Source: Parcubacteria bacterium GBS-2 (GTDB lineage: Bacteria > Patescibacteriota > Minisyncoccia > Minisyncoccales > GBS-2). From it: a stretch of DNA of 64,000 nt. Both the position numbers and the translations under genes were made by a program. The notes beneath the pieces were generated by a model, which worked only from the letters and a program-made list of their open reading frames with translations, was not told the DNA's origin and searched no databases. This document shows positions 1-64,000 of the stretch, one piece after another (position 1 is the stretch's first letter; every line of letters begins with the position of its first letter). The stretch is taken from positions 161,889-225,888 of the forward strand of contig LEKP01000001.1 of NCBI GenBank assembly GCA_001443025.1. Reading direction: 5' to 3'.

Positions 1-387
1 CCAAGAATTGCGGGAGTTGAAATCCCCGAAAATAAAAAAATATGGGTTGCCTTAACCTATATTTATGGAATAGGGCGAACTTTGAGTTGGAAAATTTTAA
101 GGGAAGCTAAAGTTAACCCTGAATTGAAGGCAAAAGATTTAAAACCCGAAGAGCTAAACAGATTAAAAGAAATTATCGAAAAAAACTATAAAGTTGAAGG
201 AGAATTAAAAAGGGAAAAACTAATGAATATTAAAAAACTTAAAGATATCGGATGTTGGAGAGGATTAAGACATATTAAAGGTCTACCTGTTAGAGGTCAG
301 AGGACTAGAACAAATTCACGGACTGTCAGAGGAAACGTGAGAAAAACAGTAGGATCTGGGAGGAGACCACCACCACAACCAAAATAA
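1..387 (+). CDS. rpsM: 30S ribosomal protein S13 (5' end cut by window edge)
   Basis: Frame 1 reads PRIAGVEIPENKKIWVALTYIYGIGRT from nt 1 and continues into track ORF 82..387. The motif is a classic S13 N-terminal sequence. It is followed by S11-S4-rpoA-L17. Confidence 0.9.
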   Translation, partial: PRIAGVEIPENKKIWVALTYIYGIGRTLSWKILREAKVNPELKAKDLKPEELNRLKEIIEKNYKVEGELKREKLMNIKKLKDIGCWRGLRHIKGLPVRGQRTRTNSRTVRGNVRKTVGSGRRPPPQPK

Positions 388-401
388 TCTTAATAACTAA
401 C

Positions 402-848
402 ATGGGGAAAAAAAGAGTAGCGGTAAAAAGCAAAGAGGAATTAATAAAAGAAGCAGAAAGGTTAGGAAAAACAAAAGAAATAAAAATCAAAACTTCAAAA
501 AAAATAAAAGAAGGGAAAATTTATATTTTTTCGTCATACAACAACACAGTTATTACCTTAACCGATACAAAGGGAAATGTGATTTATTGGACTTCAGCTG
601 GAAAAGTAGGATTTTCAGGAACTAAAAAAGGGACTCCTTACGCCGCTTCAAGAGCAGCTGAAGAGGCAGCCGAAGCTGCAAAACAGATTGGACTTGAAAA
701 AATCGAAGTGTTAATAAAGGGAGTTGGCTCAGGAAGAGAATCTGCTCTTCGAACATTAGGAGCAAAAGGTTTAAATATAGTGGCAATAAAAGATATTACA
801 CCAATACCATTCGATGGTCCTAGGCCACCAAAAGTAAGAAGAGTATGA
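402..848 (+). CDS. rpsK: 30S ribosomal protein S11
   Basis: The 148-aa product carries the S11 core GKIYIFSSYNNTVITLTDTKGNVIYWTSAGKVGFSGTKKGTPYAA. Position in the operon fits. Confidence 0.95.
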   Translation: MGKKRVAVKSKEELIKEAERLGKTKEIKIKTSKKIKEGKIYIFSSYNNTVITLTDTKGNVIYWTSAGKVGFSGTKKGTPYAASRAAEEAAEAAKQIGLEKIEVLIKGVGSGRESALRTLGAKGLNIVAIKDITPIPFDGPRPPKVRRV

Positions 849-1477
849 ATAAAAGAGCAAAATGTAGAATTTGTAGAAGATTAGGTGTAAAACTTTTTTT
901 GCGTGGGGAGAAATGTCTATCTCCAAAATGTGCGATGGTGAAAAGACCTTATCCACCAGGGCAAAAAGGAAAAAGAAGGTCTGCACCGCCTTCAGAATAT
1001 AAGAGAGAATTAATGGAAAAACAAAAATTGAAGTACTGGTATAATTTGAAGGAGAGGCAACTTAAAAAATACGTGGAAGAGGTTTTAAAAATGAGAGGAA
1101 AGGTAAAAGACGCTTCCGTACTATTGATTCAAAATTTAGAAAAAAGATTAGATAATGTAGTTTATAGGTTAGGTTTTGCGTCTTCAAGAGATCAAGCAAG
1201 ACAAATGGTTTCGCATAAATTTTTTCTGGTTAACGGAGAATCTGTTAATATTCCATCGTATAGATTGAAAGTTGGAGATGTAGTTACATTGAAGCCCCAA
1301 AAATTAAAAAAGGTCATTTTAAAAGATATAAAAGAAAAATTAAAAAAACACACCCCGCCAAGTTGGTTATCACTTGATCCTGAGAAATTAGAAGGAAAGC
1401 TTATTGCAGAACCAAAGGTTGAAGAAATAGCTCCACCCGTTGAAGTTTCTGCAGTATTTGAATTCTATTCAAGATAA
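845..1477 (+). CDS. rpsD: 30S ribosomal protein S4
   Basis: 210 aa with an N-terminal Cys-rich zinc segment and an S4 RNA-binding domain (LDNVVYRLGFASSRDQARQMVSHKFFLVNG). ATGA overlap with rpsK. Confidence 0.95.
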   Translation: MNKRAKCRICRRLGVKLFLRGEKCLSPKCAMVKRPYPPGQKGKRRSAPPSEYKRELMEKQKLKYWYNLKERQLKKYVEEVLKMRGKVKDASVLLIQNLEKRLDNVVYRLGFASSRDQARQMVSHKFFLVNGESVNIPSYRLKVGDVVTLKPQKLKKVILKDIKEKLKKHTPPSWLSLDPEKLEGKLIAEPKVEEIAPPVEVSAVFEFYSR

Positions 1478-2196
1478 TGATTCCACTACCTTCAAAACCA
1501 AAAATTATAAAAAAAGAAGAAAACAAAGCAGTCTTTGAAATAGAAGCTCTTTATCCTGGCTATGGAGTGACGATTGGAAATGCCCTAAGAAGAGTTTTAC
1601 TTTCTTCTTTGGAAGGAGCGGCGATAACTCAAGTTAAGATAAAGGGAGTACCACATGAATTTTCTACAATTCCTGGAGTTTTAGAGGATGTAGTGACGAT
1701 AATGCTTAATTTGAAAAAGTTAAGATTTAAGATGATCGGAGAAGAACCCCAAAGAGCGATTCTTGTGGCTAAAGGAGAAAAAGAGGTGAAAGGAGGAGAT
1801 TTTGATTTACCCACTCAGCTGGAATTAGTAAACCCTGATTGCCATATTGCTACTTTAACCTCAAAAAACGCAAAACTTGAGATGGAAATTTTAGTAGAAA
1901 AGGGAATTGGGTATTTACCACGAGAAAGAAGGAAGAAAGAAAAGTTAGAAATTGGTACAATACCAATGGATGCTATATTCACGCCTATAAAGAGAGTAGC
2001 GATGCAAACTGAAAACATGAGAGTCGGAGAAAGAACTGATTTTGATAGATTATTTTTAGAAATTGAAACTGATGGAACTATTACTCCTGAGGAAGCTTTT
2101 GCTAAAGCCTGCGAGATTTTAATGACCCAATTTTCATTCTTAAGAGAAGGATTAGAAAAACATGAGAAAAAGACACAAGGGAAGAAAGTTAAGTAG
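1477..2196 (+). CDS. rpoA: DNA-directed RNA polymerase alpha subunit, N-terminal domain only (239 aa)
   Basis: Alpha-NTD motifs are present (GYGVTIGNALRRVLLSSLEGAAIT, RVGERTDFDRLFLEIETDGTITPEEA). The ORF ends about 15 aa after the NTD and is overlapped by rplQ. Confidence 0.85.
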   Translation: MIPLPSKPKIIKKEENKAVFEIEALYPGYGVTIGNALRRVLLSSLEGAAITQVKIKGVPHEFSTIPGVLEDVVTIMLNLKKLRFKMIGEEPQRAILVAKGEKEVKGGDFDLPTQLELVNPDCHIATLTSKNAKLEMEILVEKGIGYLPRERRKKEKLEIGTIPMDAIFTPIKRVAMQTENMRVGERTDFDRLFLEIETDGTITPEEAFAKACEILMTQFSFLREGLEKHEKKTQGKKVK

Positions 2197-2512
2197 AAAA
2201 AGAGATCAAAGAAAAGCATTGCTAAAATCTCTGGCAAGAGAGCTTTTTTTGAAAGAAAGAATAACCACTACTGAAGCAAAAGCAAAAGAGCTAAGATCTT
2301 TTGCGGAGAGGTTTATTGAGAGAGCGAAAGAAAAGAATTTGGCAAACATTAGATATGTTGCTAGATTTTTTGCAAAAGATGTGATAAAAAAACTTTTTGA
2401 CGAAATTGGTCCCAAATACAAAGAGAGAAAAGGTGGTTATACAAGAATTTTAAAACTAGGTCAAAGAAAATCTGACGGTGCTAAAATGGTAATAATTGAG
2501 TTAGTGAAATGA
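2162..2512 (+). CDS. rplQ: 50S ribosomal protein L17
   Basis: N-terminus MRKRHKGRKLSRKRDQRKALLKSLARELF is canonical for L17. 116 aa. Confidence 0.9.
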   Translation: MRKRHKGRKLSRKRDQRKALLKSLARELFLKERITTTEAKAKELRSFAERFIERAKEKNLANIRYVARFFAKDVIKKLFDEIGPKYKERKGGYTRILKLGQRKSDGAKMVIIELVK

Positions 2513-2856
2513 ATAGAGAAACTCATATAATAGACGCAACCGGAAAAGTCTTGGGAAGATTAGCAAGCCAGATTGCGATTTTGTTGATGGGAAAGCATAA
2601 AAAAGATTATGACCCATCTAAAGATATGGGAGATTTTGTAATTGTAAAAAACGTCGATAAAATAAAACTTTCTGGGAAAAAACTTGAAAAAGAAATTTAT
2701 TATCGTCATTCAGGATATATTGGGGGATTAAAAGAAATACCGATCAAAAAAATTTTTGCGAAAAAACCGGAATTCCTTTTAAAAAAAGCGGTCTATGGAA
2801 TGCTTCCAAAGAATAGGCTTAGAAAAAAAATGATAAAAAGGCTAAAATTTGAATAA
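2509..2856 (+). CDS. rplM: 50S ribosomal protein L13 (short, 115 aa)
   Basis: Sequence IIDATGKVLGRLASQIAILLMGKHK...YYRHSGYIGGLKE matches L13. Confidence 0.9.
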   Translation: MNRETHIIDATGKVLGRLASQIAILLMGKHKKDYDPSKDMGDFVIVKNVDKIKLSGKKLEKEIYYRHSGYIGGLKEIPIKKIFAKKPEFLLKKAVYGMLPKNRLRKKMIKRLKFE

Positions 2857-3259
2857 CATGTCAGAAGAGAAAAAATATTGGCAAGGAGTAGGGAGAAGAA
2901 AAACTGCGGTTGCTGTTGTAAAGATCTTCAAAGAAAAAGACCCTTCTTTTTTAGTTAACGAAAAGCCTTTAGAGAAATATTTTCCGCTTTTTGAGTTACA
3001 AAAAATTGCAAAGGCTCCACTTGAGCTTTTAAAATTAGAGAATAAATTCAAAGTTTTGGCGTTAGTTAGTGGAGGAGGATTAGTTGCTCAATCTGAAGCG
3101 ATAAGATTAGGATTAGCGAGAGCTTTAGTGACATTTAAAGAAGAATTTAGAAAAAAATTAAAAAAGGCTGGATTTTTAAGAAGAGATCCGAGAGCTAAAG
3201 AAAGGAAAAAACCAGGATTGAAACGTGCGAGAAGAGCTCCTCAGTGGCAGAAGAGGTAA
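2849..3259 (+). CDS. rpsI: 30S ribosomal protein S9
   Basis: Sequence GVGRRKTAVAVV...GGGLVAQSEAIRLGLARAL...DPRAKERKKPGLKRARRAPQWQKR matches S9. An alternative ATG lies at 2858. Confidence 0.9.
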   Translation: MNNMSEEKKYWQGVGRRKTAVAVVKIFKEKDPSFLVNEKPLEKYFPLFELQKIAKAPLELLKLENKFKVLALVSGGGLVAQSEAIRLGLARALVTFKEEFRKKLKKAGFLRRDPRAKERKKPGLKRARRAPQWQKR

Positions 3260-3269
3260 AGTTAAAAAA

Positions 3270-3288
3270 AGGAGATGAAACATCTCCT
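3270..3288 (-). terminator. Hairpin AGGAGATG-AAA-CATCTCCT between convergent genes
   Basis: Perfect 8-bp stem. On the minus strand it is followed by T7 (the A7 at 3263-3269 on plus), so it is a good intrinsic terminator for the GT2 gene. It may also stop the S9 operon. Confidence 0.6.
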
Positions 3289-4336
3289 AACAACTCTTTG
3301 GCGTGGCATTGAACTCCTTTTTTCTTTTCAAAAGAGCTATTACTGATGGTAAATAGTGGATATAGGCTGCAAGTGGCGCAAGGATGATAAGAATAAATGT
3401 TCTTTTCAATGGTATTTTTAGGATCGCTGAGCCAATTCCAGTACAAATCATTGCTTGAATTATTGGAAATATTCCTATATACCCTTGTAAGATCATCAAG
3501 GGTAGGAGAATATAGATCGTCCCTGAGAGCAATTTGACAATTATAAAAGCCTTGATTTTCTTTTTGTGTAAGTATTTTAGATCGTTGATTACTCCTGATG
3601 CCCATCTCCACCGTTGTCTCAATAAATCTTTGATCCTAAGAGGCGCTTTAGTAATAATTTTCTCTCGGGAGAACTTATATCTATATTTCGCAGAGGTAGA
3701 AATAAGAGCGAAAGCGAAGGCATTATCTTCTGTGATACTCTCTCTGTTCCATGTGATTTGATCTTCTAGTCGTTTTGTGATGACAATTCCTCCTCCCCAA
3801 AGAGTGAGAGGAGATGTTTTCTCGTACAGTGAAAACTCAGGAATAGTCAGACCAATTCTAAAAGTTTCGATAGTCTCAATTATTAAGTTCTGTGCGATTG
3901 GTACTTCTTGGAATTGAATAATATCCGCGTCGGTCGGGATTTCTTTGAACTGTGGTAACGAATCTTCATCAAGAAATAATGTATACTCATTTTCTGGTGG
4001 TTGGTTAATTCTTGCCCATTCAAGGTCTCTTCCTTTCCACTTTGCCTCGCATTCAAATTCCTCTGGTACCACCTTTACGTTCGCTTCAGACAATTCTTGT
4101 ATTTTTCTTTTTGTAATGATCAAAGGATTTTTGTTGCAGTAATTTATGCAATGTTCTACTGTTTTCTTTAGAACTTCTACTTCTCTTCCAAGTGTCAAAA
4201 TTTTAATTGTAAAGTCTCTGGTAGTGCTAGTGTTCTTGTGTGTCTTCTGAGAGTGATGGTAGTAATAAAATAGAGCAATGTACCACCACACTGTCGTTAC
4301 AATCCAAGGGAAGAGGATCAACAACCCCCATTCCAT
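3287..4336 (-). CDS. Family-2 glycosyltransferase-like membrane protein
   Basis: DxD-like LFLDEDS and a Q(R/Q)xRW-type motif LRQRWRWASG are present, with N- and C-terminal TM helices. A strong SD GGAGGTGA lies at 4341-4348 (minus strand). Confidence 0.6.
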   Translation of the reverse strand: MEWGLLILFPWIVTTVWWYIALFYYYHHSQKTHKNTSTTRDFTIKILTLGREVEVLKKTVEHCINYCNKNPLIITKRKIQELSEANVKVVPEEFECEAKWKGRDLEWARINQPPENEYTLFLDEDSLPQFKEIPTDADIIQFQEVPIAQNLIIETIETFRIGLTIPEFSLYEKTSPLTLWGGGIVITKRLEDQITWNRESITEDNAFAFALISTSAKYRYKFSREKIITKAPLRIKDLLRQRWRWASGVINDLKYLHKKKIKAFIIVKLLSGTIYILLPLMILQGYIGIFPIIQAMICTGIGSAILKIPLKRTFILIILAPLAAYIHYLPSVIALLKRKKEFNATPKSC

Positions 4337-4419
4337 TCCCTCACCTCCTTTTGGTATATTATTTTAAAGTATACCATTAAATCAGGAAAATTTCAAGGCC
4401 AAAAAAAAATAATTAATCG

Positions 4420-5178
4420 TTGAAAATGCTTAAAGAGTTAATAGATAAATTTTATTTGGAAAGAGAGAAAGAAAAAAAGAAAAAAGAAAAAGAAAGAGTA
4501 AGGTTTTTTATTAGTGAAGCAGGAAAATGTCCTAGGATGATATTTTTTAGATTTAAGAAAGCACCAGCAGAAGAGATTGAGCCTGAAAGACTAAGAATCT
4601 TTGAGGAGGGAGAAATAATTCAACAAAGAATTCTGAGACTCCTTTTTTCTTTGGGAATTGTCAGGGCGACTGAAGTTCAAATTCCTCCTCAGGAATTGGT
4701 TGCAGGCAGAGCAGATGCAATTATTTCCTTTACTGATAAAACTTTTTCTGATTTGGGAATTGACCTCAAAGAAAAAATAGAGCCTGGAATTCCCTACGTT
4801 TTAGAAATAAAAAGTGTTTCTGGAAAAATAAATTTAAAAAAGCTTCCTCTTCCAGATCATATTAACCAACTACAGCTTTATTTACACTTTTTCAAAATTA
4901 AAAAGGGAATCTTGCTTTATCTAAACAAAGATACTCAAAAAATCACTGAATTTATTTTTGAATATGATAAAAACTTAGTAGAAAAAATTTTGAATTGGTT
5001 TTTGAAATTAAAAGAAAAGATTGAAGCAGATTTAGTCCCCATTAGATTACCTGATTGGCCTGACAACTGGCAATGTCAAAATTGCGAATTTTTCGAAATT
5101 TGCAAAATTGCAGGTGAAAGAGAAATATCGTGGGAAAAATTAAAAAAAGAAATTGAGAAAGGAGAAATTTTATCTTAA
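4420..5178 (+). CDS. Cas4/RecB-like PD-(D/E)XK exonuclease with 4-Cys cluster
   Basis: N-terminal Cys (GKCPRMIFF), GRADAII, VLEIKSVS (ExK), QLQLYLHF (QxxxY) and C-terminal CQNCEFFEIC (Cx2Cx5C). The ATG at 4426 is the likelier start. Confidence 0.65.
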   Translation: MKMLKELIDKFYLEREKEKKKKEKERVRFFISEAGKCPRMIFFRFKKAPAEEIEPERLRIFEEGEIIQQRILRLLFSLGIVRATEVQIPPQELVAGRADAIISFTDKTFSDLGIDLKEKIEPGIPYVLEIKSVSGKINLKKLPLPDHINQLQLYLHFFKIKKGILLYLNKDTQKITEFIFEYDKNLVEKILNWFLKLKEKIEADLVPIRLPDWPDNWQCQNCEFFEICKIAGEREISWEKLKKEIEKGEILS

Positions 5179-6375
5179 AAGAGGGTCGGTTTCAAAAAGT
5201 TTTCCATCTTTTTTGAAATAAATTTTTTTGGTTTGAAAACTAAAAGATAAATCTTCTCCAGGAAGTTCTTTTAATTCATAAACATTAATTTTATCTCTTT
5301 TATCTGTTTCTAAGAGTTTAATTTTATTCTGAAAAATCAAAATTAGATAGTCTTCGTTGAACCAGTAGACTTTATCGATTTTTTCTGAGAATCTGTTTAA
5401 AAAATCGTTTTTTCCGTTTTCAAAGAGCCAGATTTCATAATCTGAAAAAATGGCAAGTTTTTTTGAGCCTGGAGATGGTTCAATTCCTTTAAGGTTTTCA
5501 AAAATTTTTTCAAATTGTGCGTCTTTTAAAAAATAAAGAGCTCCTTGAGTTTCTAAAAATACCCAATCATTAAATATTCGCAGTCTACAGTCTCCGATTA
5601 AGGAAAAAGGTTCGTTGTTTAATCTTCTTCCATTTTTTAAAAGGTATCCTGAATTTTCAAAAAAATATTCACTTTCTTCTATTTTTTTAAAACAAATTAC
5701 GTTTTCAGGAATAATTTCTTCCTCCTTTTCTCTAATTTGGGGTGGAATTTTTTTAAGATTTAAAAGAAAGTTTTTTATTTCTTCTTCAATTTTTAATTGA
5801 ATTTCAATTTGTTCTGAATTTTCATTAAAATTCAATCCTAAGAATTCAGTTTCTTTTTTAAAATCTTCTTCACTTAACAAATAAGATTTTATTTTTTTCT
5901 CAAGGGAATAAGATTTTAAAACCCATTGTTCTTCATTCTTTTCCTTTAAAATTAATTCTTTTCCGTTTGGCAAAATCCAAAATTGATCGATATCAGATAA
6001 AATTTGATAAAAATTTAAATTTTCTGGAAATAAAATTAGGTTCTTTACTTCAGTGACCTTTTCTTCTTCCACTTCTAGTTCCTTTTCCCATGGGAAATAC
6101 CCCTCTTTTGTAACTCTTACTTTATACTTCTTCGGTAAAAGATTGTCTATCAGCAGAGAGCCAAAAAAAGAATCAGTTCTTTTCTTAATTTTTCCATCAA
6201 TTGAAACCTCCACTTCCTTAGGTATTGCTTTAATAAAGATCCCCCCTGTTTTTGTTACTTTCCTTTTTTCAAAATCAAAGCGATAACCCAACGAGTAAAA
6301 GACCAAAATTGGTCCAAATATTAAAAATATCAAACACAAGGAAAAAAATAAAATTTTCCTTTGCCAATTTTTCAT
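5170..6375 (-). CDS. Membrane-anchored PEGA-domain protein
   Basis: N-terminal TM helix, then a PEGA-like segment (VEVSIDGKIKK...YKVRVTKEGYFPWEKELEV). The rest is unassigned. Confidence 0.45.
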   Translation of the reverse strand: MKNWQRKILFFSLCLIFLIFGPILVFYSLGYRFDFEKRKVTKTGGIFIKAIPKEVEVSIDGKIKKRTDSFFGSLLIDNLLPKKYKVRVTKEGYFPWEKELEVEEEKVTEVKNLILFPENLNFYQILSDIDQFWILPNGKELILKEKNEEQWVLKSYSLEKKIKSYLLSEEDFKKETEFLGLNFNENSEQIEIQLKIEEEIKNFLLNLKKIPPQIREKEEEIIPENVICFKKIEESEYFFENSGYLLKNGRRLNNEPFSLIGDCRLRIFNDWVFLETQGALYFLKDAQFEKIFENLKGIEPSPGSKKLAIFSDYEIWLFENGKNDFLNRFSEKIDKVYWFNEDYLILIFQNKIKLLETDKRDKINVYELKELPGEDLSFSFQTKKIYFKKDGKLFETDPLLR

Positions 6376-6393
6376 TTTTGTTATTTTATCAGA

Positions 6394-6422
6394 TTGATAA
6401 AAATTTTAAAATTTTCTAAAAT
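6394..6422 (+). promoter_or_regulatory. Sigma70-type promoter of mreB-1 (leaderless geometry)
   Basis: TTGATA (6394-6399), 17-nt spacer, TAAAAT (6417-6422), then 6 nt to ATG 6429. Confidence 0.55.
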
Positions 6423-6428
6423 AGATTT

Positions 6429-7436
6429 ATGATTATCAGAAAAATAGGAATTGATCTAGGAACTTGCAATACAATTGTATTTATCCCAAAAAAAGGCGTC
6501 GTTTTTAAGGAGCCTTCGGTAGTGGCTGTTTCAATTCCTGACAATAAAATTTTAGCAGTAGGACAATCCGCGAAAGAAATGCTCGGGAGAACACCAGATA
6601 CAATCAAAATTTACCGACCACTAAGAGAAGGAGTAATTGCTGATTTTAGAGTAACCTTGGCGATGATTAGGTATTTTTTAAAAAAGATTCTTGGTGTTCT
6701 TTCCTTTTTAAAGCCCGAAATTTTAATTGGAGTTCCAGCAGGAGCAACTTCTACGGAAAGAAGAGCTTTGATCGAGGCAGGACTTGGGGCAGGAGCTAAA
6801 GAAGTTTTTTTAGTAAAACAGCCAATTTTGGCAGCCTTGGGTGCAGGAATTCCGATTGAATCTTGTTCTGGAAACATGGTAGTTGATATTGGCGGAGGAA
6901 CTACCGAGGTAGCGGTTATCTCTTTGGGAGGAATTGTTACTTTCAATTCAATAAGAGTAGGAGGAGATAAATTAGATGTAGCAATTTCAGAGTATATAAA
7001 GAAAAAATATAATTTAGCCATTGGTGATCAAACCGCAGAAGAAATTAAAATAAAAATTGGTACTGCAATTTTCGAGAAGCAACCACTCGATTTGGAAATT
7101 AAAGGAAGAGATTTGGTTTCTGGTTTGCCTCGAAATATTAAAATTACTTCAAACGAAGTTTGCGAAGCAATCTCAGATGTACTTTCTGAAATAATACAAA
7201 TCATAAAAAAGACCCTAAGAGAAACTCCCGCAGAACTATCAGCAGATATAATGGAAAAAGGCCTTGTCTTAACAGGAGGGAGTTCATTATTAAGAAATCT
7301 TCCAGAATTTTTTGAAAAGTCGATTGGAGTTCCGGTGATTTTAGCAGAAGAGCCTTTATTTTGTGTTGCAAAAGGCACAGGTAAAATTTTAGAAAGTTTA
7401 GATCTTTATAAGAGGGTGTTGATGACTAAAAAATGA
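6429..7436 (+). CDS. mreB: Rod-shape/actin-like protein MreB (paralogue 1)
   Basis: IGIDLGTCNT, VVDIGGGTTEVAVISLGG and LTGGSSLLRNL match actin/MreB phosphate and adenosine motifs. Confidence 0.9.
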   Translation: MIIRKIGIDLGTCNTIVFIPKKGVVFKEPSVVAVSIPDNKILAVGQSAKEMLGRTPDTIKIYRPLREGVIADFRVTLAMIRYFLKKILGVLSFLKPEILIGVPAGATSTERRALIEAGLGAGAKEVFLVKQPILAALGAGIPIESCSGNMVVDIGGGTTEVAVISLGGIVTFNSIRVGGDKLDVAISEYIKKKYNLAIGDQTAEEIKIKIGTAIFEKQPLDLEIKGRDLVSGLPRNIKITSNEVCEAISDVLSEIIQIIKKTLRETPAELSADIMEKGLVLTGGSSLLRNLPEFFEKSIGVPVILAEEPLFCVAKGTGKILESLDLYKRVLMTKK

Positions 7437-8260
7437 TTTTAGGACACGAAAAACAAATTGAATTCTTGAGAAAAATTCTAAATTCTGGGAAAATTCCACA
7501 TGCATTTTTGTTCTGTGGGAAAGAGAGAATAGGAAAAAGAAAAGTTGCATTGGAATTTGTATCTTGGATTTTGGGTTCTTCCCCTGATAATCACCCAGAC
7601 TTCTTTTTTTTGGCACCTATCAAAGATCAGATTTCGGTTGAACAAATAAGAGAGTTAATTTGGAAAATTTCTTTGAGGCCGTTTAAATCAAGGTACAAAA
7701 CTGTAATTATTGATTCTGCTCATCGAATGACCTTGGAAGCTCAAAATGCTTTTTTGAAGACTTTAGAGGAACCGAAAGGCAACTCCATAATAATTTTAAT
7801 TGTTGAAAGCGAAAATTCGCTACTTTCGACAATTGTTTCAAGATGTCAAAAAATTAAATTTTTTAGTGTAAAAAAAGAAAAAATAAAGGAATTTTTACGC
7901 AAAAAAGGATTGGACGAAGAAAGAATTGAGAAAATATTGAAATTCGCTGAAGGAAGACCGGGAATGGCTATTGAACTTTTTGAAAACTCCAAAAGACTCG
8001 AGGCATTTGAAAAACTTGAAAAAGATTTGGTAAAAATAGGAGAGAGAGAAATTTTATTTAGATTTCAAAAGGCTAACGAACTTCTTCAAAATTTTAATCT
8101 TTTTGAAATTCTAGAAGTCCTGGCGAATCAGTTTAGAGCGAAAATTTTTGATAAAAAAGCGAGAGGATTTTTAAAAGAAATTCAAAAGATTTATTTTTCA
8201 GCTAAAATTTCAAACATCGATAAAAGGTTGGCCTTGGAAATACTATTTTTAAAATTATGA
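7433..8260 (+). CDS. holB: DNA polymerase III delta' subunit
   Basis: GHEKQIEFLRKILNSGKIPHAFLFCGKERIGK followed by AQNAFLKTLEEP and SRCQ, the clamp-loader AAA+ signature. Confidence 0.75.
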   Translation: MILGHEKQIEFLRKILNSGKIPHAFLFCGKERIGKRKVALEFVSWILGSSPDNHPDFFFLAPIKDQISVEQIRELIWKISLRPFKSRYKTVIIDSAHRMTLEAQNAFLKTLEEPKGNSIIILIVESENSLLSTIVSRCQKIKFFSVKKEKIKEFLRKKGLDEERIEKILKFAEGRPGMAIELFENSKRLEAFEKLEKDLVKIGEREILFRFQKANELLQNFNLFEILEVLANQFRAKIFDKKARGFLKEIQKIYFSAKISNIDKRLALEILFLKL

Positions 8261-8835
8261 AGGACCAAAAAGAAAAAATAGATTATCGGCAAATCATCGA
8301 AAAAGCAAAACCGGAAATGGAAAAGGCAGTAAAAACTTTTGAAGAGGAGCTAAAAGCCTTAAAGAGTTCGAGAGCTTCCTCAGAATTAATTGAAAATTTG
8401 CAGGTCGAATGTTTTGGTCAAAAATTTCCTTTAAGACAGTTGGGGCAAATTTCAATTCCTGGACCAAGACAAATTTTAATTTCACCTTGGGATTCTTCTT
8501 ACATTGAGCCGATAGTAAAAGCAATCGAAAAATCTAGTCTTGGTCTTACTCCGGTAGTAGATCAGAATTCGATCAAGATAAATTTACCTCCGGTAACTGA
8601 GGAATTCAAGAAAAATTTGTTAAGAATTCTATCTCAAAAGAAAGAAAGCGCTAAGAAGAAAGTAAGAGAAGCAAGGACTAAGGCATGGGATCAAATTCAA
8701 AAAGCATTTTTGGAGAAAAAACTTTCAGAAGATCAAAAGTATAAAGGAAAAGAAGAACTTCAAGATTTGGTGGAAGAGTTTAACGAAAAAATAGAAGAGG
8801 TTGCAAAAAGAAAAGAAAAAGAAATTTTGGAATAA
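8257..8835 (+). CDS. frr: Ribosome recycling factor
   Basis: 192 aa with RRF-like sequence (LKSSRASSELIENLQVECFG...PLRQLGQISIPGPRQILISPWD). Confidence 0.9.
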   Translation: MKDQKEKIDYRQIIEKAKPEMEKAVKTFEEELKALKSSRASSELIENLQVECFGQKFPLRQLGQISIPGPRQILISPWDSSYIEPIVKAIEKSSLGLTPVVDQNSIKINLPPVTEEFKKNLLRILSQKKESAKKKVREARTKAWDQIQKAFLEKKLSEDQKYKGKEELQDLVEEFNEKIEEVAKRKEKEILE

Positions 8836-8838
8836 ATT

Positions 8839-9903
8839 ATGCTTGATTTTCTTTTAGTTTTTCTTTCTTTAATTTTCTTGATAATATTGCACGAATTTGC
8901 CCATTTTTTAGCAGCGAAAAAATCTGGAGTGTTGGTTGAAGAATTTGGAATTGGCTATCCACCTCGAATCTTCGGAAAGAAAATTGGAAGCACACTATAC
9001 TCAATCAACCTTTTACCTTTTGGCGCATTTGTAAAATTAGAAGGAGAAATAGGAAATAAAGGTTTTTCTGCCCAACCTCTTTCAAGAAGGATAATCATTG
9101 TTTTAGCAGGAGTAATTTCTTTTTGGGTAATTTCATGTCTTATTTTTATCTTTCTTTTCAAGTTTGGAATACCAGTTGCCATTCCTGATGAAGAAATTTC
9201 TAAAACTGCAAAAATTCAAATCATTGAAATAGCAAAAAACTCTCCAGCTCAGACTGCTGGTTTGATGGCCGGAGATGTAATCAAAGAAGTAAAGATTCAA
9301 AACTTAAAATTTGAGATTAAAAAAGTAAGTGAATTTCAAGAACTAGTTCAAAAATACAAAGGAGAAAAAATGATTTTAACAATAGAAAGAGGAAAAGAAA
9401 ATCTTGAGCTAGAGGTGGTTCCAAGGACTAATCCTCCAAAAGGAGAAGGGCCGATTGGAATAGTATTGGTAAGGGTTGATATTAAAAAATATCCTTTTTT
9501 TGAATCAATTTTTGAAGGAGTAAAAATGACCATTAATTTGACCTTCCAGATCATCAAAGGATATTTTTTAGTCGTTAAAAATATACTTGAAGGTGTTTCT
9601 CCTCAAGTAGAGTTAGCTGGACCAGTAGGTATTTTCAATATAATGTATCAAACGTCGAAAGTAGGAGTAATTTATTTTTTTAATCTTTTGGCAACTATTT
9701 CTATTTATTTGGCAATTTTCAACCTTCTTCCAATTCCGGGATTGGACGGCGGAAAACTCGTTTTTTTATTAATTGAAGGAATAAGAAAGAAAGCCATTTC
9801 TCAAGAAACTGAAAATAAAATTACCGCTTTCTTTTTTGGACTTTTAATAATTTTGATAATCTTGGTTACAATAAAGGATATTAGCAAAATTTTAAATCAA
9901 TGA
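8839..9903 (+). CDS. rseP: Site-2 (M50) membrane metalloprotease, RseP-like, one PDZ
   Basis: HEFAHFLAAK (HExxH), a PDZ-like NSPAQTAGLMAGDVI segment, and C-terminal NLLPIPGLDGG. Confidence 0.85.
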   Translation: MLDFLLVFLSLIFLIILHEFAHFLAAKKSGVLVEEFGIGYPPRIFGKKIGSTLYSINLLPFGAFVKLEGEIGNKGFSAQPLSRRIIIVLAGVISFWVISCLIFIFLFKFGIPVAIPDEEISKTAKIQIIEIAKNSPAQTAGLMAGDVIKEVKIQNLKFEIKKVSEFQELVQKYKGEKMILTIERGKENLELEVVPRTNPPKGEGPIGIVLVRVDIKKYPFFESIFEGVKMTINLTFQIIKGYFLVVKNILEGVSPQVELAGPVGIFNIMYQTSKVGVIYFFNLLATISIYLAIFNLLPIPGLDGGKLVFLLIEGIRKKAISQETENKITAFFFGLLIILIILVTIKDISKILNQ

Positions 9904-11150
9904 GGCAATCCTTACTTTTTTCACGGACTCAAAGGAAATTTCCACAAAACGAGACTTTTATTAATACAAAACTTTTAATCAGAGCTGGTTTCATAGATAA
10001 ACTTTCTGCGGGAGTTTTTAATTTTTTACCTTTAGGTTTCCGGGTCTTAAAAAAAATTGAAAAAATTATTAGAGAAGAAATGGAAAAAATTGGAGGACAG
10101 GAAATTTTAATGCCTGCTTTGCATCCAAAAGAGAATTGGCAGACAACCGGCAGGTGGGATGAAGTAAAAGAACTCTTTAAATTAAAAGCTGGAAAGAAAG
10201 AATTTGTTCTAGGGCCCACCCATGAAGAGATCATTACTCCTTTAGCCAAAAAAATTATTAAAAGTTATAAAGACTTACCCTTGTACATTTTCCAAATCCA
10301 AGAAAAATTTAGGAATGAAAAGAGAGCAAAATCAGGTCTTTTAAGGCAAAGAGAATTTTTAATGAAAGACCTGTACTCTTTTCACACAAGTAAGGAAGAT
10401 TTAGATTCTTTTTATGAAAAAGTGAAGGAGGCATATTTCAAAATTTTTGAAAGGGTTGAAATTCGAGAAAAAACTTATTTAACCTTTGCCTCGGGAGGTA
10501 CTTTTTCAAAATTTTCTCACGAGTTCCAAACTGAATGTTCGGCGGGGGAAGATACAATTTTTGTTTGCAAAAATTGTAAGCAAGCAATAAATAAAGAAAT
10601 AAAAAACAAAATAAGAAATTGTCCAAATTGCAACGGAGGTTCTTTCGAACAAAAAAAGGCGATTGAGGTGGGGAACATTTTCAAGCTTGGCGAAAAATTT
10701 TCAAAACCTTTCAAACTTACTTTTTTAGATAAAGATGGTAAGGAAAAATTTGTTCAGATGGGATGTTATGGGATTGGGTTAGGAAGATTAATGGCGACAG
10801 TTGTTGAGATTTTTCACGATCAAAAAGGAATAATTTGGCCGAAAGAAATTTCTCCCTTCCAGGTTCATTTAATTCCTCTAGGAAAAGAAAAGAGAATTAA
10901 AGAGACAGCAGAAAGGATTTATAATGAATTAATAAAGGAAAAAATTGAAGTCTTGTATGATGACAGAGAAAAAACGCCGGGCGAAAAATTCGTTGATTGC
11001 GATTTAATTGGAATTTCTCTACGAATGGTTTTATCTGAAAAGACTTTAGATAAAAAAAGCGTTGAATTTAAAGAAAGGAAGACAGGAAATTTGAAGTTAG
11101 TTAAAATTCCAAAGGCGATAGATTTTATAAAAAATTTCTATGCTCAATAA
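9900..11150 (+). CDS. proS: Prolyl-tRNA synthetase (short form without large INS editing domain)
   Basis: RAGFIDKLSAGVFNFLPLG plus class II motifs (FRNEKRAKSGLLRQREFLMKD, GCYGIGLGRL). 416 aa. Confidence 0.9.
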   Translation: MRQSLLFSRTQRKFPQNETFINTKLLIRAGFIDKLSAGVFNFLPLGFRVLKKIEKIIREEMEKIGGQEILMPALHPKENWQTTGRWDEVKELFKLKAGKKEFVLGPTHEEIITPLAKKIIKSYKDLPLYIFQIQEKFRNEKRAKSGLLRQREFLMKDLYSFHTSKEDLDSFYEKVKEAYFKIFERVEIREKTYLTFASGGTFSKFSHEFQTECSAGEDTIFVCKNCKQAINKEIKNKIRNCPNCNGGSFEQKKAIEVGNIFKLGEKFSKPFKLTFLDKDGKEKFVQMGCYGIGLGRLMATVVEIFHDQKGIIWPKEISPFQVHLIPLGKEKRIKETAERIYNELIKEKIEVLYDDREKTPGEKFVDCDLIGISLRMVLSEKTLDKKSVEFKERKTGNLKLVKIPKAIDFIKNFYAQ

Positions 11151-12183
11151 GATTTTAAATTTTCTTTCAGAAGACATTGCCATAGATTTAGGCACAGCAA
11201 ACACTGAAGTTTATGTTAGAGGGAGAGGGATTGTCATTCAAGAACCGTCAGTTGTGGCTATTAATCAAAAGACAGGTCAAATTTTAGCAGTAGGGATTGA
11301 GGCAAAAAAAATGGTGGGAAGAACTCCCTCTCATATTGTGGCAATAAGACCTTTAAAGTCTGGAGTGATTTCAGATTTCGAAACAACAGAACAAATGCTC
11401 AAGTACTTTATTGAAAAGGCAAGAAAAAGAAAATTTGTAGGTCCGAGAGTAATAGTGGGAATTCCTTGGGGAGTTACTGAAGTTGAAAAAAAAGCTGTTT
11501 TGGATGCATCAAAATCAGCGGGAGCTAGGGAGGTATTTCTAATCGAAGAACCAATGGCGGCAGCGATTGGTGCTAGATTACCTGTTCAAGAGCCAGTGGG
11601 AAACTTTATCGTTGATATTGGCGGAGGAACTGCTGAAGTTGCTGTGATTTCTTTGGGGGGTGTGGTTCTAGGGAAAAGTTTAAGAATTGCTGGAGATAAA
11701 CTCAACGAGGATATTATTCGATATATTCAAGATGAATATAACTTACTGATTGGCGAGAGAATGGCAGAAACAGTTAAAATTGCAATAGGGTCTGCCTATC
11801 CTTTAAAGGAAAAAAAAGAATTTCCAGTTAGGGGAAGAAATTTGGTTACTGGACTTCCAGAAGAAATTATAGTTTCCGATGAAGAAATAAGAAAAGCAAT
11901 AGAAAAATCAGTTAGACAAATTGTGAACGAAATAAAAGCAACGCTAGATGAAACTCCACCTGAATTAGTTGCAGATATTATGGTTAACGGAATTTATCTT
12001 TCTGGAGGAGGAGCTTTACTCAAAGGGTTAGATATTTTGATCCAAAAAGAAACCAAAATCCCTACAAAAGTAGTAGACGATCCAATGACCGCAGTAGTAA
12101 GAGGGGCGGGAATTGTTTTGGAAAACTTGGATGAATTAGAAGAAGTTTTAGTTGAAACCAAAGAACTGAAACCGCCCAAATAA
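11140..12183 (+). CDS. mreB: MreB paralogue 2
   Basis: IAIDLGTANT, IVDIGGGTAEVAVISLGG and LSGGGALLKGL. About half the residues look identical to paralogue 1 by eye. Confidence 0.9.
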   Translation: MLNKILNFLSEDIAIDLGTANTEVYVRGRGIVIQEPSVVAINQKTGQILAVGIEAKKMVGRTPSHIVAIRPLKSGVISDFETTEQMLKYFIEKARKRKFVGPRVIVGIPWGVTEVEKKAVLDASKSAGAREVFLIEEPMAAAIGARLPVQEPVGNFIVDIGGGTAEVAVISLGGVVLGKSLRIAGDKLNEDIIRYIQDEYNLLIGERMAETVKIAIGSAYPLKEKKEFPVRGRNLVTGLPEEIIVSDEEIRKAIEKSVRQIVNEIKATLDETPPELVADIMVNGIYLSGGGALLKGLDILIQKETKIPTKVVDDPMTAVVRGAGIVLENLDELEEVLVETKELKPPK

Positions 12184-12184
12184 A

Positions 12185-12472
12185 ATGATTTCAAAAGAGA
12201 AAGTAAAATATATTGCAAAATTGGCTAGACTTGCTTTATCAGAAAAAGAAATTGAGAGGTATCAAAATGATCTCTCTAAAATTTTAGAGTATTTCGAAAA
12301 ACTAAAAGAAGTTGACGTTTCGAGAGTAAAACCTACTTTTCATCCTTTAAAAATTAAAAATGTTTTTCGAGAAGATGTCGAAACAAAAAAAGATATCGAA
12401 AAAATAAAAAAACTGATTGAGTTAATGCCAGAAAAAAAAGACGGATATTTAAAAGTGAAAAAGGTATTATGA
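12185..12472 (+). CDS. gatC: Asp/Glu-tRNA amidotransferase subunit C
   Basis: 95 aa. KVKYIAKLARLALSEKEIERYQNDLSKILEYFEKL is typical GatC. It directly precedes gatA. Confidence 0.85.
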   Translation: MISKEKVKYIAKLARLALSEKEIERYQNDLSKILEYFEKLKEVDVSRVKPTFHPLKIKNVFREDVETKKDIEKIKKLIELMPEKKDGYLKVKKVL

Positions 12473-13914
12473 AATTAGAAGATTTTACAATTGAAAAGAT
12501 TAAGGAGGGATTATTAAAAAAAGAATTTTCCGCTACAGAGTTGACTAAAGCGTATTTAGAAAAAATAGAAAAAGAAGACAAAAAAATTCGCGCTTTTTTA
12601 ACTCTCTCTCCTGAAATAGCGCTCAAACAAGCAAAAGAAATAGATGAAAGAATTTTCTTGAAGAAAGAACTTCCTTCATTAGCTGGAGTTCCTTGCGCAA
12701 TAAAGGATAACATTTTAGTAGAAGGAATAAAATGTACTGCAGGATCAAAAATTTTAGAAAATTATATCGCACCCTACGATGCAACGGTCATTCGAAAATT
12801 AAAAGAGGCAGGAGTAGTGATTTTGGGGAAGACTAATTTAGATGAATTTGCGATGGGAAGTTCCAACGAAAATTCTGCGTTTTTTACCACCAAAAATCCC
12901 TTAGACTTAGAAAAAGTTCCTGGAGGATCTTCAGGAGGATCTGCTGCTGCAGTAGCGGCGAATTTTTGTGTGTTTGCTTTAGGTTCTGATACTGGAGGTT
13001 CAATTAGGCAACCCGCTTCTTTTTGTGGAATTGTTGGTTTAAAACCAACCTACGGCGCTGTTTCTAGATATGGCCTAATCGCATTTGCTTCTTCTTTAGA
13101 TCAAATAGGACCGATGACAAAGAATGTGCGCGATTGTAAAGCTGTTTTTGAAGTAATTAGGGGGAAAGATGAAATGGATTCAACAAGTCTTGAAATGAAA
13201 GAAGTGAATAATTTGCGTATTCGATCTCTCGAGGAAATAAAAATTGGACTTCCAAAAGAATATTTTTTGGAAGGAATGGATCCCGAGGTTGAAGAAAAAA
13301 TTAAAAAAGCAATAAAAAAATACGAAGAGATGGGAGCTAAAATTTTAGAAATTTCTTTGCCCCACACTCCTTATGCTCTAGCCTGTTATTACATTATTGC
13401 TACTTCCGAAGCTAGCGCAAATTTGGCAAGATATGATGGGATAAAGTATGGATTTTCGATAATAAAAAATGAACAACGAACAATTGACAATTTATTGGAA
13501 GTTTATTTTAAAAGTAGAGGGCAAGGTTTTGGGGAGGAGGTTAGAAGAAGAATAATGTTAGGAACATTTTCTCTTTCAATAGGATATTACGATGCTTACT
13601 ACCTAAGAGCAGCAAGAGTTAGGAGTTTAATTATCAAAGATTTTGAAGAAGCCTTTAAGAAAGTTGATTTAATCCTTGCTCCTACCAGTCCAACTTTACC
13701 TTTTAAATTGGGAGAAAAAATTGATGATCCTTTAAAAATGTATCTTTCTGATGTGTTTACAGTTTCAGTGAATTTAGCAGGATTGCCAGCTATTTCAATC
13801 CCAGTTGGAAAAGTAGGTAATTTGTCAGTGGGTCTTCAAATTATAGGAAAACCGTTCGAAGAAGAAAAAATTTTTGATCTGGCAACCTTCTATGAGCTTT
13901 CAACAAGTAATTAA
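12469..13914 (+). CDS. gatA: Asp/Glu-tRNA amidotransferase subunit A
   Basis: Amidase signature GGSSGGSAAAVAA...GSDTGGSIRQPASFCG. Confidence 0.92.
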   Translation: MKLEDFTIEKIKEGLLKKEFSATELTKAYLEKIEKEDKKIRAFLTLSPEIALKQAKEIDERIFLKKELPSLAGVPCAIKDNILVEGIKCTAGSKILENYIAPYDATVIRKLKEAGVVILGKTNLDEFAMGSSNENSAFFTTKNPLDLEKVPGGSSGGSAAAVAANFCVFALGSDTGGSIRQPASFCGIVGLKPTYGAVSRYGLIAFASSLDQIGPMTKNVRDCKAVFEVIRGKDEMDSTSLEMKEVNNLRIRSLEEIKIGLPKEYFLEGMDPEVEEKIKKAIKKYEEMGAKILEISLPHTPYALACYYIIATSEASANLARYDGIKYGFSIIKNEQRTIDNLLEVYFKSRGQGFGEEVRRRIMLGTFSLSIGYYDAYYLRAARVRSLIIKDFEEAFKKVDLILAPTSPTLPFKLGEKIDDPLKMYLSDVFTVSVNLAGLPAISIPVGKVGNLSVGLQIIGKPFEEEKIFDLATFYELSTSN

Positions 13915-14419
13915 TGAAATTATTTCCTTTTTACTTTATCCAGAATTTAGCGGTTGGCTTTTAATTTTAAAATACATCTTTTTAGCCTTCGGTTTTTTAT
14001 TCCTTGGTTTTAGTCTTTGGGGAATTTTTAAAACGTCATGGTTAAAAAGAGCAATTTTAATAGATCTTAAAGAGTTTCTGACATATAAACCCTACTATGC
14101 AAAAACTTTTGTTCCACAATGGAAAAAAATTTTGAAAAGATTAGAAACTGATATTGAATCAAATTTTAAGTTAGCAGTAATTGAGGCGGACGAACTTTTA
14201 AATAAAGCCTTAGAAAAGACTGGCTACGGAGGAATGGATTTAGCAGAAAAATTAGAAAAAATTCCAGAAGATGTCATTTCGAACCTAGGTGAATTAAAAA
14301 AAGTTAGAAGAATAAGAGATGATATAATTGCTGACCCTTCTTATCAGCTCACTAAAGAAGAGGCACAGAGAATAATTAAAGCTTATGAAAAGGCATTAAG
14401 AGATTTACAAGTACTTTAA
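13892..14419 (+). CDS. Hypothetical membrane protein
   Basis: The ORF has two predicted TM helices and a helical C-terminal domain. No family was recognised. The ATG at 13892 is preferred over the TTG at 13874. Confidence 0.4.
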   Translation: MSFQQVINEIISFLLYPEFSGWLLILKYIFLAFGFLFLGFSLWGIFKTSWLKRAILIDLKEFLTYKPYYAKTFVPQWKKILKRLETDIESNFKLAVIEADELLNKALEKTGYGGMDLAEKLEKIPEDVISNLGELKKVRRIRDDIIADPSYQLTKEEAQRIIKAYEKALRDLQVL

Positions 14420-14473
14420 AATTTGATAAAATAATAGATCATCTAATGAGTAAATTGCTTGCGTGTTAAATTT

Positions 14474-14545
14474 AGCGGGGTAGAGGAGTAGTACCTCGCC
14501 AGCCTCATAAGCTGGAGATCGCTGGTGCAAGTCCAGCCCCCGCAA
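14474..14545 (+). tRNA. tRNA-Met(CAU), initiator-like
   Basis: Hand-folded cloverleaf. The acceptor AGCGGGG/CCCCGCA-A has a 1:72 mismatch and otherwise matches the E. coli tRNA-fMet acceptor. A11:U24 is present and the anticodon loop is CUCAUAA. The GGG:CCC anticodon-stem signature is absent. Confidence 0.7.
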
Positions 14546-14564
14546 CAATAATAGCGAATTAGCG

Positions 14565-14969
14565 AATTAGTTGATGAGTTTATGAGTGAAGAGTTTTTCT
14601 TTGAAAAGTTAGAGGTCTATTAGAGGAGTTTGAGGTTTGCAATTAAACTTTGTAAATTGGCAAGCAGTTTCCCAATAAAGTTTTCAAGAATAAGAGATCA
14701 ATTGATAGGAGCAGCGATTTCAATTCCCCTAAATATTGCTGAAGGATCGGGCAGAAAATCACAAAAAGAGAAGATAAATTTTTATAAAATAAGTAGGACT
14801 TCTTTATTCGAATGCATTCCGATTCTTGAAATTTGTTTAAGTCTAAAATTAATAGACGGGAAGGAATATGAAGAATTAAGAAAAGAAGATTTAGAACTTT
14901 CAAAAATGATTAACGGCTTAATAAAATCCCTTTAATCTACTCATCAACTAATTCACTCATCAACTAATT
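14565..14969. repeat. Inverted repeats bounding the four-helix-bundle gene cassette
   Basis: AATTAGTTGATGAGT at 14565-14579 has two perfect inverted copies, ACTCATCAACTAATT at 14939-14953 and 14955-14969. Confidence 0.8.
14582..14935 (+). pseudogene. Four-helix-bundle protein ('23S rRNA intervening-sequence protein' family) with in-frame TAG
   Basis: ATG at 14582 gives MSEEFFFEKLEVY, then TAG (14621-14623), then in frame RSLRFAIKLCKLASSFP...IPLNIAEGSGRKSQKEKINFYKISRTSLFE. This is the family pattern FEKLEVYQ...NIAEG.GR. Confidence 0.75.
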
Positions 14970-14979
14970 ACTAAATAAC

Positions 14980-15051
14980 GTCGGGGTAGCTCAATGGCTA
15001 GAGCGCTGCTCTCATAAGGCAGAGATGTGGGTTCAATCCCCACCCCCGACA
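14980..15051 (+). tRNA. tRNA with CAU anticodon, elongator type (Met or lysidine-modified Ile2)
   Basis: Cloverleaf with acceptor GTCGGGG/CCCCGAC, D arm GCTC-AATGGCTA-GAGC, anticodon loop CTCATAA and T arm GTGGG-TTCAATC-CCCAC. C11:G24 is elongator-like. Confidence 0.75.
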
Positions 15052-15056
15052 TAAAA

Positions 15057-15176
15057 TAGTAGATTAGTAAATGAGTACGGCGCTTCGCGCCTTTAGTAGA
15101 TGAGTTAAAAAATTCTCATTATCTTCTTATTAACTCATTAACTCATCTACTCATCAACTCATTTACTAATTTACTA
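15057..15176 (+). repeat. About 120-nt branched hairpin element (copy C) filling the tRNA spacer
   Basis: The outer arm 15057-15076 pairs with 15157-15176 at 18 of 20 positions. There is a side hairpin GGCGC-TTC-GCGCC (15079-15091). The inner arm AGTAGATGAGTTA pairs with TAACTCATCTACT. The core 15063-15105 recurs inverted at 19683-19725. Confidence 0.75.
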
Positions 15177-15181
15177 ATTAT

Positions 15182-15257
15182 GGGGGCGTAGTTCAGCCCG
15201 GTCTAGAACACCCGCCTGTCACGCGGGAGCCCGTGGGTTCAAATCCCATCGCCCCCG
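15182..15257 (+). tRNA. tRNA-Asp(GUC)
   Basis: Cloverleaf with acceptor GGGGGCG/CGCCCCC, anticodon loop CTGTCAC, T arm GTGGG-TTCAAAT-CCCAT and discriminator G. Confidence 0.9.
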
Positions 15258-15275
15258 CTGCCAAAATTTTGGCAG
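15258..15275 (+). other. Perfect 18-nt palindrome CTGCCAAAATTTTGGCAG immediately 3' of tRNA-Asp
   Basis: Seen directly. Candidate processing or termination hairpin. Confidence 0.5.
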
Positions 15276-15343
15276 CCAGATTCTCTCGATAAAGCAATGA
15301 GAGAATTCTGGTAAAGGTCGTAAATCTTGAAAGATAGAAAATC

Positions 15344-15607
15344 ATGGTAGAAAAAAAGCCAGACCAAGAATTCTTAGAAGCCATTGTCAAATTTCTCTGC
15401 GATCACCCTGAAGCAGCAAAAATAACAAGGACGGTAGACGAGATGGGAGTCTTGCTTTCTCTGAAAGTTCATCCTGACGATATGGGTCAAATCATCGGAA
15501 AGCAAGGACAGACTGTGAAAGCAATCAGACATTTAGTAAGGATTGTTGGATTAAAAAACCATGCCAGGGTGACGCTGAGAATAGAAGAACCAGAGAAAAA
15601 AACCTAA
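15344..15607 (+). CDS. KH-domain RNA-binding protein (YlqC/UPF0109-like), copy 1
   Basis: 87 aa with VDEMGVLLSLKVHPDDMGQIIGKQGQTVKAIRHLV (GxxG KH motif). Confidence 0.8.
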   Translation: MVEKKPDQEFLEAIVKFLCDHPEAAKITRTVDEMGVLLSLKVHPDDMGQIIGKQGQTVKAIRHLVRIVGLKNHARVTLRIEEPEKKT

Positions 15608-15629
15608 AAAAATCGAGAGAATCTGACTT

Positions 15630-15658
15630 AAAGAGGGGCTAATTTAGCCCCTCTTTTT
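15630..15658 (+). terminator. Intrinsic terminator after KH copy 1
   Basis: AAAGAGGGGC-TAATTTA-GCCCCTCTTT followed by a T run. Confidence 0.75.
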
Positions 15659-15756
15659 CTTGACAATAATTTAAAAAATGGAGAAAATATAATTGTTTTA
15701 AGCTCCGATTGATCGAAGATCTGGAGCGAAAGGTCAAAATAGAAATTCAGAAAAAT

Positions 15757-16023
15757 ATGGCAAAATTACCCGCAGATCAAGAATTCCTTGAATACGTTGT
15801 GAAGTCTCTTGTCGATCACAAAGAGGATGTAAAAGTTACGAGAAAAGTTGACGAAATGGGAGTTTTGCTTTCTCTGAAAGTTCATCCAGATGACATGGGG
15901 CAGATAATAGGTAAAGGCGGAGCGACAGTCAGGGCAATAAGATCTTTGGTAAGGTTGGTTGGGGCCAAAAATCATGCAAGAGTGAATTTAAAGATTGAAG
16001 AGCCAGAAAAGAAAGAAAGCTAA
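15757..16023 (+). CDS. KH-domain RNA-binding protein, copy 2 (tandem paralogue)
   Basis: MAKLPADQEFLEYVV...VDEMGVLLSLKVHPDDMGQIIGKGGATVRAIRSLV. The ATG at 15757 gives 88 aa, parallel to copy 1. The track start at 15709 is a TTG. Confidence 0.8.
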   Translation: MAKLPADQEFLEYVVKSLVDHKEDVKVTRKVDEMGVLLSLKVHPDDMGQIIGKGGATVRAIRSLVRLVGAKNHARVNLKIEEPEKKES

Positions 16024-16044
16024 AGATAATTTACAATTTGCCAA

Positions 16045-16076
16045 AGCGGTGCTATATTAAAAAATGGCACCGTTTT
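16045..16076 (+). terminator. Possible terminator after KH copy 2
   Basis: CGGTGC/GCACCG stem with a 14-nt loop, followed by TTTTGGTTTT. Confidence 0.35.
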
Positions 16077-16087
16077 GGTTTTAGAGC

Positions 16088-16759
16088 ATGATTACGTTTC
16101 ACATCATTACAATCTTTCCAAAAATTTTTGATTCTTTTTTGCAAGAGTCTTTTATTAGAAAGGCTCAAAAAAAGAAATTGATTAAGGTGAAAATTTATGA
16201 TCTAAGACAATTTGCTGAAGACAAGAGAAAAAGCGTAGATGACAGACCTTATGGTGGAGGGTTGGGAATGGTATTAAAAGTAGAACCGATTTATAAAGCG
16301 GTAAAATTTATAAAATCAAAAACCAAAAAACAAAAATCAAAAATTGTCCTATTTACTCCTCGAGGAAAACAGTTTACTCAAAAGATGGCTTATTCTTTCT
16401 CAAAGTTAAAACATTTAATATTAATTTGTGGAAGATACGAAGGAGTGGACGAGAGGGTTGCAAAATTTATTGCTGATCTTAAAATTTCAATTGGCCCCTA
16501 TGATTTAATGGGAGGAGAATTGCCTGCTATGATAGTAATTGAAGCAGTAACTAGATTAATTCCGGGAGTAATAGGGAAACCCCAGTTTTTAAAAGAGAGG
16601 ATTGTAAAAGGAGGATTCGTTGAGTACCCTCAATATACCAGACCAGAAGTTTTTTCTCCCGAAAAAGGAATTTATTGGAAGGTTCCAAAAGTTCTTTTAT
16701 CTGGAAATCACAAAAAAATTAGAGAGTGGAGGGAAAGAAGAAAAAAAATTATTGAATGA
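16088..16759 (+). CDS. trmD: tRNA (guanine37-N1)-methyltransferase
   Basis: ITIFPKIF...DDRPYGGGLGMVLKVEP...ICGRYEGVDERV...GPYDLMGGELPAM...LLSGNHKKIREWR. Confidence 0.92.
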   Translation: MITFHIITIFPKIFDSFLQESFIRKAQKKKLIKVKIYDLRQFAEDKRKSVDDRPYGGGLGMVLKVEPIYKAVKFIKSKTKKQKSKIVLFTPRGKQFTQKMAYSFSKLKHLILICGRYEGVDERVAKFIADLKISIGPYDLMGGELPAMIVIEAVTRLIPGVIGKPQFLKERIVKGGFVEYPQYTRPEVFSPEKGIYWKVPKVLLSGNHKKIREWRERRKKIIE

Positions 16760-16884
16760 AGCTAGAAAAATGATAAAATGATAAAAGAAGAAATTGAGAA
16801 ACTAAAAACTAGAAATAATTTTTTCAAATCTTAAAAGATAGGGCTCTAGACTAACTCGGAAGTTCTTAATTTTGTGATTTTTCT

Positions 16885-16960
16885 GGGGATGTAAGCTTAA
16901 TTGGTAAACTGAGGGACTCCAAATCCCTTATTCCAGGTTCGAATCCTGGCATCCCCGCCA
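16885..16960 (+). tRNA. tRNA-Trp(CCA), CCA end encoded
   Basis: Acceptor GGGGATG/CATCCCC, anticodon arm AGGGA-CTCCAAA-TCCCT, T arm CCAGG-TTCGAAT-CCTGG, then G-CCA. Confidence 0.85.
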
Positions 16961-16990
16961 AAATATTGTAAAGTTGTAGATTAAAATAAA

Positions 16991-17338
16991 ATGGCAAGAA
17001 TGGATAAAAAGAAAATTTTTACTTTTTTGACTTTCTCTTTGGTTCCTAGCTCAACCTTCATTGGAGGAATCTTTGGTTATTACCTTTGTAAATTATTAGC
17101 TGGTAAAAAACCCGGAGAGCAGGGGATAATAAAGTCTTTAATTTTTACATTTCACAAATGGAAAATTCATCTTCATCACTGGTTTTTAGCAACACTCTTT
17201 TTATTTTTTTCAGTTTATTTCGATTTTTTAGCGCTTTTTTCTCAATTTTTTATCGGATTTTTAACCGGAATTATCTTCCAAGGGTTTACCTATCCAGACT
17301 GGTATAAAATTGTCACCCGAGTAAAATGTCAAAGTTAA
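16991..17338 (+). CDS. Hypothetical small membrane protein
   Basis: 115 aa with 3 hydrophobic helices. It overlaps pcm by 13 nt. Confidence 0.4.
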   Translation: MARMDKKKIFTFLTFSLVPSSTFIGGIFGYYLCKLLAGKKPGEQGIIKSLIFTFHKWKIHLHHWFLATLFLFFSVYFDFLALFSQFFIGFLTGIIFQGFTYPDWYKIVTRVKCQS

Positions 17339-17964
17339 TTCATTCTCTAATTCAACAAGGGTGGTTAAAAACTCCTCAAATTATTAAAGCGTTTCAGAAA
17401 GTAAAAAGAGAAGACTTTCTGCCAAAGGAGATTAAAGGCCTTGCTGAATTGAACGAGGCTCTTCCAATAGGTTATGGGCAAACAATTTCTCAACCTTTAG
17501 TGGTTGCTTTTATGTTGGAACTTCTTCAACCAAGAGAAGGAGAAAAAATTTTAGACATTGGTTCTGGTTCTGGCTGGACAAGCGCTCTTTTGGCAGAAAT
17601 TGTTGGAGAAAAAGGAAAGGTGATTGCAATGGAAATTGTCCCAGAATTGGTTGAATTTGGGAAAAACAATGTCAAAAAATACAATTTTATTGAAAAGAAA
17701 ATTGTTGAGTTTGTCTGGGGTGATGGGTCAAAGGGTTATCCCAAAGAAGCTCCCTATGATAAAATTTTAGTTTCAGCAACTGCAAAAAAATGTTATAAAT
17801 CATGGAAAGAACAATTAAAAGTTGGAGGAAGAATTGTAACCCCCATTGGAAATTCAATCTGGCTTTTCATTAAAAAATCAGCTCCCTGTCAAGATTCTGG
17901 TGAGGGAGAATTTGAGGAATTTGAATATCCTGGTTTCGTCTTCGTTCCATTAATCGAAAAATAA
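17326..17964 (+). CDS. pcm: Protein-L-isoaspartate O-methyltransferase
   Basis: GYGQTISQPLVVAFMLELL...ILDIGSGSGWTSALLAEIVG. Confidence 0.85.
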   Translation: MSKLIHSLIQQGWLKTPQIIKAFQKVKREDFLPKEIKGLAELNEALPIGYGQTISQPLVVAFMLELLQPREGEKILDIGSGSGWTSALLAEIVGEKGKVIAMEIVPELVEFGKNNVKKYNFIEKKIVEFVWGDGSKGYPKEAPYDKILVSATAKKCYKSWKEQLKVGGRIVTPIGNSIWLFIKKSAPCQDSGEGEFEEFEYPGFVFVPLIEK

Positions 17965-17983
17965 TCTATTACATTTTTTTGCC

Positions 17984-18925
17984 ATGGCTAAAATATGTAA
18001 GAGATTTTCTGTGAAATTTCTGATAGGATTTTTTTGTTTTTTATTCTTGATTTTCTCTTTAATTTTCACTTTCTGGTGGGGAATTTTTGTTCCAAAAGAT
18101 CAGATTGCAAAAGAAAAAATTTTTTCAGTTGAAAAAGGACAAGGTCTTTTGGAAATTAGTCAAAATTTAGAAAAAGAGGGATTAATAAAAAATAAAATTT
18201 TTTTTATTCTCTATGTCCTCTTGAAAGAAAAAGAAAAAAGCCTTCAAGCAGGAAAATATTTTCTTTCTTCTTCAATGAACATTCCCCAAATTGCTCAAAA
18301 AATAATTTCTGGAGATATTGCGAAAATAAAAGTTACCATTCCAGAAGGATTTAACACAAAAGACATTGAAGAAAAATTGGGTATTAAATTGCCAGCTGAA
18401 AATTTAGAAGGATATTTATTCCCTGACACTTATTATCTTCCGGTTGATTTTACTGGAGAAGATCTTGTGAAAGTAATGAGAGAAAATTTTGAAAAGAAAA
18501 TTGCTCCTTATAAAGAAGAGATTGAAAAAAGTGGAAAAACTCTTCAAGAAATTATTATCATGGCTTCGCTTTTGGAAAAAGAAGTAAAAACGAAGGAAGA
18601 AAAAGAATTGGTAGCTGGAATTTTGTGGAAAAGGTTAAAAGTGGGAATGCCTCTTCAAGTTGATGCGACAATAACTTATCTTACTGGAAAAAAGACAACA
18701 AAAATCACTTTTGAAGATTTGCAAATCGATTCTCCTTATAACACTTATAAATACAAAGGATTACCTCCAGGTCCGATTTGCAACCCAGGACTTGAAAGCA
18801 TTTTAGCAGCTTTGTATCCTAAAGAAAGCGATTATTGGTATTATCTCTCAACACCAGATGGAAAAACTTTATTTTTTAAAACTTTAGAGGAACATAATTT
18901 AGCAAAAGCAAAATATTTAAAATGA
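17984..18925 (+). CDS. mltG: Endolytic murein transglycosylase MltG (YceG-like)
   Basis: N-terminal TM helix, then IPEGFNTKDIEEKL, EGYLFPDTYY, IIMASLLEKEV and LQVDATITY. Confidence 0.85.
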   Translation: MAKICKRFSVKFLIGFFCFLFLIFSLIFTFWWGIFVPKDQIAKEKIFSVEKGQGLLEISQNLEKEGLIKNKIFFILYVLLKEKEKSLQAGKYFLSSSMNIPQIAQKIISGDIAKIKVTIPEGFNTKDIEEKLGIKLPAENLEGYLFPDTYYLPVDFTGEDLVKVMRENFEKKIAPYKEEIEKSGKTLQEIIIMASLLEKEVKTKEEKELVAGILWKRLKVGMPLQVDATITYLTGKKTTKITFEDLQIDSPYNTYKYKGLPPGPICNPGLESILAALYPKESDYWYYLSTPDGKTLFFKTLEEHNLAKAKYLK

Positions 18926-19578
18926 AAAAAATAATAATTCCAATTTCAATAATTGCTTTGTTGGGAATTGCTGGAATTTTAATTCTTAAAGGTCAATTTA
19001 AAAAAGAGGAAATTTCTCCCAAGCTAGAAATTAAAATGTCAGAAGTTAAAGGAAAAAAGGCGGTGATGATAATTGCCTTTAGGGATTTTAGAGACGCTGA
19101 ATATTTTGTACCAAAAGATATTTTAGAAAAAGCCGGTATTGAGGTAAAAACTGCATCGAATAAGTTGGGAACTGCAATCGGAGCAGATGGAGGAGATACA
19201 AACGTGGATTTGTTGGTTTCTCAAATAAACGTTGCAGATTTTGATGCAATAATTTTTGTTGGGGGTCCTGGATGTTTAGATGCCTTAGACAATGAAGATT
19301 CTTACAAAGTAGCAAAAGAAGCAGTTTCTCAAAATAAAGTTTTAGCAGCAATTTGTATTTCACCAGTAATTTTGGCAAAAGCTGGGGTTTTAGAAGGAAA
19401 AAAAGCGACTTGTTGGACTGATCCTTTAGGATCTCAGGCAAAAATTTTAAAAGAAAAAGGGGCAATCTTTGAGAAAAAATCAGTAGTGGTTGATGGGAAG
19501 ATTATTACTGCCAATGGGCCTGGAGCTGCTGAAGAATTTGGTAGAGCAATTGTCGAGGTCTTGACAAAAGAAAAATAA
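18922..19578 (+). CDS. DJ-1/PfpI family protein with N-terminal membrane anchor
   Basis: DAIIFVGGPG...AAICISPVILAKAG (nucleophile-elbow Cys)...ITANGPGAAEEF. Confidence 0.8.
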   Translation: MKKIIIPISIIALLGIAGILILKGQFKKEEISPKLEIKMSEVKGKKAVMIIAFRDFRDAEYFVPKDILEKAGIEVKTASNKLGTAIGADGGDTNVDLLVSQINVADFDAIIFVGGPGCLDALDNEDSYKVAKEAVSQNKVLAAICISPVILAKAGVLEGKKATCWTDPLGSQAKILKEKGAIFEKKSVVVDGKIITANGPGAAEEFGRAIVEVLTKEK

Positions 19579-19597
19579 AAGATTAGTATTAAAATTA

Positions 19598-19751
19598 TTA
19601 GCCGCAGACAGCAGGTATAATTAGTAGATGAGTGAATTAGTAGATGAGTTGATGAGTAAATAAGTTGATGAGAAATCTTTTCACTCATCTACTAAAGGCG
19701 CGAAGTGCCGTACTCATTTACTAATTTACTAATAAATCCTGCCGAGGCTAA
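19598..19751 (+). promoter_or_regulatory. Putative rplJ (L10) leader stem
   Basis: TTAGCC (19598-19603) pairs with GGCTAA (19746-19751). GCAGG (19611-19615) pairs with CCTGC (19738-19742). An asymmetric internal loop lies between them (GCAGACA vs CGA). The apex is occupied by repeat element D. Confidence 0.5.
19616..19737 (-). repeat. Branched hairpin element (copy D), inverted relative to copy C
   Basis: 19683-19725 is the reverse complement of 15063-15105 with a single mismatch (42 of 43). The arms are built from TAGTAGATGAGT- and TTGATGAGT-type words. Confidence 0.8.
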
Positions 19752-19764
19752 AAGGGTTTTTTGA

Positions 19765-19788
19765 TTGTCTGCGGTGCAGACAATTTTT
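19765..19788 (+). terminator. Attenuator-type terminator 6 nt upstream of the rplJ ATG
   Basis: TTGTCTGC-GGT-GCAGACAA followed by TTTTT. The upstream segment CCGCAGACA (19602-19610) can pair with 19766-19774 as an antiterminator. Confidence 0.55.
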
Positions 19789-19793
19789 AATTT

Positions 19794-20321
19794 ATGGCAT
19801 TAACTAAAGAAAAAAAGAGAAAAATTTTGGAGCAATTGAAAGAAAGAATCGAAAAACAAAAAATAATGATTTTTGTTGATTTTACTGGTTTGAAAAATAA
19901 GGATTTTTTTGCTTTGAGAAAAAAATTAAATGAACAAGGAGATGAAATGAAAGTTGCGAAAAAAACATTAATAAACTTGGCATTGAAAGAGAAGAAATTA
20001 AACGTAGTTGATGTTAAAAAATTGATTGGAGAAATAGCAGTGATTTTCGGGATGGAAAATGAAATTTCGAGTGCAAAGACAGTTTACGAATTTTCAAGAG
20101 AGAATAAAAATTTAAAGATTTTGGGAGGGATTTTTGAAAAAAACTTTATTGATCCAGAAAAAATCGAGGAATTAGCGAAACTACCATCAAGAGAAGAACT
20201 TTTGTCAAAATTAGTTGGGAGTATTTCAGCTCCAATTTCAAATTTTGTTGGTGTTTTAAGAGCCATTCCTCAAAATTTGGTTTTTGTTTTGTCACAAATT
20301 CAATTAAAGGTCCAAAAGTAA
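19794..20321 (+). CDS. rplJ: 50S ribosomal protein L10
   Basis: 175 aa with an L10-like N-terminal domain. It directly precedes L7/L12. Confidence 0.9.
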   Translation: MALTKEKKRKILEQLKERIEKQKIMIFVDFTGLKNKDFFALRKKLNEQGDEMKVAKKTLINLALKEKKLNVVDVKKLIGEIAVIFGMENEISSAKTVYEFSRENKNLKILGGIFEKNFIDPEKIEELAKLPSREELLSKLVGSISAPISNFVGVLRAIPQNLVFVLSQIQLKVQK

Positions 20322-20333
20322 AAGAGCAATAAA

Positions 20334-20762
20334 ATGGCAGAAGAAAAAAAAGAAGAAAAAATTGAAATTCCAGAAAAGTTTAAAAAGATAGTCGAAGAGA
20401 TTGAAAAAATGTCTGTTTTGGATTTGGCAGAGCTGGTAAAGATTTTAGAAAAGAAATTTGGAGTTTCTGCTGTTCCTCAAGTTGTTACAGCACCAACTGC
20501 AGCTCCTGCAACAACTGGTGCAGCCCCAGCTGCAGAGGAAAAATCAACTTTCACTGTAGTTTTGAGCTCAGTTGGTCCTAAAAAAATTGAGGTAATAAAA
20601 ATTGTCAGAGATGTTACTGGAAAAGGATTGAAAGAATCAAAAGATCTAGTTGATGCAGTTGAAAGTGCCCCACAGGTAATAAAAGAAAACGTTAAAAAGG
20701 AAGAAGCGGAAGAGATTAAAAAGAAATTCGAAGGAGCTGGAGCAAAAGTTGAGTTGAAATAA
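20334..20762 (+). CDS. rplL: 50S ribosomal protein L7/L12
   Basis: Ala/Pro hinge ([18 protein letters not shown]) and [27 protein letters not shown]...[21 protein letters not shown]. Confidence 0.95.
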
Positions 20763-20793
20763 AAAAAGAGGGGGATAAAAAATTTATTTGGAT

Positions 20794-21930
20794 TCAGCGG
20801 TGGCTGAGATTTTTGAGCACATCCACAACGAATTCAACAATTTCTTCTAATGGAATTCGCGTCGTTGGTACATCGGGCGCAGTCAAAGAACCGTTTAGTA
20901 TAAGTCGTCCCCCTTTTTCCCCAACGAACATGTACCATTCTGGTACCTTCTCGATTTTTCCTGGTTTTTTCAAATCGTTTTTCCTTTGAGGTAACTTCCT
21001 CGTGGAGTCGAGGGAAATTTCCCGAAGCCGGAGCAGTGCTATTAAATCTTCAGAAATCTTTTCTACCCGGGAACCGAGAATTTTATTGTTAAAGAATATC
21101 TGCACGTGTCCATCCAGGTTTTTCTGTATAATTATTGCCGCCCCCTTTTCTCTTGCTACTACGTTAAATTTTGGATTGTTGGAAATACCAGCCACTATAA
21201 AGTATCTGCCAATTCTGATTCTTTGCGCTTTTTCTACCTCTTCTTTTGCTTTTTCGTACTTTTGAATGTCTGCCGCAATGAATTTCAGTACTTCCCTTGC
21301 CACTTCCGGGTCTACCGTAGCTAACTCTGCAAAATCACAGACTCTATGGAAATTGGGATTTTGAAGTAACTGATAGTAATGACGGACTCTTTTTGGCATT
21401 TTTGTTTCATCCTCAAAGAACTCCCTGATAAGTTCAGCAGCTTTTTGATTATTTCTTTTGAGTCTGCTTCGGTGGAACTCGATAATTCCAGTGGCTATTT
21501 TAATTCCAAATTCCATAATTTTCTCATCGTCATCGATTTCTCTTGCTATACTTTTAGTCATATCGTTGAGATCGAAAGGTTCACTCCTTCCCTCAAGATC
21601 CGCCCTTCGTACATGAGCAAGGATAGGTCGAAGCCACTTTTCCTCAGCTATCCCTAATTCTTCCGCTACAATCTGGGCACTGGTCTTCCCTTTGAGTCCA
21701 TGGTGATCGAACATTTGACGTCCCCGATCAATCCAGAGAACATTTTTGAAATTAATTTGAGGAGATAAAGTTTCATCCCCTTCTCCGCTAAACCAGTACT
21801 TTTGGATCTTTGCTCCATACATTTTCAGTAAGGCCACTGAAACTATACTATCTTCATCTGGCTTTCGATGCGTTGCAATAATTATTGGTCTGTCAAGCCA
21901 CCACTTTTTATCTTTATTCTTTTCCACCAA
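20794..21930 (-). CDS. DHH/MYG1-like metal-dependent phosphoesterase-like protein
   Basis: IIATHRKPDEDSIVSVALL (DxD-type motif I) and DRGRQMFDHHG (DHH). G+C is about 45% in sampled lines. TTG start with SD GGAGGTGA 6 nt upstream. Confidence 0.4.
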   Translation of the reverse strand: MVEKNKDKKWWLDRPIIIATHRKPDEDSIVSVALLKMYGAKIQKYWFSGEGDETLSPQINFKNVLWIDRGRQMFDHHGLKGKTSAQIVAEELGIAEEKWLRPILAHVRRADLEGRSEPFDLNDMTKSIAREIDDDEKIMEFGIKIATGIIEFHRSRLKRNNQKAAELIREFFEDETKMPKRVRHYYQLLQNPNFHRVCDFAELATVDPEVAREVLKFIAADIQKYEKAKEEVEKAQRIRIGRYFIVAGISNNPKFNVVAREKGAAIIIQKNLDGHVQIFFNNKILGSRVEKISEDLIALLRLREISLDSTRKLPQRKNDLKKPGKIEKVPEWYMFVGEKGGRLILNGSLTAPDVPTTRIPLEEIVEFVVDVLKNLSHR

Positions 21931-21934
21931 CTCA

Positions 21935-21985
21935 GGTCACCTCCAAACTATCTACCAAAGTCTGATAGGCAATTTGGAGGTGACC
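21935..21985 (-). promoter_or_regulatory. SD-sequestering hairpin in the 5' leader
   Basis: GGTCACCTCCAAA (21935-21947) and TTTGGAGGTGACC (21973-21985) are perfect 13-bp complements with a 25-nt loop. On the mRNA the 3' arm contains the SD GGAGGTGA. Confidence 0.65.
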
Positions 21986-22085
21986 TAGATTCCCTCTATG
22001 AGATTTTTTTGATTTTAAAGAACAAAATATTTCCTAAGCCATCTGGTAAAATGAAAGATATTTTGTTTTCACTTTGTAATTTATT

Positions 22086-22114
22086 AATTAAATCAAATTT
22101 GAAAATTTCGTCAA
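22086..22114 (-). promoter_or_regulatory. Candidate promoter for the DHH-like gene
   Basis: On the minus strand: TTGACG (22109-22114), 17 nt, TTAATT (22086-22091). This implies a leader of roughly 150 nt. Confidence 0.35.
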
Positions 22115-22245
22115 GCACAAAGAATATTGATGGGAAAATGATAGTTAAAGACAGAAATTAACAAAAGCCTTTCGATAACCAAATTTCTTTCGCGAGAACT
22201 GCTGAAATGAAAAATATCCCCCAAATGGGATTCTAATTTCAAAAA

Positions 22246-23148
22246 TCACTGAAATAGAAAGTATCCGATAATTAAGACTAAAAGAAAAAGCAAAATCAAA
22301 ATTGATTTTGGATTTTTTAAGAAAACTAAAACTTCTTTCATCAAAGGTAAAAAAACTGCAGAAAAAGAAAATGGCTTTAATTTTTTGGTGTCGGTTTTTA
22401 AAAATGGAGAAAAAATTTCTTTCAGGGAAAATTCTTTGAAAGTCTTTGCAGAAATAATTTCTTTTTTCTGTTTCGAAATTTCTTTTGAAAGAGAAACAAA
22501 AAAGGCAATACCCTTAACTTTGGAAAGTTTTTCTCTTTTTCCGTCTAATATTCTTTTGAAATCTTTATCTGTAAAACACTCTAGTTCTCTCAACTGCTGA
22601 ATTAAATTTTCATTTTGAAAAAATTCGAAAACTTCTTTCATCAAAACTAAAATTAGATCACCTTCAATTAAATTACCGCTTACTACGCTACCAAAAATCT
22701 TTAATGGATAAGGTTCAATATCCTGAAGTCTCAGTCTTTTATCAATGTCTATTATTTTTCTTCCTCTTATTAGCAGAATTTTCATTTCTCCAACTTTCGT
22801 GAAATTCAATTCAAAGTTTTTTAAGTTTAAAACTGCAAATGATAAGTTTCCTAACCATGAAACATCTCCGCTTTTTGCAATTCTTCCTAAAAATTCGTTT
22901 GTCTCTTTTAAGGTTTCCTTTAAGGCCTTTTCAGGTTTTGAAAGCGTTTTTTTATAAAATACCTCTTTGATAAATTCCGCAATTTTTTCTAAAAAATTGT
23001 GACTTTTTGGTAAAGCATTTTTTAAGGCCCCAATCAAATAAAGAGAACCTAACCTCTTTTCGTAAATGTTTTGCGGTTCAAAACAAAAACTATCAAAAAT
23101 TAAATCCTCCTTTGCTTTTGGATTGAAATAAAATTGGAAGATCCTCAT
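22246..23148 (-). CDS. Hypothetical C-terminally membrane-anchored protein (weak PP2C/SpoIIE-like fold suspicion only)
   Basis: 300 aa with one C-terminal TM helix. No catalytic motifs were recognised. Confidence 0.35.
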   Translation of the reverse strand: MRIFQFYFNPKAKEDLIFDSFCFEPQNIYEKRLGSLYLIGALKNALPKSHNFLEKIAEFIKEVFYKKTLSKPEKALKETLKETNEFLGRIAKSGDVSWLGNLSFAVLNLKNFELNFTKVGEMKILLIRGRKIIDIDKRLRLQDIEPYPLKIFGSVVSGNLIEGDLILVLMKEVFEFFQNENLIQQLRELECFTDKDFKRILDGKREKLSKVKGIAFFVSLSKEISKQKKEIISAKTFKEFSLKEIFSPFLKTDTKKLKPFSFSAVFLPLMKEVLVFLKNPKSILILLFLLVLIIGYFLFQ

Positions 23149-23153
23149 TTATC

Positions 23154-23182
23154 TTGACTTTAAATTAAAATTTTTGTAAAAT
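23154..23182 (+). promoter_or_regulatory. Promoter of the CAP-sortase operon (leaderless geometry)
   Basis: TTGACT, 17 nt, TAAAAT (23177-23182), then 6 nt to ATG 23189. Confidence 0.55.
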
Positions 23183-23188
23183 AAAATA

Positions 23189-24199
23189 ATGAATATTTTA
23201 CGCTTTTTTAAAAAAACTTTCTTTCCTTGCGTCGAAAACAATTACTTCCCTTTATTTTTAAAAGAAAAATTTTTGAATCTTTATTTAATTTTATTACTAA
23301 TTTTAAAAATTTTCACCATACCTTTAATTTTTTCGATTTCAAAAACAGTATTTTTCGCTGACATTCACAAGCCAACTTTAATTAATTTTCTGAATTTCGA
23401 AAGAAAAATAAGAGGATTACCTCCTCTCTCCGAAAACCCACTTTTGAACCAATCTGCCTATTTAAAAGCAAAAGATATCTTAGAAAAGGATTATTTTTCT
23501 CATTTTAGCCCAGAGGGCATTTCTCCTTGGTATTGGTTTAAATTAACAGGTTATGAATATCAATTTGCGGGGGAAAATTTAGCGATTGGATTTTTAGACT
23601 CAAAAGAAGTCCATGAAGCCTGGATGTCTTCTCCTTCACATCGACAAAACATTTTAAATCCAAATTATAAAGAAATTGGAATTGCAGTTTTAAAAGGAGA
23701 ATTCAACGGAAGCGAAGTCTACGTTGTTGTCCAACATTTCGGAAGCCCAAAAGTCGTTTTAGCAGAAGATAAAGAAAAATTCACTCAAAACCAAACTTCT
23801 ATACCAATTTCCACTCCAACTGAAACAAACATCAAAATTCAACCTTCTACGTCTACAGAGGGTACCACCTCTATTGGAAACACTTCAACTTTTGCTTTAA
23901 CTGAGAAAGAACAAATTTCACCCTCCCAGAAAATTACTTTCAATTTGGTAAAATTTTTAGCCCTTAGATACACCTCAATATTGAACGTCATTATTTATTT
24001 TACTCTAGCTATTTTAATTTTCTCTTTGAGTTTAACAATTTTTTGCGACATTTTCATCTATCGAAAATTCGTAATCGATTACAAAGAATTAATCCCAAGA
24101 TGGGTAAGTTTTTGTTTAATTCTTATCCTTTTTCTCTACCTCGATCAATCAAAACTTATTCAAATCATTCCTCACAAACTCATAATTCATGGATTCTAA
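23189..24199 (+). CDS. CAP/SCP (PR-1, YkwD-like) domain membrane protein
   Basis: YLKAKDILEKDYFSHFSPEG...GENLAIGF...EVHEAWMSSPSHRQNILNPNYKEIGIAV, followed by a Ser/Thr-rich linker and C-terminal TM helices. Confidence 0.75.
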   Translation: MNILRFFKKTFFPCVENNYFPLFLKEKFLNLYLILLLILKIFTIPLIFSISKTVFFADIHKPTLINFLNFERKIRGLPPLSENPLLNQSAYLKAKDILEKDYFSHFSPEGISPWYWFKLTGYEYQFAGENLAIGFLDSKEVHEAWMSSPSHRQNILNPNYKEIGIAVLKGEFNGSEVYVVVQHFGSPKVVLAEDKEKFTQNQTSIPISTPTETNIKIQPSTSTEGTTSIGNTSTFALTEKEQISPSQKITFNLVKFLALRYTSILNVIIYFTLAILIFSLSLTIFCDIFIYRKFVIDYKELIPRWVSFCLILILFLYLDQSKLIQIIPHKLIIHGF

Positions 24200-24800
24200 G
24201 AAGATTCTCCTAAAATATTTTTTAATTTTCTTTTTAATTTCTTTTTTAGTTTTCAATTGGCAAAAAATTTTCTGGATTTTCTATCCAAACTATTTTTTTA
24301 GGGTAATATCTTTTTATTTTTTTGAGAAAGAACAACTAAAAGAAAACCAAAAAAACTTGAAGCAAAAAATTGAAGAAATTTATGAAAAAGAAGACTCAAT
24401 TGAAATTCCAAAAATTAAAATTTCTGCACCGCTTATCATTGTGGAAAAAGAAGAAGAGGTTAAAAAAGCATTGGATAGGGGAGTGGTGCTCTGGCCAAAT
24501 TCAGCATTGCCTGGCCAAAAAGGACAAACAATAATTTTAGGACATTCTGCCCCTCCCAATTGGCCAAAAATAAAATATGACTGGGTATTTTCAAATTTGA
24601 ATTTGTTAGAAAAAGGAGATGAAATAATTATCTATTTCAAAAAAAAGAAGCATGTCTACCTTGTTAAAGATAAAATCTTTTTACAAAGAGGACAAGAACT
24701 TCCAGAAACAGATCCCGAAAAAACAGTTTTATTTTTAATCTCTTGTTGGCCGCCAGGGAAGGATTTTAGGAGAATTGCAGTTGAAGCAGTAAAAGAGTAA
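24189..24800 (+). CDS. Sortase-family transpeptidase
   Basis: N-terminal TM helix, His motif IILGHS, Cys motif VLFLISCWPPG (TLxTC-like) and Arg RRIAVEA. It overlaps the CAP gene by 11 nt. Confidence 0.75.
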   Translation: MDSKKILLKYFLIFFLISFLVFNWQKIFWIFYPNYFFRVISFYFFEKEQLKENQKNLKQKIEEIYEKEDSIEIPKIKISAPLIIVEKEEEVKKALDRGVVLWPNSALPGQKGQTIILGHSAPPNWPKIKYDWVFSNLNLLEKGDEIIIYFKKKKHVYLVKDKIFLQRGQELPETDPEKTVLFLISCWPPGKDFRRIAVEAVKE

Positions 24801-24801
24801 C

Positions 24802-24835
24802 AATTTCAGTTTTTCACAATTGTGAAATAGTGAAA
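24802..24835. repeat. 34-nt motif containing the 16-bp perfect palindrome TTTCACAATTGTGAAA (copy 1)
   Basis: Matches 30604-30637 at 30 of 34 positions. The inner 24-mer matches at 23 of 24. Confidence 0.8.
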
Positions 24836-24909
24836 TTCTTGAATTTTATATTTTTATCTTTATCTCAATATCTCAAGGATTTTTGAACGTTCGGGAGATT
24901 AGGGAATTC

Positions 24910-24938
24910 TTGACAAATTTTTTGGCATATTATAAAAT
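24910..24938 (+). promoter_or_regulatory. Promoter of the collagen-like gene
   Basis: TTGACA (24910-24915), 17 nt, TAAAAT (24933-24938). This is followed by SD GGAGGTGA (24945-24952) and TTG 24958. Confidence 0.6.
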
Positions 24939-24957
24939 TAAGACGGAGGTGACGAGG

Positions 24958-25821
24958 TTGAAAGAAATGGAGGGTTGGAGAGAAATTTTAAAGGGTAAAA
25001 CCAAGGAAGAAGCAAGGAACTTCCTGATGGAAGAGCGAAAGAGATTTCGACTATCAAATGAAGACATAGAAAATATTCTGAGAAGTCTCGAAGAACAACC
25101 TGCAACGCAGGAAAAAGAAGACATAGAAAATATTCTGAGAAGTCCCGAGGAACAACCTGTCGAATTTCAGGGACCTCCTGGAGAAAGAGGCCCAGAAGGA
25201 TCCCAAGGTCCTCCAGGTTCCCAAGGACCCCAAGGCCCGCCTGGACCTGGAGGAAGGGTTCCTCGGTGGATAGGAGCAATTTGCATTACAGCGGTTCTCA
25301 TTGCAATTATTGCGTTAGCCGTTGCTTTGGTGTACCACCCTGTATCCACTGATTTTCAACAATCCTTGGAGGTTCAGAATTCGCGACTTCAGGGACTACA
25401 GAGACTCATTGAAACTCAAGAGAAAATTATTGCTGATTTACAAACACAGATTGCCCAGCTAAAAAACAACCTTACATTATTACAACAGAAACTTGAGAAA
25501 CCTAATGAGGATCATGTACAAGAGGAAATACGAAAATTGCAGGAGCAGCCTAGCAAATTACAAGAAGAGTTGAATAGAATCGTAAACACTGATTTCGAAA
25601 GCGTAAACAGGTACATCAGGAAAACTCCGCTAGGATGGGACCCTAGGCAAATGGCCCAGGACCTCGAGGAGAAGTTCTGGGTCGAGACGAAGATAGTGAC
25701 AAGAGAGAATGTGCAGTATCTCTTCCTGCGTTTCAAGTGCCACTGCACAATAACACAGGAATGGTGGTGGGTGACCTATAAAGGGTTACTTCCTACCAGC
25801 GAAGCACCAGTTCAACCATAG
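24958..25821 (+). CDS. Collagen-like (GXY)9 / TM / coiled-coil protein
   Basis: GPPGERGPEGSQGPPGSQGPQGPPGPGG (about 25171-25254), TM helix WIGAICITAVLIAIIALAVALVY, then heptad-rich LQGLQRLIETQEKIIADLQTQIAQLKNNLTLLQQKLEK. The start was moved from the track TTG 24883 to 24958 because the promoter and SD lie inside the track ORF. Confidence 0.6.
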   Translation: MKEMEGWREILKGKTKEEARNFLMEERKRFRLSNEDIENILRSLEEQPATQEKEDIENILRSPEEQPVEFQGPPGERGPEGSQGPPGSQGPQGPPGPGGRVPRWIGAICITAVLIAIIALAVALVYHPVSTDFQQSLEVQNSRLQGLQRLIETQEKIIADLQTQIAQLKNNLTLLQQKLEKPNEDHVQEEIRKLQEQPSKLQEELNRIVNTDFESVNRYIRKTPLGWDPRQMAQDLEEKFWVETKIVTRENVQYLFLRFKCHCTITQEWWWVTYKGLLPTSEAPVQP

Positions 25822-25920
25822 GTTCTTTAAACAGCACCTTCAAGAAAAAAAATTCCCCCCATCTTTTTTCTCTTTTTTTTTCTAGCCCTTGAGGGAACTT
25901 GAGGGTTGGAAGAAAAAGAG

Positions 25921-25949
25921 TTGACAAACAGATTTAAAAGTGTTAAAAT
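25921..25949 (+). promoter_or_regulatory. Promoter of the Cys-rich repeat gene (leaderless geometry)
   Basis: TTGACA, 17 nt, TAAAAT (25944-25949), then 8 nt to ATG 25958. Confidence 0.6.
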
Positions 25950-25957
25950 TTTTTATC

Positions 25958-26698
25958 ATGAAGAATAATATAAAAGTTTTGATAATTCTTCTGATTTCCA
26001 TCTTTTGGGGACTACTTTTGATTTTCCATTTTCAAAAAACAGTTTCAGCTGCTACTTGCGGAAACGGAGTTTGCGAATCAGGAGAAACTTGTTCAAATTG
26101 CAGTATAGATTGTGGAAGTTGTGGTCCTACTTGTGGAAATGGGATTTGTGAATCAGGAGAAACTTGTAGTAATTGTTCTATAGATTGTGGTTCTTGCGGA
26201 CCAACTTGCGGAAACGGAGTTTGCGAATCAGGAGAAACTTGTTCAAATTGCAGTATAGATTGTGGAAGTTGTGGTCCTACTTGTGGAAATGGGATTTGTG
26301 AATCAGGAGAAGTAAACATATGCTGCAGTGATTGTCCTCCAACATGTGGAAACGGAGTTTGCGAATCAAATTGCGGAGAAAGTGCTTCAAATTGCTGTTT
26401 AGATTGTTATGTAGAACATTATCAAAAGAAATGCTATGACAACGATGTTTATTGGTACGATTGTAATGGTCAAAGAAAAGATAAATACCAAGAGTGTGGA
26501 ACTTCTGGTTGGACAGATGAATATCGATGTGCGGGAAATTGGGTTCAAAGAAAGTATATAAACAGAGGTTGTTCAAATGCACAATGTTATGCAACGGAAG
26601 AATGGAAGGATTATCAGTATTGCTCAAATTACTGCCTAAATGGAAAATGTGTTTTTCCTCCAACAGTGATAACTAAAGGAGCGGTGGTGACATATTAA
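25958..26698 (+). CDS. Secreted Cys-rich repeat protein (TCGNGxCESGETCSNCSIDCGSCGP x4-5) ending in VITKGAVVTY
   Basis: Signal/TM peptide MKNNIKVLIILLISIFWGLLLIF, 25-aa Cys repeats, a Cys/aromatic-rich domain and the conserved C-terminal decapeptide. Confidence 0.7.
   Translation: MKNNIKVLIILLISIFWGLLLIFHFQKTVSAATCGNGVCESGETCSNCSIDCGSCGPTCGNGICESGETCSNCSIDCGSCGPTCGNGVCESGETCSNCSIDCGSCGPTCGNGICESGEVNICCSDCPPTCGNGVCESNCGESASNCCLDCYVEHYQKKCYDNDVYWYDCNGQRKDKYQECGTSGWTDEYRCAGNWVQRKYINRGCSNAQCYATEEWKDYQYCSNYCLNGKCVFPPTVITKGAVVTY
26054..26311 (+). repeat. 150-bp-period tandem duplication inside the Cys-rich gene
   Basis: 26054-26161 is identical to 26204-26311 (108 nt, checked by hand). The units are 75-bp A and B modules. 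Confidence 0.85.
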
Positions 26699-26749
26699 AG
26701 GTCGAAGAAGTAATAAACAAAAAGCAATAAAACAACGAGCAATAAAAAT

Positions 26750-27415
26750 ATGAAAATTAGAAATTTAGCCTTATTAACCCTGGTGGCTACTGTTTTAGCA
26801 ATGACAACGCCAATTCAAAATGTTTTGGCAGTTAGCGCTACCTTATACGGAGAGGTGACTGATGATGGAGGAGACCCAAATCTATATGTGTGGTTCCAGT
26901 ACGGAAAGACGACTCTTTATGGTTATGAGACACCAAAACAAACCAAATATGGAACGGGAGAGTTTTCAGCAACTATTACTGGTTTGGAAATGTGTACTAC
27001 CTATCATTATCGAGCAGTTGTTAAACATGTAAATTACGACGATACTAAGTACGGAGAAGACAAATCATTTACTACTGAATGTCCAGTATCGGTTGATCTC
27101 AAGGCTAATGGTTATGATGGCCCGATTACCGTATCTTATAAAAACAGAACGATCACTTTTTCTTGGACTTCGCAGTACGCCGATACTTGCACTGCTGAAA
27201 CAATTAATAAACCTTCAAACAGTAGCGTTAATTGGTCAGGAACGAAATCCACATCTGGAAATGAATCAGTGACTTTAGATAAAGCTGGTTCCTATACTTT
27301 CAAGTTGACTTGTAAAAATAACACAAGCAATAACACAAAATACGATACTGTTCAAGTAACAGTTGAACAACCGACTTTAGGTGTGATCACAAAGGGCGCG
27401 GTTGTTACTTACTGA
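26750..27415 (+). CDS. Secreted two-domain (FN3-like 'YG.T' + Ig-like) protein ending in VITKGAVVTY
   Basis: Signal peptide, then LYGEVTDDGGDPNLYVWFQYGKTTLYGYETP...CTTYHYRAVV, a second beta domain and the C-terminal decapeptide. Confidence 0.65.
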   Translation: MKIRNLALLTLVATVLAMTTPIQNVLAVSATLYGEVTDDGGDPNLYVWFQYGKTTLYGYETPKQTKYGTGEFSATITGLEMCTTYHYRAVVKHVNYDDTKYGEDKSFTTECPVSVDLKANGYDGPITVSYKNRTITFSWTSQYADTCTAETINKPSNSSVNWSGTKSTSGNESVTLDKAGSYTFKLTCKNNTSNNTKYDTVQVTVEQPTLGVITKGAVVTY

Positions 27416-27447
27416 TTGAAAAAAAAGGGGGGCAATGTTACCTTCCC

Positions 27448-27476
27448 TTGACAATTTTTTTTATTTTTGATAAAAT
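27448..27476 (+). promoter_or_regulatory. Promoter (leaderless geometry)
   Basis: TTGACA, 17 nt, TAAAAT (27471-27476), then 8 nt to ATG 27485. Confidence 0.6.
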
Positions 27477-27484
27477 AAAAATAT

Positions 27485-28111
27485 ATGAAAACAAAAGCTA
27501 AAAAAATTATATTTTATTTAATAATGACTGCCTCAATGATTACTATTGGGGCAGGAGCGCTCGCACAAACTTGTCCTGAAAAAACAACTGTTAATGGCCC
27601 AACTAGCATTACTTTTGTTGGAGGAATTACTGATTTGGGAGGGGACACTCAGGCATATGTTTGGTTTGAATATGGAACTTCTTCTGGAAATTATACATTT
27701 AAAACGGAGAAAAAAATCGTAACTCAACTTGGAAAATATTGCATCACAGTTAATAATTTACAACCTTGCACAACCTATTACTATCGTGCTGCAATGGAAA
27801 ATAAAGCAGGTCCAAGTTATGGCGCAGAGTTGACGAAAACTACTCCTTGTACTGGACAAACTACTTCTTCTGGTCAGGTTTTAGGCATTGCTACTGCTCA
27901 ACCTACTGGATTAATAAAAACCATTTTCTCTGATTTTTTGCTTTTTCCCTTATTGATTGCTTCATTTTTACTTTTCGTTTTTAAATCTCACATTTTAAAA
28001 TGGGAAGAGTGGTTAGATGAGAGAAAGAAAGAGTATCAAAAATTCAAAAGCGAAAAACTTTTGAGGCTAAAAGTTTCCCAAATAAAGCTCAAGGAAAAGT
28101 TAAAAATTTAA
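27485..28111 (+). CDS. Surface protein: FN3-like domain + xPTG motif + TM + conserved KSHILKWEEWLD cytoplasmic tail
   Basis: Signal peptide, YVWFEYGTSSGNYTF...CTTYYYRAAM, QVLGIATAQPTGL, a hydrophobic helix and a basic helical tail. Confidence 0.65.
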   Translation: MKTKAKKIIFYLIMTASMITIGAGALAQTCPEKTTVNGPTSITFVGGITDLGGDTQAYVWFEYGTSSGNYTFKTEKKIVTQLGKYCITVNNLQPCTTYYYRAAMENKAGPSYGAELTKTTPCTGQTTSSGQVLGIATAQPTGLIKTIFSDFLLFPLLIASFLLFVFKSHILKWEEWLDERKKEYQKFKSEKLLRLKVSQIKLKEKLKI

Positions 28112-28114
28112 TTT

Positions 28115-29377
28115 ATGAAGTTTTCCAGTAAAAAATTATTCTTTGAAAATTTACTTGCGCTTTTAATTTTATTCAATTTTGCCTCTTTTTCTTTTGCAGC
28201 CAGCGCCATTTTATATGGAGAAGTCACCGACGATGGAGGAGACCCGTATCTTTATGTTTGGTTTCAATACGGAGAAACTACTGCTTATGGTTTTGAAACT
28301 CTCCGTCAGCCAAAATACGGTTTTGGAGAATTTACTGCTACTGTGTCTGGTTTAAAAGATTGTACTACTTACCATTATCGGGCAGTAGTCAAGCATCAAA
28401 ATTATGATGACACAAAATATGGAGAGGATAAAATTTTTACCACGCCTTGTCCCTCGATTACTTATCCTGCCCCAACGGTTGATTTGAAAGTGAATGGATA
28501 TGATGGTTCGGTAACTATTCCATATAATTCCTCTGCGATCTTATCTTGGACATCAAACAATGCCAATTATTGCGTAGCTTCCGGAGCTTGGTCTGGGGCA
28601 AAAGAAACTTCTGGCTCTGAATCAACCGGAAAATTAACATCAGGACCTAGAACTTATACTTTAACTTGCTATGGTCTGGGAGGTTCTGCCTCAGATAGCG
28701 TAACAATTTATCTTCAGCAAGTTTTGGGAGCTGTTGCACCCACTCTTCAAAAAAAAGTGAGAAATCTTTCCGATGGTCAAACTCAATTTTTTGATTCAGT
28801 TTATGCTGACCCCTCAGAAGTTTTAGAATTTCAAATTGTAATCCATGCTGGATCTGGAGTTCAGAATTTGATCGTGAAAGACATATTACCTGAAAAAATT
28901 ACTTTAAGACCAAATTCTTTAAAAATCGACGGGATTTCAACATCTGGAGACATTGTTTCTGGCATTTCTTTGGGAAATTTGTCTCCAAATCAAACAAAAA
29001 CAATTACTTTTTTGGCTGATATTGCCCCAGCAAACCAATTTTCTTTTGGTCAAACAAATTTAACAAACACTGCAACGATTTATTGGAATGGCAATTCACT
29101 TTCAGATACAACCACGATAATTGTTAAAAAAACAGCAGTAGCAGGAGTAGCTACTGGAATCTCAACTGGATTTGACCATTCCTTCTTTAAATATCTTTTT
29201 CCTACATCGATTTTTGGTCTAGTCTTAGTTTGGCTTTTCAGATCTCACATTATAAAATGGGAAGAGTGGTTAGATGGAATGAAAGAAAAATATCAGAAAT
29301 TTAGAGCGGAAAAACTTTTAAAAATGAAAATTGTTAAAGCGAGAACAGAGAAATTTTTGAAGGAAATATTATTTTGA
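28115..29377 (+). CDS. Surface protein: FN3-like + Ig-like + DUF11-like repeat + xSTG motif + TM + KWEEWLD tail
   Basis: The N-terminal roughly 110 aa look about 80% identical by eye to the 26750 protein. DUF11-like segment LEFQIVIHAGSGVQNLIVKDILP...TKTITFLADIA. C-terminal anchor GVATGISTGF-TM-RSHIIKWEEWLD. Confidence 0.65.
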   Translation: MKFSSKKLFFENLLALLILFNFASFSFAASAILYGEVTDDGGDPYLYVWFQYGETTAYGFETLRQPKYGFGEFTATVSGLKDCTTYHYRAVVKHQNYDDTKYGEDKIFTTPCPSITYPAPTVDLKVNGYDGSVTIPYNSSAILSWTSNNANYCVASGAWSGAKETSGSESTGKLTSGPRTYTLTCYGLGGSASDSVTIYLQQVLGAVAPTLQKKVRNLSDGQTQFFDSVYADPSEVLEFQIVIHAGSGVQNLIVKDILPEKITLRPNSLKIDGISTSGDIVSGISLGNLSPNQTKTITFLADIAPANQFSFGQTNLTNTATIYWNGNSLSDTTTIIVKKTAVAGVATGISTGFDHSFFKYLFPTSIFGLVLVWLFRSHIIKWEEWLDGMKEKYQKFRAEKLLKMKIVKARTEKFLKEILF

Positions 29378-29420
29378 AACGAAACCTAAAAATCAATTTT
29401 CCCGCAAGCGAATTTTTAAT

Positions 29421-29449
29421 TTGATTTTTTTAATAAAATTACTTATAAA
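29421..29449 (+). promoter_or_regulatory. Promoter of tRNA-Val
   Basis: TTGATT (29421-29426), 17 nt, TATAAA (29444-29449), then 7 nt to G29457, the first tRNA nucleotide. Confidence 0.5.
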
Positions 29450-29456
29450 TTAAAAA

Positions 29457-29529
29457 GGGCGCGTAGCTCAGCTGGCAGAGCGCTTCACTCACATTGAAGA
29501 GGTCGGAGGTTCAAGTCCTCCCGCGCCCA
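29457..29529 (+). tRNA. tRNA-Val(CAC)
   Basis: Acceptor GGGCGCG/CGCGCCC, D arm GCTC-AGCTGGCA-GAGC, anticodon arm CTTCA-CTCACAT-TGAAG, T arm GGAGG-TTCAAGT-CCTCC, discriminator A. Confidence 0.9.
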
Positions 29530-29559
29530 CATTTTTTATTCTGTGATAAACTAAAATTG

Positions 29560-30330
29560 ATGGATTTGGTTTTTTTAAAAATTGGTGGCTCATTAATTAC
29601 TAAAAGAAAGACCTATACTCTAAATCTAAAAAAAATCAGAGAAATTTCTAGAGAAATTCTCAGGCTAAGAAAAAAATACAAGTTTAAACTTTTAATTGGT
29701 AACGGAGCAGGATCTTTTGCTCATGTTTCGGCAAAAAAATTTAAAACTAAAGAAGGTTACATAAATAAAAAGAGTAAAATTGGTCATTGCATCGTTCAAG
29801 ACGATGCTTCAACTTTAAATAGAATTTTAGTTAAAGAATTAATAAGAGCGGGAGAAAGGGCAATTTCTGTTCAACCTTCGGCTTTTATTTTTTGCTCAAA
29901 AAAGAAGATTAAATCACTTTTCTTAGATCCAATTAAAAACTATTTAAAAAACGATTTAGTTCCAGTTGTCTTTGGCGATGTCATTTCAGATGAAAAATTA
30001 GGATGCACAATTCTATCCACAGAAGAAATTTTTAAACTTTTGGCAAAATTTTTAAAACCAAAAAAGATAATTTTAATGAGTAATGTTGAAGGGGTATATG
30101 ATTCAGGAGGGAAAGTGATTCCAGAGATAAACAGAGAAAATTTTTCAAAAATCCAAAAATTTTTAAAGGGCGCAGATAAAATCGATGTTACAGGAGGAAT
30201 GGCTCAAAAAGTGAAAGAGGCAATGGAAATAGCAAAAGAAGGAATTGAAGTTTTTATAATCGGTGGCAAAAAAAGGAATTTAGAAAAATGTCTAAAGGGT
30301 GAGAAAATCGGAACCAAAGTTTTCTTTTAA
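29560..30330 (+). CDS. Isopentenyl phosphate kinase (amino-acid-kinase fold, archaeal type)
   Basis: FLKIGGSLITKRK, GNGAGSFAH, VPVVFGDVISD, ILSTEEI and DVTGGM parallel the characterised archaeal IPK motifs. The track start at 29494 overlaps tRNA-Val, so ATG 29560 is used. Confidence 0.75.
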   Translation: MDLVFLKIGGSLITKRKTYTLNLKKIREISREILRLRKKYKFKLLIGNGAGSFAHVSAKKFKTKEGYINKKSKIGHCIVQDDASTLNRILVKELIRAGERAISVQPSAFIFCSKKKIKSLFLDPIKNYLKNDLVPVVFGDVISDEKLGCTILSTEEIFKLLAKFLKPKKIILMSNVEGVYDSGGKVIPEINRENFSKIQKFLKGADKIDVTGGMAQKVKEAMEIAKEGIEVFIIGGKKRNLEKCLKGEKIGTKVFF

Positions 30331-30331
30331 A

Positions 30332-30814
30332 ATGAAAATTTACACCTTGGGAACTTCAAACAGATCTTTAGAAGAATTTTTGGAAATATTGAAAGAATAC
30401 AAAATCACAGTTATCATCGATGTCAGACATTGGCCAACTTCAAGGTTATTTCCTCATTTCAAAAAGGAAAATTTGCAAAAATTTTTACAAGAAAATGGGA
30501 TAGAATACTATCACTTAGAAAAACTTGGTGGTTATAGAGAAGGAGGCTATGAAAACTACATGAAAACAAGAGACTTTGAGGAAGGTTTAAACGAATTAAT
30601 AAGAATTTCACAATTTCACAATTGTGAAAAAGTGAAAAACATAGCTATAATTTGCGCAGAAAAATTTCCCTGGAAATGCCATCGAGCTTTTATCTCTCAA
30701 GAATTGGAAAAGAGAAATTTCAAAGTTATTCACATCATTGAAAAAGGTCGAATTTGGGAGCCAAAAAAAGAACCAAGAGAAATTAAGCCAACTTGTCAAA
30801 AGAAAATTAAATGA
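30332..30814 (+). CDS. DUF488 family protein
   Basis: MKIYTLGTSNRSLEEFLEILKEY...IIDVRHWPTSR...YHLEKLGGYR...ICAEKFPWKCHR. Confidence 0.75.
   Translation: MKIYTLGTSNRSLEEFLEILKEYKITVIIDVRHWPTSRLFPHFKKENLQKFLQENGIEYYHLEKLGGYREGGYENYMKTRDFEEGLNELIRISQFHNCEKVKNIAIICAEKFPWKCHRAFISQELEKRNFKVIHIIEKGRIWEPKKEPREIKPTCQKKIK
30604..30637. repeat. 34-nt palindromic motif (copy 2), inside the DUF488 coding sequence
   Basis: AATTTCACAATTTCACAATTGTGAAAAAGTGAAA encodes ...SQFHNCEKVK.... Confidence 0.8.
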
Positions 30815-31455
30815 ACCTATTTTTGATTTCAGTTATTAGCTATATCTTGGGTTCAATTCCCTTTAGTTACTTGGTCGCCAGAGCTTATGGAAAAAACCTC
30901 TATCAAGTAGGTTCTAGAAACATCGGGACCGCAAATGTTTGGAGGGCAACTGGGAAAATTGAAGCAACACTCATGGCTTTAATTGGCGATTTAGGGAAAG
31001 GAATTTTGGCAGTATTTTTGGCTCAAAAATTTTTCCCAGGTCAAATCTTGCCTCAAACATTGGCTGCTTTTTTTGCGGTAGCGGGGCACAATTGGCCAGT
31101 TTTTTTGAAATTTAAAGGAGGAAGAGGATTGGCAACCTGTGCTGGAATCTTACTCTATTTGAACTGGAAAGCGCTATTTTTGATTCTTTTAGTGATTGGT
31201 TTTTGTATCTTTTTAACAGAGCTTTTAATGAAAAAGAGATTGAAATTAGAAGGAAATTTAAGACAAAAAATCAAAGGACTCTTTACCATTTTTATTTCTC
31301 AGGTTTTAGGAAGGGTAATCGGAATAGTGACTGGTGCCGTTTTAGTTTTTTTTCTCTATCCGACTACCTTTAAAATAATTTTTCCAACTGGGATTTTAGT
31401 AGCAATCAAGCACATAAAAAGAACAAAAACATTTCTAGAAGGAAAGGTAGTATGA
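30811..31455 (+). CDS. plsY: Glycerol-3-phosphate acyltransferase PlsY
   Basis: ILGSIPFSYLVAR...GSRNIGTANVWRATG...GHNWPVFLKFKGGRGLAT. Confidence 0.85.
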   Translation: MNLFLISVISYILGSIPFSYLVARAYGKNLYQVGSRNIGTANVWRATGKIEATLMALIGDLGKGILAVFLAQKFFPGQILPQTLAAFFAVAGHNWPVFLKFKGGRGLATCAGILLYLNWKALFLILLVIGFCIFLTELLMKKRLKLEGNLRQKIKGLFTIFISQVLGRVIGIVTGAVLVFFLYPTTFKIIFPTGILVAIKHIKRTKTFLEGKVV

Positions 31456-31652
31456 GATACAAGTTCATAATGAAACCTCCTCTAAAGAGGGAGTTGGAAA
31501 AAGAAATTTCGGAGTTGAAAAAAAAGAGAATGAGGTTGATTTTGAATTAACAGAAAAAGAAGAAAATTCTCAAAAATCTGCAAAAAATTAACAAAAAAAT
31601 GCGATTGGGAATGGTTTTGAAAAAATCGTTGTTTGTGGAGAGATGGATTTTT

Positions 31653-32336
31653 TTATTTTAGAGATTGAATTTTTAAATGATAAGCAACAATAGAAAAAGC
31701 CACTGCCACATTCAAAGACTCCTTTTTTCCAAACATGGGAATTTTTAAAACAAAATCTACCTTCTTTAAAGTTCTTTTATCAATTCCTCTCTTTTCGTTT
31801 CCGACTAAGATTGCCAAAGGAAATTTTGGTTTGAACTTGAAGTAGGGGAGAGCAGATTTTTCAGTTTCTAAAGCAACAATTTTTACTTCCTCTTTCTTTA
31901 ACTTTTCTATTATCTTTCCAACGTTTCTTTTGTATTCCCATTTTACGGTCTTTTCTGCTCCCAAGGCAGTTTTTTTAATTCTTTCAGGATTTCTTTCTGG
32001 AGTGGGCGTATAACCAGTTAAATAAATTTTTTCAATCGCTACTGCATCGCAGGTTCTAAAAATTGCTCCAACATTATAACAGCTCCTAATGTTATGCAAA
32101 ATTGCAAAAATTTTTTTCATAATTTCTCTCTTGACATATTTTTTTGATTTGCTAAATTGGAATTGGGCAGGGGTGGAGAAAATGACTTCTTCATTCCCCT
32201 TGCACCTTCCAAATTTCCGATAAGTTTCTTGATACACCATTTCGATTTCCAAGGAATTTCGCCGGTCCAATGGTAACTCCTTCAATTTCTCAAAGCTTTT
32301 TTCCATCACATCTTCAGGCTGTTTGAGCAATTTCAT
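31653..32336 (-). CDS. SpoU/TrmH-family RNA 2'-O-methyltransferase with N-terminal extension
   Basis: NVGAIFRTCDAVAIEKIYL...AILVGNEKRGI...LKIPMFGKKESLNVAVAFSIVAY. Confidence 0.8.
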   Translation of the reverse strand: MKLLKQPEDVMEKSFEKLKELPLDRRNSLEIEMVYQETYRKFGRCKGNEEVIFSTPAQFQFSKSKKYVKREIMKKIFAILHNIRSCYNVGAIFRTCDAVAIEKIYLTGYTPTPERNPERIKKTALGAEKTVKWEYKRNVGKIIEKLKKEEVKIVALETEKSALPYFKFKPKFPLAILVGNEKRGIDKRTLKKVDFVLKIPMFGKKESLNVAVAFSIVAYHLKIQSLK

Positions 32337-32411
32337 TGACTTCAGTAATTAGTTCTTCTTTCTTCAATGATGCCCCTGCCCCTTTTTTGCCCTAATGGGC
32401 CATTTTTTATT

Positions 32412-33332
32412 TTAAATTTTGATTTCAACAATATCTTCATCGTTCAATATATAATCTCTTCCTACAATTTTGAAATTTCTTGAATTTTTCTCATAAAGCT
32501 TCGCTCCCTTAAATCTTTTTACCCATTCCTCATTTATTTCTTTTACAAAATCAATTAACTTTGTCCCTCTTTTTAAAATAAAAGGATTTTCAAAATCAAC
32601 CTCTTTTTTTGGCTCTTTTGGATAAACTCTAATTATCTTTAGCGACTCAAAAATTTTTCTTTTTAACTCTTCAACCTTAATTTTTTCTTTTGTTGAAATT
32701 CCCAAAATCTCAAAATCTTTCTTTATTTTTTCAAAATTTTCTCTTCCTTTTTCTAAATCAATTTTGTTCCCCGCAATCAAAATTTTTTCTTTTTCAATTT
32801 TCCAATCATTCAAAATTTGTTTAATTTCTTTTAGTTGGTTTTCAGGATTGTTTTCTAAATCTACTAGAACTAAAATCGAATCTGCTTGTTTTGCAAGATT
32901 TTTTAGCCAACCGGGTTTAAAATCTCCCGTTAAAGGAGGAGTATCTACGATTTGAATCAAAATATTTTCATATTTTAGCATTCCAGGAGTTGGCAATTGA
33001 GTTGTGAAAGGATAATCTCCAACTTTAAAATTAGTATCACAAAGTGCATTCGTTAAAGAAGTTTTTCCAGAGTTTGGAGGACCCAAAATTAAAACCTGTC
33101 CTGCCCCTTCCTTTTTCACAAAATAAATTTCCTCTCTTTTTATCTTTTTTGGCTGTACTCTTTTTAACTTTGCTATTTTCTTTTTTATTTCTTCTTGGAC
33201 CCTTTCTGTTCCTTTGTGCTTTGGACAAATAGCAAGCATTTCTTGCAAAATTTCAATTTTCTCTTGAATGTCTTTAGTTTGATTTAATTTCCTTTGCAAT
33301 TCAAAAAATTGGGGAGGCAAATTTGCTGGCAT
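32412..33332 (-). CDS. DRG/Rbg-like (archaeo-eukaryotic type) OBG-family GTPase with C-terminal TGS domain
   Basis: KHKGTERVQEEIKKKIAKLKR, G1 GPPNSGKTS, FTTQLPTPG, DTPP, NKIDL, and a TGS-like segment IRVYPKEP...PFILKRGTKLIDF. Confidence 0.75.
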   Translation of the reverse strand: MPANLPPQFFELQRKLNQTKDIQEKIEILQEMLAICPKHKGTERVQEEIKKKIAKLKRVQPKKIKREEIYFVKKEGAGQVLILGPPNSGKTSLTNALCDTNFKVGDYPFTTQLPTPGMLKYENILIQIVDTPPLTGDFKPGWLKNLAKQADSILVLVDLENNPENQLKEIKQILNDWKIEKEKILIAGNKIDLEKGRENFEKIKKDFEILGISTKEKIKVEELKRKIFESLKIIRVYPKEPKKEVDFENPFILKRGTKLIDFVKEINEEWVKRFKGAKLYEKNSRNFKIVGRDYILNDEDIVEIKI

Positions 33333-33338
33333 TATTTC

Positions 33339-33361
33339 ATTATAGAAAAATCTGATATAAT
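33339..33361. promoter_or_regulatory. Back-to-back divergent -10 boxes in a 35-bp intergenic region
   Basis: Minus strand: TATAAT (33339-33344) lies 6 nt from the ATG at 33332. Plus strand: TGaTATAAT (33353-33361) lies 6 nt from the ATG at 33368. Confidence 0.5.
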
Positions 33362-33367
33362 CAAAAA

Positions 33368-33895
33368 ATGGAAATTAAACAGTTAATAGTTGGTCCTCTT
33401 TTAACTAATTGTTACATTTTAATTTCAGACGAAGAAGCAGTAGTTATTGATCCTGGAGCTGGATTGAAAAAAATTTTAAAGGAAATTGAGGGAAAGAAAT
33501 TAAACTACATAATTTTAACTCACTACCATTGGGATCATACTCTAGGAGCTCAAAAGTTAAAAGAGAAAACCGGAGCCAAAATTTTAATTCACAAAGGAGA
33601 AAAAGATTTTATAAAATTTCAACCAGATCAATTTTTGGATGGGGGAGAGGAAATAAGAGTTGGGAATGAATATTTGAAAATCATTCATACCCCAGGCCAC
33701 ACAAAAGGCTCAATTTGCATTTTAGGAGAAAATTTTATTTTTACAGGAGACACGATTTTTGAAGATGGAGTGGGAAGAACCGATTTGCCAGGAGGATCGG
33801 AAGAAGATTTAAAAAAATCTTTAGAAAAATTGGAAAAAATCATAAAAAAGGGAATGAAAATTTATCCAGGACATGGCGAGTCTTTTGAAAAATGA
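33368..33895 (+). CDS. MBL-fold metallo-hydrolase
   Basis: LTHYHWDHTLGA (HxHxDH), HTPGHTKGS and GDTIFEDGVGRTD. Confidence 0.85.
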   Translation: MEIKQLIVGPLLTNCYILISDEEAVVIDPGAGLKKILKEIEGKKLNYIILTHYHWDHTLGAQKLKEKTGAKILIHKGEKDFIKFQPDQFLDGGEEIRVGNEYLKIIHTPGHTKGSICILGENFIFTGDTIFEDGVGRTDLPGGSEEDLKKSLEKLEKIIKKGMKIYPGHGESFEK

Positions 33896-34428
33896 TCAAA
33901 GTTTTTAATGGGAAAAGATTGAAAATAAGAGAAATGAATCGATCGGATTTAAAAAGAGCGAAAGATTTTTTAGATTACATTAACTCTTTAGTTGAAGAGG
34001 GGGCGATGATTTCGGTTAAAAAGAAAAAAACTCTGGGGGAAGAAAAAGAACGGCTAAAAAACCAAATAAAAGAAATTAAAAATAAAAGAAAAATAATAAT
34101 TTTAGCTGAAGATAAAAATAAAATTGCTGGAATTTGTGAGTGTTGGTTGAAAAAAGAAAGGGAATCTCACGTTGGAGAGGTTGCAATTTCAGTGAGAAAA
34201 GAATATCGGGGAATAGGCCTTGGAAAATTTTTATTGAGCGAAATCTTAAAATTGGCAAAAAAGAAATTAAAGCCAAAAATATTTCGTCTTTCAGTTTTTG
34301 AAACAAACAAAATTGCTCAAAATCTTTACAAAAAATTTGGGTTCAAAAAAGTCGCTAAAATTCCAAAACAGATTGAATACAAAGGAAAATTGATTGCTGA
34401 AATTGTAATGATAAAGGAAGCAAAATGA
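33892..34428 (+). CDS. GNAT-family N-acetyltransferase
   Basis: VRKEYRGIGLGKFLL acetyl-CoA loop plus the YKKFGFKKV tail. Confidence 0.75.
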   Translation: MIKVFNGKRLKIREMNRSDLKRAKDFLDYINSLVEEGAMISVKKKKTLGEEKERLKNQIKEIKNKRKIIILAEDKNKIAGICECWLKKERESHVGEVAISVRKEYRGIGLGKFLLSEILKLAKKKLKPKIFRLSVFETNKIAQNLYKKFGFKKVAKIPKQIEYKGKLIAEIVMIKEAK

Positions 34429-34850
34429 AAAAAGAAAAAATTTTAGTTTCTGCTTGCCTTTTGGGAATAAATTGTAAATACGATGGGACCTCAAACAAAA
34501 ATGAAAAAATTTTGAAATTGGCAAAAAATTATATTTTAATTCCAGTTTGTCCTGAAATTTTAGGTGGGTTATCTATTCCGAGAGAACCCGCAGAGCAAAA
34601 AGGAAAAAGAGTAATTACAAAATCTGGAAAAGATGTAACAAAATATTTTGAAAAAGGAGCAAAAGAAGTTTTGAAAATTTGCAAAATTTTAAAAATCAAA
34701 AAAGCAATTTTGAAACAAAAGAGTCCATCTTGTGGCTGTGGAAAAATCTATGATGGAACGTTTTCAGGTAGGTTAATAAAGGGTGATGGAGTAACAGCTA
34801 AACTACTAAAGAGAAATAAAATAAAAATTTTCACCGAAGAAGACATCTAA
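34425..34850 (+). CDS. DUF523 family protein
   Basis: ILVSACLLGINCKYDG...KQKSPSCGCG. Confidence 0.75.
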   Translation: MKKEKILVSACLLGINCKYDGTSNKNEKILKLAKNYILIPVCPEILGGLSIPREPAEQKGKRVITKSGKDVTKYFEKGAKEVLKICKILKIKKAILKQKSPSCGCGKIYDGTFSGRLIKGDGVTAKLLKRNKIKIFTEEDI

Positions 34851-34942
34851 TCTAATATTTGCACATTTGTACAATTAATCAAATGTGAAAATATCAAAAA
34901 ATAGAATGAAGAGCAATAAAACAGCGAGCAACAATTAAAAAT

Positions 34943-36085
34943 ATGGATAAGGAATCAAAAAAGAAAATTAAGATTTTTGGAATTGCTTCTTTTTTGAATG
35001 ATATGGGTTCTGATATGATCTATCCTGTTTGGCCCATTTTTGTGAGATCTTTGGGAGCGAATATGTCGGTTTTGGGATTTTTGGATGGGCTTGGCGATGC
35101 TCTAGTTTCAGTTTCTCAAGCGATTTCAGGGTACATTTCAGACAGAATTCAAAAAAGAAAAATTTTTGTTTGGCTTGGATATTTAATGGGAGGACTTTCA
35201 AGAATTGGCTATGCTCTTTCTAAAAATTGGATTCATTTGATTCCTTTTAGAATTTTAGATAGAGCAGGGAAAATTAGGTCTGCGCCAAGAGATGCTATCA
35301 TTGCGGATTTATCTACTGATCAAGATAGGGGAGAGAATTTTGGGTTTTTAAGAATGATGGATAATTTGGGAGCTGTAGCTGGAATTTTGTTTTGTATTTT
35401 ATTAGTTAACTTTTTGGGCTTTCAAAAACTTTTTCTTTTGGCTTCGATTCCTTCTTTAATCGGAGTTTTTTTGATTTTAATTTTTATTAAAGAACAAAAG
35501 AGAGATTCAACCAAAATTTTCAAAGGAATTTCTTTAAAATCTTTTACTCCTCAATTTCGCTACTTTTTGATTTTGAGTTCAATTTTTTCTCTCGGTGCTT
35601 TTTCTTATTCATTTTTACTAGTTTTTGCCAAAGAATTTGGCTTTGAAACAGGATTTATTCCAATTCTCTATTTGATTTTCACCGCGGTCGCTTCCTTATT
35701 TTCAATTCCGTTTGGCAAGCTCTCTGATAAAATTGGCAGAAAGAAAGTTTTAGAAATTTCGTTTTTCTTTTGGATTTTGGTTTGTTTATTTTTTTTACTT
35801 TTAAGAAATTACCTTGGAATAATTTTAGCTTTTATCTTTTATGGACTTCACAAAGGAGCCCTAGAACCATCGCAAAGAGCTTTCGTTTCTGAATTGGTTC
35901 CCTTAGAAGTTAGAGCTTCAGCTTTAGGGGGCTATCAGATGGTTACTGGACTTTTTTCGTTTCCTGCTTCATTCTTGGCTGGAATTTTATGGGACAACAT
36001 CGGAGCTTTCGCCCCCTTTATTTTTTCTTTATCTTTGACAACTTTAGCTCTTTTTTTACTTTTTAAGCTGGATGTTATAAAATAG
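34943..36085 (+). CDS. MFS transporter
   Basis: About 12 hydrophobic helices with MFS-like loop motifs GYISDRIQKRK and GKLSDKIGRKK. Confidence 0.8.
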   Translation: MDKESKKKIKIFGIASFLNDMGSDMIYPVWPIFVRSLGANMSVLGFLDGLGDALVSVSQAISGYISDRIQKRKIFVWLGYLMGGLSRIGYALSKNWIHLIPFRILDRAGKIRSAPRDAIIADLSTDQDRGENFGFLRMMDNLGAVAGILFCILLVNFLGFQKLFLLASIPSLIGVFLILIFIKEQKRDSTKIFKGISLKSFTPQFRYFLILSSIFSLGAFSYSFLLVFAKEFGFETGFIPILYLIFTAVASLFSIPFGKLSDKIGRKKVLEISFFFWILVCLFFLLLRNYLGIILAFIFYGLHKGALEPSQRAFVSELVPLEVRASALGGYQMVTGLFSFPASFLAGILWDNIGAFAPFIFSLSLTTLALFLLFKLDVIK

Positions 36086-36094
36086 AAAAAAATC

Positions 36095-36289
36095 ATGGGA
36101 AAAACAATTTTTCTGGTATTACTTTTTCTAGTTTTTATTTTTTCTTTTGGACTTTCTTTTACTATTTTGTATCATTTTCAAAGATTCAAACCAGTACTAT
36201 TTTTTCAAGGTAAAAAAATTATCTCTGCTTTGTTCTTTGGTTATTTTTTCTTTCTTCTAATTTCTATTATTTCCTTTTTGTTAATTTAA
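36095..36289 (+). CDS. Small hypothetical membrane protein
   Basis: 64 aa with two hydrophobic helices, tightly packed in the operon. Confidence 0.35.
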   Translation: MGKTIFLVLLFLVFIFSFGLSFTILYHFQRFKPVLFFQGKKIISALFFGYFFFLLISIISFLLI

Positions 36290-36293
36290 GCCA

Positions 36294-36842
36294 ATGATAA
36301 TTTTACAGCAAAATGAAAAAATTTATCTTGTGAAAAGAAAACACGAAATAATTTTAAAACTTCTAATCTTTCCATTTCTCTTACTTTTTATTGTTTTTTT
36401 ATTTTTGATGCTTTATTTCTTTTTTTCAGAAATTTCTTGGCCGAAACTTTTTATAGAAAAATTCCCAGAAATTTCGAAATTTAAACTAAATTTTATTATC
36501 TCTTTTATTTTTTCCTTGAGTTTACCTGTTTTGTGGACATTGATATTTTTTATTATTACTAAATATTATCTTACCTATTGGGTAGTCACGAACCAAAGGA
36601 TAATCGAAGTAAAATTAGTAGGATTTTTTAACGTTCAATACTCGAGTATTGAATTAGATAAGATCCAAGACATCACTATAAGAATAAAAGGGCTCTTGCC
36701 TTTCCTCCTTCGGTTTGGTGATTTAAGGATTCAAACTGCTTCTGAAAAGGGAGAATTTGTTTTTGATCAAGTTGGGGATCCAGAGATAGTGAAACAAGTT
36801 ATTTACGAAGCAAAAATCGATTATCAAAAAATAAAAACATGA
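36294..36842 (+). CDS. Membrane protein with bacterial PH (bPH_2/DUF304, YdbT-like) domain
   Basis: Two TM hairpins followed by WVVTNQRIIEVK...IELDKIQDITI...GDLRIQTAS. Confidence 0.6.
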   Translation: MIILQQNEKIYLVKRKHEIILKLLIFPFLLLFIVFLFLMLYFFFSEISWPKLFIEKFPEISKFKLNFIISFIFSLSLPVLWTLIFFIITKYYLTYWVVTNQRIIEVKLVGFFNVQYSSIELDKIQDITIRIKGLLPFLLRFGDLRIQTASEKGEFVFDQVGDPEIVKQVIYEAKIDYQKIKT

Positions 36843-37120
36843 TTACAGTCATAAAAAAAGGAGGCGAGGTTGAAGCATTTAATTTAAACAAAATCAAAAA
36901 ATCTTTGGTTTCCGTAATTGAAAGAACTGATCTTTCTCAAGAAAAAAAGAACGAAATAGTTGAAAAAATAACAAAGAAAATTTTAAAATTCGCAAAAAGA
37001 CGAAAAGAGATTTTCACTTCTGAGATAGAAGCACTCATTCTTATGGAACTGGAGAAAGAATGCTCTCAAGCTATGAAAATTTGGAGAGAATATAGACTAG
37101 CAAAAGTTGAAAATCCTTAA
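36839..37120 (+). CDS. Stand-alone ATP-cone domain protein
   Basis: MITVIKKGGEVEAFNLNKIKKSL...FTSEIEALILMELEK fits the ATP-cone pattern. 93 aa. Confidence 0.55.
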   Translation: MITVIKKGGEVEAFNLNKIKKSLVSVIERTDLSQEKKNEIVEKITKKILKFAKRRKEIFTSEIEALILMELEKECSQAMKIWREYRLAKVENP

Positions 37121-37125
37121 AAAAT

Positions 37126-38061
37126 ATGGAAATTTTATCTGCACTCATAATTATTTTTGGTTTAACAATATTTGAAGTGGTAATAAGCATTGATAATGCG
37201 ATAATTAATGCTGATGTTTTAGCAACGATGGAGCAGAGATATCGAAGGTGGTTTTTAATTTACGGAATTATCATTGCAGTATTTTTGATTAGAGGATTGT
37301 TGCCTTGGTTGATAGTTTGGATCGCGAATCCTTCTTTGGGACCAGTAAATTCTTTTCTTTTTGCTTTTTCTGATAATCCCGAGATAAAAGAATCGCTTGA
37401 AAAATCAGCTCCTCTTATTTTAATGACCGGCGGTATTTTTTTAATTTTTTTGTTCTTACATTGGCTTTTCTTAGAGCCAAAACATTTTGGTTTGATAGGT
37501 GAAAAGTTTTTTAGTAAACAGGGAGCTTGGTTTTTTGCAATTGCTTCTTTAATTTTGACTTTAGTCATTTGGTTTTCATTAAAAAGAGATCCTCTTTTGG
37601 CTTTTACTGCTGCGCTAGGATCTTCGCTTTTCTTTTTAGTTCACGGATTTAGAGAATATGCAGCAAGAATGGAAATGGAGGCAAGAGAAAGCAATCAAAA
37701 TCTTTCAGCAATCAGCAAACTTTTATACCTTGAAGTTTTAGATGCCTCCTTTTCAATCGATGGAGTAATTGGAGCTTTTGCATTTACGTTTGCTGTGCCT
37801 TTAATTCTTTTGGGAAACGGAATAGGATCTTTCATTGTTAGAGAGCTTACAATCAAGGGAGTGGAAAAAATCAAAAAATATATTTTTTTAAAAAATGGAG
37901 CTATGTATTCAATATTTTTCTTGGGCTTATCAATGACTCTTCGTAGTTTTGGAATCGAAATTCCAGAGATTCTTTCGCCATTGGTAACCTTTGTGATTAT
38001 TGGATTTTTCTTCTGGAAATCAAAAGCCTTTTTGAATACGAAATTAAACAATGAAAGATAA
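37126..38061 (+). CDS. TerC/DUF475-family integral membrane protein
   Basis: FEVVISIDNAIINADVL and a second EVLDASFSIDGVIGAF repeat. Multi-pass membrane protein. Confidence 0.6.
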   Translation: MEILSALIIIFGLTIFEVVISIDNAIINADVLATMEQRYRRWFLIYGIIIAVFLIRGLLPWLIVWIANPSLGPVNSFLFAFSDNPEIKESLEKSAPLILMTGGIFLIFLFLHWLFLEPKHFGLIGEKFFSKQGAWFFAIASLILTLVIWFSLKRDPLLAFTAALGSSLFFLVHGFREYAARMEMEARESNQNLSAISKLLYLEVLDASFSIDGVIGAFAFTFAVPLILLGNGIGSFIVRELTIKGVEKIKKYIFLKNGAMYSIFFLGLSMTLRSFGIEIPEILSPLVTFVIIGFFFWKSKAFLNTKLNNER

Positions 38062-38737
38062 GAAAAAATTTTTGATTAGAGAGCTCCCAAAAGTTGAAAG
38101 ACCAAGAGAAAAATTGATAGAGAAAGGGGTTGAAAATTTGAAGGATGAGGAGCTTTTAGCAATTTTGTTGAGAACTGGGACGAAAGAAAAATCAGCTCTT
38201 GATTTAGCAAAGCAAATTTTAAAAAAGTTTTCAAAAAAGAAATTCCAAAAACTAAAATTTCAAGATCTAATTAAAATTAAAGGAATTGATAAAGCAAAAG
38301 CCTGCACGATTTTGTCAGCAATTGAATTCACAAAAAGAATCTTAAAATTAGGAGAGGAAACATTACCAAAAATTGAATCTGTAAAAGATGTAGTCGCTCA
38401 ATTTTCATATTTAAGAGAAAAACAGAGAGAGCATTTGGGAGCTTTGTATTTGAACGCAAGAAACGAAGTCGTTTTCAAAAAACATTTGTTTGTCGGAACA
38501 TTAGATTCCAACATTTGCCATCCAAGAGAAATTTTCAAATACGCTCTAGATCAAAACGCCGCCTCAGTAATTTTGGTTCACAATCATCCTTCTGGCGATC
38601 CAACTCCATCAAAAGCAGATTTGGAAATTACAAAGAGAATTAAAGAAGCTGGAAAGATAATGGGAATTGAAATTTTAGATCATGTTATTATTTCGAAAAA
38701 CAAAGTTTTCAGTTTCAAAGAAAAAGGATTAATCTAA
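38051..38737 (+). CDS. radC: RadC-like JAB-domain protein
   Basis: ELLAILLRTG plus HhH, then the JAMM motif ILVHNHPSGDPTPSKADLEITKR. Confidence 0.85.
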   Translation: MKDKKKFLIRELPKVERPREKLIEKGVENLKDEELLAILLRTGTKEKSALDLAKQILKKFSKKKFQKLKFQDLIKIKGIDKAKACTILSAIEFTKRILKLGEETLPKIESVKDVVAQFSYLREKQREHLGALYLNARNEVVFKKHLFVGTLDSNICHPREIFKYALDQNAASVILVHNHPSGDPTPSKADLEITKRIKEAGKIMGIEILDHVIISKNKVFSFKEKGLI

Positions 38738-38764
38738 AAATTTTTTAAAATTTTAAAAAAGGAC

Positions 38765-38794
38765 TTGACAATCTTTTTTGTTTTCCTGTATTTT
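38765..38794 (+). promoter_or_regulatory. Promoter of greA (leaderless geometry)
   Basis: TTGACA (38765-38770), 18 nt, TATTTT (38789-38794), then 7 nt to ATG 38802. Confidence 0.45.
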
Positions 38795-38801
38795 AAAAAT
38801 T

Positions 38802-39257
38802 ATGCCAAAGAAATTAACCCCTGAGGCCTACGAAAAATTAAAAAAGGAATTGGAATATTTGAAAACAGAAGGAAGAAGAGAAATTGCAGAAAGATTAAAA
38901 CATAGTGCTTCTTTTGGCGATTTAACAGAAAACTTTGCTTACCAACAAGCAAGAGAAGATCAAGAATTTCTTGAGAGGAGAATCGCCGAATTAGAGTCGA
39001 TTTTAAGCGACGCAGTAATAATCACTAAAAGGAAAAATAAAAAAACAGTTGATGTAGGTTCTATAGTGACTCTTTTCTTTGACGGGAAAGAACAAAAATT
39101 TCAAATTGTCGAGCCAGAAGAAGCAAACCCAACAGAAGGAAAGATTTCTTTCAAATCTCCTTTAGGTCAGGCGATTTTGGGCAAAAAACCCGGAGATGAA
39201 TTTTTGGTAGAGACTCCAGACGGAAAAGTAAAGTGCAAAATTCTAAGGATTGAATAG
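38802..39257 (+). CDS. greA: Transcription elongation factor GreA
   Basis: MPKKLTPEAYEKLKKELEYLKTEGRREIAERLKHSASFGDLTENFAYQQAREDQ...SPLGQAILGKKPGD. Confidence 0.9.
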   Translation: MPKKLTPEAYEKLKKELEYLKTEGRREIAERLKHSASFGDLTENFAYQQAREDQEFLERRIAELESILSDAVIITKRKNKKTVDVGSIVTLFFDGKEQKFQIVEPEEANPTEGKISFKSPLGQAILGKKPGDEFLVETPDGKVKCKILRIE

Positions 39258-39354
39258 TAAATTCAAATGAACGAAAACTATAACAGAAACAGAAGAAAGA
39301 ACGAGCTCTTTGTACGTTTCAGAGTTTAAAGTGCTTGTCATAAAAATATAAAGC

Positions 39355-40710
39355 ATGAGACCAAATCAAATTTTAGAAACTGAGGCGGTTGTTGAAGAAA
39401 GAATTTTTAGTGTCTCAGAATTTTTGGATTTTTTGAACGAAATTTTAGTTCCGAAAAAGGTAGTCATTCAAGGAGAAGTAGGGGAAAAGATAAACAATTA
39501 TCCAAAGTATAGTTTTTTTAATCTCTTGGATAAGGACGGCTCTCTTTTAAAATGTTTTGTTTGGAGAGAAGTTATAGATAATTTGGGGGTTAATATTGAA
39601 CCTGGGATGGAAATTAGAGTGGTGGGTTTTCCTGAGGTTTTTAAAAAGAGGGGGGAATTGAATTTTCAAGTTGAGAAAATCGAACTAATTGGGGAAGGAA
39701 TTTTAAAAAAACAATTTGAAATTTTAAAGAAAAAACTTGAAGCTTTAGGATATTTTAATCCTGAAATTAAAAAGCCCATTCCAAAATTTTGTGAAAATAT
39801 TGGAGTTATTACTTCAAAGATTGGAAGAGGAGCTTTGAAGGATTTTCTAACTCATTTGGGAAATTTTGGCTTTAAAATCTTCTTTTACGAAACTAAAGTT
39901 GAGGGAGTTTTTGCGCTAGAAGAAATCGTAACCGCAATTAATTGGTTTAACCAAAATATGCCGAATTTGGATGTTTTAGTTTTAATTCGAGGAGGTGGTG
40001 ATTGGGAGAGTTTAAAGCCTTTTAATTCTGAAGAAATAGTAAAAGTAATTTTCTCGTCAAAAATTCCAATAATTACTGGAATTGGACATGAAGATGATAC
40101 AACCCTAGCTGATTTAGCAGCTGATTTGAGGGCATCTACACCGACCGCTGCAGCAAAAATTTTGAATGAAAGTTGGAATTTGGCAAAAATTAATCTTCCC
40201 AAACTTGAATTAAATTTGAACACTCTTTTAAAAAAAGTTTTTGACGCTGTCGAAAGGAAACTTACTCTTATCAAGAATGATTTGACTTTAAAAGTGCAAA
40301 AAGAAATCTTCTCAAGGAAAAAAGAAATTGCTAACCTTGGGGGAAACTTAAACTTAAGATTTAAGCATTATTTTAGAAAGTTCGAGTTTTTAGAAAAAAA
40401 TTTTAGTAAAAATTATTTTGAAATTAAAAAAATAATCAAAAACCAAAAAGAAAAACTAAAAATAATTCTTGAATCTCTAAATGAGAATAAAAATCGGTGG
40501 CAAAAAAGGTTGAAAGAGTATTTAAAACAAGAAGAGAAAAAACTTTTGCTTGCTAGTCCTTATTTAAAGTTGAAACAAGGTTACACAATTACTGAAGATC
40601 AGTTTGGAAAAATTATCAAAGATCCTTCAAAATTAAAAGTTTCTCAAGAAATCATAACGAAATTTTTCAAAGGTCAAGTTGTTTCAAAAATTAAGAAAAT
40701 AAGGAGATAG
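39355..40710 (+). CDS. xseA: Exodeoxyribonuclease VII large subunit
   Basis: N-terminal OB fold, then GVITSKIGRGALKDF...LIRGGGDWESL.PFN...GIGHEDDTTLADLAADLRASTPTAAA. Confidence 0.9.
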   Translation: MRPNQILETEAVVEERIFSVSEFLDFLNEILVPKKVVIQGEVGEKINNYPKYSFFNLLDKDGSLLKCFVWREVIDNLGVNIEPGMEIRVVGFPEVFKKRGELNFQVEKIELIGEGILKKQFEILKKKLEALGYFNPEIKKPIPKFCENIGVITSKIGRGALKDFLTHLGNFGFKIFFYETKVEGVFALEEIVTAINWFNQNMPNLDVLVLIRGGGDWESLKPFNSEEIVKVIFSSKIPIITGIGHEDDTTLADLAADLRASTPTAAAKILNESWNLAKINLPKLELNLNTLLKKVFDAVERKLTLIKNDLTLKVQKEIFSRKKEIANLGGNLNLRFKHYFRKFEFLEKNFSKNYFEIKKIIKNQKEKLKIILESLNENKNRWQKRLKEYLKQEEKKLLLASPYLKLKQGYTITEDQFGKIIKDPSKLKVSQEIITKFFKGQVVSKIKKIRR

Positions 40711-40711
40711 C

Positions 40712-40918
40712 ATGTCAGAAGAAAAATTTAATTTCACCAAGGCGTACAAAGAAATAGAGGAAATTAATGAATGGTTCCAGAGAGAAGATATCGATCTAGA
40801 CGAAGCTTTAAAAAAATATGAAAGAGGGATGGAATTAATAAAAAAGTGCAAAGAAAGATTAAAACAGGCAGAGAATAAGTTTGAAGAGATAAAGAAAAAA
40901 TATTTAAAAGATGAGTGA
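40712..40918 (+). CDS. xseB: Exodeoxyribonuclease VII small subunit
   Basis: 68 aa. FTKAYKEIEEINEWFQREDIDLDEALKKYERGMELIKKCKERL. Adjacent to xseA. Confidence 0.85.
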   Translation: MSEEKFNFTKAYKEIEEINEWFQREDIDLDEALKKYERGMELIKKCKERLKQAENKFEEIKKKYLKDE

Positions 40919-41063
40919 TTTTTTCCAATTTACAAATTTCCATTAAATTTATTCAAGTCAAAGTCTTATAGAGAAAATACTTTACCTTTTCCTCAGGGGA
41001 ATACTGACGCTTATAGTTTCTGCCAAACGAGGAAGAAATTTTCACCCTCTTTTTTATTAAAGT

Positions 41064-41092
41064 TTGAATTTTATATAAGTTTAAGTTAAAAT
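41064..41092 (+). promoter_or_regulatory. Promoter of the second PD-(D/E)XK nuclease gene
   Basis: TTGAAT, 17 nt, TAAAAT (41087-41092). The leader here is 34 nt. Confidence 0.45.
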
Positions 41093-41126
41093 CATTCAAA
41101 GAGGAAAATTTAAAACTTCAACAATT

Positions 41127-41840
41127 ATGGCAGAAAATGAAAGATTAAAATACATCGGAGTAAAGGAACTAGGAAATTTAGCAAAAGGAGATTTTTGTCC
41201 AAGATGTTTTTGGTACGAGAAACATTTCGGTCCTTTCCCAAGCTTTTTTCCTGGTGTGTTTAATGTGATAGATAGAAACTTAAAAAACAGTGTTTGGACT
41301 CGATGGAAAAAAGAAGGAAAACTTCCAGAATGGTTGAAGGTGGATAATGTAACAAAAATTTTGACAGCAGATAGCATTGGGGTTGTAGAGAAAAGGCACG
41401 GACAAAAATATTTAGTTGCTAAACACAAAAAAAGCGGTTTGATTTTGAGGGGAGCACCGGATTTAATTCTAAAACTAAAAGATGATACAGTTCATATTAT
41501 CGATTTTAAAACCTCCCAATTTAAAGAAGAAGATCAGTTCTTCCCAATGTATGAAGTCCAACTGAATGGTTACGCGCTATTGGCGACAAAAATGAAAGTA
41601 TCAAAACTTTCTTTGGTTTACTTTAATCCAACAAACGAAATTCCGAATGAAATTTTTACAAAAGAAAATTTTATGTTAAGTTTTGGACCCAGAATAGTTT
41701 CTGTTGAGATAAAAACAGGTTTGATAACAGAATTACTAATGAGAGCAAAAGAAATTTTAGAGTTAAAAACACCGCCCTCTCCAAGAGAGAATTGCAAAGG
41801 AACTTGTTATTACATAGAAAAAATCCTTGAAAGTTTTTAA
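41127..41840 (+). CDS. PD-(D/E)XK nuclease, Cas4-like with CxxC...CxxxC
   Basis: GDFCPRCFWYEK, LRGAPDLIL (D), IIDFKTSQ ((D/E)xK), YEVQLNGYALL (QxxxY) and C-terminal NCKGTCYY. Confidence 0.55.
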   Translation: MAENERLKYIGVKELGNLAKGDFCPRCFWYEKHFGPFPSFFPGVFNVIDRNLKNSVWTRWKKEGKLPEWLKVDNVTKILTADSIGVVEKRHGQKYLVAKHKKSGLILRGAPDLILKLKDDTVHIIDFKTSQFKEEDQFFPMYEVQLNGYALLATKMKVSKLSLVYFNPTNEIPNEIFTKENFMLSFGPRIVSVEIKTGLITELLMRAKEILELKTPPSPRENCKGTCYYIEKILESF

Positions 41841-42077
41841 AATTGAGAAATTCTTTACTCGTTTCCATTTTTTAACATTACTTTTTCAAAGAAAAAACAC
41901 AATTTAATTATCTTCGAAAGCAGAGTAGTTTTGAAATTACAAAAAAGAAAAAATTTAAGTCAAATCAAGACAGGAAATAAGGGGATTTAATTTCTTTCAA
42001 AAATAGTCTCTTCAAGCGAAAGGTTTTAAAGAAACTAACAACATTATCTAAAAAGAAAAAAAATTTTAAGAACTTAT

Positions 42078-42731
42078 ATGACCTGTCGGACACTTTTAAT
42101 TGCAACCTTTAATCCAGGAAAATTTAGAGAATACAAGATAATCATTAATCAAATTTTAAAACTATCTTTAAATTTGATTTCGCTAAAAGATTTAAAAATT
42201 AACGAAAAAGTTGAAGAAAAAGAAAAAAATTATAAAGACAACGCGATCTTAAAAGCAAAATTCTATTGTAAAATTTCAGGGCTCCCGACATTAGCAGATG
42301 ATTCTGGTTTAGAAATTGATTACTTAAAAGGATGGCCGGGAGTTAAAAGTAGAAGAAATGAGGAAGGAAAAGAGCTTTCAGACAAAAAATTGATAACAAT
42401 GGTCATGGAAAAACTAAAAGGAGTGCCTTTTGAAAACAGAACTGCTAAATATAGGGTAGTTGTTGCATTAGCTTTCCCTTATAAAAAGAGAATTTACACT
42501 TTTGAAGGAAAAAGAGAGGGAATTATCGCTGAAAAACCAGCTAAAAAAATTTGGAAAGGATTTCCTTACGATTCAATTTTTTATTTGCCAGAAAAGAAAA
42601 GCGTTTTTGTAAATTTAACCCCAAAAGAGAAAGCACAATTTTCTCATAGGTTGGAAGCCTTAAAGAAAGCCTTGCCATTATTCAAAAGAGCATTTTTACA
42701 AAATGACAAGAAAAATATTAATGAAAAATAA
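42078..42731 (+). CDS. rdgB: Non-canonical purine NTP pyrophosphatase (RdgB/HAM1)
   Basis: LLIATFNPGKFREYK...ADDSGLEIDYLKGWPGVKS...FSHRLEALKK. Confidence 0.8.
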   Translation: MTCRTLLIATFNPGKFREYKIIINQILKLSLNLISLKDLKINEKVEEKEKNYKDNAILKAKFYCKISGLPTLADDSGLEIDYLKGWPGVKSRRNEEGKELSDKKLITMVMEKLKGVPFENRTAKYRVVVALAFPYKKRIYTFEGKREGIIAEKPAKKIWKGFPYDSIFYLPEKKSVFVNLTPKEKAQFSHRLEALKKALPLFKRAFLQNDKKNINEK

Positions 42732-42884
42732 AATCTCTCTTGAAATAATAATTAAAATATTATGGCGAAAAATTACCGTTGAAGGTAAACTTATTGAGAC
42801 CTAATCGTTCAAAGAAAAACATCAAAGAAAAACAGAAATCATTTTAAAAGAATCATCATAATTTGAAATAGGGAAATTAATAAA

Positions 42885-44012
42885 ATGATCAAATTCAAAA
42901 TAATAAAAAAGTCAAAAAAAAGCAAAGCGAGATTAGGGGTACTAGAAACCCAATACGGAAAAGTAGAAACTCCTGCTTTTGTTCCAGTAGCCACTCAAGC
43001 AGTTGTAAAAACTTTAGATTCAGAAGAAGTTTTAGAAACAAAAACTCAAATTTTAATTTGTAATACCATTTATTTACATTTTAGACCTGGTGAAGAAATA
43101 GTAAAAAAAGCTGGTGGTCTTCATAAATTCATGAACTGGCCCAAGCCTTTAATGACCGATTCTGGCGGATTTCAAGTCTTTAGTTGGGGGTTTGGGATGG
43201 AATACCAGAGTGGGAAATTTTTCACAAAAGATTTGAAAGGTGAGATTCGTTGGGGTCAACAACCAAAACTTTTAAAAATCCAAGAAGACGGAGTAATTTT
43301 TACTTCGCCTTTAGATGGAAGTAAAATTTTTTTTGGTCCTAAAGAATCCATTAGAATTCAAGAAAAACTAGGGGCGGATATTATTTTCGCGTTTGACGAA
43401 TGCACGCCTCCAAATGCAAGTTATGAATACATGAAAAACTCTCTGGTTAGGATTCATAAATGGGAAAAAGAATCTCTTGAGTCCAAAAAGAGCAAACAAG
43501 CTCTTTTTGGAATTGTTCATGGAGGAAGGTTTAAAGATTTGAGAATTCAAAGTTCAAAATTTATTGGTTCTTTGCCGTTTGATGGATTCGGGATCGGTGG
43601 TGATTTGGGGAAAACCAAAAGAGAAATGATTCAAATTCTTAGATGGTCTTTTACCCATTTACCGGAAAATAAGCCTCGACACTTGTTGGGGATTGGTTAT
43701 CTAGAAGATATTCCAAGAATTATTAGAGAGGGGATAGACCTTTTTGATTGTAATGCTCCTACCCATTATGCGAGGAGAGGAATTGCGTTCACTTCTGAAG
43801 GAGTAATAGATTTGGAAAAAAGAAAAGAAAGAAAAAGATTAGATAAAAACTGTTCTTGTTTTGTTTGCCAAAATTATTTTAGAGATTATATTTCTCACTT
43901 ATTAAGAGCTAAAGAAATCACTGGTTTGAAGTTATTAACTTTTCATAATCTTTACTTTTTCAATACTTTCGTTGAAAAAATCCGCGAGCAAATCAAAAAA
44001 GGAAAATTTTAA
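42885..44012 (+). CDS. tgt: Queuine tRNA-ribosyltransferase
   Basis: FVPVATQAVVKTL...LMTDSGGFQVFS...AFDECTP...GIVHGG and the zinc site CSCFVCQNYFRDYISHL. Confidence 0.92.
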   Translation: MIKFKIIKKSKKSKARLGVLETQYGKVETPAFVPVATQAVVKTLDSEEVLETKTQILICNTIYLHFRPGEEIVKKAGGLHKFMNWPKPLMTDSGGFQVFSWGFGMEYQSGKFFTKDLKGEIRWGQQPKLLKIQEDGVIFTSPLDGSKIFFGPKESIRIQEKLGADIIFAFDECTPPNASYEYMKNSLVRIHKWEKESLESKKSKQALFGIVHGGRFKDLRIQSSKFIGSLPFDGFGIGGDLGKTKREMIQILRWSFTHLPENKPRHLLGIGYLEDIPRIIREGIDLFDCNAPTHYARRGIAFTSEGVIDLEKRKERKRLDKNCSCFVCQNYFRDYISHLLRAKEITGLKLLTFHNLYFFNTFVEKIREQIKKGKF

Positions 44013-44029
44013 AAAGCTTAAAGCATTTT

Positions 44030-44476
44030 ATGGAAAATTTTGAAATTTGTATTAGAGCAATCATTCAAAATAGAGGAAAGATTTTAGTTTGTTTTCATAA
44101 AGAGAAAGGTTATTATTTTTTCCCTGGCGGGCATTTAAATTTTAGAGAAAAGATCACTAAAGCGCTTGAAAGAGAACTCAAAGAGGAATTGGGAATTAAA
44201 ATTCAAAAATTCTCTCTTGTTGGTTTAGTCGACAATATCTATGAAGAAGAAGGCAAAGAACATCATGAAATCAATTTGGTTTTTCATGTCATTCCTGCAA
44301 GAATAACTTCTCAAAGTAGAGAAAACCATATTTCATTTTTCTTTTTTGATAAAAAGAGATTCGAAAAGGAAAAAGTTTTACCGATTGCTCTACAAAGGGC
44401 GATCTTGAAATGGCAAAAAAATAAAAAATTCTTCTGGGTAAGCCAAATTAAAGAGAAAACAATTTTCCATAAATGA
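44030..44476 (+). CDS. NUDIX hydrolase
   Basis: Nudix box GGHLNFREKITKALERELKEELGI. Confidence 0.85.
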   Translation: MENFEICIRAIIQNRGKILVCFHKEKGYYFFPGGHLNFREKITKALERELKEELGIKIQKFSLVGLVDNIYEEEGKEHHEINLVFHVIPARITSQSRENHISFFFFDKKRFEKEKVLPIALQRAILKWQKNKKFFWVSQIKEKTIFHK

Positions 44477-45378
44477 GAAAAATTTTAAAAAGAAATAAAA
44501 CTTTTATTGCGGTTATTGTTGGTGCTTTGATTGTTGGAGTAATTTATTTTTCGCCAAAAAGAATTGAAAAGCCCGAAATTTACACGGGTCAGACCGATGT
44601 AAAAACTTGCAAAAATTTACCGGAATTACCAGATGGAACGGTAAAATTGGTTACGAAAGTTATCGATGGTGATACATTTTTGATTGAGGGAGGTCATTCG
44701 GTGAGGATTTTGGGAATTGACGCTGATGAAAGAGGATATCCTTGTTATGATGAAGCAAAAGAAAGATTAGAGGAATTAATTTTAAACAAAGAAGTAAGAT
44801 TAGAAAAAGGAAAAGAGGATTTTGATCACTATTGTCGTTATTTGAGATATATTTTTGTAAACGACAAAAATGTTGGTTTGGAATTGGTTAAAGAGGGATT
44901 GGCAGTGGCAAGATTTTATCCAGAGGATGTAAAGTACAGAGAGGAAATTTCTTTGGCAGAAAAAGAGGCGAGAGAAAAGAAAATCGGTTGCAAGTGGGGA
45001 AGTGTAATTAAAACTGAAGAAAGAATGAAATTTCAATGGGAAAGATTAACTGAAGAGAAAACCGGCTTGAAAGTGATTGGTGCTTGCCAGGCCGGGAATT
45101 ATTATGGAAAAGAAGTAATTGTTGAGGGAAAAGTTGTTGACACTTATCGATCAAAGAAAAACAATGTCTTTTTAAATTTTGGGAAACCCTACCCCAATCA
45201 ATGCTTTTCAGTAGTAATTTTTAATTCCGATTTGTACAAATTTGTAGAAAGTGTCGAAAAGTATTATAATCAAAAAACAGTAAGAATTAGGGGAAAAATT
45301 CAAGAATATCAAGGGAAACCACAAATCATTTTAAAAGATCCTTTACAGATTGAAGTAGGAAAACAAGAAGAAAATTGA
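44473..45378 (+). CDS. Membrane-anchored thermonuclease (SNase-like) with C-terminal OB-like extension
   Basis: VIDGDTFLIEG...VRILGIDADERG...YCRYLRYIFV...GLELVKEGLAVARF. Confidence 0.7.
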   Translation: MRKILKRNKTFIAVIVGALIVGVIYFSPKRIEKPEIYTGQTDVKTCKNLPELPDGTVKLVTKVIDGDTFLIEGGHSVRILGIDADERGYPCYDEAKERLEELILNKEVRLEKGKEDFDHYCRYLRYIFVNDKNVGLELVKEGLAVARFYPEDVKYREEISLAEKEAREKKIGCKWGSVIKTEERMKFQWERLTEEKTGLKVIGACQAGNYYGKEVIVEGKVVDTYRSKKNNVFLNFGKPYPNQCFSVVIFNSDLYKFVESVEKYYNQKTVRIRGKIQEYQGKPQIILKDPLQIEVGKQEEN

Positions 45379-45396
45379 TTTTTTTGGTTTTAATTA

Positions 45397-45711
45397 ATGA
45401 TAAAAAGCAATCCAAAAATAAATTACGTCGTTGATGTTTTGATGTTTATTTGTTTTTTAATTACTGCCATTTCTGGGATTTTGTTTTTACTTTTTCCTGA
45501 AGGTAGAAGATCTGGTTGGTATCAAATTGGAGGTTTCACAAAGGGTGAGTTAAAAGATTTCCACACTATTTTTGGAATCTTAATGATTATATTTGGGACA
45601 ATTCATTTTCTACTCCATTGGCGATGGATAGTGACAATGACAAAGAGTTTTTTCAAAAAAGGGGAAAAACGCTTCAGCAAAAGAAATTCTGAGATCGTAA
45701 AATGGAATTAA
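45397..45711 (+). CDS. DUF4405-like small membrane protein
   Basis: Two or three TM helices with HTIFGILMIIFGTIHFLLHWRW. Confidence 0.45.
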   Translation: MIKSNPKINYVVDVLMFICFLITAISGILFLLFPEGRRSGWYQIGGFTKGELKDFHTIFGILMIIFGTIHFLLHWRWIVTMTKSFFKKGEKRFSKRNSEIVKWN

Positions 45712-46176
45712 ATAATAAAAAAGTTTTGATTTTATATTTTTCTTTTCATCACAAAAACACTGAAAAAATTGCCAAGGCAATGGCTGAAGTTTTGGGAGCG
45801 GATTTGATTGAAGTAACAAAAGCTGATCCGCAAATGATTTTCAATTACGATTTAATCGGTTTTGGTTCTGGAATTTATGCTTTTTCTCATCACAAGCCGT
45901 TATTTGAATTTTTAAAGAAGCTAAACAATATTCCAAAAAAGAAAGCTTTTATCTTTTCTACCAGCGGACCGTCAAAAGATGAAAAGTTCCATAAAAAAAT
46001 TGAGAGGCGTGTTAATCAAAAAAGGTTTTGAAATAATTGGCGAATTTAATTGTTTGGAGTTGGACACTTTTGGTCCCTTGAAATTAATTGGTGGAATCAA
46101 GCAAGAGAGACCAAACGAGTCAGACATTTAAAAAGCGAAAGAATTTGCTAAAAATTTAATAAGTAAATTAATTTAA
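45702..46176 (+). pseudogene. Flavodoxin-domain protein, disrupted (A7 frameshift + in-frame TAA)
   Basis: Frame 0 reads KVLILYFSFHHKNTEKIAKAMAEVLGADL...FIFSTSG...FHKK to the A7 run at 45993-45999. The family-typical continuation LRGVLIKKGFEIIGEFNCLELDTFGPLKLIGGIKQERPNESDI is in frame +1. It is followed by TAA (46129-46131) and then KAKEFAKNLISKLI. Confidence 0.7.
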
Positions 46177-46205
46177 AGGTCGAAAATTTAAAAAAATAAA
46201 AAATT

Positions 46206-46589
46206 ATGGAAACTACAATACTTTTGGCAAAATTTTGGGGATGGTTTTTAACAATCTCTTGTTTGATTTTTTTCTTGAAGAAAAGTTTGATTGAGGAATT
46301 ATTTAGATTGCTGGAAAATAAGGGTTTTGTGATACTTTCTGGATATTTGGCTTTTTTGATTGGTCTGGTTTCTATAATTTTGCACAATCTCTGGGTTTTA
46401 GATTGGCGAGTAATTGTTACAATTTTTGGATGGGTTTCTTTAATTAAGGGAATTGGGAGGTTAGCTTTTCCCGAAGCTCCATCGAAAACAGCCGAGAAGT
46501 TAAGAAAAAATCCAGTCTTAATTCAATTACTTTTGATTTTTGGTATTATTTTAGGGGCTTTCTTGATTTGGAAAAGTTATAATTTATGA
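46206..46589 (+). CDS. Hypothetical membrane protein
   Basis: 127 aa with 4 hydrophobic helices. Confidence 0.4.
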   Translation: METTILLAKFWGWFLTISCLIFFLKKSLIEELFRLLENKGFVILSGYLAFLIGLVSIILHNLWVLDWRVIVTIFGWVSLIKGIGRLAFPEAPSKTAEKLRKNPVLIQLLLIFGIILGAFLIWKSYNL

Positions 46590-47500
46590 GCAGAAAAACT
46601 CTTTTTATAATTTTGGCTTTTGTTGTCTTGGCGTTGATTTTGACTCATTTTTATTTTTCTCTTTATAAAGAAGAAAAAGCTAATAATGAGGCGGAAATTC
46701 CAAACCCAGCTTCTGTTTTTTGTGAAAAACAAGGAGGGCAATTAGAAATAAGAAATTTTAAAGACGGTCAAAAAGGATTTTGCCTTTTTGAAGATGGTTC
46801 AGAATGCGAAGAGTGGGACTTTTATTATGGAAAATGCAAAAAAGGAGAAAAATTTTGCAAAGACCTTTGCGGAGATGGAATTTGTCAAGCGATAGTTTGC
46901 ATGGCAGTAGGATGTCCTTGTGCTGAGACAAAAGAAACTTGTCCAGAGGATTGCGGAGAAAAAACAGAAATTCCTTGCGCCAAAGAAGGAGAAAGAGTAA
47001 ATAGAAACCCTTTGCTTGGTCCAACTGATCAAAAATGTTGCGAGGGATTGGTGGAAGTTAGAGAAAGTAGGTCTTATAGTGTTTGTAAAAAAGGACAAAC
47101 AGTTTTCCTTTATTACTACAATCCAGAAAAAGACAAAGATGAATTAGGAAACATTAAGTGTTCAAGAGACGGTTTAGTCCCAATTGAAAGGCAAATTCCA
47201 GTTTCTCAAACACCAATTAAAGATACGATTGAGCTTTTGTTAAAGGGAAAAGAAAATTTAACTGAGGAGGAATTAAACCAAGGAATTACTACAGAATTTC
47301 CATTAGATGGTTTTGAATTAAAATCTGTAAATTTAAAGGAAAATGGAACTTTGATTTTGGAATTTAATGATCCTTTGAATAAAACAGTTGGAGGAGCTTG
47401 CCGAGTTGGAATTTTATGGTTTCAAATTGAAGCTACTGCAAAACAATTTCCTCAAGTCAAAGAAGTTAAATTTTTACCAGAAAGTCTTTTTCAGCCTTAA
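46586..47500 (+). CDS. Secreted/anchored protein: DUF333-like + CGDGIC Cys-rich + GerMN-like domain
   Basis: ASVFCEKQGGQLEIRNFKDGQKGFCLFEDGSECEEWDFYYGKC, CGDGICQ...CPEDCG and C-terminal TIELLLKG...LKSVNLKENGTLILEFN. Confidence 0.55.
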   Translation: MSRKTLFIILAFVVLALILTHFYFSLYKEEKANNEAEIPNPASVFCEKQGGQLEIRNFKDGQKGFCLFEDGSECEEWDFYYGKCKKGEKFCKDLCGDGICQAIVCMAVGCPCAETKETCPEDCGEKTEIPCAKEGERVNRNPLLGPTDQKCCEGLVEVRESRSYSVCKKGQTVFLYYYNPEKDKDELGNIKCSRDGLVPIERQIPVSQTPIKDTIELLLKGKENLTEEELNQGITTEFPLDGFELKSVNLKENGTLILEFNDPLNKTVGGACRVGILWFQIEATAKQFPQVKEVKFLPESLFQP

Positions 47501-47571
47501 AGACTGAGCTACATTTGAGCAAAAATTAAATCAATCCCAAAAAACAAAAGGTTAAAATTTAAATAAAAAAC

Positions 47572-49230
47572 ATGAAGAATTTTAAAGTATCAATTCTAAT
47601 TTTTACGTTAATTTTTGCTTTTGAAGGAATTGTTCTCGCTCAGAAAATTCCAGAGGTAATTCAAGATGAGGAAGTTTCAATAAAAGAACTTGAAATCTCA
47701 GAGCCCAAAATTCTACCCGACAATCCATTTTATTTTCTGAAAAACTGGCAAAGAGCAATCAGATTGTTTTTTGCCTTCAGTGAAAGCAAGAAAACTGAGT
47801 TGAGGTTAAAATTTGCTAACGAAAGGTTGGTTGAAATGAAAAAGTTGATTGATTTGAAAAAAGATCCAAGATTTCTTGAAAAAACCCTAAACGAATTTCA
47901 AAAGGAAGTTGAAAAAATTTCAAAAGAAAGCGGAGAAAATTTGAAAAAGTTTTCTGAAAAACTGGTTCATCAACAAATTTTACACCAAAAAATTTTAGAG
48001 AAATTGGAAAGTCAAGTTCCACCAGAAGTTTATCAAAAAATAAAAGAACATAGAGAAAAACATTTAGAAATATTTGCTCAAGTAATGCAAAAAATCGAGA
48101 CAAAAGAGAAAATTGGAGAGATGATAGCTAATGAGTTGGCGAAAATAAAAGGAAGTCAATTTAAAGAATTTAAAGATTTAGAAATGCTTGAGGAATTGAA
48201 AGAAAAAATGCCAGAGGAGGTGAAAGAAAAAATTGAGGAAAAAAAATTAGAGATTGAAGAAAAATTTAGAAAAAAATTAGAGAAATTATCAAATGAAGAA
48301 AAAGAGAGGTTTAAAAATTATTTAGAACAAATTTCAGGAAGTAAATTAAGGCACTTGGAAATAATTTCTAATTTAGAAGCAGAGGAAATTTCAGAAAAAT
48401 TAAGTGAGGTCTTAAAAGAGGCAAAAGAAAAGAAAATAGAGAAAATAGAAAGAGAGGAAATTTCACTATCTCAAGCTACCACCCAAATTCAAAAAGCAGA
48501 AAATGAAATAATCAAAGCAGAGGAAATATTAAGTCAAATTTTAGACAAAGAATATAGAGGAAAAGCTGGAAATAGACTTTTGGAATTAGCAAAAATACAT
48601 TTAAAAGAGGCTAAAGAAGCTTTTAATGAGGGGAAATACCCAAAAGCATTTGGATTAGCTAGTGCAGCTTATCATGAAGCTCTAAACGCTCAAAGAATTA
48701 TTAAAAAAATTGAGGAAGTTGAAAGACTTCAAGAAAAGATTGAAAATACCCTAACAGGAACACTTAAAGAATGTAAATGGACAATGAAAGGATGTGAAGA
48801 AGAATTTGGTAAATGTTATTGCATGGAAACTCCGGAATTAGGCTGTGAAATTCTTTGTGCAAGCAAAGAAGAAAAGGAAAAATTAAAAGATTTTCTTAAC
48901 AAAAAAGTAATCCTCATTGGAGTCAACAAAAAATCAACTTCTCCAATTATGTGTCCGTGTCGTTTAGAATATAGAGCAATTATGGAATTAGACAGAGAGA
49001 GTCATTGTCTTATGGTCTGGGATCCAGTGTGTGGGAAAGATGGCAGGACTTATTCTAACGAATGTGTAGCGAGATCAGCTGGAGTTGAAATTGATTATAA
49101 AGGCGAATGTAAAAAATGGAAATGTGAAAAAGATGAAGATTGCTCCCAGCCCAGGTGTCCTGGAGTAAAATCAAAATGCATTGATGGAAAATGTGTTATC
49201 CCTCGGTGTCCTTCTCTGTTGGAAGAGTAA
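47572..49230 (+). CDS. Secreted DUF5667-like / long coiled-coil protein with C-terminal Kazal-type inhibitor domain
   Basis: Signal peptide, PDNPFYFLKNWQRAIRLFF, about 330 aa of Glu/Lys-rich helix, then the Kazal pattern CLMVWDPVCGKDGRTYSNECVARSAGVEIDYKGEC. Confidence 0.65.
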   Translation: MKNFKVSILIFTLIFAFEGIVLAQKIPEVIQDEEVSIKELEISEPKILPDNPFYFLKNWQRAIRLFFAFSESKKTELRLKFANERLVEMKKLIDLKKDPRFLEKTLNEFQKEVEKISKESGENLKKFSEKLVHQQILHQKILEKLESQVPPEVYQKIKEHREKHLEIFAQVMQKIETKEKIGEMIANELAKIKGSQFKEFKDLEMLEELKEKMPEEVKEKIEEKKLEIEEKFRKKLEKLSNEEKERFKNYLEQISGSKLRHLEIISNLEAEEISEKLSEVLKEAKEKKIEKIEREEISLSQATTQIQKAENEIIKAEEILSQILDKEYRGKAGNRLLELAKIHLKEAKEAFNEGKYPKAFGLASAAYHEALNAQRIIKKIEEVERLQEKIENTLTGTLKECKWTMKGCEEEFGKCYCMETPELGCEILCASKEEKEKLKDFLNKKVILIGVNKKSTSPIMCPCRLEYRAIMELDRESHCLMVWDPVCGKDGRTYSNECVARSAGVEIDYKGECKKWKCEKDEDCSQPRCPGVKSKCIDGKCVIPRCPSLLEE

Positions 49231-49283
49231 AATAAATTTGAATAAAGTTTGTGTTTTTAGACATATTGAGTTAATATAAAGTA

Positions 49284-49775
49284 ATGACAAGAAAATCAAT
49301 TGCTCTTATAATTTTTTTTATTTGTTTAATTGGTGGAGTTTTTGCTTTTTGGGAATTTCAGAAAAATAGCAAAGTTTCAAAACCTGAAAAAGCAAAGCCA
49401 ACCCAAGAAAAAACTTCGCCTTATTTTTTGGTGGAAAAAGTTTATTTTACCGAGACAGATGATCCCAATACTGTTTTGTTAAACATTAAAATTAAAAGAA
49501 ACAAAATTGCTCAATACAAATACCAAATCCATTTTCCACCCCAAGAGGGCACTGCTCAAGGAATAGGTCCCATTGAGGTAGAGTTTGGTGCTCAACCCAC
49601 TGAATTTAAAGAAGAAGTTACAACTACTCCTGAGACATTAATCCAAGAATTCATTGCCAGAAGCTATCCTGACAACGTTCCTGAATTTGGCAAAAGTTAT
49701 TTTTGCAAAATTAAATTTTATTTAACAAACGGAAAAGAATACAATTGGGAAGGAAATGTTGGTTGGGAAAAATGA
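49284..49775 (+). CDS. Hypothetical N-terminally anchored protein
   Basis: 163 aa with one TM helix. ATGA coupling to the next gene. Confidence 0.4.
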   Translation: MTRKSIALIIFFICLIGGVFAFWEFQKNSKVSKPEKAKPTQEKTSPYFLVEKVYFTETDDPNTVLLNIKIKRNKIAQYKYQIHFPPQEGTAQGIGPIEVEFGAQPTEFKEEVTTTPETLIQEFIARSYPDNVPEFGKSYFCKIKFYLTNGKEYNWEGNVGWEK

Positions 49776-52204
49776 AATTAAAAAATAGATTTTTAGCTTT
49801 GTTTTTTATTTTTCTAATTTCTCTTTATTTTTTACCCCAACCTTCGTTTGCTAAAGAAAAACAAGATTTCAATTTACTCTTTTTCATAAAATCAAAAATT
49901 AATTCCATTTTTTCCTCTGTAAAGTCTTTCTTTTCTCAAAGTTTTAACAGTTTGAAAATCAAAATTTTTGGGCAAAAAGAAGTTACTCAAACAAAATCAC
50001 CAACTCCACAATCTCTATCAGTTTCTGAATGGAAAAATTGGGAAGTAATTTCTGAAGGAGTTAATGAATCAAAATACAAAATTTCAATTGGTAATCAGTT
50101 ATTAGAAGGAATAGAATTGAATCTTTTTAGTTCGGCCAATGGGGATATAAATAAAGATTTCATAACAATAAGAGTTTTTGGTTTGCCTCAAACAGTTAAT
50201 GGACAAACGATTGAACCCATTTTAGGATGGACAAAAGCAGGTTTTGAAAACGATAACAGAGAAACAGTTGGGGGAGCACATGTTCTTTATTACATTCTTC
50301 CTCAAAGAGATTTTGTAAATTATATTGAAATTACACTTTCTTCTCCAAATGGAAATCCTCATTTAATTTTAAACAAATCTTTTGCTCGAAAATGGGAACC
50401 GTTTGTTGATTATGTTACTGACGCCCAATCTAGTGCTGGTTGGTCGTATTATCTTCCTTCAAATCAACTTTTAGAAGGCAAAAAAGGAGGAATGGCACTC
50501 TTTGCTTGCGGGGCAGGAACTCTTCACAATTGCCCCATGGAATCAAACATTAATTACTATTTGGCAAAAAGATTTAAATTACCAAAAAGAGAGGGAAAAC
50601 CAGAAATTTATATTGAAACAGGGTATGTTGGCGGAATTAATGTAGCTCCAGAAAGCGCTTACGGTGCTTCCAATTTTCAGGCAAAAGTTAACGCTGGAGT
50701 AGGTCAGGGATTTTGGATTAATGAAGCTGAATTCAAAGGAAAATCTCAAACTCTTTGGCAGATAAAACACAATCCCGCAGCTTTTGCTACAGAACAATCA
50801 GCAGAAGCTGGAGCTTCCGCAATGATCGATATTTTAATAGACATTGGAGAAGATTTTGTTCAATCTCCCGCAGGAAGGCTCATATTAAAAGCTTTAAGTT
50901 ATCTTACCTTTGTTTATGATGTTTATTCGCTAGTTGGAAGCTTGGACTACAATGAAATCGTTTCAGAATCAAAAAGAGTGGTTTTTTCTCCAGCTCCAGT
51001 CGATCCAAATGATGATAATTTAGTTTATGTTTGGCTTCGGGGAGAAGGAGTAGTGAGAGTGGCTGGATTGAGTGGAATTGAACTAAATTTTATTGGACAA
51101 TCTCCATTTGGCGATCCTCTTTTGGAAAGATTAGGAGATACTGTTTGGAATCTTCCAGAAGGAGGGTTTCAAATAGGTGGAATTTTGTTGCACTATCACA
51201 TTCCTCGAGTAGTTGAAGTTCAACCCGTAGGAGAAAACCTTCCAGTAAATTCCACTTTTACTATCAAGTTTACAAAACCAATTAATATAAAAAGTCTTTT
51301 GGAGCAAGATAGTATAATTGTTGATTATCACCCAAAAAGAGAAGGATTTTATTTCCCTTTTCATTACAACTTAAGTTCCGATGGAAGGACCCTCTATTTG
51401 ATACCAAATTATAGACTTCATTATGACACTTTCTACAAAATTACTCTTTCCTCCAAAATTCAAGATACCGAGGGTTTTTCATTAGAACCTTTTGAATTTT
51501 CTTTCACTACTGAAAAAAACCCCAATCCCCAAAAAGATCTTTACATTAAAATAAGTGTGATGAGTTATTCTGGAAAAGAACCATTTTCTGCTTTAAATTT
51601 TGGTGATATCTTTGAAGTTATTCCCACCGATATTCCTTGGTCTGAATATGAAAAATCTCTTCGAGAACAAGGCGGAGTACAAGGTTTAATGCGCACTACC
51701 CATCCAAATTTCGATTGCTACAACGAAGAAAAAGGATTTATTTTTACCCTTAATAACAAATTCTACTTTGCCCCCTATCTTTCAAAAACTTGTCCTTATA
51801 AAGTAATTTTTGAACTCACCAAAAAATTAACTCCAGAAAAAGTAAAAGCTCCAAGTGCAACCATTGAAATTAAATACTTCCGCGGAAATGCCTACGTTGC
51901 AGAGCAAGTAGGAATTAAAAGTGGAGCGATCTTTAATTTAGAACCAATTACTTATCAAGAATATTCTGCAATAGGAGATTACTTTGCCAACGGAATTTTT
52001 CATTCAAAAGATTTTCATTGCCTTGATGGAAAGGAACTAAAAGTTTATGCTCTAATTAGGAGTCCATTTGCTACAATTCCAGACAAACCAGAAGCAATGT
52101 TTTCAGTAAATTTTGTAAGAGGGATTTCAAGTTCTGCTCCGGTTGATTTTGTTGTTTACAGCCCAGATGAAAATTGCAAGGGTGCTTGGAGGTTTGTAAA
52201 ATAA
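49772..52204 (+). CDS. Large secreted hypothetical protein with SbsA-Ig/Big_5-like domain
   Basis: Signal peptide MKLKNRFLALFFIFLISLYFL. Ig-like segment VVEVQPVGENLPVNSTFTIKFTKPIN...YKITLSSKIQDTEGFSL. The ATG at 49772 (ATGA overlap) is preferred over the TTG at 49745. Confidence 0.5.
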   Translation: MKLKNRFLALFFIFLISLYFLPQPSFAKEKQDFNLLFFIKSKINSIFSSVKSFFSQSFNSLKIKIFGQKEVTQTKSPTPQSLSVSEWKNWEVISEGVNESKYKISIGNQLLEGIELNLFSSANGDINKDFITIRVFGLPQTVNGQTIEPILGWTKAGFENDNRETVGGAHVLYYILPQRDFVNYIEITLSSPNGNPHLILNKSFARKWEPFVDYVTDAQSSAGWSYYLPSNQLLEGKKGGMALFACGAGTLHNCPMESNINYYLAKRFKLPKREGKPEIYIETGYVGGINVAPESAYGASNFQAKVNAGVGQGFWINEAEFKGKSQTLWQIKHNPAAFATEQSAEAGASAMIDILIDIGEDFVQSPAGRLILKALSYLTFVYDVYSLVGSLDYNEIVSESKRVVFSPAPVDPNDDNLVYVWLRGEGVVRVAGLSGIELNFIGQSPFGDPLLERLGDTVWNLPEGGFQIGGILLHYHIPRVVEVQPVGENLPVNSTFTIKFTKPINIKSLLEQDSIIVDYHPKREGFYFPFHYNLSSDGRTLYLIPNYRLHYDTFYKITLSSKIQDTEGFSLEPFEFSFTTEKNPNPQKDLYIKISVMSYSGKEPFSALNFGDIFEVIPTDIPWSEYEKSLREQGGVQGLMRTTHPNFDCYNEEKGFIFTLNNKFYFAPYLSKTCPYKVIFELTKKLTPEKVKAPSATIEIKYFRGNAYVAEQVGIKSGAIFNLEPITYQEYSAIGDYFANGIFHSKDFHCLDGKELKVYALIRSPFATIPDKPEAMFSVNFVRGISSSAPVDFVVYSPDENCKGAWRFVK

Positions 52205-52208
52205 TTCA

Positions 52209-52682
52209 ATGGCAAAATATAAAAATTTAATAATCGCTTTAATATTGGTGATTTTGGGTATTGGAGCAATTTCTCAAAAATTTTCTCAAAAAAGTGGAAC
52301 AACAACAGGGAAAACGAAATGCGAATGGGTTGCTATTTCCCAAAAATACAAATCAGGAATTTGTTCAGGTTCTTTTAGAGATGGAGAAGCCACAATTGAG
52401 TTAAAGAAAATTCCAATTGAAAATGTAAAACTAAATTATGCTCTATTTCAACAATGCGAAAAAAGCAAAAATCTTTTATTTTGTAGTGGCCAAACTTCAG
52501 AATGCTCAGTCATTTCAGAAGTTACACCTTTTAAAGTAAAATGCCCTCCTTTTACTCTACCAGCAAAAATTGAGTTCAGGTTTCTTTTGCCAATGGAAAC
52601 AGAAACAGAATGCTACAATAGTTATTCTCGACAACCAGCCAACACTTGTTGGTTTGGAGAAGCCAGGCTCTATTTTTACTAA
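52209..52682 (+). CDS. Hypothetical secreted Cys-containing protein
   Basis: 157 aa with an N-terminal TM/signal peptide. It starts 4 nt after the previous stop. Confidence 0.4.
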   Translation: MAKYKNLIIALILVILGIGAISQKFSQKSGTTTGKTKCEWVAISQKYKSGICSGSFRDGEATIELKKIPIENVKLNYALFQQCEKSKNLLFCSGQTSECSVISEVTPFKVKCPPFTLPAKIEFRFLLPMETETECYNSYSRQPANTCWFGEARLYFY

Positions 52683-52737
52683 AAATTAAATTTTTGCAAA
52701 AATCTTTTTTAACTGTAGTTTTTGGCAGATTTTCCTC

Positions 52738-52766
52738 TTGACAATATTTCTTGTTAAGAATAAAAT
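52738..52766 (+). promoter_or_regulatory. Promoter of the Fur-family gene
   Basis: TTGACA, 17 nt, TAAAAT (52761-52766), then 10 nt to ATG 52777. An imperfect 7-1-7 inverted repeat TAAGAAT-g-ATTACTA (52772-52786) overlaps the start. Confidence 0.6.
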
Positions 52767-52776
52767 CTAATTAAGA

Positions 52777-53154
52777 ATGATTACTAATAAGAAAGAAAGG
52801 TTAACAAATCAAAAAAGAGTGATTTTGGAATATTTGAAATCAGTAAAAACTCATCCTTCAGCAAAAGAGGTTTATTTTGAGGTTAAAAAGAAATTGCCTC
52901 AAATTAGCTTGGGGACGGTCTATCGGGTCTTGAATCAATTGAAAGAAAAAGGAGAGGTAAGAGAAATTTTAACAGAGGTTAGCCATTTTGATGGAGATAC
53001 AAGTTTTCATTCTCATTTTATTTGTGAAAAGTGCAAAAAGATTTTTGATGTGTTTGAAGAAATCCCAGAGCTGAAAAATAAAAAATTAAAGGTCGGCAAA
53101 ATAAAAGATTATCAAATTATTTTTTATGGCTTTTGCAAAAAATGCAAAAAATAA
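52777..53154 (+). CDS. Fur-family metalloregulator (PerR/Fur-like)
   Basis: Winged helix HPSAKEVYFEVKKKLPQISLGTVYRVLNQL, HSHFICEKC and CKKC (two CxxC motifs). Confidence 0.85.
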   Translation: MITNKKERLTNQKRVILEYLKSVKTHPSAKEVYFEVKKKLPQISLGTVYRVLNQLKEKGEVREILTEVSHFDGDTSFHSHFICEKCKKIFDVFEEIPELKNKKLKVGKIKDYQIIFYGFCKKCKK

Positions 53155-53413
53155 AGTAATTTGTCACGATTGCAAAAAGAAAATTGAAACAGATGGTAGC
53201 GAAATTAAGGACGGGAAAATGTTAGTTTATGAGAGTGGGGGAGAAAAAATTACTATTTTTAAATGCAACGATTGCTTTGAGAAATCTCAAGAATTGAGAA
53301 ACTATCAGCCCTGTGAAGTTTATTCAAGAGTGGTTGGATATTTAAGACCAGTTCAGCAGTGGAATTTGGGAAAACAACAAGAATTTAAAGAGAGAAAAGA
53401 ATATAAAATTTAA
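53126..53413 (+). CDS. Stand-alone NrdD C-terminal-like module (Zn ribbon + glycyl-radical-type motif)
   Basis: CHDCKKK...CNDCFEK followed by [30 protein letters not shown]. This matches the C-terminal pattern of class III RNR (R-V-x-G-Y...wN.GK..E...R). 95 aa. Confidence 0.55.
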
Positions 53414-53460
53414 AAAAGTCGAAATTAAAAAGGTCAAAAATATTAATAAAAAACAAAATC

Positions 53461-54135
53461 ATGGAAAACACAACTCAAAAGAGAATACCTCTTTTGGGAG
53501 AAGATTTCCCCAAGATAAAGGTCCAAACCACTCATGGAGTATTGGAATTGCCAGATCATTACAAAGGGAAATGGTTTGTTTTGTTTAGCCATCCAGCAGA
53601 TTTTACTCCAGTTTGCACGACAGAGTTTGTAGCATTCCAGAAAAGATATGAAAAATTCAAAAACTTAAATTGCGAATTGATTGGTTTAAGCATTGACCAG
53701 GTTTTTTCACACATTAAATGGGTAGAATGGATTAAAGAAAAATTGGGAGTTGAAATTCAATTTCCAATAATTGCAGACGACACTGGAAAAGTAGCTGAAA
53801 TGTTAGGATTGGTTCATCCTGAAAAAGGAACTAACACTGTGAGAGCTGTGTTTGTGATAGATGACAAAGGAAAAATCAGAATCATTCTTTATTATCCTCA
53901 AGAATTAGGAAGAAATATTGATGAAATTTTGAGAGCGATAGAAGGAATACAAATTTCTGACAAATATTCAGTAGCGATACCAGCTAATTGGCCAAATAAT
54001 GAAATCGTTGGAGAAAATGTGATAATTCCACCTGCAAAAGATGAAAAAACAGCAAAAGAAAGATTAGAGAAGGCAAAAAGAAAAGAAATTGAGTGTTTTG
54101 ATTGGTGGTTTTGCCACAAAAATATTAAGAAATGA
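53461..54135 (+). CDS. Peroxiredoxin, Prx6/archaeal-type with C-terminal CxxxxxC
   Basis: [18 protein letters not shown], and a C-terminal [10 protein letters not shown] like archaeal thioredoxin peroxidases. Confidence 0.88.
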
Positions 54136-54395
54136 AAAATAAGTTGTTAAAAGGAATCGAAAAATTTAATGAAATTAGAGTACCGGAGGCAAAAGCTGAA
54201 CTAGTAGAAATTAAAGGAAATGAAGTTTTGGTCAGATTTTCAGGACATATGTGTTTTACTTGCGGAACCTATGATTATTTTGATGATTTAATTTATGAAA
54301 TGAAAGATTTGGGAATTGATCTTGAAATACAAGGATTTAAAAGAGAAAATGGAAATAGATACTTAGTTTCTTATTTAATTAAAGGTCGAAAATGA
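54132..54395 (+). CDS. Small CxxC protein translationally coupled to Prx
   Basis: 87 aa with [17 protein letters not shown] overlap with the prx stop. No family recognised. Confidence 0.4.
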
Positions 54396-54426
54396 AATTG
54401 TGCTAATTTAAAATCATGGCAAAAAA

Positions 54427-55011
54427 ATGCAAAAAACCAAAAAAATCAAAAAAGACCCAGTAACAGTTTCAGATCCAAAACCAGTAAAGAAAGGTTCAAA
54501 GACAGAAGAGAATTTATGGAAAGCTTTTGCTGGAGAAGCCCAAGCCAGAAATAAATATACTTATTTTGCCAAGATTGCCAGAGAACAAGGTTTTGAACAC
54601 ATTGCAGCAGTATTTGAAGAGACAGCCCAAAACGAATTAGAACATGCCAAAATGATTTGGAAACTTTTGGGGAAATGGGCAGACACAAAGGAAAATTTAA
54701 AGATGGCAATTGAAGGTGAGCATTATGAATGGACAAAAATGTATCCTGAATTTGAAAAAGTGGCAAGAGAAGAGGGGTTTGAAGATGCGGTTAAATTTTT
54801 TAGAGAAGTAGCTGAAGTTGAAGAACAACATGAAAAGAGATTTAAAAGATTGCTAGAAGAATTAGAAAAAGGAGAGGTATTCAAAAAGAAAGAAAAGGTA
54901 ATGTGGGTTTGTAGAAATTGTGGATATGTGCATTGGGGCAAAACCGCACCAAAAGAATGTCCAAATTGCAGACATCCCCAGAGTTATTTTGAAGTGAGGT
55001 GCCAGTATTAA
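54427..55011 (+). CDS. rbr: Rubrerythrin
   Basis: Diiron four-helix motifs ([22 protein letters not shown]) and C-terminal rubredoxin CRNCGY...CPNC. Confidence 0.9.
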
Positions 55012-55057
55012 TTCAAAAGTCAAAACTCAAAGGTCAAAAGTTAAAAACCAAAATTTT

Positions 55058-55441
55058 ATGGTTCAAATAAAGCAAATTTACAAGTGTTCAATTTGCGGAA
55101 ATATTGTTGAAGTGTTATATGCTGGCGGAGGCACTTTAGTTTGTTGCGGAAAACCAATGGAACTTTTGGTTGAAAAGACCCAAGATCAGGGAATGGAAAA
55201 GCATGTTCCAGTAATTGAAAAAACTGAAGATGGCGTGAAAGTAAAAGTTGGATCTGTTGAACATCCAATGGAAGAAAACCACTACATTCAATGGATAGAA
55301 TTGATTGCAAATGGAATTTCTTTTAGAAAATTTTTAAAACCAGGGGAAAAACCTGAAGCAGAATTTAAAGTAAAAGCAGAAAACCTTGAGGCAAGAGAGC
55401 ATTGCAATTTACATGGATTGTGGAGAGGAGGAACTAGTTAA
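55058..55441 (+). CDS. dfx: Desulfoferrodoxin (2Fe superoxide reductase)
   Basis: N-terminal [10 protein letters not shown]...VCCG, then EKHVPVIEK and [19 protein letters not shown]. Confidence 0.9.
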
Positions 55442-55516
55442 TTCATTAATCTTACATAAATAAAGATCACAAAAATTCTACTCGAAAAATATCTTGTAAA
55501 TTTTTTAATCCTCGCA

Positions 55517-55633
55517 TTAAAAAACATTCTCACATTCTGTAGAATGGGGAGATATTATTATGTGGCGGAAATGGTTTAGAGATTTTAAATTAAAGTTTTA
55601 AACTAGCTTGAAAGAGTCAATTTTTTGTAGGGA
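55517..55633 (+). repeat. Repeat module copy 1 (R1 55517-55555, R2 55604-55633)
   Basis: R1 TTAAAAAACATTCTCACATTCTGTAGAATGGGGAGATA and R2 TAGCTTGAAAGAGTCAATTTTTTGTAGGGA each recur near 57.1 and 57.8 kb. Confidence 0.8.
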
Positions 55634-55643
55634 AATTGGCTGC

Positions 55644-55671
55644 TTGACATAGATTCTCAATTCGATAAACT
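55644..55671 (+). promoter_or_regulatory. Promoter of abiEi-abiEii
   Basis: TTGACA (55644-55649), 16 nt, TAAACT (55666-55671). 30 nt separate the -10 box from ATG 55702. Confidence 0.5.
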
Positions 55672-55701
55672 AAAGATAAGAATTATTCTGGCTTTTAGTT
55701 T

Positions 55702-56274
55702 ATGAAATACGAGAAAAAGCCAATTTCAAAAATTTTGCGTTCCCCAAACACTGTTTTTACTTTTAAAGAGATCTCTTTAATTTGGGGAGACCCTGATAAA
55801 AAAGCCACAATTTCAGCAATTAATTATTATGTAAAAACTGGAAATCTTTATCGAATTCGTCGAGGGATTTACGCAAAAGATAAAAATTACGACAAGTTTG
55901 AATTGGCAACCAAAATTTACACCCCCTCTTACATTAGTTTTGAAACAGTCCTGACTCAAGCTGGCGTTATTTTCCAATTTTACTCTCAAATTTTTGTCGC
56001 ATCATATTTGAAAAGAGAAATTTTGATTGATAATCAAAAATACACTTTTCGGAAAATTAAAGATTCGATTTTAACAAATCATACGGGCTTGGAGTTTAAA
56101 AACAATTATTGGATAGCCTCTCCTGAAAGAGCATTTTTAGATTTACTTTATCTAAACAAAAACTATCATTTTGACAATTTAGATCCTTTGGACAAAGAAA
56201 AAATTTTTGAAATTTTACCAATTTATAAAAATAAGACATTAGAAAAAAGTGTAAAAGAAATTTATGGCTCTTGA
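55702..56274 (+). CDS. Type IV toxin-antitoxin AbiEi-family antitoxin/transcriptional regulator
   Basis: TGNLYRIRRGIYAK...TPSYISFETVLTQAGVIFQ pattern. It overlaps the AbiEii gene by 11 nt. Confidence 0.7.
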   Translation: MKYEKKPISKILRSPNTVFTFKEISLIWGDPDKKATISAINYYVKTGNLYRIRRGIYAKDKNYDKFELATKIYTPSYISFETVLTQAGVIFQFYSQIFVASYLKREILIDNQKYTFRKIKDSILTNHTGLEFKNNYWIASPERAFLDLLYLNKNYHFDNLDPLDKEKIFEILPIYKNKTLEKSVKEIYGS

Positions 56275-56959
56275 TATTTCAAAACACAAAAACATCCTTT
56301 TGAAAATTTTAAAAGATATTTACAGCAACACATCCATTGCGCCTCTTTTGGGCTTCAAAGGTGGAACCGCTCTTTATCTATTTTATAATCTTCCTCGATT
56401 TTCTTTAGATTTGGATTTCGATCTTTTAGATGAAAAAAAGGAAGGTTTTGTTTTTCAAAAAATTTTGGAACTCGTAAAAGAATATGGAAAAATAAAAGAC
56501 AAAAGAAAAAAGAGATTTAGTTTGTTTATTTTGATTTCTTATGAAGAAAAGGCGCCAAATATTAAAATTGAAATCAATCTCAGACCGTTTGGTTCAAAAT
56601 ATGAAATTAAATCCTATCTTGGAATTCCAATGAAAGTGATGAAAATAGAAGACATTTTCGCTCACAAATTAGTGGCAATGTTTGAAAGATTTGGCAAGGC
56701 AAACAGAGATATTTTTGATAGTTGGTTTCTTTTGAAAAAAGATTTTCCAATTAACAAAGAAATTATAAAAAAGAGAACAGGAATGGAGCTCAAAGAATTT
56801 TTAAAAAAGTGCATAGAAAAAATTGAAACACTTCCAGAAAAGCGAATTTTAGCTGGAATGGGCGAACTTTTAGATGAAAAGACAAAAATTTGGACAAAGA
56901 AAAATCTTAAAAAAGATCTTTTGTTTTTACTGAAATTAAAACTCGAAAGTGAAAAATAA
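56264..56959 (+). CDS. AbiEii/AbiGii-family nucleotidyltransferase toxin (DUF1814)
   Basis: FKGGTALYLFYNLPRFSLDLDFD plus KLVAMFER...RDIFD. Confidence 0.8.
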   Translation: MALDISKHKNILLKILKDIYSNTSIAPLLGFKGGTALYLFYNLPRFSLDLDFDLLDEKKEGFVFQKILELVKEYGKIKDKRKKRFSLFILISYEEKAPNIKIEINLRPFGSKYEIKSYLGIPMKVMKIEDIFAHKLVAMFERFGKANRDIFDSWFLLKKDFPINKEIIKKRTGMELKEFLKKCIEKIETLPEKRILAGMGELLDEKTKIWTKKNLKKDLLFLLKLKLESEK

Positions 56960-57085
56960 ATTCCTTCTTAAAACTACTTTTTTTGGCAAAAATAAACGTA
57001 AAAATTCTGATAATAAGGAATTAAAATAAAATTCAAAATTAAAACGAAATTCAAGCTTAAAATGAAATTCAAAACTTCTTTTGAG

Positions 57086-57792
57086 TTAAAAACATTCTCA
57101 TATTCTATAGAAAGTTGAGATAAAAAGTTGTTGCTTTACTGATAGCAGCACCAATATTTCCAAGAAGTTTTATGGCAACCAGCTCTATAAGCTTCACCAC
57201 TTGAGCGATAACAATAACCATTGCACTCATATGGTGCAGATTTGGGGCAGCAAACCCTTCCTGTCCAACAATAACCTGGCGAACAATACTGACATCCTAT
57301 ACTGACTTTACTGCCAGAAGTGCCGCTTCCACCACTGGGAGCACTGCCTACCTCTTTGAAAGTTTGATAAATAAATTGGCACATTTGATCTTGAGTATTT
57401 GGATATTTGCCAGTAGCGCAGTTATAAGAGTAATAAATTAAGTAGCCAAACAAAATAATCAGCGCTATTTGGATACATGCTGTGATAATTTCTCCTGCTT
57501 TTGAAGGTTTGGAGGGTTTTGAAGGAACCTGGACCGGAGTTGGCGTTTTTTTAGGTTCTAATTTTTCTTTTAAAGCTTCAACAGACCCAACCAAATTAGT
57601 CCCGCAATTTTTACAAAATTTATCCTCGGGATTAACTTTTACTCCACAATTTGGACAAAAATTTGGCACAATATTAATTTTCTTTAAAAGCTTCCTCAAC
57701 CTTTCCTTAACTTTACTTTAAATTACTCTCTTTTGTCAAACAAAATTTTTAAGAGAAAATTTTAGCTTGAAAAAATCAATTTTTTGTGGGGA
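57086..57792 (+). repeat. Repeat module copy 2 (R1' 57086-57122, R2' 57763-57792) with a minus-strand gene between the halves
   Basis: R1' matches R1 at about 33 of 38 positions and R2' matches R2 at 27 of 30 (hand alignment). Confidence 0.8.
57136..57699 (-). CDS. Zinc-ribbon / TM / Cys-rich ectodomain protein
   Basis: FCPNCGVKVNPEDKFCKNCGTNL, Pro-rich linker, one TM helix, and a C-terminal domain with about 14 Cys. G+C is higher than the flanks. Confidence 0.5.
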   Translation of the reverse strand: MRKLLKKINIVPNFCPNCGVKVNPEDKFCKNCGTNLVGSVEALKEKLEPKKTPTPVQVPSKPSKPSKAGEIITACIQIALIILFGYLIYYSYNCATGKYPNTQDQMCQFIYQTFKEVGSAPSGGSGTSGSKVSIGCQYCSPGYCWTGRVCCPKSAPYECNGYCYRSSGEAYRAGCHKTSWKYWCCYQ

Positions 57793-57919
57793 GGATAAAT
57801 ATGATGATTATCAATAATTAGAAAAATAAATTTTAAAAAAAATGAGATGCGATATCTAATCTATGTAAAGAATATTAGTTGAAAACAATCATTTTTTTAT
57901 TTAAAAATTAAATAAGGAA

Positions 57920-60736
57920 ATGAAGTTTTATCTTGCGGAAATTAAAAAAGAAGAGGATTTAAAAAGGCTTTTTATTGAAAAATGGAACTGGAATTTTCCT
58001 AAAATTTCTAATTTATTTTTTAATTTTCCAGAAGAGATTAAAAACAAAATAGCTGACTTTTCTCTTTTGGTAGAAAAAGAAAATTTTAAAATTCTTTTTT
58101 TCAATCTCCATAACTTAACGAATCCAGAAAAAGAACTCAAAAAACTTGAACGAAAAATTATTACTCACCCTGAACTTAAAAGTAATGTAGATACATCCGT
58201 TTTTATTTTTAGTGGAAACAATTTCGAATATTTAGATTTTGTTAAAGGAGAAAAGATAGGAACTAATGTTAAAACTAAAAGATTTTTTATTTCTCCAGAA
58301 AATCGAGACAAATTAAGAACTCCTTGCGAACAATTAGAAAACTTAAAATTAGAGCCCTCAAAGATTTCTTACTCTTACATTAAAAGTAAGATTGAAGAAG
58401 CCTTTAGCGTTGAAGCAGTTACTGAAAGATTTTACAAAGAGTATATTGAGATTTTTCAAAAGATCAAAAAAATTTTAATCAAGCAAAAAGTAGACATCAG
58501 AGAAAAAGAAAGAGAGAGCAAATTAAGAGATTTTATTCATCAAATTTTGAACCGAATAATGTTTCTCTATTTTGTTCAAAAAAGAGGATGTTTTGGAGGT
58601 GATAAAAACTTTTTAGCAAATTTTTGGGACGATTATAAAAGTAAATTTAAAGGTCAAAATAAATTTCATTCTGATTGGTTAAATGTTTTATTTTTTGATG
58701 CTCTCTCTAGACCATCTAGGCCTTTTGAAGAAAAGAAAGATCTTGGTAGATTTAATGAAATTTTAAAAAACGTCCCTTATTTAAACGGTGGTTTGTTTGA
58801 AAAAGATGAACTAGACGAGATTGGTTGGAAAATTCCAGATGAGCTCTTTGATGATATTTTTGACTTTTTTGAAAGTTACAATTTTACTATCGAAGAAAAT
58901 ACCCCTTTTGAGATTGATATTGCTATCAATCCTGAAATGCTTGGGAACATTTATGAACACTTAGTAAGTGTTGAAGAAATAGAGGAACAAGCAAGGGCTG
59001 GGATTTTTTACACTCCAAAAGTTGAAATTGATTTAATGATAAGAAGATCTCTGGTTGAATTTTTATTCAATAAAACAAAGATTTCAAAAGAAAAATTATA
59101 TCAATTTGTGTTTCCAGAAGAAGAATCTCAAATAAAAGATCCTTTTACAAAAGAAGAGGCAGAAAAAGTTTTAAAAGAATTGGATGAAATTTTAATTTTA
59201 GATCCTGCTTGTGGATCTGGGCATTATCTAGTAGTGGCTGAGCAAATTCTTTATGAGTTAAAAAAAGTTTTATGGGAAAAATTAAAAATGGCACATTCGA
59301 GCAAGTATGAAGAAAAGAAAAAGATCATCGAGAAAAATATTTATGGAAATGATATTAAACAATGGGCAGTAAACATTGCAAAATTAAGGTTGTGGCTTGA
59401 TCTTTTCGTAGACGCTGAAGAAGAACTTTTAACTAATAAAACTTACCCCCTTTTGCCTAACCTAAATTTTAAAATTAGGTATGGAGATAGTTTAGTTCAA
59501 AGATTAGGAAAAGAATTAATTACCTTGCGCAGTTTTATAACTTTAAATAAGGACGAAGTGAATCTTTTAAAGGAAATTCAAAAAAATAAAGTTAAAGTGT
59601 ATAAAAACGAAATAAGTGCAAAATTAGTAATAAGCAGAGAAAAGGATTTGTTTTTTAAAATTATTAAACGAAAAGAAATCAATATTCAGAAAGATATTCA
59701 AAGTTTGAATGTAGCAAAATATAAACGTAACATATGGGGAAATGTTGAATTAGATATTAACAAACAAAAGGAAATAGATGAGAAAAAACAAGAGCTTAAA
59801 TATTTGAAAGAATTTGAAAATTATATAAAAAATGAATTAGCTAAAAACAAAGAAATTCCTATGATTTGGGATTTGGCTTTTGCTGAAGTTTTTCAAATGA
59901 AAAAAGGATTTGATATTGTTATCGCAAATCCACCTTATGTGAGACAAGAAAGAATTGAAGATTTGCAGGGGTTTTATTCAAAAAAAGAATACAAAGAAAA
60001 ACTCATAGAACAAACTAAATTAGATTGGAGCTATGATTATGAAGGCCGTTCAAAATTTGGAACAAAATCTCCAATTCCAGAAAAATTTGATAAAAAATGC
60101 GACCTTTATGTTTATTTTTATTTGAAAGGATTAAAACTTTTAAATCCAGACGGAGTTTTGTGTTATATTTCTTCAAATTCTTGGTTAGATGTTGGTTTTG
60201 GAAGAGTATTGCAAGAAGTTTTAATTAAAAGATGTCCAATAGTTGCAATTTATGATAATCAAGTTAAAAGGTCGTTTAAACATGCCGATGTAAATACAAT
60301 TATTGCTGTAATTAAAGCACCAAAAGAAAAAGATTTTGATGAAGAAGTAAAAAATAATGAAGTGAAGTTTGTAATGTTCAAAAAACCCTTTGAAGAGATA
60401 ATGTATTCTGAAATTTTTATTGATTTGGAAAAAAATTACAATTTGAAAGAATTTCAAGAAGGAAAAAGAAGAGAAAATGAAATTTATAGATTACACATTG
60501 TTAATCAAAAAGATTTGTGGGAATTTGGTAAAGATGAAAAAACTGGAGAATATACAGGCAATAAATGGGGCGGAAAATATTTAAGAGCACCAGAAATTTA
60601 TTGGAAAATTTTAGAAAAAGGAAAGGGAAAATTGGTAAGATTGGGAGATATTGCTGAAGTTCGTCGTGGATTTACAACCGGCGCCAACGAATTTTTTTAT
60701 GTGGAGGATGTAACAGATAAAATTGAAGATGAATGA
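57920..60736 (+). CDS. Eco57I/type IIG-like gamma-class N6-adenine DNA methyltransferase, N-terminal part (ends inside the specificity domain)
   Basis: Helical N-domain (ILNRIMFLYFVQKRG), FYTPKVEIDLM, motif I ILDPACGSGHYL, NIYGNDI, motif IV DIVIANPPYVRQE and RRGFTTGANEFFYV, followed by a stop after 10 more codons. Confidence 0.8.
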   Translation: MKFYLAEIKKEEDLKRLFIEKWNWNFPKISNLFFNFPEEIKNKIADFSLLVEKENFKILFFNLHNLTNPEKELKKLERKIITHPELKSNVDTSVFIFSGNNFEYLDFVKGEKIGTNVKTKRFFISPENRDKLRTPCEQLENLKLEPSKISYSYIKSKIEEAFSVEAVTERFYKEYIEIFQKIKKILIKQKVDIREKERESKLRDFIHQILNRIMFLYFVQKRGCFGGDKNFLANFWDDYKSKFKGQNKFHSDWLNVLFFDALSRPSRPFEEKKDLGRFNEILKNVPYLNGGLFEKDELDEIGWKIPDELFDDIFDFFESYNFTIEENTPFEIDIAINPEMLGNIYEHLVSVEEIEEQARAGIFYTPKVEIDLMIRRSLVEFLFNKTKISKEKLYQFVFPEEESQIKDPFTKEEAEKVLKELDEILILDPACGSGHYLVVAEQILYELKKVLWEKLKMAHSSKYEEKKKIIEKNIYGNDIKQWAVNIAKLRLWLDLFVDAEEELLTNKTYPLLPNLNFKIRYGDSLVQRLGKELITLRSFITLNKDEVNLLKEIQKNKVKVYKNEISAKLVISREKDLFFKIIKRKEINIQKDIQSLNVAKYKRNIWGNVELDINKQKEIDEKKQELKYLKEFENYIKNELAKNKEIPMIWDLAFAEVFQMKKGFDIVIANPPYVRQERIEDLQGFYSKKEYKEKLIEQTKLDWSYDYEGRSKFGTKSPIPEKFDKKCDLYVYFYLKGLKLLNPDGVLCYISSNSWLDVGFGRVLQEVLIKRCPIVAIYDNQVKRSFKHADVNTIIAVIKAPKEKDFDEEVKNNEVKFVMFKKPFEEIMYSEIFIDLEKNYNLKEFQEGKRRENEIYRLHIVNQKDLWEFGKDEKTGEYTGNKWGGKYLRAPEIYWKILEKGKGKLVRLGDIAEVRRGFTTGANEFFYVEDVTDKIEDE

Positions 60737-61334
60737 AAAAATTAAAACATTTTATAATCGTAATAAACCAATAATACTTTTAATATTAGCCTTTATCTGT
60801 GTTGTTTTGGATTTTATATGGTGGAAAATTTTTATTAAATCATCATATGATTTTATATTATTCATTACCTTTTTAGCCATTTTATGGTATAGTTGGGAGA
60901 CTAAAAAACTTAGAGAAGAAACTGCCTCTCAAAAGCACCTGAATGTTTTTCCATTTTTAGTAGTAAAGGAGTATGATGACGGATTGTATGTAGTGAATAT
61001 TGGACGTGGTCCTGCAATGTGGCCTGAAGTGTCTGGAGATTTTACTATAGGTACACCATCTTTTTTATATTCACGAGTAATTCCTACAATTTTTGATGAT
61101 CCTTATGCAAAAATCCGTTTGTTTCCAATTTCTGTTGGTGAATTAGAGAGCCGGGAGGATTATCAAAAAGAAAAAGAAAATAAAAAGAACGAAAAAAGAA
61201 ACACTATTGATTCTCAAATTTCGTCCAAAAGAGGTGAAATAATATTAAAATATAAGGATATTTATGAAAAAACGTACGTCAGTAAAATTCAATTGACTCC
61301 ACTTGGCCCATATTTAGAAGAGTATAAATTTTGA
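60729..61334 (+). CDS. Two-TM hypothetical protein embedded between the methyltransferase halves
   Basis: The ATG at 60729 overlaps the upstream stop (TGA 60734-60736). Two N-terminal TM helices and a soluble domain of about 130 aa with no recognised family. It ends 6 nt before the next ATG. Confidence 0.5.
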   Translation: MNEKIKTFYNRNKPIILLILAFICVVLDFIWWKIFIKSSYDFILFITFLAILWYSWETKKLREETASQKHLNVFPFLVVKEYDDGLYVVNIGRGPAMWPEVSGDFTIGTPSFLYSRVIPTIFDDPYAKIRLFPISVGELESREDYQKEKENKKNEKRNTIDSQISSKRGEIILKYKDIYEKTYVSKIQLTPLGPYLEEYKF

Positions 61335-61340
61335 AGAATT

Positions 61341-62186
61341 ATGAAATTTTCAGAAATCAAACACAAAATTAAAAATTTAGGAGAGTTTAAGAGTTTAGAA
61401 GAAATTAAAAAAGCAGGGTTGAGAATTGTAAGAAATACAAAAACAGGTGATTATTGGTTGATTGAGGAAGAATTTTTGAAACCGGTGATAAAGAGCCCGA
61501 GAGAGTGCAAAACAATTTTGATTAAACCCGAAGATTTAAAGTATAAAGTTTTGATGGTGCATAAATCAAAAGAAGAATTAAAAGGGAAAAAAGTTTTAGA
61601 TTATATTGAATGGGGAGAAAAACAAGGATTTCATAAAAGACCAACTTGTAAAAGTAGAAAATGGTGGTGGAGCTTAGAAGAATATGCTTCTGAGTTTTTG
61701 TGGTGGGTTAATATAGGAGATAGATATTTGCTTTTTTGGAATAAAAAACGACTTATATCAGATAAAATGTTTTACAATATCTATCCCAAAATTAAATATT
61801 CTTATTGTTTCGCTGTATCTTTAAATTGTACATTAACTAGGCTGAATGCTGAAATATATGGTCAAGAAATGACAGGAGCAATTACGGTTTTAACTCACAC
61901 CGTAGAAATGATGAAAAAGATAGAAGTATTACACCCAGAAATTCTTGAGATTGAGAAGTGCAAAAAGATTAATTTTAACAGAAATGTTAAAATCCATTTC
62001 ACCGAACTCGGTTTCGACCCCAACAAACCAATTCGCGAGCAAGAACCAAATCCTTTACCGGATAGAAAAGCATTAGATGATATTGTTTTTGATGCTTTGG
62101 GTTTAACTGAGGAAGAAAGAAAAGAAGTTTATTGGGCAGTTGCAGAATTAGTTCAAAATAGATTAAAAAAGGCAAAATCAGTGTAA
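61341..62186 (+). CDS. Methyltransferase C-terminal (target-recognition-like) part as a separate ORF
   Basis: EEEFLKPVIKSPRECKTILIKPEDL...VLDYIEWGEKQGFHKRPTCKSRKWWWSL...SLNCTLTRLNAEIYGQ. This pattern normally follows the RGxTTGxNxFF motif in single-chain enzymes of this family. Confidence 0.6.
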   Translation: MKFSEIKHKIKNLGEFKSLEEIKKAGLRIVRNTKTGDYWLIEEEFLKPVIKSPRECKTILIKPEDLKYKVLMVHKSKEELKGKKVLDYIEWGEKQGFHKRPTCKSRKWWWSLEEYASEFLWWVNIGDRYLLFWNKKRLISDKMFYNIYPKIKYSYCFAVSLNCTLTRLNAEIYGQEMTGAITVLTHTVEMMKKIEVLHPEILEIEKCKKINFNRNVKIHFTELGFDPNKPIREQEPNPLPDRKALDDIVFDALGLTEEERKEVYWAVAELVQNRLKKAKSV

Positions 62187-62233
62187 ATTTATGGTAACAC
62201 TTGTGATACTTTATTCAGTTATGGTAACACTTT

Positions 62234-62262
62234 TTGGTTTTTCTGTTACTTTGTGATAAAAT
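62234..62262 (+). promoter_or_regulatory. Promoter of the Fic gene (leaderless geometry)
   Basis: TTGGTT (62234-62239), 17 nt, TGaTAAAAT (-10 at 62257-62262), then 8 nt to ATG 62271. Confidence 0.45.
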
Positions 62263-62270
62263 ATTGACTG

Positions 62271-63332
62271 ATGAAACCGTACCATCCGCCAAAATTACCA
62301 GTAAAATTAGAACCAAGTAAGTTTTACTTAGAATTAGCTGATGCAAGTTTAGAATTGGGAAATTTAAATGGGCTTTGCCAAAATTTACCCAATCCTTCTA
62401 TTTTAATTGCTCCTCTTTTATCTAAAGAGGCAACTGTGAGTTCTAAAATCGAAGGAACAAGATCAACCGTTTCTGATGTTTTAAAATTTGAGGCAACCGG
62501 AATTCCTAAATATGATGATACAATTGAAGTTTCAAACTATAAAAGGGCAATGCTAATGGCAATTGACGTCCTAAAGGAGAGAAAATTAGATTTGAGTTTT
62601 ATTAAAACTTTACATCAAATACTTTTAGAAAGAGCGCGAGGTTATCAAAAAAGAGGAAAATTTAGAGAAGTTCAAGTTTGGGTTGGAGTCAAAGGAGCAA
62701 AAATAGAAGAAGCAAGTTATATTCCTCCAGAACCTTTCTTGGTTCCAGAGTATATGGAAAATTTAGAGAATTATATTTTGAGCGAAAATCAGGAGCATCC
62801 TTTAGTTAAAATTGCGATTATCCATTATCAGTTTGAGGCAATTCATCCTTTTGAAGATGGAAACGGAAGGATTGGAAGGTTATTAATTCCTCTCTACCTT
62901 TATTGGAAAAAAATTTTAAATTTACCAATTTTGTATATTAGTGGTTATTTTGAAAGATATAGAGATGAATATATTGATAAGTTAAATTATGTAGACAAAA
63001 CTCAAAACTACGAAGAATGGATTAAATTTTTTTTAATTTCTATTAGGAATCAATCTAAGCAGACACAAACTTTGATATACAAGATTTTGAAATTGAAAGA
63101 AAATGTTGAGGAAAAAATTAAAAAGATAAAATCTCCTTACAAACAGGAAGTTATAAATTTGATGTTTTCAAAACCATTCTTTCGGAGAAGTGATTTGAAA
63201 CTTGAGAAAATGACCTCAATTCGGCTACTGAAAAAACTTGTTTCTTTTGGTATTTTGGAAGAACTGGATATTAAAGGAATAAAAGGGAAAGTTTACGTTT
63301 TTAATGAATTAGTTAAAATTTTATCTTACTAA
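62271..63332 (+). CDS. Fic-family protein (AMPylase-type)
   Basis: Canonical Fic motif HPFEDGNGRIGR, plus a C-terminal winged-helix-like tail. Confidence 0.88.
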   Translation: MKPYHPPKLPVKLEPSKFYLELADASLELGNLNGLCQNLPNPSILIAPLLSKEATVSSKIEGTRSTVSDVLKFEATGIPKYDDTIEVSNYKRAMLMAIDVLKERKLDLSFIKTLHQILLERARGYQKRGKFREVQVWVGVKGAKIEEASYIPPEPFLVPEYMENLENYILSENQEHPLVKIAIIHYQFEAIHPFEDGNGRIGRLLIPLYLYWKKILNLPILYISGYFERYRDEYIDKLNYVDKTQNYEEWIKFFLISIRNQSKQTQTLIYKILKLKENVEEKIKKIKSPYKQEVINLMFSKPFFRRSDLKLEKMTSIRLLKKLVSFGILEELDIKGIKGKVYVFNELVKILSY

Positions 63333-63334
63333 AG

Positions 63335-64000
63335 ATGCATGACATAATTGACAATTCAAAAATTAAATTGGTTGATGTTTTAAGAGAGAAGATTTCTATT
63401 TCAAAAAGAGCAAGGTTTGCTGTAGGTTGGTTATTTTTAAGTGGTTTTAGAGAATTGAGAAATGAAATTGAGAATCTTGAAAAATTAGAAATTTTGGCTG
63501 GTTCAAGAACTAATAAACAAACCGCAGAAGCGATACTTTTGGAGAAAAAATGGGAAAAAGCAGTAAAAGATACTTTAGAAAAAACACGATATTTACCAGA
63601 AGAAAAAAGAAAAGAGATTTTGGAAGAGGAATTTAGAGGATTAATGAATGATTTAAGTTATATTAAACCAACTCAAGAAAATATCGAGTTTTTGAAATGG
63701 TTCTTAGAAAAACTAAGGGAGAAAAAAATTGAAATTAGAATTTACTATAAAGAACCACTTCACGCAAAACTTTACTTGTTTGAGTACAAAGACAAAAAGT
63801 ATGGATTAGGAGAGGCAATTGTGGGATCGAGCAATTTCTCAGTGAGTGGGTTTGAGTTAAATACAGAATTGAATGTTAGAGTTTTGGGTGATGAAAACTA
63901 TATATTGTTGAACAATTGGTTTGAAGAAAGATGGAAAGAAGCCGAACTGACCGAATTTACTGAATTAGCTCAATTGGCAATCGAAAAATCTTGGGCTTTT
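63335..64000 (+). CDS. PLD-family nuclease domain protein, 3' end beyond the window (likely N-terminus of a PLD-helicase)
   Basis: Not in the ORF track because no stop is reached. Hand translation gives MHDIIDNSKIKLVDVL...RFAVGWLFLSGF...HAKLYLFEYKDKKYGLGEAIVGSSNFS, the HxK(x)4D...GSxN PLD motif. It starts 2 nt after the Fic stop. Confidence 0.7.
   Translation, partial: MHDIIDNSKIKLVDVLREKISISKRARFAVGWLFLSGFRELRNEIENLEKLEILAGSRTNKQTAEAILLEKKWEKAVKDTLEKTRYLPEEKRKEILEEEFRGLMNDLSYIKPTQENIEFLKWFLEKLREKKIEIRIYYKEPLHAKLYLFEYKDKKYGLGEAIVGSSNFSVSGFELNTELNVRVLGDENYILLNNWFEERWKEAELTEFTELAQLAIEKSWAF

Follow-up and report, generated by a model that had tools for sequence, protein, structure and literature searches.

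Sigma-70-type promoters placed directly before first-in-operon ATG codons suggest frequent leaderless or near-leaderless mRNAs in a Parcubacteria-type genome

In the 53-bp intergenic region between a divergent pair of genes, one for a PEGA-domain protein and one for MreB (mreB-1), each start codon is preceded at a distance of 6 or 7 nt by a sequence resembling a promoter -10 box. An earlier note on this DNA listed eleven promoter-ATG strings of this type and proposed that the promoter lies so close to the gene that transcription starts at or near the AUG, leaderless mRNAs being the default. This raises the question of whether these sequences are promoters, where their transcripts would begin, and how common the arrangement is.

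The window (the whole stretch of DNA analysed, 64 kb) has a GC content of 30%–36% and is densely coding, mainly on the plus strand; five tRNA genes are present. The MreB sequence (positions 6429–7436) recurs in identical form on contigs of nine metagenome samples (JGI 3300005298, 3300020139 and 3300005278; ENA ERZ27289263, ERZ650669 and ERZ27245891; runs SRR4027954, SRR7067823 and SRR7539411). Its nearest relatives (57%–79% identity) come without exception from Patescibacteria/CPR MAGs, whose labels are Staskawicz-, Nealson-, Wildermuth- and Yanofskybacteria, Parcubacteria and Minisyncoccia. The DNA is therefore assigned to an uncultured CPR bacterium with a small genome, of the Parcubacteria/Paceibacteria type. 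Genes in the window were obtained with a simple ORF caller, which set starts blind at whichever ATG came first in a long open reading frame, and 36 operon-leading genes were compared with 37 operon-internal genes. The number of nucleotides between the end of the -10 hexamer and the ATG is termed d. Promoter strength in the window was ranked by an ad hoc promoter score. The comparative set consists of mreB loci from 80 related Patescibacteria genomes, 1.29 Mb in total.

All eleven strings are present in the window, each in its place. A scan anchored on gene starts regained the eleven and added two weaker sites that the earlier note does not list. One precedes a minus-strand gene at 22246–23148 (TAAAGT, d = 8), the other gene 49284 (TAATAT, d = 6). 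The thirteen candidate leaderless-type heads are:

6373–6410, minus strand: PEGA-domain gene head; -35-like TTTAAA (6410–6405), extended -10 TGATAAAAT (6391–6383), 7 nt, ATG (6375–6373)
6394–6431, plus strand: mreB-1 operon head; TTGATA (6394–6399), 17 nt, TAAAAT (6417–6422), AGATTT (6 nt), ATG at 6429
23146–23162, minus strand: gene 22246–23148, weaker candidate; TAAAGT (23162–23157), 8 nt, ATG (23148–23146)
23154–23191, plus strand: CAP-domain operon head; TTGACT-17-TAAAAT-6-ATG, ATG at 23189; divergent spacer of 40 bp
25921–25960, plus strand: Cys-rich repeat protein gene; TTGACA-17-(TGt)TAAAAT-8-ATG, ATG at 25958
27448–27487, plus strand: surface protein operon; TTGACA-17-(TGa)TAAAAT-8-ATG, ATG at 27485
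29544–29562, plus strand: amino-acid-kinase (IPK-like) gene; TGATAAACT-7-ATG, ATG at 29560, without a -35 box
33344–33339 (within 33330–33370), minus strand: DRG/TGS GTPase gene; TATAAT, 6 nt, ATG at 33332
33353–33361 (within 33330–33370), plus strand: metallo-beta-lactamase operon; TGATATAAT, 6 nt, ATG at 33368
38765–38804, plus strand: greA; TTGACA-18-TATTTT-7-ATG, ATG at 38802
49249–49286, plus strand: gene 49284, added candidate; TTGTGT-17-TAATAT-6-ATG, ATG at 49284
52738–52779, plus strand: Fur-family gene; TTGACA-17-TAAAAT-10-ATG, ATG at 52777, expected leader 3–4 nt
62234–62273, plus strand: Fic gene; TTGGTT-17-(TGa)TAAAAT-8-ATG, ATG at 62271

The start codon is ATG in all 13. The distance d is 6–7 in about seven to eight of them (mreB-1, CAP, metallo-beta-lactamase, DRG, 49284, PEGA, IPK and greA), 8 in about four to five (Cys-rich, surface protein, Fic and 22246) and 10 in one (Fur). 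The predicted promoters follow the sigma-70-type plan, in which TTGACA and a TATAAT-like -10 box lie 16–18 bp apart and TGn before the -10 is optional. A perfect TTGACA at 17–18 bp is found five times. Four of these belong to leaderless-type sites, where the -10 box is TAAAAT in three and TATTTT in greA, and one belongs to a leadered promoter (24910). Two more leaderless-type sites have TTGACA with one mismatch, and six have the TG extension; the -35 is poor at IPK, DRG, metallo-beta-lactamase, 22246 and 49284. The IPK-like gene lies 14 nt past tRNA-Val and could be co-transcribed with it.

Several of these heads are crowded together. The PEGA and mreB-1 promoters are interdigitated, the TAAAGT box of gene 22246–23148 shares positions with the CAP promoter's -35, and the DRG GTPase and metallo-beta-lactamase -10 boxes lie back-to-back in a divergent region of 35 bp. 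In the divergent spacers each -35 box is inside the opposite promoter or the first codons of the opposite gene. Because the divergent regions of 35, 40 and 53 bp hold interdigitated promoters, there would be no room in them for leaders. By inference, this layout would also imply that the paired promoters compete for RNA polymerase.

RNA polymerase initiates some 7 nt past the -10 hexamer, and transcription from these sites is therefore predicted to start at or near the AUG. Over 49 bacterial species, a 7-bp distance between -10 box and transcription start is general (PMC12641261). In the proposed mechanism the housekeeping promoter would consist of TTGACA, 17 bp and TAAAAT, often TG-extended, with the -10 box ending 6–8 nt (occasionally 10–12) before the first ATG. 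At d = 6–7 the A of the ATG would be the 7th or 8th nucleotide and the mRNA would begin with AUG; at d = 8–12 a leader of about 0–5 nt would be expected. The earlier note had placed the mRNA starts 0–3 nt from the AUG. Sites with d = 8–12 (Cys-rich, surface protein, Fic and Fur) may carry leaders of 1–5 nt and would then not be strictly leaderless. Such a short gap or leader would make a ribosome-binding site impossible. The ribosome and initiator tRNA would instead bind the 5′-terminal AUG directly, and direct binding of this type is a known pathway of leaderless initiation. It is thus quite probable that about one third of the transcription units in this Parcubacteria/Paceibacteria-type CPR bacterium are headed by a sigma-70-type promoter abutting the ATG, and that leaderless or near-leaderless mRNAs result.

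The DNA is AT-rich, and composite patterns were compared with shuffled sequence. TTGACA-N16-18-TAWWWT-N6-10-ATG has 4 matches in the window (0.08 expected), each of which heads a real gene, and none of 100 shuffles reaches 4. TGnTAWAHT-N6-8-ATG has 6 matches against 1.2 expected, all 6 at real gene starts. As a control, the same patterns with a 16–18 nt gap to the ATG gave 0 and 9 matches, against 1.1 and 9.8 expected. The composite promoter-ATG patterns are 5- to 50-fold above shuffles. Among intergenic promoter matches with no more than one mismatch, five (6394, 23154, 25921, 27448 and 52738) have an ATG 6–10 nt past the -10 box; the remainder are a tRNA promoter (14404) and the leadered promoters at 24910, 55644 and 15660.

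A second type of test was anchored on the blindly set gene starts. TA[AT]AAT is found at d = 6–8 before 8 of the 36 leading genes (binomial P = 2.7e-4 relative to positions 0–29) and before 1 of the 37 internal genes. The looser TAnnnT shows 14/36 and 3/37 at the same distance, and a TG-extended -10 is present at seven leading genes and at none of the 37 internal ones. Together with the TTGACA boxes at 17–18 bp and the TG extensions, these results support the assignment of the leaderless-type sites to sigma-70-type promoters rather than to mere AT-rich DNA. One other promoter-like sequence, ahead of trmD (16030–16058), is probably not genuine; judged by eye, it forms part of the loop in a terminator-like hairpin of the upstream gene, and hairpin-forming sequence is also present upstream of trmD in two relatives (L010 and L028).

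The arrangement is also found in related genomes. When the relatives' sequences are anchored on promoters, the first ATGs of long open reading frames peak at d = 6–9 (30, 18, 15 and 11, against about 5 elsewhere). When anchored on 616 leading genes, TGnTAnnnT is found 25 times at d = 6 and 15 times at d = 7, with a background of about 1.5 per position, and the peak persists (19 and 11) when PEGA orthologs are removed. A -35 box (no more than two mismatches) accompanies 56% of the TA[AT]AAT boxes at d = 6–8 and 29% of those elsewhere. The relatives' internal genes have a small TA[AT]AAT excess at d = 6–8, with a -35 box in 19% against a background of 20%; this excess is suspected to come from the TAA stop codon of the preceding gene.

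The PEGA family provides the most direct test, since the original observation has a PEGA gene on its minus strand. Forty-seven orthologs with 24%–42% amino acid identity were found, and 24 of these have TGnTAnnnT at d = 6–12 (for d = 6, 7, 8, 9, 10, 11 and 12 the counts are 7, 4, 1, 6, 3, 1 and 2). Just two have TGnTAnnnT at another position in a 25-nt range, and the bases between box and ATG vary. For mreB the arrangement is retained only in the closest relative (L010), as TTGAAA-17-TAAAAT-7-ATG; there the ortholog of gene 22246 is preceded by TTGTCA-16-TATAAT-8-ATG. In most relatives no promoter of its own was found for mreB, which follows another gene (putatively murA, from its C-terminal translation) after a short gap, and the greA arrangement was not found in distant relatives. 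The arrangement is therefore conserved at the level of the clade and of the PEGA family, but not in every example. The same-species strain variants (L001–L009) are at least 99.5% identical and unchanged in the promoter region, and for this reason are uninformative on constraint.

Two alternative explanations would deny that the boxes are promoters. In the one, they are chance occurrences in a genome of 32% GC, quoted selectively in the earlier note. A lax consensus scan yields 62 sites where shuffles yield 54.7, and TAWAAT-N6-8-ATG by itself is enriched just 2-fold over shuffles; both results favour chance. The lax scan is uninformative because the DNA is AT-rich, and stringent and position-anchored tests were therefore used instead. 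The excess of the composite patterns, the peak at d = 6–8 before leading genes only in the blind profiles, and the same peak in 80 independent genomes refute the chance explanation, which retains next to no probability. In the other, the TAAAAT 6–8 nt upstream is an A/T-rich non-SD ribosome-binding site or translation enhancer, and the true promoters are farther upstream. The genome is SD-poor, upstream sequence is A-rich at nearly all starts, operon-internal genes included, and the relatives' internal genes have their small excess of the motif at the same distance, all of which would suit an enhancer. It is nevertheless very improbable, given that the motif is nearly absent from internal genes in the window (1/37, and 0/37 for the extended form), that it goes together with the TG extension and with a TTGACA exactly 17 bp away, that the excess in the relatives' internal genes shows no -35 enrichment, and that divergent regions of 35–53 bp are too small for other promoters.

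Two further explanations accept the promoters and concern the start of the protein or of the transcript. If the start codons were mis-assigned, the true starts would be downstream, the promoter-proximal ATG would be a coincidence and the leader would be sequence that only appears to be coding. The Cys-rich, surface protein and 49284 sequences have no informative N-terminal domain and would allow this. Pfam profiles, on the other hand, begin at residue 5 in MreB (MreB_Mbl, residues 5–327 matching profile positions 3–325), 3 in the amino-acid kinase, 9 in the metallo-beta-lactamase, 5 in GreA (GreA_GreB_N) and 8 in Fur. MreB aligns from query residue 1 in 72 of the 80 relatives, as do most PEGA orthologs, N-terminal length is common to orthologs, and gene calls made independently for public assemblies have identical starts. 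The chosen ATGs, which agree with the Pfam boundaries and ortholog N-termini, appear credible, and mis-assignment is slightly less probable even than a translation enhancer. A somewhat better case, although still an unlikely one, can be made for real promoters whose transcripts have short leaders of 1–6 nt, the AUG being near the 5′ end behind a tiny untranslated tail. With the canonical start at the 7th nucleotide after the -10 box, the sites at d = 8 and d = 10 would have such leaders, and a second group of PEGA orthologs has d = 9–10. Against this, the modal class in relatives is d = 6–7, as it is in about seven to eight of the window sites, where the A of the ATG would be the 7th or 8th nucleotide. 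RNA polymerase prefers to start at a purine, and in the T-rich stretches of two of the five sites with d = 8 no purine is closer than the A of the ATG. Short leaders would be a refinement of the main reading, which they do not contradict. The proposal that a sigma-70-type promoter lets transcription begin at or near the AUG, with the start itself predicted, is supported by the computational tests (positional, -35/TG, divergent-spacer, homology and ortholog).

How common is the arrangement? About 13 of the 36 leading genes have it, some 10 beyond chance, which is frequent, but to call it the default was too strong, as leadered promoters and SD genes exist as well. Fifteen leading genes have a high-scoring promoter; d is 6–8 in eight of these, 10–12 in two (Fur and 54427) and 28–34 in five. 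The leaderless-type heads would make up roughly 28%–39% of candidate transcription units, and among promoters recognised with confidence their share is slightly above one half; about 20 of the 36 leading genes have no recognisable promoter, which makes the true leaderless fraction uncertain. A minority of first genes would have leaders of 20–30 nt, some with a strong GGAGGTGA SD. Leadered and SD-led genes include:

4334–4396, minus strand: leadered glycosyltransferase gene; TTGAAA-17-(TG)TATACT, 31-nt leader with GGAGGTGA, ATG (4336–4334)
24910–24960, plus strand: leadered gene; perfect TTGACA-17-TAAAAT, GGAGGTGA (24945–24952), TTG start at 24958
55644–55704, plus strand: leadered gene; TTGACA-16-TAAACT, 30 nt, ATG at 55702
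20794–21930, minus strand: GGAGGTGA-led gene; SD at 21944, TTG start at 21930

The -10 boxes of the first three lie at 4368 (minus strand), 24938 and 55671. The tRNA and ribosomal protein operons are leadered too, and rplJL has a long, structured leader. A strong GGAGGTGA SD at the correct distance is present in three genes, two of them behind identified promoters (4396, minus strand, and 24910); promoter scoring found none upstream of the third, gene 20794–21930 on the minus strand. Two of the three start with TTG. One GGAGGTGA-led gene has an SD-sequestering hairpin.

Correctly placed strong SDs number just four in 64 kb. An SD core at positions -18 to -4 precedes 6% of the window's leading genes and 5% of its internal ones; the relatives show 12% and 4%, where a control zone gave 6% and 14%. 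The earlier note is right that its genes lack an SD, but this does not set them apart, as such a core precedes only about 5%–6% of genes in the window as a whole. Among same-strand neighbour gene pairs, 29 of 71 overlap, 14 as ATGA. These overlaps suggest that downstream cistrons may be translated by coupling. With SD nearly absent, cistrons that overlap or abut the prior stop codon would depend on termination-reinitiation coupling or on SD-independent initiation on A-rich sequence. The window has no rRNA, and no 16S rRNA 3′ end (anti-SD) was found in it or in the relatives' loci. An anti-SD, deduced here solely from the three GGAGGTGA sites, would probably be intact and selectively used, since some leadered first genes keep a strong GGAGGTGA SD.

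A broader picture can be offered tentatively, although it is doubtful. Parcubacteria/Paceibacteria-type CPR bacteria may have nearly abandoned SD initiation while keeping the anti-SD; first cistrons would then be mainly leaderless or near-leaderless, downstream ones coupled or SD-independent, and GGAGGTGA-led genes special regulated cases. If true, a low-GC bacterial lineage of phylum scale would have an archaea-like initiation landscape, perhaps linked to its reduced ribosome and fewer ribosome biogenesis factors. Start-codon calling and operon prediction in CPR MAGs rest on an assumed initiation signal, and a leaderless, SD-poor model would alter gene starts and promoter annotation across a large, mostly uncultured branch of the bacteria. 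It would also add a low-GC lineage with a reduced ribosome to the bacteria that rely on leaderless mRNAs, which bears on whether leaderless translation is an ancestral trait or one that genome compaction has produced repeatedly. How far compaction has gone may be gauged from the divergent promoters interdigitated in spacers of 35–53 bp. A cheap and concrete prediction for metatranscriptomes is that 5′ ends will be found at the ATG of the genes named above.

A full-text search of a collection of papers found none linking leaderless transcription or SD usage with Patescibacteria/CPR. The sole CPR set of transcription starts cited in it, for Nanosynbacter lyticus, was derived by plain RNA-seq, which maps starts imprecisely, and shows an unusually variable spacing between -10 box and start (PMC12641261). 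Among known systems, the archaea of GeneMarkS-2 group D (Haloferax, Sulfolobus) resemble the window in having a fixed short promoter-start distance in many operons, small compact genomes and coupled internal genes. The archaeal promoter, however, is a TATA box about 26 nt upstream that is read by TBP/TFB (PMC6028130), whereas that of the window is a predicted bacterial sigma-70 -35/-10 promoter with the -10 about 7 nt upstream. Group B genomes (Bacteroidetes/FCB) have one motif before first and internal genes alike, which is thus not a promoter (PMC6028130). The window is similar to these non-SD genomes in its very low use of SD and in the A-rich sequence before most starts, including internal ones. 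Unlike the group B motif, TAAAAT is specific to leading genes and comes with a -35 box, and for these reasons a group B reading of it is rejected.

The closest likeness is to group C, where a Pribnow box is found 6–8 nt from first-in-operon starts and 25%–50% of operons are predicted to be leaderless; it is typical of Actinobacteria (Mycobacterium tuberculosis, Streptomyces) and Deinococcus-Thermus (PMC6028130). The window likewise has a Pribnow box 6–8 nt before first-in-operon starts, and the signal is restricted to first genes and nearly absent from internal ones. Leaderless genes of this type begin with a 5′ AUG (or GUG), and the usual operational definition allows them a 5′ UTR of 0 nt, or 5 nt at most. 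The 13 candidates would have a 5′ AUG without SD, following an A/T-rich gap of 6–10 nt. The proportions, as read from the DNA, are also similar, with about 28%–39% of leading genes and 8 of 15 strong promoters, and the starts are ATG. The differences are that the window belongs to Patescibacteria/CPR and has about 32% GC, and that its -10 box is TAAAAT, often TG-extended and with a full TTGACA -35, unlike the bare TANNNT of mycobacteria. In addition, the other genes of a group C genome are expected to be SD-led, whereas the remaining genes of the window, internal or leadered, for the most part have no SD-type site (SD in about 5% of genes). The predicted arrangement matches a known architecture, that of group C-type leaderless genes, in a new lineage, the Patescibacteria/CPR.

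SD (Shine-Dalgarno) motifs are nearly absent over the whole window and loci L010–L089 (the mreB-surrounding loci of 80 related Patescibacteria genomes), being found in about 5% of genes. In the same set, SD motifs are rarer before operon-internal genes, i.e. operon genes after the first, than in the control zone. Overlaps occur in 29 of 71 same-strand neighbouring gene pairs, and 14 of these 29 are of the ATGA type. From these sequence counts the clade appears to be SD-poor, with extensive stop-start coupling.

The window has two MreB paralogs in one operon (6429–12183), together with holB, frr, rseP and proS:

6429–7436, plus strand, mreB-1
11140–12183, second mreB paralog

In most relatives mreB-1 lies close behind another gene and lacks its own promoter; the preceding gene, read from its C-terminus, is presumably murA. 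In the window species, the sequence places mreB-1 beside the divergent PEGA-domain gene, with a new predicted promoter abutting its start codon.

A high-scoring promoter-like sequence, TTTACA-17-TATATT, is found upstream of trmD (16030–16087). By eye, it apparently falls within the loop of a hairpin resembling a terminator (cggtgc...gcaccgtttt). A similar hairpin-forming sequence precedes trmD in L010, the closest relative, and in L028, so this is unlikely to be a true promoter.

A near-perfect hairpin of about 24 bp (21933–21987, minus strand) is present upstream of the gene at 20794–21930. Its predicted folding energy is −37.9 kcal/mol (z = −6.3), and 0 of 200 shuffles gave an equally good fold. 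The 3′ arm includes an SD, GGAGGTGA, and the TTG start of the gene is 6 nt downstream. The hairpin is not followed by a T-run, so its predicted fold is more suggestive of a regulatory element that sequesters the SD than of a terminator.

An A/C-rich leader about 30 nt long, GAGCAATAAAACA(A/G)CGAGCAA..TAAAAATATG, recurs almost unchanged at two unrelated genes:

26719–26752, copy before the gene at 26750–27415
34911–34945, copy before the gene at 34943–36085

A CAA-rich sequence upstream of mreB in L029, another of the related loci, resembles it. Judged by its sequence, this leader could be an unstructured translation enhancer or a regulatory site.

A 14-mer, TAAAGGTCGAAAAT, occurs twice exactly (46174–46187 and 54380–54393). 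Near copies are at:

15312
20305
26696
53428

Several copies have 1–2 mismatches and are mostly at, or just past, gene 3′ ends; at ≤3 mismatches the overall enrichment is marginal (38 vs 26 expected).

The Cys-rich gene (25958–26698), one of those with a predicted promoter abutting the ATG, has no Pfam match. It carries a 75-nt (25-residue) tandem repeat at 26052–26311 (3.5 copies, 78% identity). A small open reading frame (14630–14935) is flanked by two tRNA-Met genes (14474–15051); where this locus is annotated in public records, the reading frame is listed under the 23S rRNA intervening-sequence protein family (PF05635).

The GTPase gene at 32412–33332 (minus strand) displays an MMR_HSR1 domain and a C-terminal TGS domain, together with a weak match to MMR_HSR1_Xtn. 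The predicted domain architecture is DRG/Rbg-like, a type more typical of archaea and eukaryotes.

Follow-up and report, generated by a model that had tools for sequence, protein, structure and literature searches.

A four-helix-bundle gene bracketed by complementary 8-nt word arrays in a Parcubacteria tRNA cluster: an intervening-sequence-like arrangement outside rRNA

The origin and role of the intervening sequences (IVS) of rRNA and of the conserved ORF within them have remained unresolved since the early 1990s. A tRNA cluster of Parcubacteria bacterium GBS-2 raises the question of whether units of this kind also exist outside rRNA. The cluster lies in the stretch of 64,000 nucleotides analysed here (the window). 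It was originally predicted to hold, between two tRNA(CAU) genes, a four-helix-bundle (4HB) gene of the IVS family bracketed by inverted repeats, so that the gene would sit at the tip of a long stem in the tRNA transcript.

The position of the gene between the two tRNAs was borne out (Table 1); the first of them is considered initiator-like because of its 1:72 mismatch. The spacer comprises 433 nt and is filled by the 4HB gene and arrays of short words. The sole promoter-like site was found upstream of the first tRNA and, judged only by its consensus match, is a candidate promoter of a tRNA-4HB transcript. None was detected between the first tRNA and the 4HB ORF, which has no room for a promoter of its own since its 5' flank consists of 35 nt of words. 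No intrinsic terminator was found between positions 13800 and 15800. Rfam searches of the window, of the related locus L007 and of 19 loci lacking tRNAs returned tRNAs and SRP RNA only; no rRNA was detected, and no family matched the word hairpins or the G+C-rich replacement element described below.

Table 1. Features of the tRNA-4HB locus and of the word hairpins in the window
Feature	Position	Strand	Remarks
Promoter-like site	14404..14432	+	TTTACA, 17 nt, TAAAAT, with TG; 5' of the tRNA cluster; 10/12 consensus matches
tRNA(CAU), initiator-like	14474..14546	+	1:72 mismatch, read from the sequence; no encoded CCA
5' flank, 35 nt of 8-nt words	14547..14581	+	TAGCGAAT x2.4 at 14552-14570, then core arm AATTAGTTGATGAGT; ends 2 nt short of the ATG
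Core 5' arm AATTAGTTGATGAGT	14565-14579	+	
4HB gene, PF05635/TIGR02436, 117 codons + TAA	14582..14935	+	interrupted by TAG at 14621-14623 (codon 14)
3' arm	14939..14969	+	two back-to-back copies of AATTAGTTGATGAGT, reverse-complemented without mismatch: 14939-14953, 14955-14969
tRNA(CAU) no. 2, elongator Met or Ile2	14980..15051	+	
ORF-less word hairpin filling the tRNA(CAU)-tRNA-Asp spacer	15052..15181	+	outer arms 15054-15076/15157-15179; inner arms 15095-15108/15138-15151
tRNA-Asp(GUC), final gene of the cluster	15182..15258	+	palindrome GCTGCCAAAATTTTGGCAGC next, at 15257-15276
Second ORF-less word hairpin	19616..19737	+	inverted copy; between a DJ-1/PfpI gene and rplJ; z -6.4

The ORF matched both PF05635 (E 5e-28, 97.8 bits, cut-off 33.8) and TIGR02436 (E 9e-29, 99.9 bits, cut-off 24), so the family assignment was clear; the in-frame TAG at codon 14 had been overlooked. 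Sister strains (L006, L036 and the protein P0001) carry CAG at this codon and encode an intact 117-aa protein, and glutamine is the commonest residue at the position (80 of 115 homologues). Recoding of the TAG was rejected in view of these CAG alleles and of its use as an ordinary stop in the source genome, where it ends 6 of 58 long ORFs. The longest uninterrupted ORF, 14630-14935, begins with TTG and scores 85.1 bits; a restart at this TTG is possible and would yield a product of 101 aa without part of helix 1. The protein is under strong purifying selection, with dN/dS of about 0.05-0.15 and saturated synonymous sites. No second 4HB gene was found in the window by tblastn or profile search, nor were relatives found on viral contigs with two conserved-peptide patterns.

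Modelled with AF2, the intact allele P0001 has four long helices (pLDDT 96.7). In Foldseek the model matched Xcc0516 (2GSC; TM 0.91, rmsd 1.3) and BT_0352 (2RLD; TM 0.80), free-standing PF05635/TIGR02436 proteins which share with it both sequence family and fold and whose crystal entries are pentamers of four-helix bundles of unknown function. Neither flanking inverted word arrays nor a tRNA-operon context is mentioned in the literature searched on proteins of this type. Within GxxRxxxSxxxNxxE, the conserved motif quoted for the family (PMC3936711), three residues (S47, N51, E54) do not vary within the subfamily, but Q40 and G43 stand at the G and R positions.

Many diversity-generating retroelements (DGRs) are carried by CPR bacteria, and the gene could be taken for their accessory subunit Avd. 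The model resembles Avd (4DWL, 8UB7) with TM 0.78, and both proteins are basic (pI 9.0 here); in DGRs, Avd is a member of an RNA-protein complex. In Pfam, Avd proteins resemble PF05635 (PMC10053308). The two proteins are, however, just 12-15 % identical in sequence, and the window gene has a tRNA operon as its conserved context. The L001 annotation, which covers about 8.5 kb on the upstream and 12 kb on the downstream side, contains no RVT Pfam family, no YxDD ORF occurs in the window (across all loci there was one unrelated match, 3.3 kb away in L052), and no pair of template and variable repeats was seen. A DGR role was therefore rejected for want of a reverse transcriptase and a repeat pair, and we hold it to be very improbable. 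The basic charge together with the Avd-like fold makes nucleic-acid binding plausible, although there are no binding data.

The predicted arms and their perfect inverted copies were confirmed, and they lie far above chance. The 3' arm, with a 16-nt period, 1.9 copies and a 100 % match, begins 3 nt past the 4HB stop codon. With up to 3 mismatches, the 15-mer AATTAGTTGATGAGT had 23 matches in the window against 4.0 expected, and the word pattern TAGTWRATGAGT had 20 against 0.8; neither count was reached in any of 100 shuffles. The genome is A+T-rich (window G+C 27-38 %) and short A/T-rich repeats are frequent in it, which could have made the arms chance low-complexity sequence. This explanation is refuted by the shuffles, by the restriction of real word matches in the 64 kb to three loci (14565-14969, 15054-15179 and 19619-19731), and by the preservation of the architecture in dozens of independent assemblies. 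The words are thus not scattered through intergenic DNA, and each of the three loci has hairpin symmetry; uniform scattering without such symmetry would have refuted the original prediction.

The arms extend as imperfect repeats of 22-23 nt with 87-91 % complementarity, and in one register of these extended arms the ATG falls within the stem. The lag-8 autocorrelation was 0.49 in the arms and 0.27 within the ORF. RNA folding, proposed as a check, predicted a stem closing the ORF: the arm-to-arm duplex alone reached -24.9 kcal/mol versus -9.2 +/- 2.5 in shuffles, and folding of the whole 433-nt spacer retained the outer stem in the MFE as well as in the centroid structure, with a z-score of only -1.7 and hence no significant gain in stability over shuffles. 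The stem has 16 contiguous bp and about 21 bp in total, which is short for RNase III. Mismatches in the arms were of the wobble type in 26 cases and of the A-C type in 27, so G-U wobble on the sense RNA is not favoured; selection for RNA pairing is thus not demonstrated and a cause at the DNA level is still possible. A strand test based on arm polarity (the purine-rich arm being always 5') was dropped, because a hairpin retains its polarity when inverted.

The same type of arrangement was found in related CPR bacteria. In about 19 distinct loci the order is initiator-type tRNA(CAU), 4HB gene, tRNA(CAU) and tRNA-Asp, and the flanks of roughly 35 and 40 nt are almost entirely complementary word arrays; the 5' flank measures 33-35 nt in the window and in L011, L012, L037, L038, L042, L044 and L046. 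Other tRNA contexts were Thr-4HB-rpmG-Trp, Tyr-4HB-Thr, Gly-4HB-Arg and tRNA-Ala...4HB-SRP RNA. This recurrence in many related uncultured CPR/Patescibacteria-like bacteria indicates that rRNA is not the only home of looped-out gene cassettes. Since every locus used for comparison comes from a metagenome assembly, assembly chimeras at the repeated tRNA genes cannot be ruled out completely.

A stem of about 15-46 bp closing the ORF was predicted in 22 non-redundant related loci. Their self duplexes ranged from -18 to -53 kcal/mol and, with the exception of L059 and L060, nearly all were better than the best of 100 shuffles. In lineages with divergent words (ATTAGY, GGTTAGT, TATGGGT, TACTCAYA) the 3' arms match the words of their own 5' arms, and self-pairing ranked first against the 3' arms of other loci in 7 of the 22 loci, the divergent-word lineages among them. 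Both arms change together where the word differs between lineages.

An inverted-repeat scan of all fetched DNA that took no account of ORFs (score at least 17) returned almost solely 4HB genes or tRNA segments within word arrays, so that arms and 4HB genes are strongly associated in related genomes; none of the three outcomes named beforehand as refuting the original prediction was therefore observed. There were three exceptions: a PDDEXK_3 gene, a 47-nt repeat around a membrane-protein ORF in L046 and an AT-rich pair at 32820/34058 in the window. The literature searched, which did not include most subscription journals, described neither 4HB genes in tRNA operons nor inverted arms of periodic words.

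The two ORF-less elements of the window had been interpreted as empty versions of the cassette, which is only partly supported. They are built of the same words with the same architecture and location, and conserved in relatives, but there is no proof that they arose from a cassette that lost its ORF. The element in the tRNA(CAU)-tRNA-Asp spacer folds with -47.9 kcal/mol (z -10.9), includes a small G+C hairpin at 15079-15091 and is kept in L038 and L012, with an extra base pair in that G+C hairpin. In blastn, 15057-15171 aligned with 19731-19619 at 87 % identity in the opposite orientation. Word hairpins without an ORF also occupy Met-Asp, Met-His, Arg-Asp and Tyr-Thr spacers of many relatives (z -3 to -12).

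Because such hairpins stand in other tRNA spacers of the clade, the arms could be a property of the host tRNA operon and not of the gene: tRNA spacers of the clade would in general be word hairpins that act in processing or insulation, and one of them would have received the 4HB gene. They do start about 5-8 nt past one tRNA and stop about 8-10 nt before the next, and the Met-Asp hairpin is kept across species with saturated synonymous sites. However, 4HB genes with arms also occur where tRNAs are absent. In CPR bacteria they were found between protein genes in L016, L050, L053, L054, L056, L072 and L082, and in Cyclobacteriaceae 4HB homologues lie between trpE and trpG with analogous periodic inverted arms made of lineage-specific words. 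Moreover, the block of high identity between L043 and L048 contains the 5' arm and the ORF and excludes the tRNA. A host-signal origin of the arms is accordingly thought unlikely, but it overlaps in part with a looped-out cassette and does not exclude it.

Strains at least 99.8 % identical downstream of the locus carry either the intact cassette (L006, L036), the TAG allele (the window, L001, L002) or, in two independent assemblies (L007, L004), a G+C-rich element in its place. In two species pairs the cassettes are 95-99 % identical and the flanks 64-70 %. Between L038 and L012 identity is 99.2 % in the ORF and 91-95 % in the arms, as against 66 % in the upstream flank and 86 % in tRNA-Asp; between L043 and L048 it is about 95 % in the 5' arm and ORF versus about 70 % in tRNA-fMet, with the boundary no more than 5 nt from the tRNA 3' end. 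One criterion for an IVS, sporadic presence among strains with signs of lateral transfer, is fulfilled by the three strain states together with cassette identity far above that of the flanks in these pairs. Together with the homologues that have analogous arms elsewhere, and with the unrelated PDDEXK_3 gene, which is likewise bracketed by analogous periodic inverted arms, the polymorphism and the discordance between cassette and flanks suggest that the cassette is a replaceable unit. The Cyclobacteriaceae cassette appears vertically inherited, without signs of transfer.

These observations may also be read as the work of a MITE- or REP-like mobile element acting on DNA. The arms would then serve as its terminal inverted repeats or as hairpin/cruciform recombination sites, with the recombinase encoded elsewhere and the RNA stem incidental. 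The presence or replacement of whole spacers among near-identical strains, the occurrence in the 64 kb of two oppositely oriented ORF-less copies with 87 % identity, the 5'-half of a tRNA left beside the L043 cassette, the packaging of a gene of the PDDEXK_3 nuclease family in the same manner and the absence of sense-RNA bias in the G-U versus A-C test are all compatible with it. Yet the annotation of L001, which reaches from some 8.5 kb upstream to some 12 kb downstream, includes no transposase, integrase or reverse transcriptase, and the window contains neither RT nor RNase III motifs. Of the features of a MITE or REP, inverted repeats and two dispersed ORF-less copies are present; the junctions at which the window and L007 diverge show no target-site duplication, and no transposase lies nearby, the rest of the genome being outside the data. 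What differs between the variants coincides precisely with the complete spacer between identical tRNAs, and homologous recombination inside the tRNA genes accounts for this just as well. The number of arm copies is not fixed but changes by word slippage, and the position of the cassette is kept over deep divergence. Mobility of this type is regarded as quite unlikely. An integron attC cassette (RYYYAAC / GTTRRRY) was rejected: the arm sequence GTTGATG has a T at a purine (R) position, no integrase is annotated over the same interval, and the ORF is flanked by inverted repeats at either end.

Intergenic hairpin repeats subject to co-transcription and processing are known from the Correia elements of Neisseria, which are cut by RNase III, and from REP/BIME. 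The ORF-less hairpins at 15052-15181 and 19616-19737 resemble them as dispersed inverted repeats in co-directional intergenic spacers. Correia and REP/BIME elements are not known to contain an ORF or to be tied to tRNA spacers, and they have defined terminal repeats and target-site duplications; the window elements, in contrast, are arrays of periodic 8-nt words. The stems flanking 16S and 23S rRNA that RNase III processes (PMC8708148, PMC6582327) likewise involve long-range pairing around a unit in a stable-RNA precursor. They enclose functional RNA, whereas the window stem encloses a protein-coding insert and would juxtapose the functional RNAs outside it.

The closest likeness is to the IVS of 23S rRNA from Coxiella burnetii and Leptospira. 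The Coxiella IVS is 428-444 nt long, as compared with 433 nt here, has a 28-bp terminal stem, encodes S23p, of the same ORF family, and is cut by RNase III (PMC4990558). Both kinds of unit have terminal inverted repeats closing the ORF in a stem, belong to a transcription unit for stable RNA (by inference in the window) and are distributed sporadically, with lateral exchange, and in CPR bacteria 23S_rRNA_IVP ORFs have been described within rRNA insertions (PMC11270868). The window cassette differs in its location between two tRNA genes and not in helix 9, 25 or 45 of 23S rRNA, and in its arms, which are tandem 8-nt words where the Coxiella IVS has a unique 28-bp stem. Its ORF is, furthermore, under strong purifying selection across the clade, whereas the S23p protein of Coxiella was suggested not to be made in vivo (PMC4990558).

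The locus is best explained as an IVS-type looped-out gene cassette, consisting of a promoter-less 4HB gene and complementary 8-nt word arrays and co-transcribed with the tRNAs, a reading held with moderate confidence. The anatomy and conservation of an IVS-like arrangement outside rRNA rest on observation: the gene family, the arms and their statistics, the conserved architecture and position, arm co-variation, purifying selection, differences among strains and the unequal identity of cassette and flanks. Co-transcription, pairing at the RNA level, cleavage by RNase III and any activity or function of the 4HB protein are inferences. A signature-motif search, covering a fraction of the genome only, found no RNase III gene in the window or the fetched loci.

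According to this explanation, the cassette would be driven by the tRNA promoter as a portion of the tRNA precursor. The arms would pair and loop the ORF out at the end of a long hairpin, bringing the 3' end of the first tRNA next to the 5' end of the following one. RNase III might then cut the double-stranded stem, as it does in the IVS of 23S rRNA, and/or the stem might protect the released small mRNA. The tRNAs would mature normally, and the 4HB gene would owe its expression to a strong stable-RNA promoter with little burden on the host. The cassette would be an old resident of the CPR lineage, encoding a protein under selection and acting at the same time as a replaceable, laterally exchanged unit; the nonsense mutation in the genome of the window would be a recent hit on it.

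A broader proposal, which is speculative and for the present doubtful, is that promoter-less small genes bracketed by hairpins form a general undescribed class of semi-selfish elements, in which a 4HB or PDDEXK_3 ORF is flanked by inverted arrays of 7-8-nt words. Such elements would colonise co-directional spacers across phyla (rRNA helices, tRNA operons, tRNA-SRP RNA units, pilus and trp operons) and would be harmless by looping out. The 4HB protein may recognise its own words, spread may proceed through the excised RNA or the word arrays, and the classical 23S IVS would be the special case noticed first.

The unit of ORF and stem is thus found beyond rRNA, in tRNA operons and in other operon spacers. 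Its ORF is strongly conserved by selection, its arms co-vary and consist of short periodic words in widely separated lineages, and lineages gain, lose and exchange it. Annotators may take the word arrays next to 4HB genes for repeats of other types, and strain variation has hot spots in the tRNA spacers of these bacteria. A tRNA-cassette-tRNA transcript of 0.6 kb offers a system simpler than the ribosome for studying RNase III processing and the binding of 4HB proteins to nucleic acid, and the trpE-trpG spacer of cultivable Algoriphagus strains offers another. The IVS would in this way become a testable class of looped-out gene cassettes instead of an rRNA curiosity.

The two arms bracketing the four-helix-bundle (4HB) gene in the spacer between the tRNA(CAU) genes lie where the original prediction had placed them, and both downstream copies are perfect inverted copies of the upstream one. 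A search of the window with the 15-mer arm, allowing up to three mismatches, returned 23 matches against 4.0 expected, and the word pattern TAGTWRATGAGT gave 20 against 0.8; no shuffled sequence reached either count. All convincing word matches fall in three loci (14565-14969, 15054-15179 and 19619-19731) and every one of them is a hairpin. When the whole 433-nt spacer was folded, the MFE and centroid structures alike contained an outer arm-arm stem, but the z-score was only -1.7, because the interior of the ORF dominates the energy. The arm-to-arm duplex alone was predicted at -24.9 kcal/mol, compared with -9.2 ± 2.5 kcal/mol for shuffles. The first tRNA(CAU) is probably the initiator, judging by the 1:72 mismatch read from its sequence. 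No intrinsic terminator was found within the window tRNA cluster.

Features of the window locus and other stable-RNA contexts of the 4HB gene
Feature	Position	Method or source
Promoter-like site upstream of first tRNA, sole one in the window cluster	14404-14432	
tRNA(CAU), first	14474-14546	ARAGORN and Rfam
5' arm, AATTAGTTGATGAGT	14565-14579	sequence search
3' arm, two tandem perfect reverse complements of the 5' arm	14939-14953 and 14955-14969	
tRNA(CAU), second	14980-15051	ARAGORN and Rfam
tRNA-Asp	15182-15258	ARAGORN and Rfam
4HB between tRNA-Thr(GGU) and rpmG/tRNA-Trp		
4HB between tRNA-Tyr and tRNA-Thr		
4HB between tRNA-Gly and tRNA-Arg		
4HB between rpmG and tRNA-Trp		
4HB homologue between tRNA-Ala and SRP RNA gene	L022 5001-5503, L024 5001-5550	Zixibacteria and Ignavibacteria bins

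Over its entire length the ORF (14582-14935) matches PF05635 and TIGR02436 (E 5e-28 and 9e-29, respectively), the family to which it belongs, and no second member was found elsewhere in the window. Codon 14 is an in-frame TAG (14621-14623), overlooked in the original prediction. This genome uses TAG as an ordinary stop, other samples yielded near-identical contigs (sister loci L006 and L036, protein allele P0001) with CAG at this codon and an intact 117-aa protein, and Gln is the usual residue at this position among the homologues; the nonsense allele in the window is therefore very recent. If translation restarted at TTG 14630, the product would lack part of helix 1. The structure model of the intact allele is a four-helix bundle (pLDDT 96.7) superposing on Xcc0516 (2GSC, TM 0.91) and BT_0352 (2RLD, 0.80); the match to DGR Avd is more distant (0.78). 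A DGR Avd role was ruled out, with neither an RT nor a TR/VR pair present in the DNA searched. The 4HB proteins are basic (median pI 9.2); this charge and the modelled Avd-like fold are compatible with nucleic-acid binding but prove nothing.

Relatives came from protein-based scans, run over JGI metagenomes and over a set with one genome per species, and further ones from exact homologue look-ups and look-ups of the neighbouring window gene TrmD; the comparators are all metagenome-derived and their taxon labels are those on the records. Approximately 19 distinct loci, titled Patescibacteria, Saccharibacteria or unclassified bacteria, encode a 4HB protein 65-99 % identical and have without exception the order tRNA(CAU), 4HB, tRNA(CAU), tRNA-Asp (the Met-Met group). 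In about nine more contexts the gene lies between co-directional protein genes, pilus operons and NTP-transferase/RecO among them. The trpE-trpG spacer of Cyclobacteriaceae (Algoriphagus, Belliella, Cognataquiflexum, Aquiflexum) contains a homologue that is 33-38 % identical.

At the tRNA loci the 5' flank (tRNA end to ATG) is typically 33-35 nt and the 3' flank (stop codon to next tRNA) 39-50 nt, both consisting almost wholly of word arrays, and there is no room for a promoter between the upstream tRNA and the 4HB ATG. The predicted arm duplexes of the relatives range from -18 to -53 kcal/mol (about 15-46 bp) and beat the best of 100 shuffles in nearly every locus. Arm autocorrelation peaks sharply at lag 8 in the CPR Met-Met group (0.49) and in Cyclobacteriaceae (0.59), with periodicity at lag 7-8 in the remaining groups and about 0.27 inside ORFs. 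Divergent words, i.e. ATTAGY (L043, L048), GGTTAGT (L017), TGAGTRA (L047) and TATGGGT (the Thr group), are met by matching complements downstream. A locus's own 3' arm ranked first against those of other loci in 7 of 22 cases, divergent-word lineages included, and the two arms thus co-vary at the level of words. Alignment of such repetitive arms is approximate.

As a control, all fetched DNA was scanned, irrespective of ORFs, for inverted repeats 200-1300 nt apart. At a score of at least 17 all but three matches enclosed either 4HB genes or, within word arrays, tRNA segments; the other three involved a PDDEXK_3 gene, an L046 repeat flanking the ORF of a membrane protein, and an AT-rich pair in the window (32820/34058). 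At scores of 15-16 4HB genes were still present, amid A+T-rich pairs resembling chance. Bracketing by inverted arms is therefore specific to such small genes and is not a general gene property in these genomes.

The PDDEXK_3 (PF13366) gene, of 131 aa, lies in a CPR pilus operon (L076, 364-759) between inverted TACGAAA word arrays whose outer stem is a perfect 16 bp (GCTACGAAATACGAAA), and a 4HB cassette follows one gene downstream in the same operon; the architecture is that of the 4HB cassette around an unrelated ORF family and recurs in L051 (3323-3801), L075, L077 and L078. The near-perfect 47-nt inverted repeat of L046 (1241-1287 and 2176-2222), flanking a 292-aa membrane-protein ORF, bears no relation to the word arms; it may represent a different mobile or invertible element.

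Pairwise dN/dS ranges from 0.05 to 0.15 among Met-Met orthologues, whose synonymous sites are mostly saturated, and from this the protein is inferred to be functional and the arrangement old. In strains at least 99.8 % identical to the window downstream and with identical tRNAs, three states were found: an intact cassette, the nonsense allele, or no cassette. The last state was found in L007 and L004, which were assembled independently and have a common junction to the second tRNA; there the fMet-Met spacer holds an unrelated G+C-rich repeated element. This element, of about 95 nt, forms two small hairpins (GGTGACAG...CGCCATGGAGGGGA...CCCCTATGGAGAGCGGAGCGAAG), has copies at L007 47-233 and 306-579 and at L004 80-240, and has no match in Rfam. 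Replacement in L007 also affects the Met-Asp hairpin, and 8-nt CTGGTT words form a run there.

Identity of the cassette and of its flanks is discordant in two species pairs. Between L038 and L012 the ORF is 99.2 % and the arms 91-95 % identical, against 66 % for the upstream flank and 86 % for tRNA-Asp; between L043 and L048 the 5' arm and ORF are about 95 % identical, the adjacent initiator tRNA only about 70 % and the flank 64 %, with the step no more than 5 nt from the tRNA 3' end. In 37 of 105 pairs ORF identity exceeded mean tRNA identity. Moreover, L043 carries at 2550-2601, between the cassette 3' arm and the resident tRNA, a foreign-type tRNA 5' half matching the second tRNA(CAU) of L044, which looks like the footprint of the recombination event that brought the cassette in. 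Judged by the strain states and these discordances, the cassette behaves as a replaceable unit. In Cyclobacteriaceae cassette divergence keeps step with trpE and trpG, and inheritance there looks vertical.

The ORF-less elements at 15052-15181 and 19616-19737 are inverted copies of one element, 87 % identical, with very stable folds (z -10.9 and -6.4). Similar word hairpins occur in the Met-Asp, Met-His, Arg-Asp and Tyr-Thr spacers of relatives, and L038 and L012 both keep the Met-Asp hairpin, with one base pair added in its small G+C hairpin. Their description as empty versions of the cassette is reasonable but unproven: words, architecture and location are common with the arms, but loss of the ORF from cassettes has not been shown. 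In L013 (5519-5984) and L014, from genomes about 85 % identical, a tRNA-His and tRNA-Arg block differs and has near-duplicate word hairpins on either side; such spacers may take part in tRNA-gene gain or loss.

Further observations concern the surroundings. Some strains (L002, 4912-9183, between window 15258 and 15271; also L003) have an island of about 4.3 kb directly after tRNA-Asp, encoding a DUF2341/Laminin_G_3 protein (810 aa) and a glycoside hydrolase family 3 protein (377 aa) and delimited by an inverted repeat some 45 nt long (L002 ~5128-5190 and ~8975-9035). Two tandem KhpA-like KH-domain genes (15344-15607 and 15709-16023, about 71 % nucleotide identity) come immediately after the tRNA cluster and before trmD. 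Within ORF 25940-26698 a 75-nt unit repeated 3.5 times (26052-26311, 78 % match) encodes a Cys-rich repeat and varies in copy number among sister contigs.

The family has been described in 23S IVS, in DGRs and in insertions between cas genes (PMC4990558, PMC10053308, PMC3936711, PMC10910872); the searchable literature, incompletely covered, contained no mention of it in tRNA operons or of periodic inverted word arms. The classical rRNA IVS measures 428-444 nt, has a 28-bp stem, carries an S23p ORF and is cut by RNase III (PMC4990558), and rRNA insertions of CPR bacteria contain 23S_rRNA_IVP ORFs (PMC11270868). The cassette shares the anatomy of a classical 23S IVS but, lying outside rRNA, is not one itself. 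Identity with an integron cassette was rejected.

The best-supported account is that of an IVS-type looped-out insert, in which co-transcription with the tRNAs, pairing of the arms in RNA, cleavage and any protein activity are inferred. Pairing would extrude the ORF and bring the adjacent tRNA ends together, and the stem might be cut by RNase III and/or stabilise the released mRNA; for RNase III, the window stem is rather short. The arm mismatch (wobble) test (26 vs 27) gave no evidence for RNA-level over DNA-level selection. Spread could proceed through homologous recombination within the conserved stable-RNA genes on either side, which fits the exact spacer swaps between strains and, less well, the L043/L048 boundary. 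In protein operons the arms directly adjoin the stop codon of the gene before and the ATG of the gene after, so that by the same logic their pairing would restore the original juxtaposition of the neighbouring genes. Such looped-out logic would, by analogy, also explain the classical rRNA IVS.

Follow-up and report, generated by a model that had tools for sequence, protein, structure and literature searches.

In the window analysed here, a stretch of 64,000 nucleotides from a Parcubacteria genome, the spacer between a tRNA(CAU) gene and the tRNA-Asp gene is filled by a palindromic element (B), and a copy of its core lies in inverted orientation 4.5 kb away, in the leader of the ribosomal protein gene rplJ (C). 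This arrangement raises the question of what kind of element the two copies represent and whether they serve the RNAs in which they are embedded. An earlier note made from the sequence had proposed three roles, namely RNase III-type processing stems, transcription/translation insulators, or miniature non-autonomous mobile elements that target structured-RNA loci. The last of these is the best supported, on the basis of lineage-specific insertions with empty sites at both loci. B and C are probably ORF-less copies of an IVS-like (intervening-sequence-like), foldback-type palindromic insertion element, kin to an IVP cassette (A) that lies in the same tRNA cluster.

The features of the tRNA cluster are the following:

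14404-14432, plus strand: promoter-like sequence TTTACA-17-TAAAAT, including TG, that precedes the tRNA cluster (consensus match only)
14474-14546, plus strand: tRNA(CAU), upstream neighbour of A
14553-14970, plus strand: element A, the ORF-bearing relative, with arms at 14553-14590 and 14936-14970
14582-14935, plus strand: 23S_rRNA_IVP four-helix-bundle gene of 117 codons (PF05635, TIGR02436)
14980-15051, plus strand: tRNA(CAU), between A and B
15057-15176, plus strand: element B, the ORF-less palindromic element that fills the tRNA(CAU)/tRNA-Asp spacer
15182-15258, plus strand: tRNA-Asp, downstream neighbour of B

The coordinates and anatomy originally given for B, a structured element in the spacer between the end of tRNA(CAU) at 15051 and the start of tRNA-Asp at 15182, were upheld. 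B has a length of 120 nt and lies 5 nt from either flanking tRNA. When the RNA of 15052-15181 is folded, the outer stem (15057-15076 with 15157-15176) consists of 20 pairs, 19 of them Watson-Crick and one G-U, slightly above the 18 of 20 claimed before. The G+C-rich side hairpin GGCGC-TTC-GCGCC at 15079-15091 and the inner stem (14 pairs, 15095-15108 with 15138-15151) that the same source had described are likewise recovered, and the inner stem closes a loop of 29 nt. The folding energy is -47.9 kcal/mol compared with -13.9 +/- 3.1 for shuffled sequences (n = 200; z -10.9), a value reached by 0 of the 200 shuffles. The right boundary is ambiguous because ATTAT trails both B and C in the orientation of the element, and the right end of B may lie at 15181. 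No terminator-like site precedes tRNA-Asp in a scan of 14300-15450, and the combination of a single putative promoter and no terminator is consistent with one precursor transcript running through A and B.

The second copy is located in the following context:

19561-19589, plus strand: rplJ promoter TTGACA-17-TAGTAT (promoter scan)
19584-19798, plus strand: L10 (rplJ) leader, host of C (RF00557 match, model positions 1-138)
19617-19737, minus strand: element C, inverted copy of B (core 19622-19731; ends uncertain by about 6 nt)
19763-19785, plus strand: L10 attenuator hairpin (terminator scan), the sole terminator-like site near C

The 43-nt core at 15063-15105 recurs inverted at 19683-19725 with a single substitution, as had been noticed, and the match extends beyond this core, with 93% identity over 58 nt (15057-15114 vs 19674-19731); the second arms (15124-15181 vs 19617-19674) agree at 83% over another 58 nt. 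As a whole, C is one 8-nt unit shorter than B and 89% identical to it by column, the changes being chiefly at variable unit positions together with one 8-nt indel, and its fold has a z score of -6.4. The core and its G+C-rich side hairpin have no third occurrence in the 64-kb window. The core substitution had been read as turning a G-C pair into G-U with pairing preserved, which is correct for the plus strand (the sense strand of rplJ) and for that strand only.

That C lies inverted inside the rplJ leader is also correct, and its position can be given more exactly: it stands in for the apical loop of the hairpin conserved in L10 leaders. In the cmscan alignment to RF00557 the leader carries a 113-nt insertion at the point where the hairpin GACAGCAGG...CCUGCCGAGG of the model has a 12-nt loop, and the host hairpin consists of the stem GCAGG...CCTGC with C in place of its apical loop. 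The leader obtains 42.4 bits (E 7e-6), and it falls 1.6 bits below the Rfam gathering score of 44 because of this loop insertion. Since the promoter and the attenuator lie on either side of C, the element is placed within the 5' UTR. All three copies thus occur in predicted transcribed structured-RNA contexts: a tRNA operon for A and B, and for C the stretch of the L10 leader that the promoter and the attenuator enclose.

The kinship of the three loci, all inside 5.2 kb, rests on their arms. Those of B and C are built of tandem 8-nt units, AGTnnATK, in two inverted arrays. Words resembling TAGTAGATGAGT occur 23 times in the window vs 3.0 +/- 1.9 expected and, apart from a few chance matches, cluster at the three loci; period-8 arrays were delimited at 14552-14595, 15129-15180, 19623-19672 and 19711-19733 (Tandem Repeats Finder). 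Element A, which fills the spacer between the first and second tRNA(CAU), has arms that share this unit family with those of B and C as direct and inverted repeats; the inverted repeats of its own arms measure 22-23 nt (87-91%), and over 36 nt its 3' arm agrees with that of B at 86%. A repeat family with ORF-less copies (B, C) and an ORF-bearing copy (A), as envisaged in the earlier note, is therefore present, and because the unit family is common to all three, B and C can be regarded as miniature counterparts of an intervening-sequence-type cassette.

The ORF of A matches PF05635 (E 5e-28) and TIGR02436 (E 9e-29), its start (ATG AGT) falls in the last unit of the 5' arm, and relatives of the protein are found in the PDB (2gsc and 2rld, with five chains deposited in each). 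In this strain the ORF contains an in-frame TAG at 14621-14623; the codon is CAG in two sister-strain contigs that are otherwise near-identical over the region, and an intact protein 100% identical to the IVP product was found in the database. Readthrough or recoding of this TAG was considered and rejected, as the sister strains carry CAG and five long ORFs of the window end in TAG. Orthologues of the gene show pN of 0.12-0.21 vs pS of 0.64-0.86 (saturated), and with pN so far under pS the protein is under purifying selection. Element A is conserved at six orthologous loci (L101, L307-L310, and L312), the arms of which keep (T/G)AGT-based units of 7-8 nt, on the sense strand in the 5' arm and on the antisense strand in the 3' arm at 6 of 6 loci, with unit number and detail varying. 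From these comparisons it is evident that the IVP gene and the arm motif have been vertically retained over a long time. The need for a stem alone would not keep the motif, which argues for a constraint at the sequence level or a continual regeneration of the arrays; that the motif outlasts synonymous saturation hints at a sequence-specific factor, possibly an IVP pentamer.

The unit also explains another property of B. Stop codons in all frames of both strands had been pointed out and are real, with at least three in each of the six frames of B, but the excess is modest: of 5000 random 120-nt windows taken from this sequence 4 reach the level, as do 2.8% of shuffles matched for composition. 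The abundance of stops is a consequence of the AGTnnATK sequence in a genome of 32% G+C, and it is absent in the hexamer arms that related cassettes have in other genomes.

Relative to the corresponding sites of related organisms, B and C are insertions. For B, relatives were reached via IVP homologues 71-82% identical, and the order GatC-GatA-membrane protein-tRNA(CAU)-IVP cassette-tRNA(CAU)-tRNA-Asp is kept. The Met-to-Asp spacer of L101 is 10 nt long, TTAAATTTAT, vs TAAAA-(120 nt)-ATTAT here, so that the indel amounts to exactly 120 nt; the same spacer comprises 2 nt in L307/L309, 60 nt with plain hairpins in L310 and 226 nt of unrelated sequence in L312. An integrase lies beyond tRNA-Asp in L307-L309 and is absent from this window. 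For C, relatives were reached via L10 homologues 77-83% identical; in the L10 leaders of four of them GCAGG and CCTGC enclose a loop of 9-21 nt, and the leaders of L180, L182, and L185, free of the insertion, obtain 45.2-46.3 bits, above the RF00557 gathering score. Within the species, eight contigs obtained from several samples, JGI sets named GBS...77C among them, contain B and C in identical form. Given the empty sites at both loci, B and C are lineage-specific and would be recent insertions; for each site taken alone, deletion in all relatives instead of insertion is formally possible. The shared non-repetitive core excludes independent origin, and hence one copy gave rise to the other or a common source gave rise to both.

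Compared with the empty sites of the relatives, a clear target-site duplication, which the earlier note had suggested looking for, was found neither at B nor at C: the flanks of B (TAAAA-element-ATTAT) contain no direct repeat when set against the empty TTAAATTTAT, and those of C (TATAAT-element-ATAAAT) contain a possible imperfect ATAAT/ATAAA repeat with ambiguous boundaries. Among the ORFs of 13000-21500 and the Pfam-annotated genes of the related loci, none stood out as a transposase (domain scans covered a minority of the window's ORFs), and no reverse transcriptase or nuclease candidate for B/C was recognized. Mobility is inferred, given neither a clear duplication nor an enzyme candidate, only from presence/absence and from the existence of two copies. 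A scan of the window in six frames yielded no RNase III signature motif.

Neither B nor C matches a described RNA family in Rfam 15 at the gathering threshold, and a permissive search returned chance-level matches to snoZ266 (E 0.7-6). A covariance model (R1) built from B and C recovered only these two in the 256 kb scanned, which comprised the window and further loci, those of close relatives included; its other matches were weak, on either strand, and fell on different octamer hairpins, with none over 13-kb regions of four relatives. In viral contigs the core of B has no match, and the octamer array is found at 92 loci, nearly all of them one-sided microsatellites and none with an IVP gene. 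With regard to described repeats, a partial match exists to inverted 7-nt arrays that form hairpins, as known for the STRR (short tandemly repeated repetitive sequences) of cyanobacteria and the GGGAATC arrays of Xanthomonas. Integron attC sites, CRISPR repeats, retrons, and type III antitoxin arrays were considered as candidates and discarded, as the arms flank an ORF and no spacer array is present; integrase, Cas, and reverse-transcriptase genes do not occur nearby in the window or in the syntenic loci, the integrase mentioned above for L307-L309 being situated beyond tRNA-Asp.

On the proposed explanation, B and C would have been inserted or copied in this lineage only, within transcribed non-coding RNA. 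Each copy would form, in the transcript, an imperfect duplex of about 34-50 bp that extends an existing helix or bridges two tRNAs, bringing their ends together without disturbance. In the leader hairpin the protein-binding part would remain at the base, with C at the tip. An added helix of this type would be harmless to the transcript, which may be the reason why these sites tolerate B and C. By analogy with rRNA intervening sequences, and as would be expected of a duplex of this length, it is probably trimmed by RNase III, and the element may be selfish or near-neutral rather than required.

If pairing were selected in RNA, mismatches should favour G-U over A-C on the transcribed strand. At 32 IVP loci flanked by significant inverted repeats, the mismatches divide into 56 of the G-U type, 55 of the A-C type and 193 others; in ORF-less hairpins between co-oriented genes, 14 are of the G-U type and 18 of the A-C type. 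The arm mismatches thus carry no RNA-specific signal, and most are transversions. The lone G-U of C is compatible with tolerance at the RNA level, as one data point.

These results bear on the alternatives. It is unlikely that B and C are adaptive RNA-processing elements, i.e., RNase III sites recruited to cut tRNA-Met apart from tRNA-Asp and to adjust L10/L12 expression via the leader hairpin, since the relatives live without them: they are absent in all related species examined, which have spacers of 2-10 nt and short loops. Such a role would agree with the placement of B exactly between the ends of mature RNAs (5 nt from each tRNA), with the position of C within the regulatory hairpin of the L10 leader, with a single core substitution that yields G-U on the sense strand and with the identity of the copies in eight contigs from several samples; this identity, however, reflects a single species and not conservation over time, and the arms have no wobble bias family-wide. 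Somewhat less probable again is that B and C are classical MITEs that descend by deletion from an insertion sequence (IS) and depend on a conventional transposase acting in trans from another place in the genome. This class would account for the inverted repeats at their ends, the length of about 120 nt, the presence of two copies and the sites left empty in relatives, and enzymes of the IS200/IS605 or IS110 type are compatible with an insertion that leaves no duplication. A transposase, on the other hand, was not noticed in the ORFs surveyed around the elements or near the related loci (a survey in which domain scans covered a minority of the window ORFs), no clear target-site duplication is visible, the ends are arrays of tandem units instead of unique terminal repeats, and the sole ORF-bearing relative encodes a four-helix-bundle protein of 117 aa.

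Origin in situ, in which each hairpin arose independently by expansion of an 8-nt repeat followed by local inverted duplication, is very improbable. The arms of different copies, and of different species, do differ by whole units, 91 of the 120 octamer arrays listed in a genome survey (see below) are one-sided microsatellites, and heptamer arrays are known to be prone to slippage (PMC4692102). Yet B and C share, 4.5 kb apart, a non-repetitive 43-nt core differing by one base, a unique hairpin and the same branched layout; the common core contradicts independent origin, and slippage therefore accounts for variation within the arms only. Just as little probability attaches to a transcription terminator or translation insulator, where the stem would halt the polymerase and stops in all frames would halt stray ribosomes. 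The stems of B and C are strong, all six frames of B are closed by at least three stops, and a T run follows some related hairpins (e.g., L109 5319-5426), but none follows B or C, and a stop before tRNA-Asp or upstream of the rplJ attenuator would silence essential genes. Hairpins elsewhere also occur between divergent genes (7 of 25 among the matches listed), and the insulator function finds no support given that the stops are a by-product of the unit in an A+T-rich genome and are lacking in hexamer arms.

The preferred reading, that B and C are ORF-less relatives of an IVP cassette, was placed in a wider frame by examining 80 metagenome loci with IVP homologues. Significant inverted repeats bracket 28 of 68 IVP ORFs, and in 21 of those 28 the arms are periodic with a lag of 6, 7, or 8; the corresponding count for control ORFs of the same loci is 0 of 139. 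The units are diverse (GGACGT-type, CTCTTG-type, CACAGAA-type, and AGTnnATK). Eighteen of the 80 cassettes are situated 95-380 nt from a tRNA, always on its 3' side and in either orientation. At one locus (L102) an IVP cassette is accompanied by ORF-less hairpins with the same arm, one of them separated by 3 nt from the 3' terminus of a tmRNA gene. When 185,579 genomes were searched for the octamer array, at least 120 loci were obtained, and those listed, which include no contig of the genome studied here, belong mostly to Bacteroidota and also to Acidobacteriota, cyanobacteria, CPR, and one nanoarchaeon. Among the 120 listed, 29 are hairpins located between genes, 80-410 nt long and periodic in their arms, 91 are one-sided arrays, and an IVP gene is found within the locus in 2. 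These hairpins lie between tandem, convergent, and divergent genes alike, which argues against a terminator role. The proposal that the family targets structured-RNA loci holds for IVP cassettes, 18 of 80 of which are placed just 3' of a tRNA, and fails for the ORF-less octamer hairpins, as 0 of the 29 among the matches listed adjoin a tRNA. Elsewhere, IVP genes have been described as scattered within cas operons (PMC3936711).

More speculatively, and with considerable doubt, IVP cassettes and the ORF-less hairpins with matching arms may form one widespread, undescribed foldback class in which the IVP protein, an Avd-like pentamer, reads its own arms, the preferred sites of insertion are 3' flanks of tRNA and tmRNA genes and apical loops of RNAs, and 23S intervening sequences, and perhaps STRR, are special cases. 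Recognition of the arms by the IVP protein would explain why the motif outlasts synonymous saturation and why arms are common to several elements of one genome. An IVP pentamer that recognizes the arm arrays would be compatible with the conserved motif, with arms shared inside a genome in each of two unrelated lineages and with the purifying selection that acts on the gene.

The rule emerging from the survey, that inverted arrays of 6-8-nt units specifically bracket IVP genes and that these cassettes are enriched 3' of tRNA genes, was not found in the literature searched (which included few subscription journals), where no paper ties IVP genes to periodic inverted arms or to the 3' flanks of tRNAs. 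Insertions of this type push the annotation of structured RNAs under the threshold, as illustrated by the L10 leader, 1.6 bits short of the Rfam cut-off. The locus also provides a concrete system in which questions on copying, removal by RNase III and binding by the IVP protein can be addressed.

Several known systems resemble B and C in part. MITEs and REP/REPIN sequences are likewise small palindromic non-coding intergenic repeats with presence/absence polymorphism; B and C differ from them in that no cognate transposase or RAYT was noticed, that few copies lie in the window and that the arms are periodic, and from REP/REPIN also in lacking GTAG/CGTC-type tags. With no transposase noticed in the ORFs surveyed and no clear duplication, B and C cannot be shown to be MITEs. 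In foldback (FB) transposons the long inverted termini are arrays of short tandem repeats, with or without an internal coding segment. FB elements are eukaryotic, far larger, and linked to a transposase, and the resemblance to B and C is an analogy of architecture which implies no homology.

Among bacterial repeats, the GGGAATC arrays of Xanthomonas are intergenic 7-nt arrays that occur as inverted convergent pairs capable of forming a stem-loop or cruciform, with 70-75 pairs per genome and lengths that vary between species (PMC4692102). They are G-rich, have been studied as G-quadruplex repeats and have no ORF-bearing form described; Xanthomonas encodes an IVP homologue, XCC0516 (PDB 2gsc). 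The STRR are hairpins formed by short units in tandem, located between genes or in transcribed regions (PMC2670836), known as tandem-heptamer hairpins of filamentous cyanobacteria, e.g., between hupS and hupL. The arms of B and C, inverted tandem 8-nt units that form a hairpin, fall within the same class of 6-9-nt units. The cyanobacterial units, in contrast, are 7 nt long and richer in G/C and belong to another phylum, the papers found report no link to IVP genes, and B and C have a unique non-repetitive core and side hairpin common to both copies. The L10 and IVP homologues of the host carry Patescibacteria names, which indicates that the host is not a heterocystous cyanobacterium, and given the 8-nt unit and the different phylum B and C are not STRR in the strict sense. 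Work by Vioque (1997) reportedly, by its title, places STRR inside the gene for RNase P RNA in heterocyst-forming cyanobacteria, where they are said to extend helix P12.

Intervening sequences have so far been regarded as an oddity of rRNA genes, and we know of no function for the S23p/IVP ORF. The comparison drawn here is with the 23S/16S rRNA intervening sequences of Leptospira, Coxiella, Brucella, and CPR. In these the tetraloop of a helix is replaced by an extended stem-loop with complementary borders that is cut by RNase III, the distribution is sporadic and some encode S23p (PMC4990558); the rRNA insertions of CPR comprise both 23S_rRNA_IVP ORFs and short ORF-less forms (PMC11270868). 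B and C differ in that, together with A, they are hosted by tRNA operon spacers and a ribosomal-protein mRNA leader and not by rRNA, there being no rRNA genes in the 64-kb window; being outside rRNA, they do not qualify, strictly speaking, as intervening sequences. Their arms are made of tandem 8-nt units, a feature unmentioned in the intervening-sequence papers examined, and the IVP gene of A is under purifying selection while the ORF of the Coxiella element is decaying (PMC4990558). The likeness, in turn, lies in C being a stem-loop that replaces a small apical loop in a structured RNA, in the sporadic occurrence of B and C among relatives and in the coexistence of ORF-less forms (B, C) with an ORF-bearing form (A) whose ORF belongs to the same Pfam family. 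The architecture of intervening sequences is thereby found outside rRNA, in a cassette kept between two tRNAs and in two ORF-less copies with clean empty sites.

Bracketing by inverted repeats is specific to genes of PF05635, the family of 23S rRNA intervening sequence proteins (IVP). Across 80 metagenome loci carrying homologues of the window's IVP gene (L100-L179), inverted repeats flank 28 of 68 IVP open reading frames (ORFs) and none of 139 control ORFs; in 21 of the 28 the arms are periodic at 6, 7 or 8 nt, and the unit sequences differ from lineage to lineage without any relation to one another. A tRNA gene lies 95-380 nt from the cassette in 18 of the 80 loci (L103, L105, L108-L112, L115, L122, L128, L129, L137, L139, L140, L146 and L161, together with L100/L101), and in every such case the cassette is on the 3' side of the tRNA, with the ORF in either direction.

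An IVP cassette and ORF-less tight hairpins that have their arm sequence in common occur in a distant organism (L102), whose IVP is 45% identical:

L102, 2900-3412 and 4080-4184: IVP cassette and ORF-less hairpins with matching arm.
L102, 4185-4605, minus strand: tmRNA gene, with one ORF-less hairpin stopping 3 nt from its 3' end.

At another locus (L140, 126-760 and 1120-1200) a hairpin comes immediately after a tRNA-Leu gene, and next to it stands an apparent tandem duplication of the cassette; a region of about 130 nt located 5' of the IVP ORF is repeated 3' of it. L109 contains, at 5290-5430, a stretch that looks like the T arm and acceptor end of a tRNA, its 3' part, although neither ARAGORN nor Rfam returned a call for it; behind it come a periodic hairpin of some length and a run of T.

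In the window the IVP ORF is interrupted by an in-frame TAG at 14621-14623, the position at which the sister-strain contigs (L098/L099) carry CAG and encode an intact protein of 117 amino acids. The stop codon looks like either a knockout of very recent date or a variant of this strain, in a gene on which purifying selection otherwise acts (pN 0.12-0.21 versus saturated pS).

The spacer between the Met and Asp tRNA genes, filled in the window by the ORF-less palindromic element B, is in the relative L312 226 nt long (2968-3193), G+C-rich and furnished with direct periodic GCGAGN-like tracts. Since this sequence is unrelated to element B, the spacer is a hotspot of differing insertions. In other relatives (L307-L309) the next gene position past tRNA-Asp is taken by a tyrosine recombinase of the phage integrase kind (about 3350-4198 in L307); the window has no such gene at that position, which suggests an integrated element at the tRNA-Asp end of the cluster in those relatives. 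Directly downstream of the cluster the window carries two tandem paralogous KH-domain genes of KhpA/KhpB type, versus one in L312:

15344-15607: KH-domain gene, assigned by Pfam scan.
15709-16023: KH-domain gene, assigned by sequence similarity alone.

Elsewhere in the window there is a further repeat, whose consensus unit, translated by eye, would encode a putative Cys-rich 25-residue repeat:

26052-26311: tandem repeat, 75-nt unit, 3.5 copies, 78% identity.

According to a genome-collection scan, Bacteroidota often carry one-sided arrays of AGTnnATK, the 8-nt arm unit, for example in Cytophagales, Chitinophagaceae and Saprospiraceae; among the matches listed (L187-L306, at least 120 loci), 91 of 120 are without an inverted partner.

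In one relative (L180/L181, 6425-6503) the rplJ leader is longer by about 80 nt in the part that separates its attenuator hairpin from the start codon, and CCCCTAGTA and CTACGGGG are among the words in this extra sequence. It is a further lineage-specific insertion, in the same leader that receives copy C, the inverted copy of element B, in the window.
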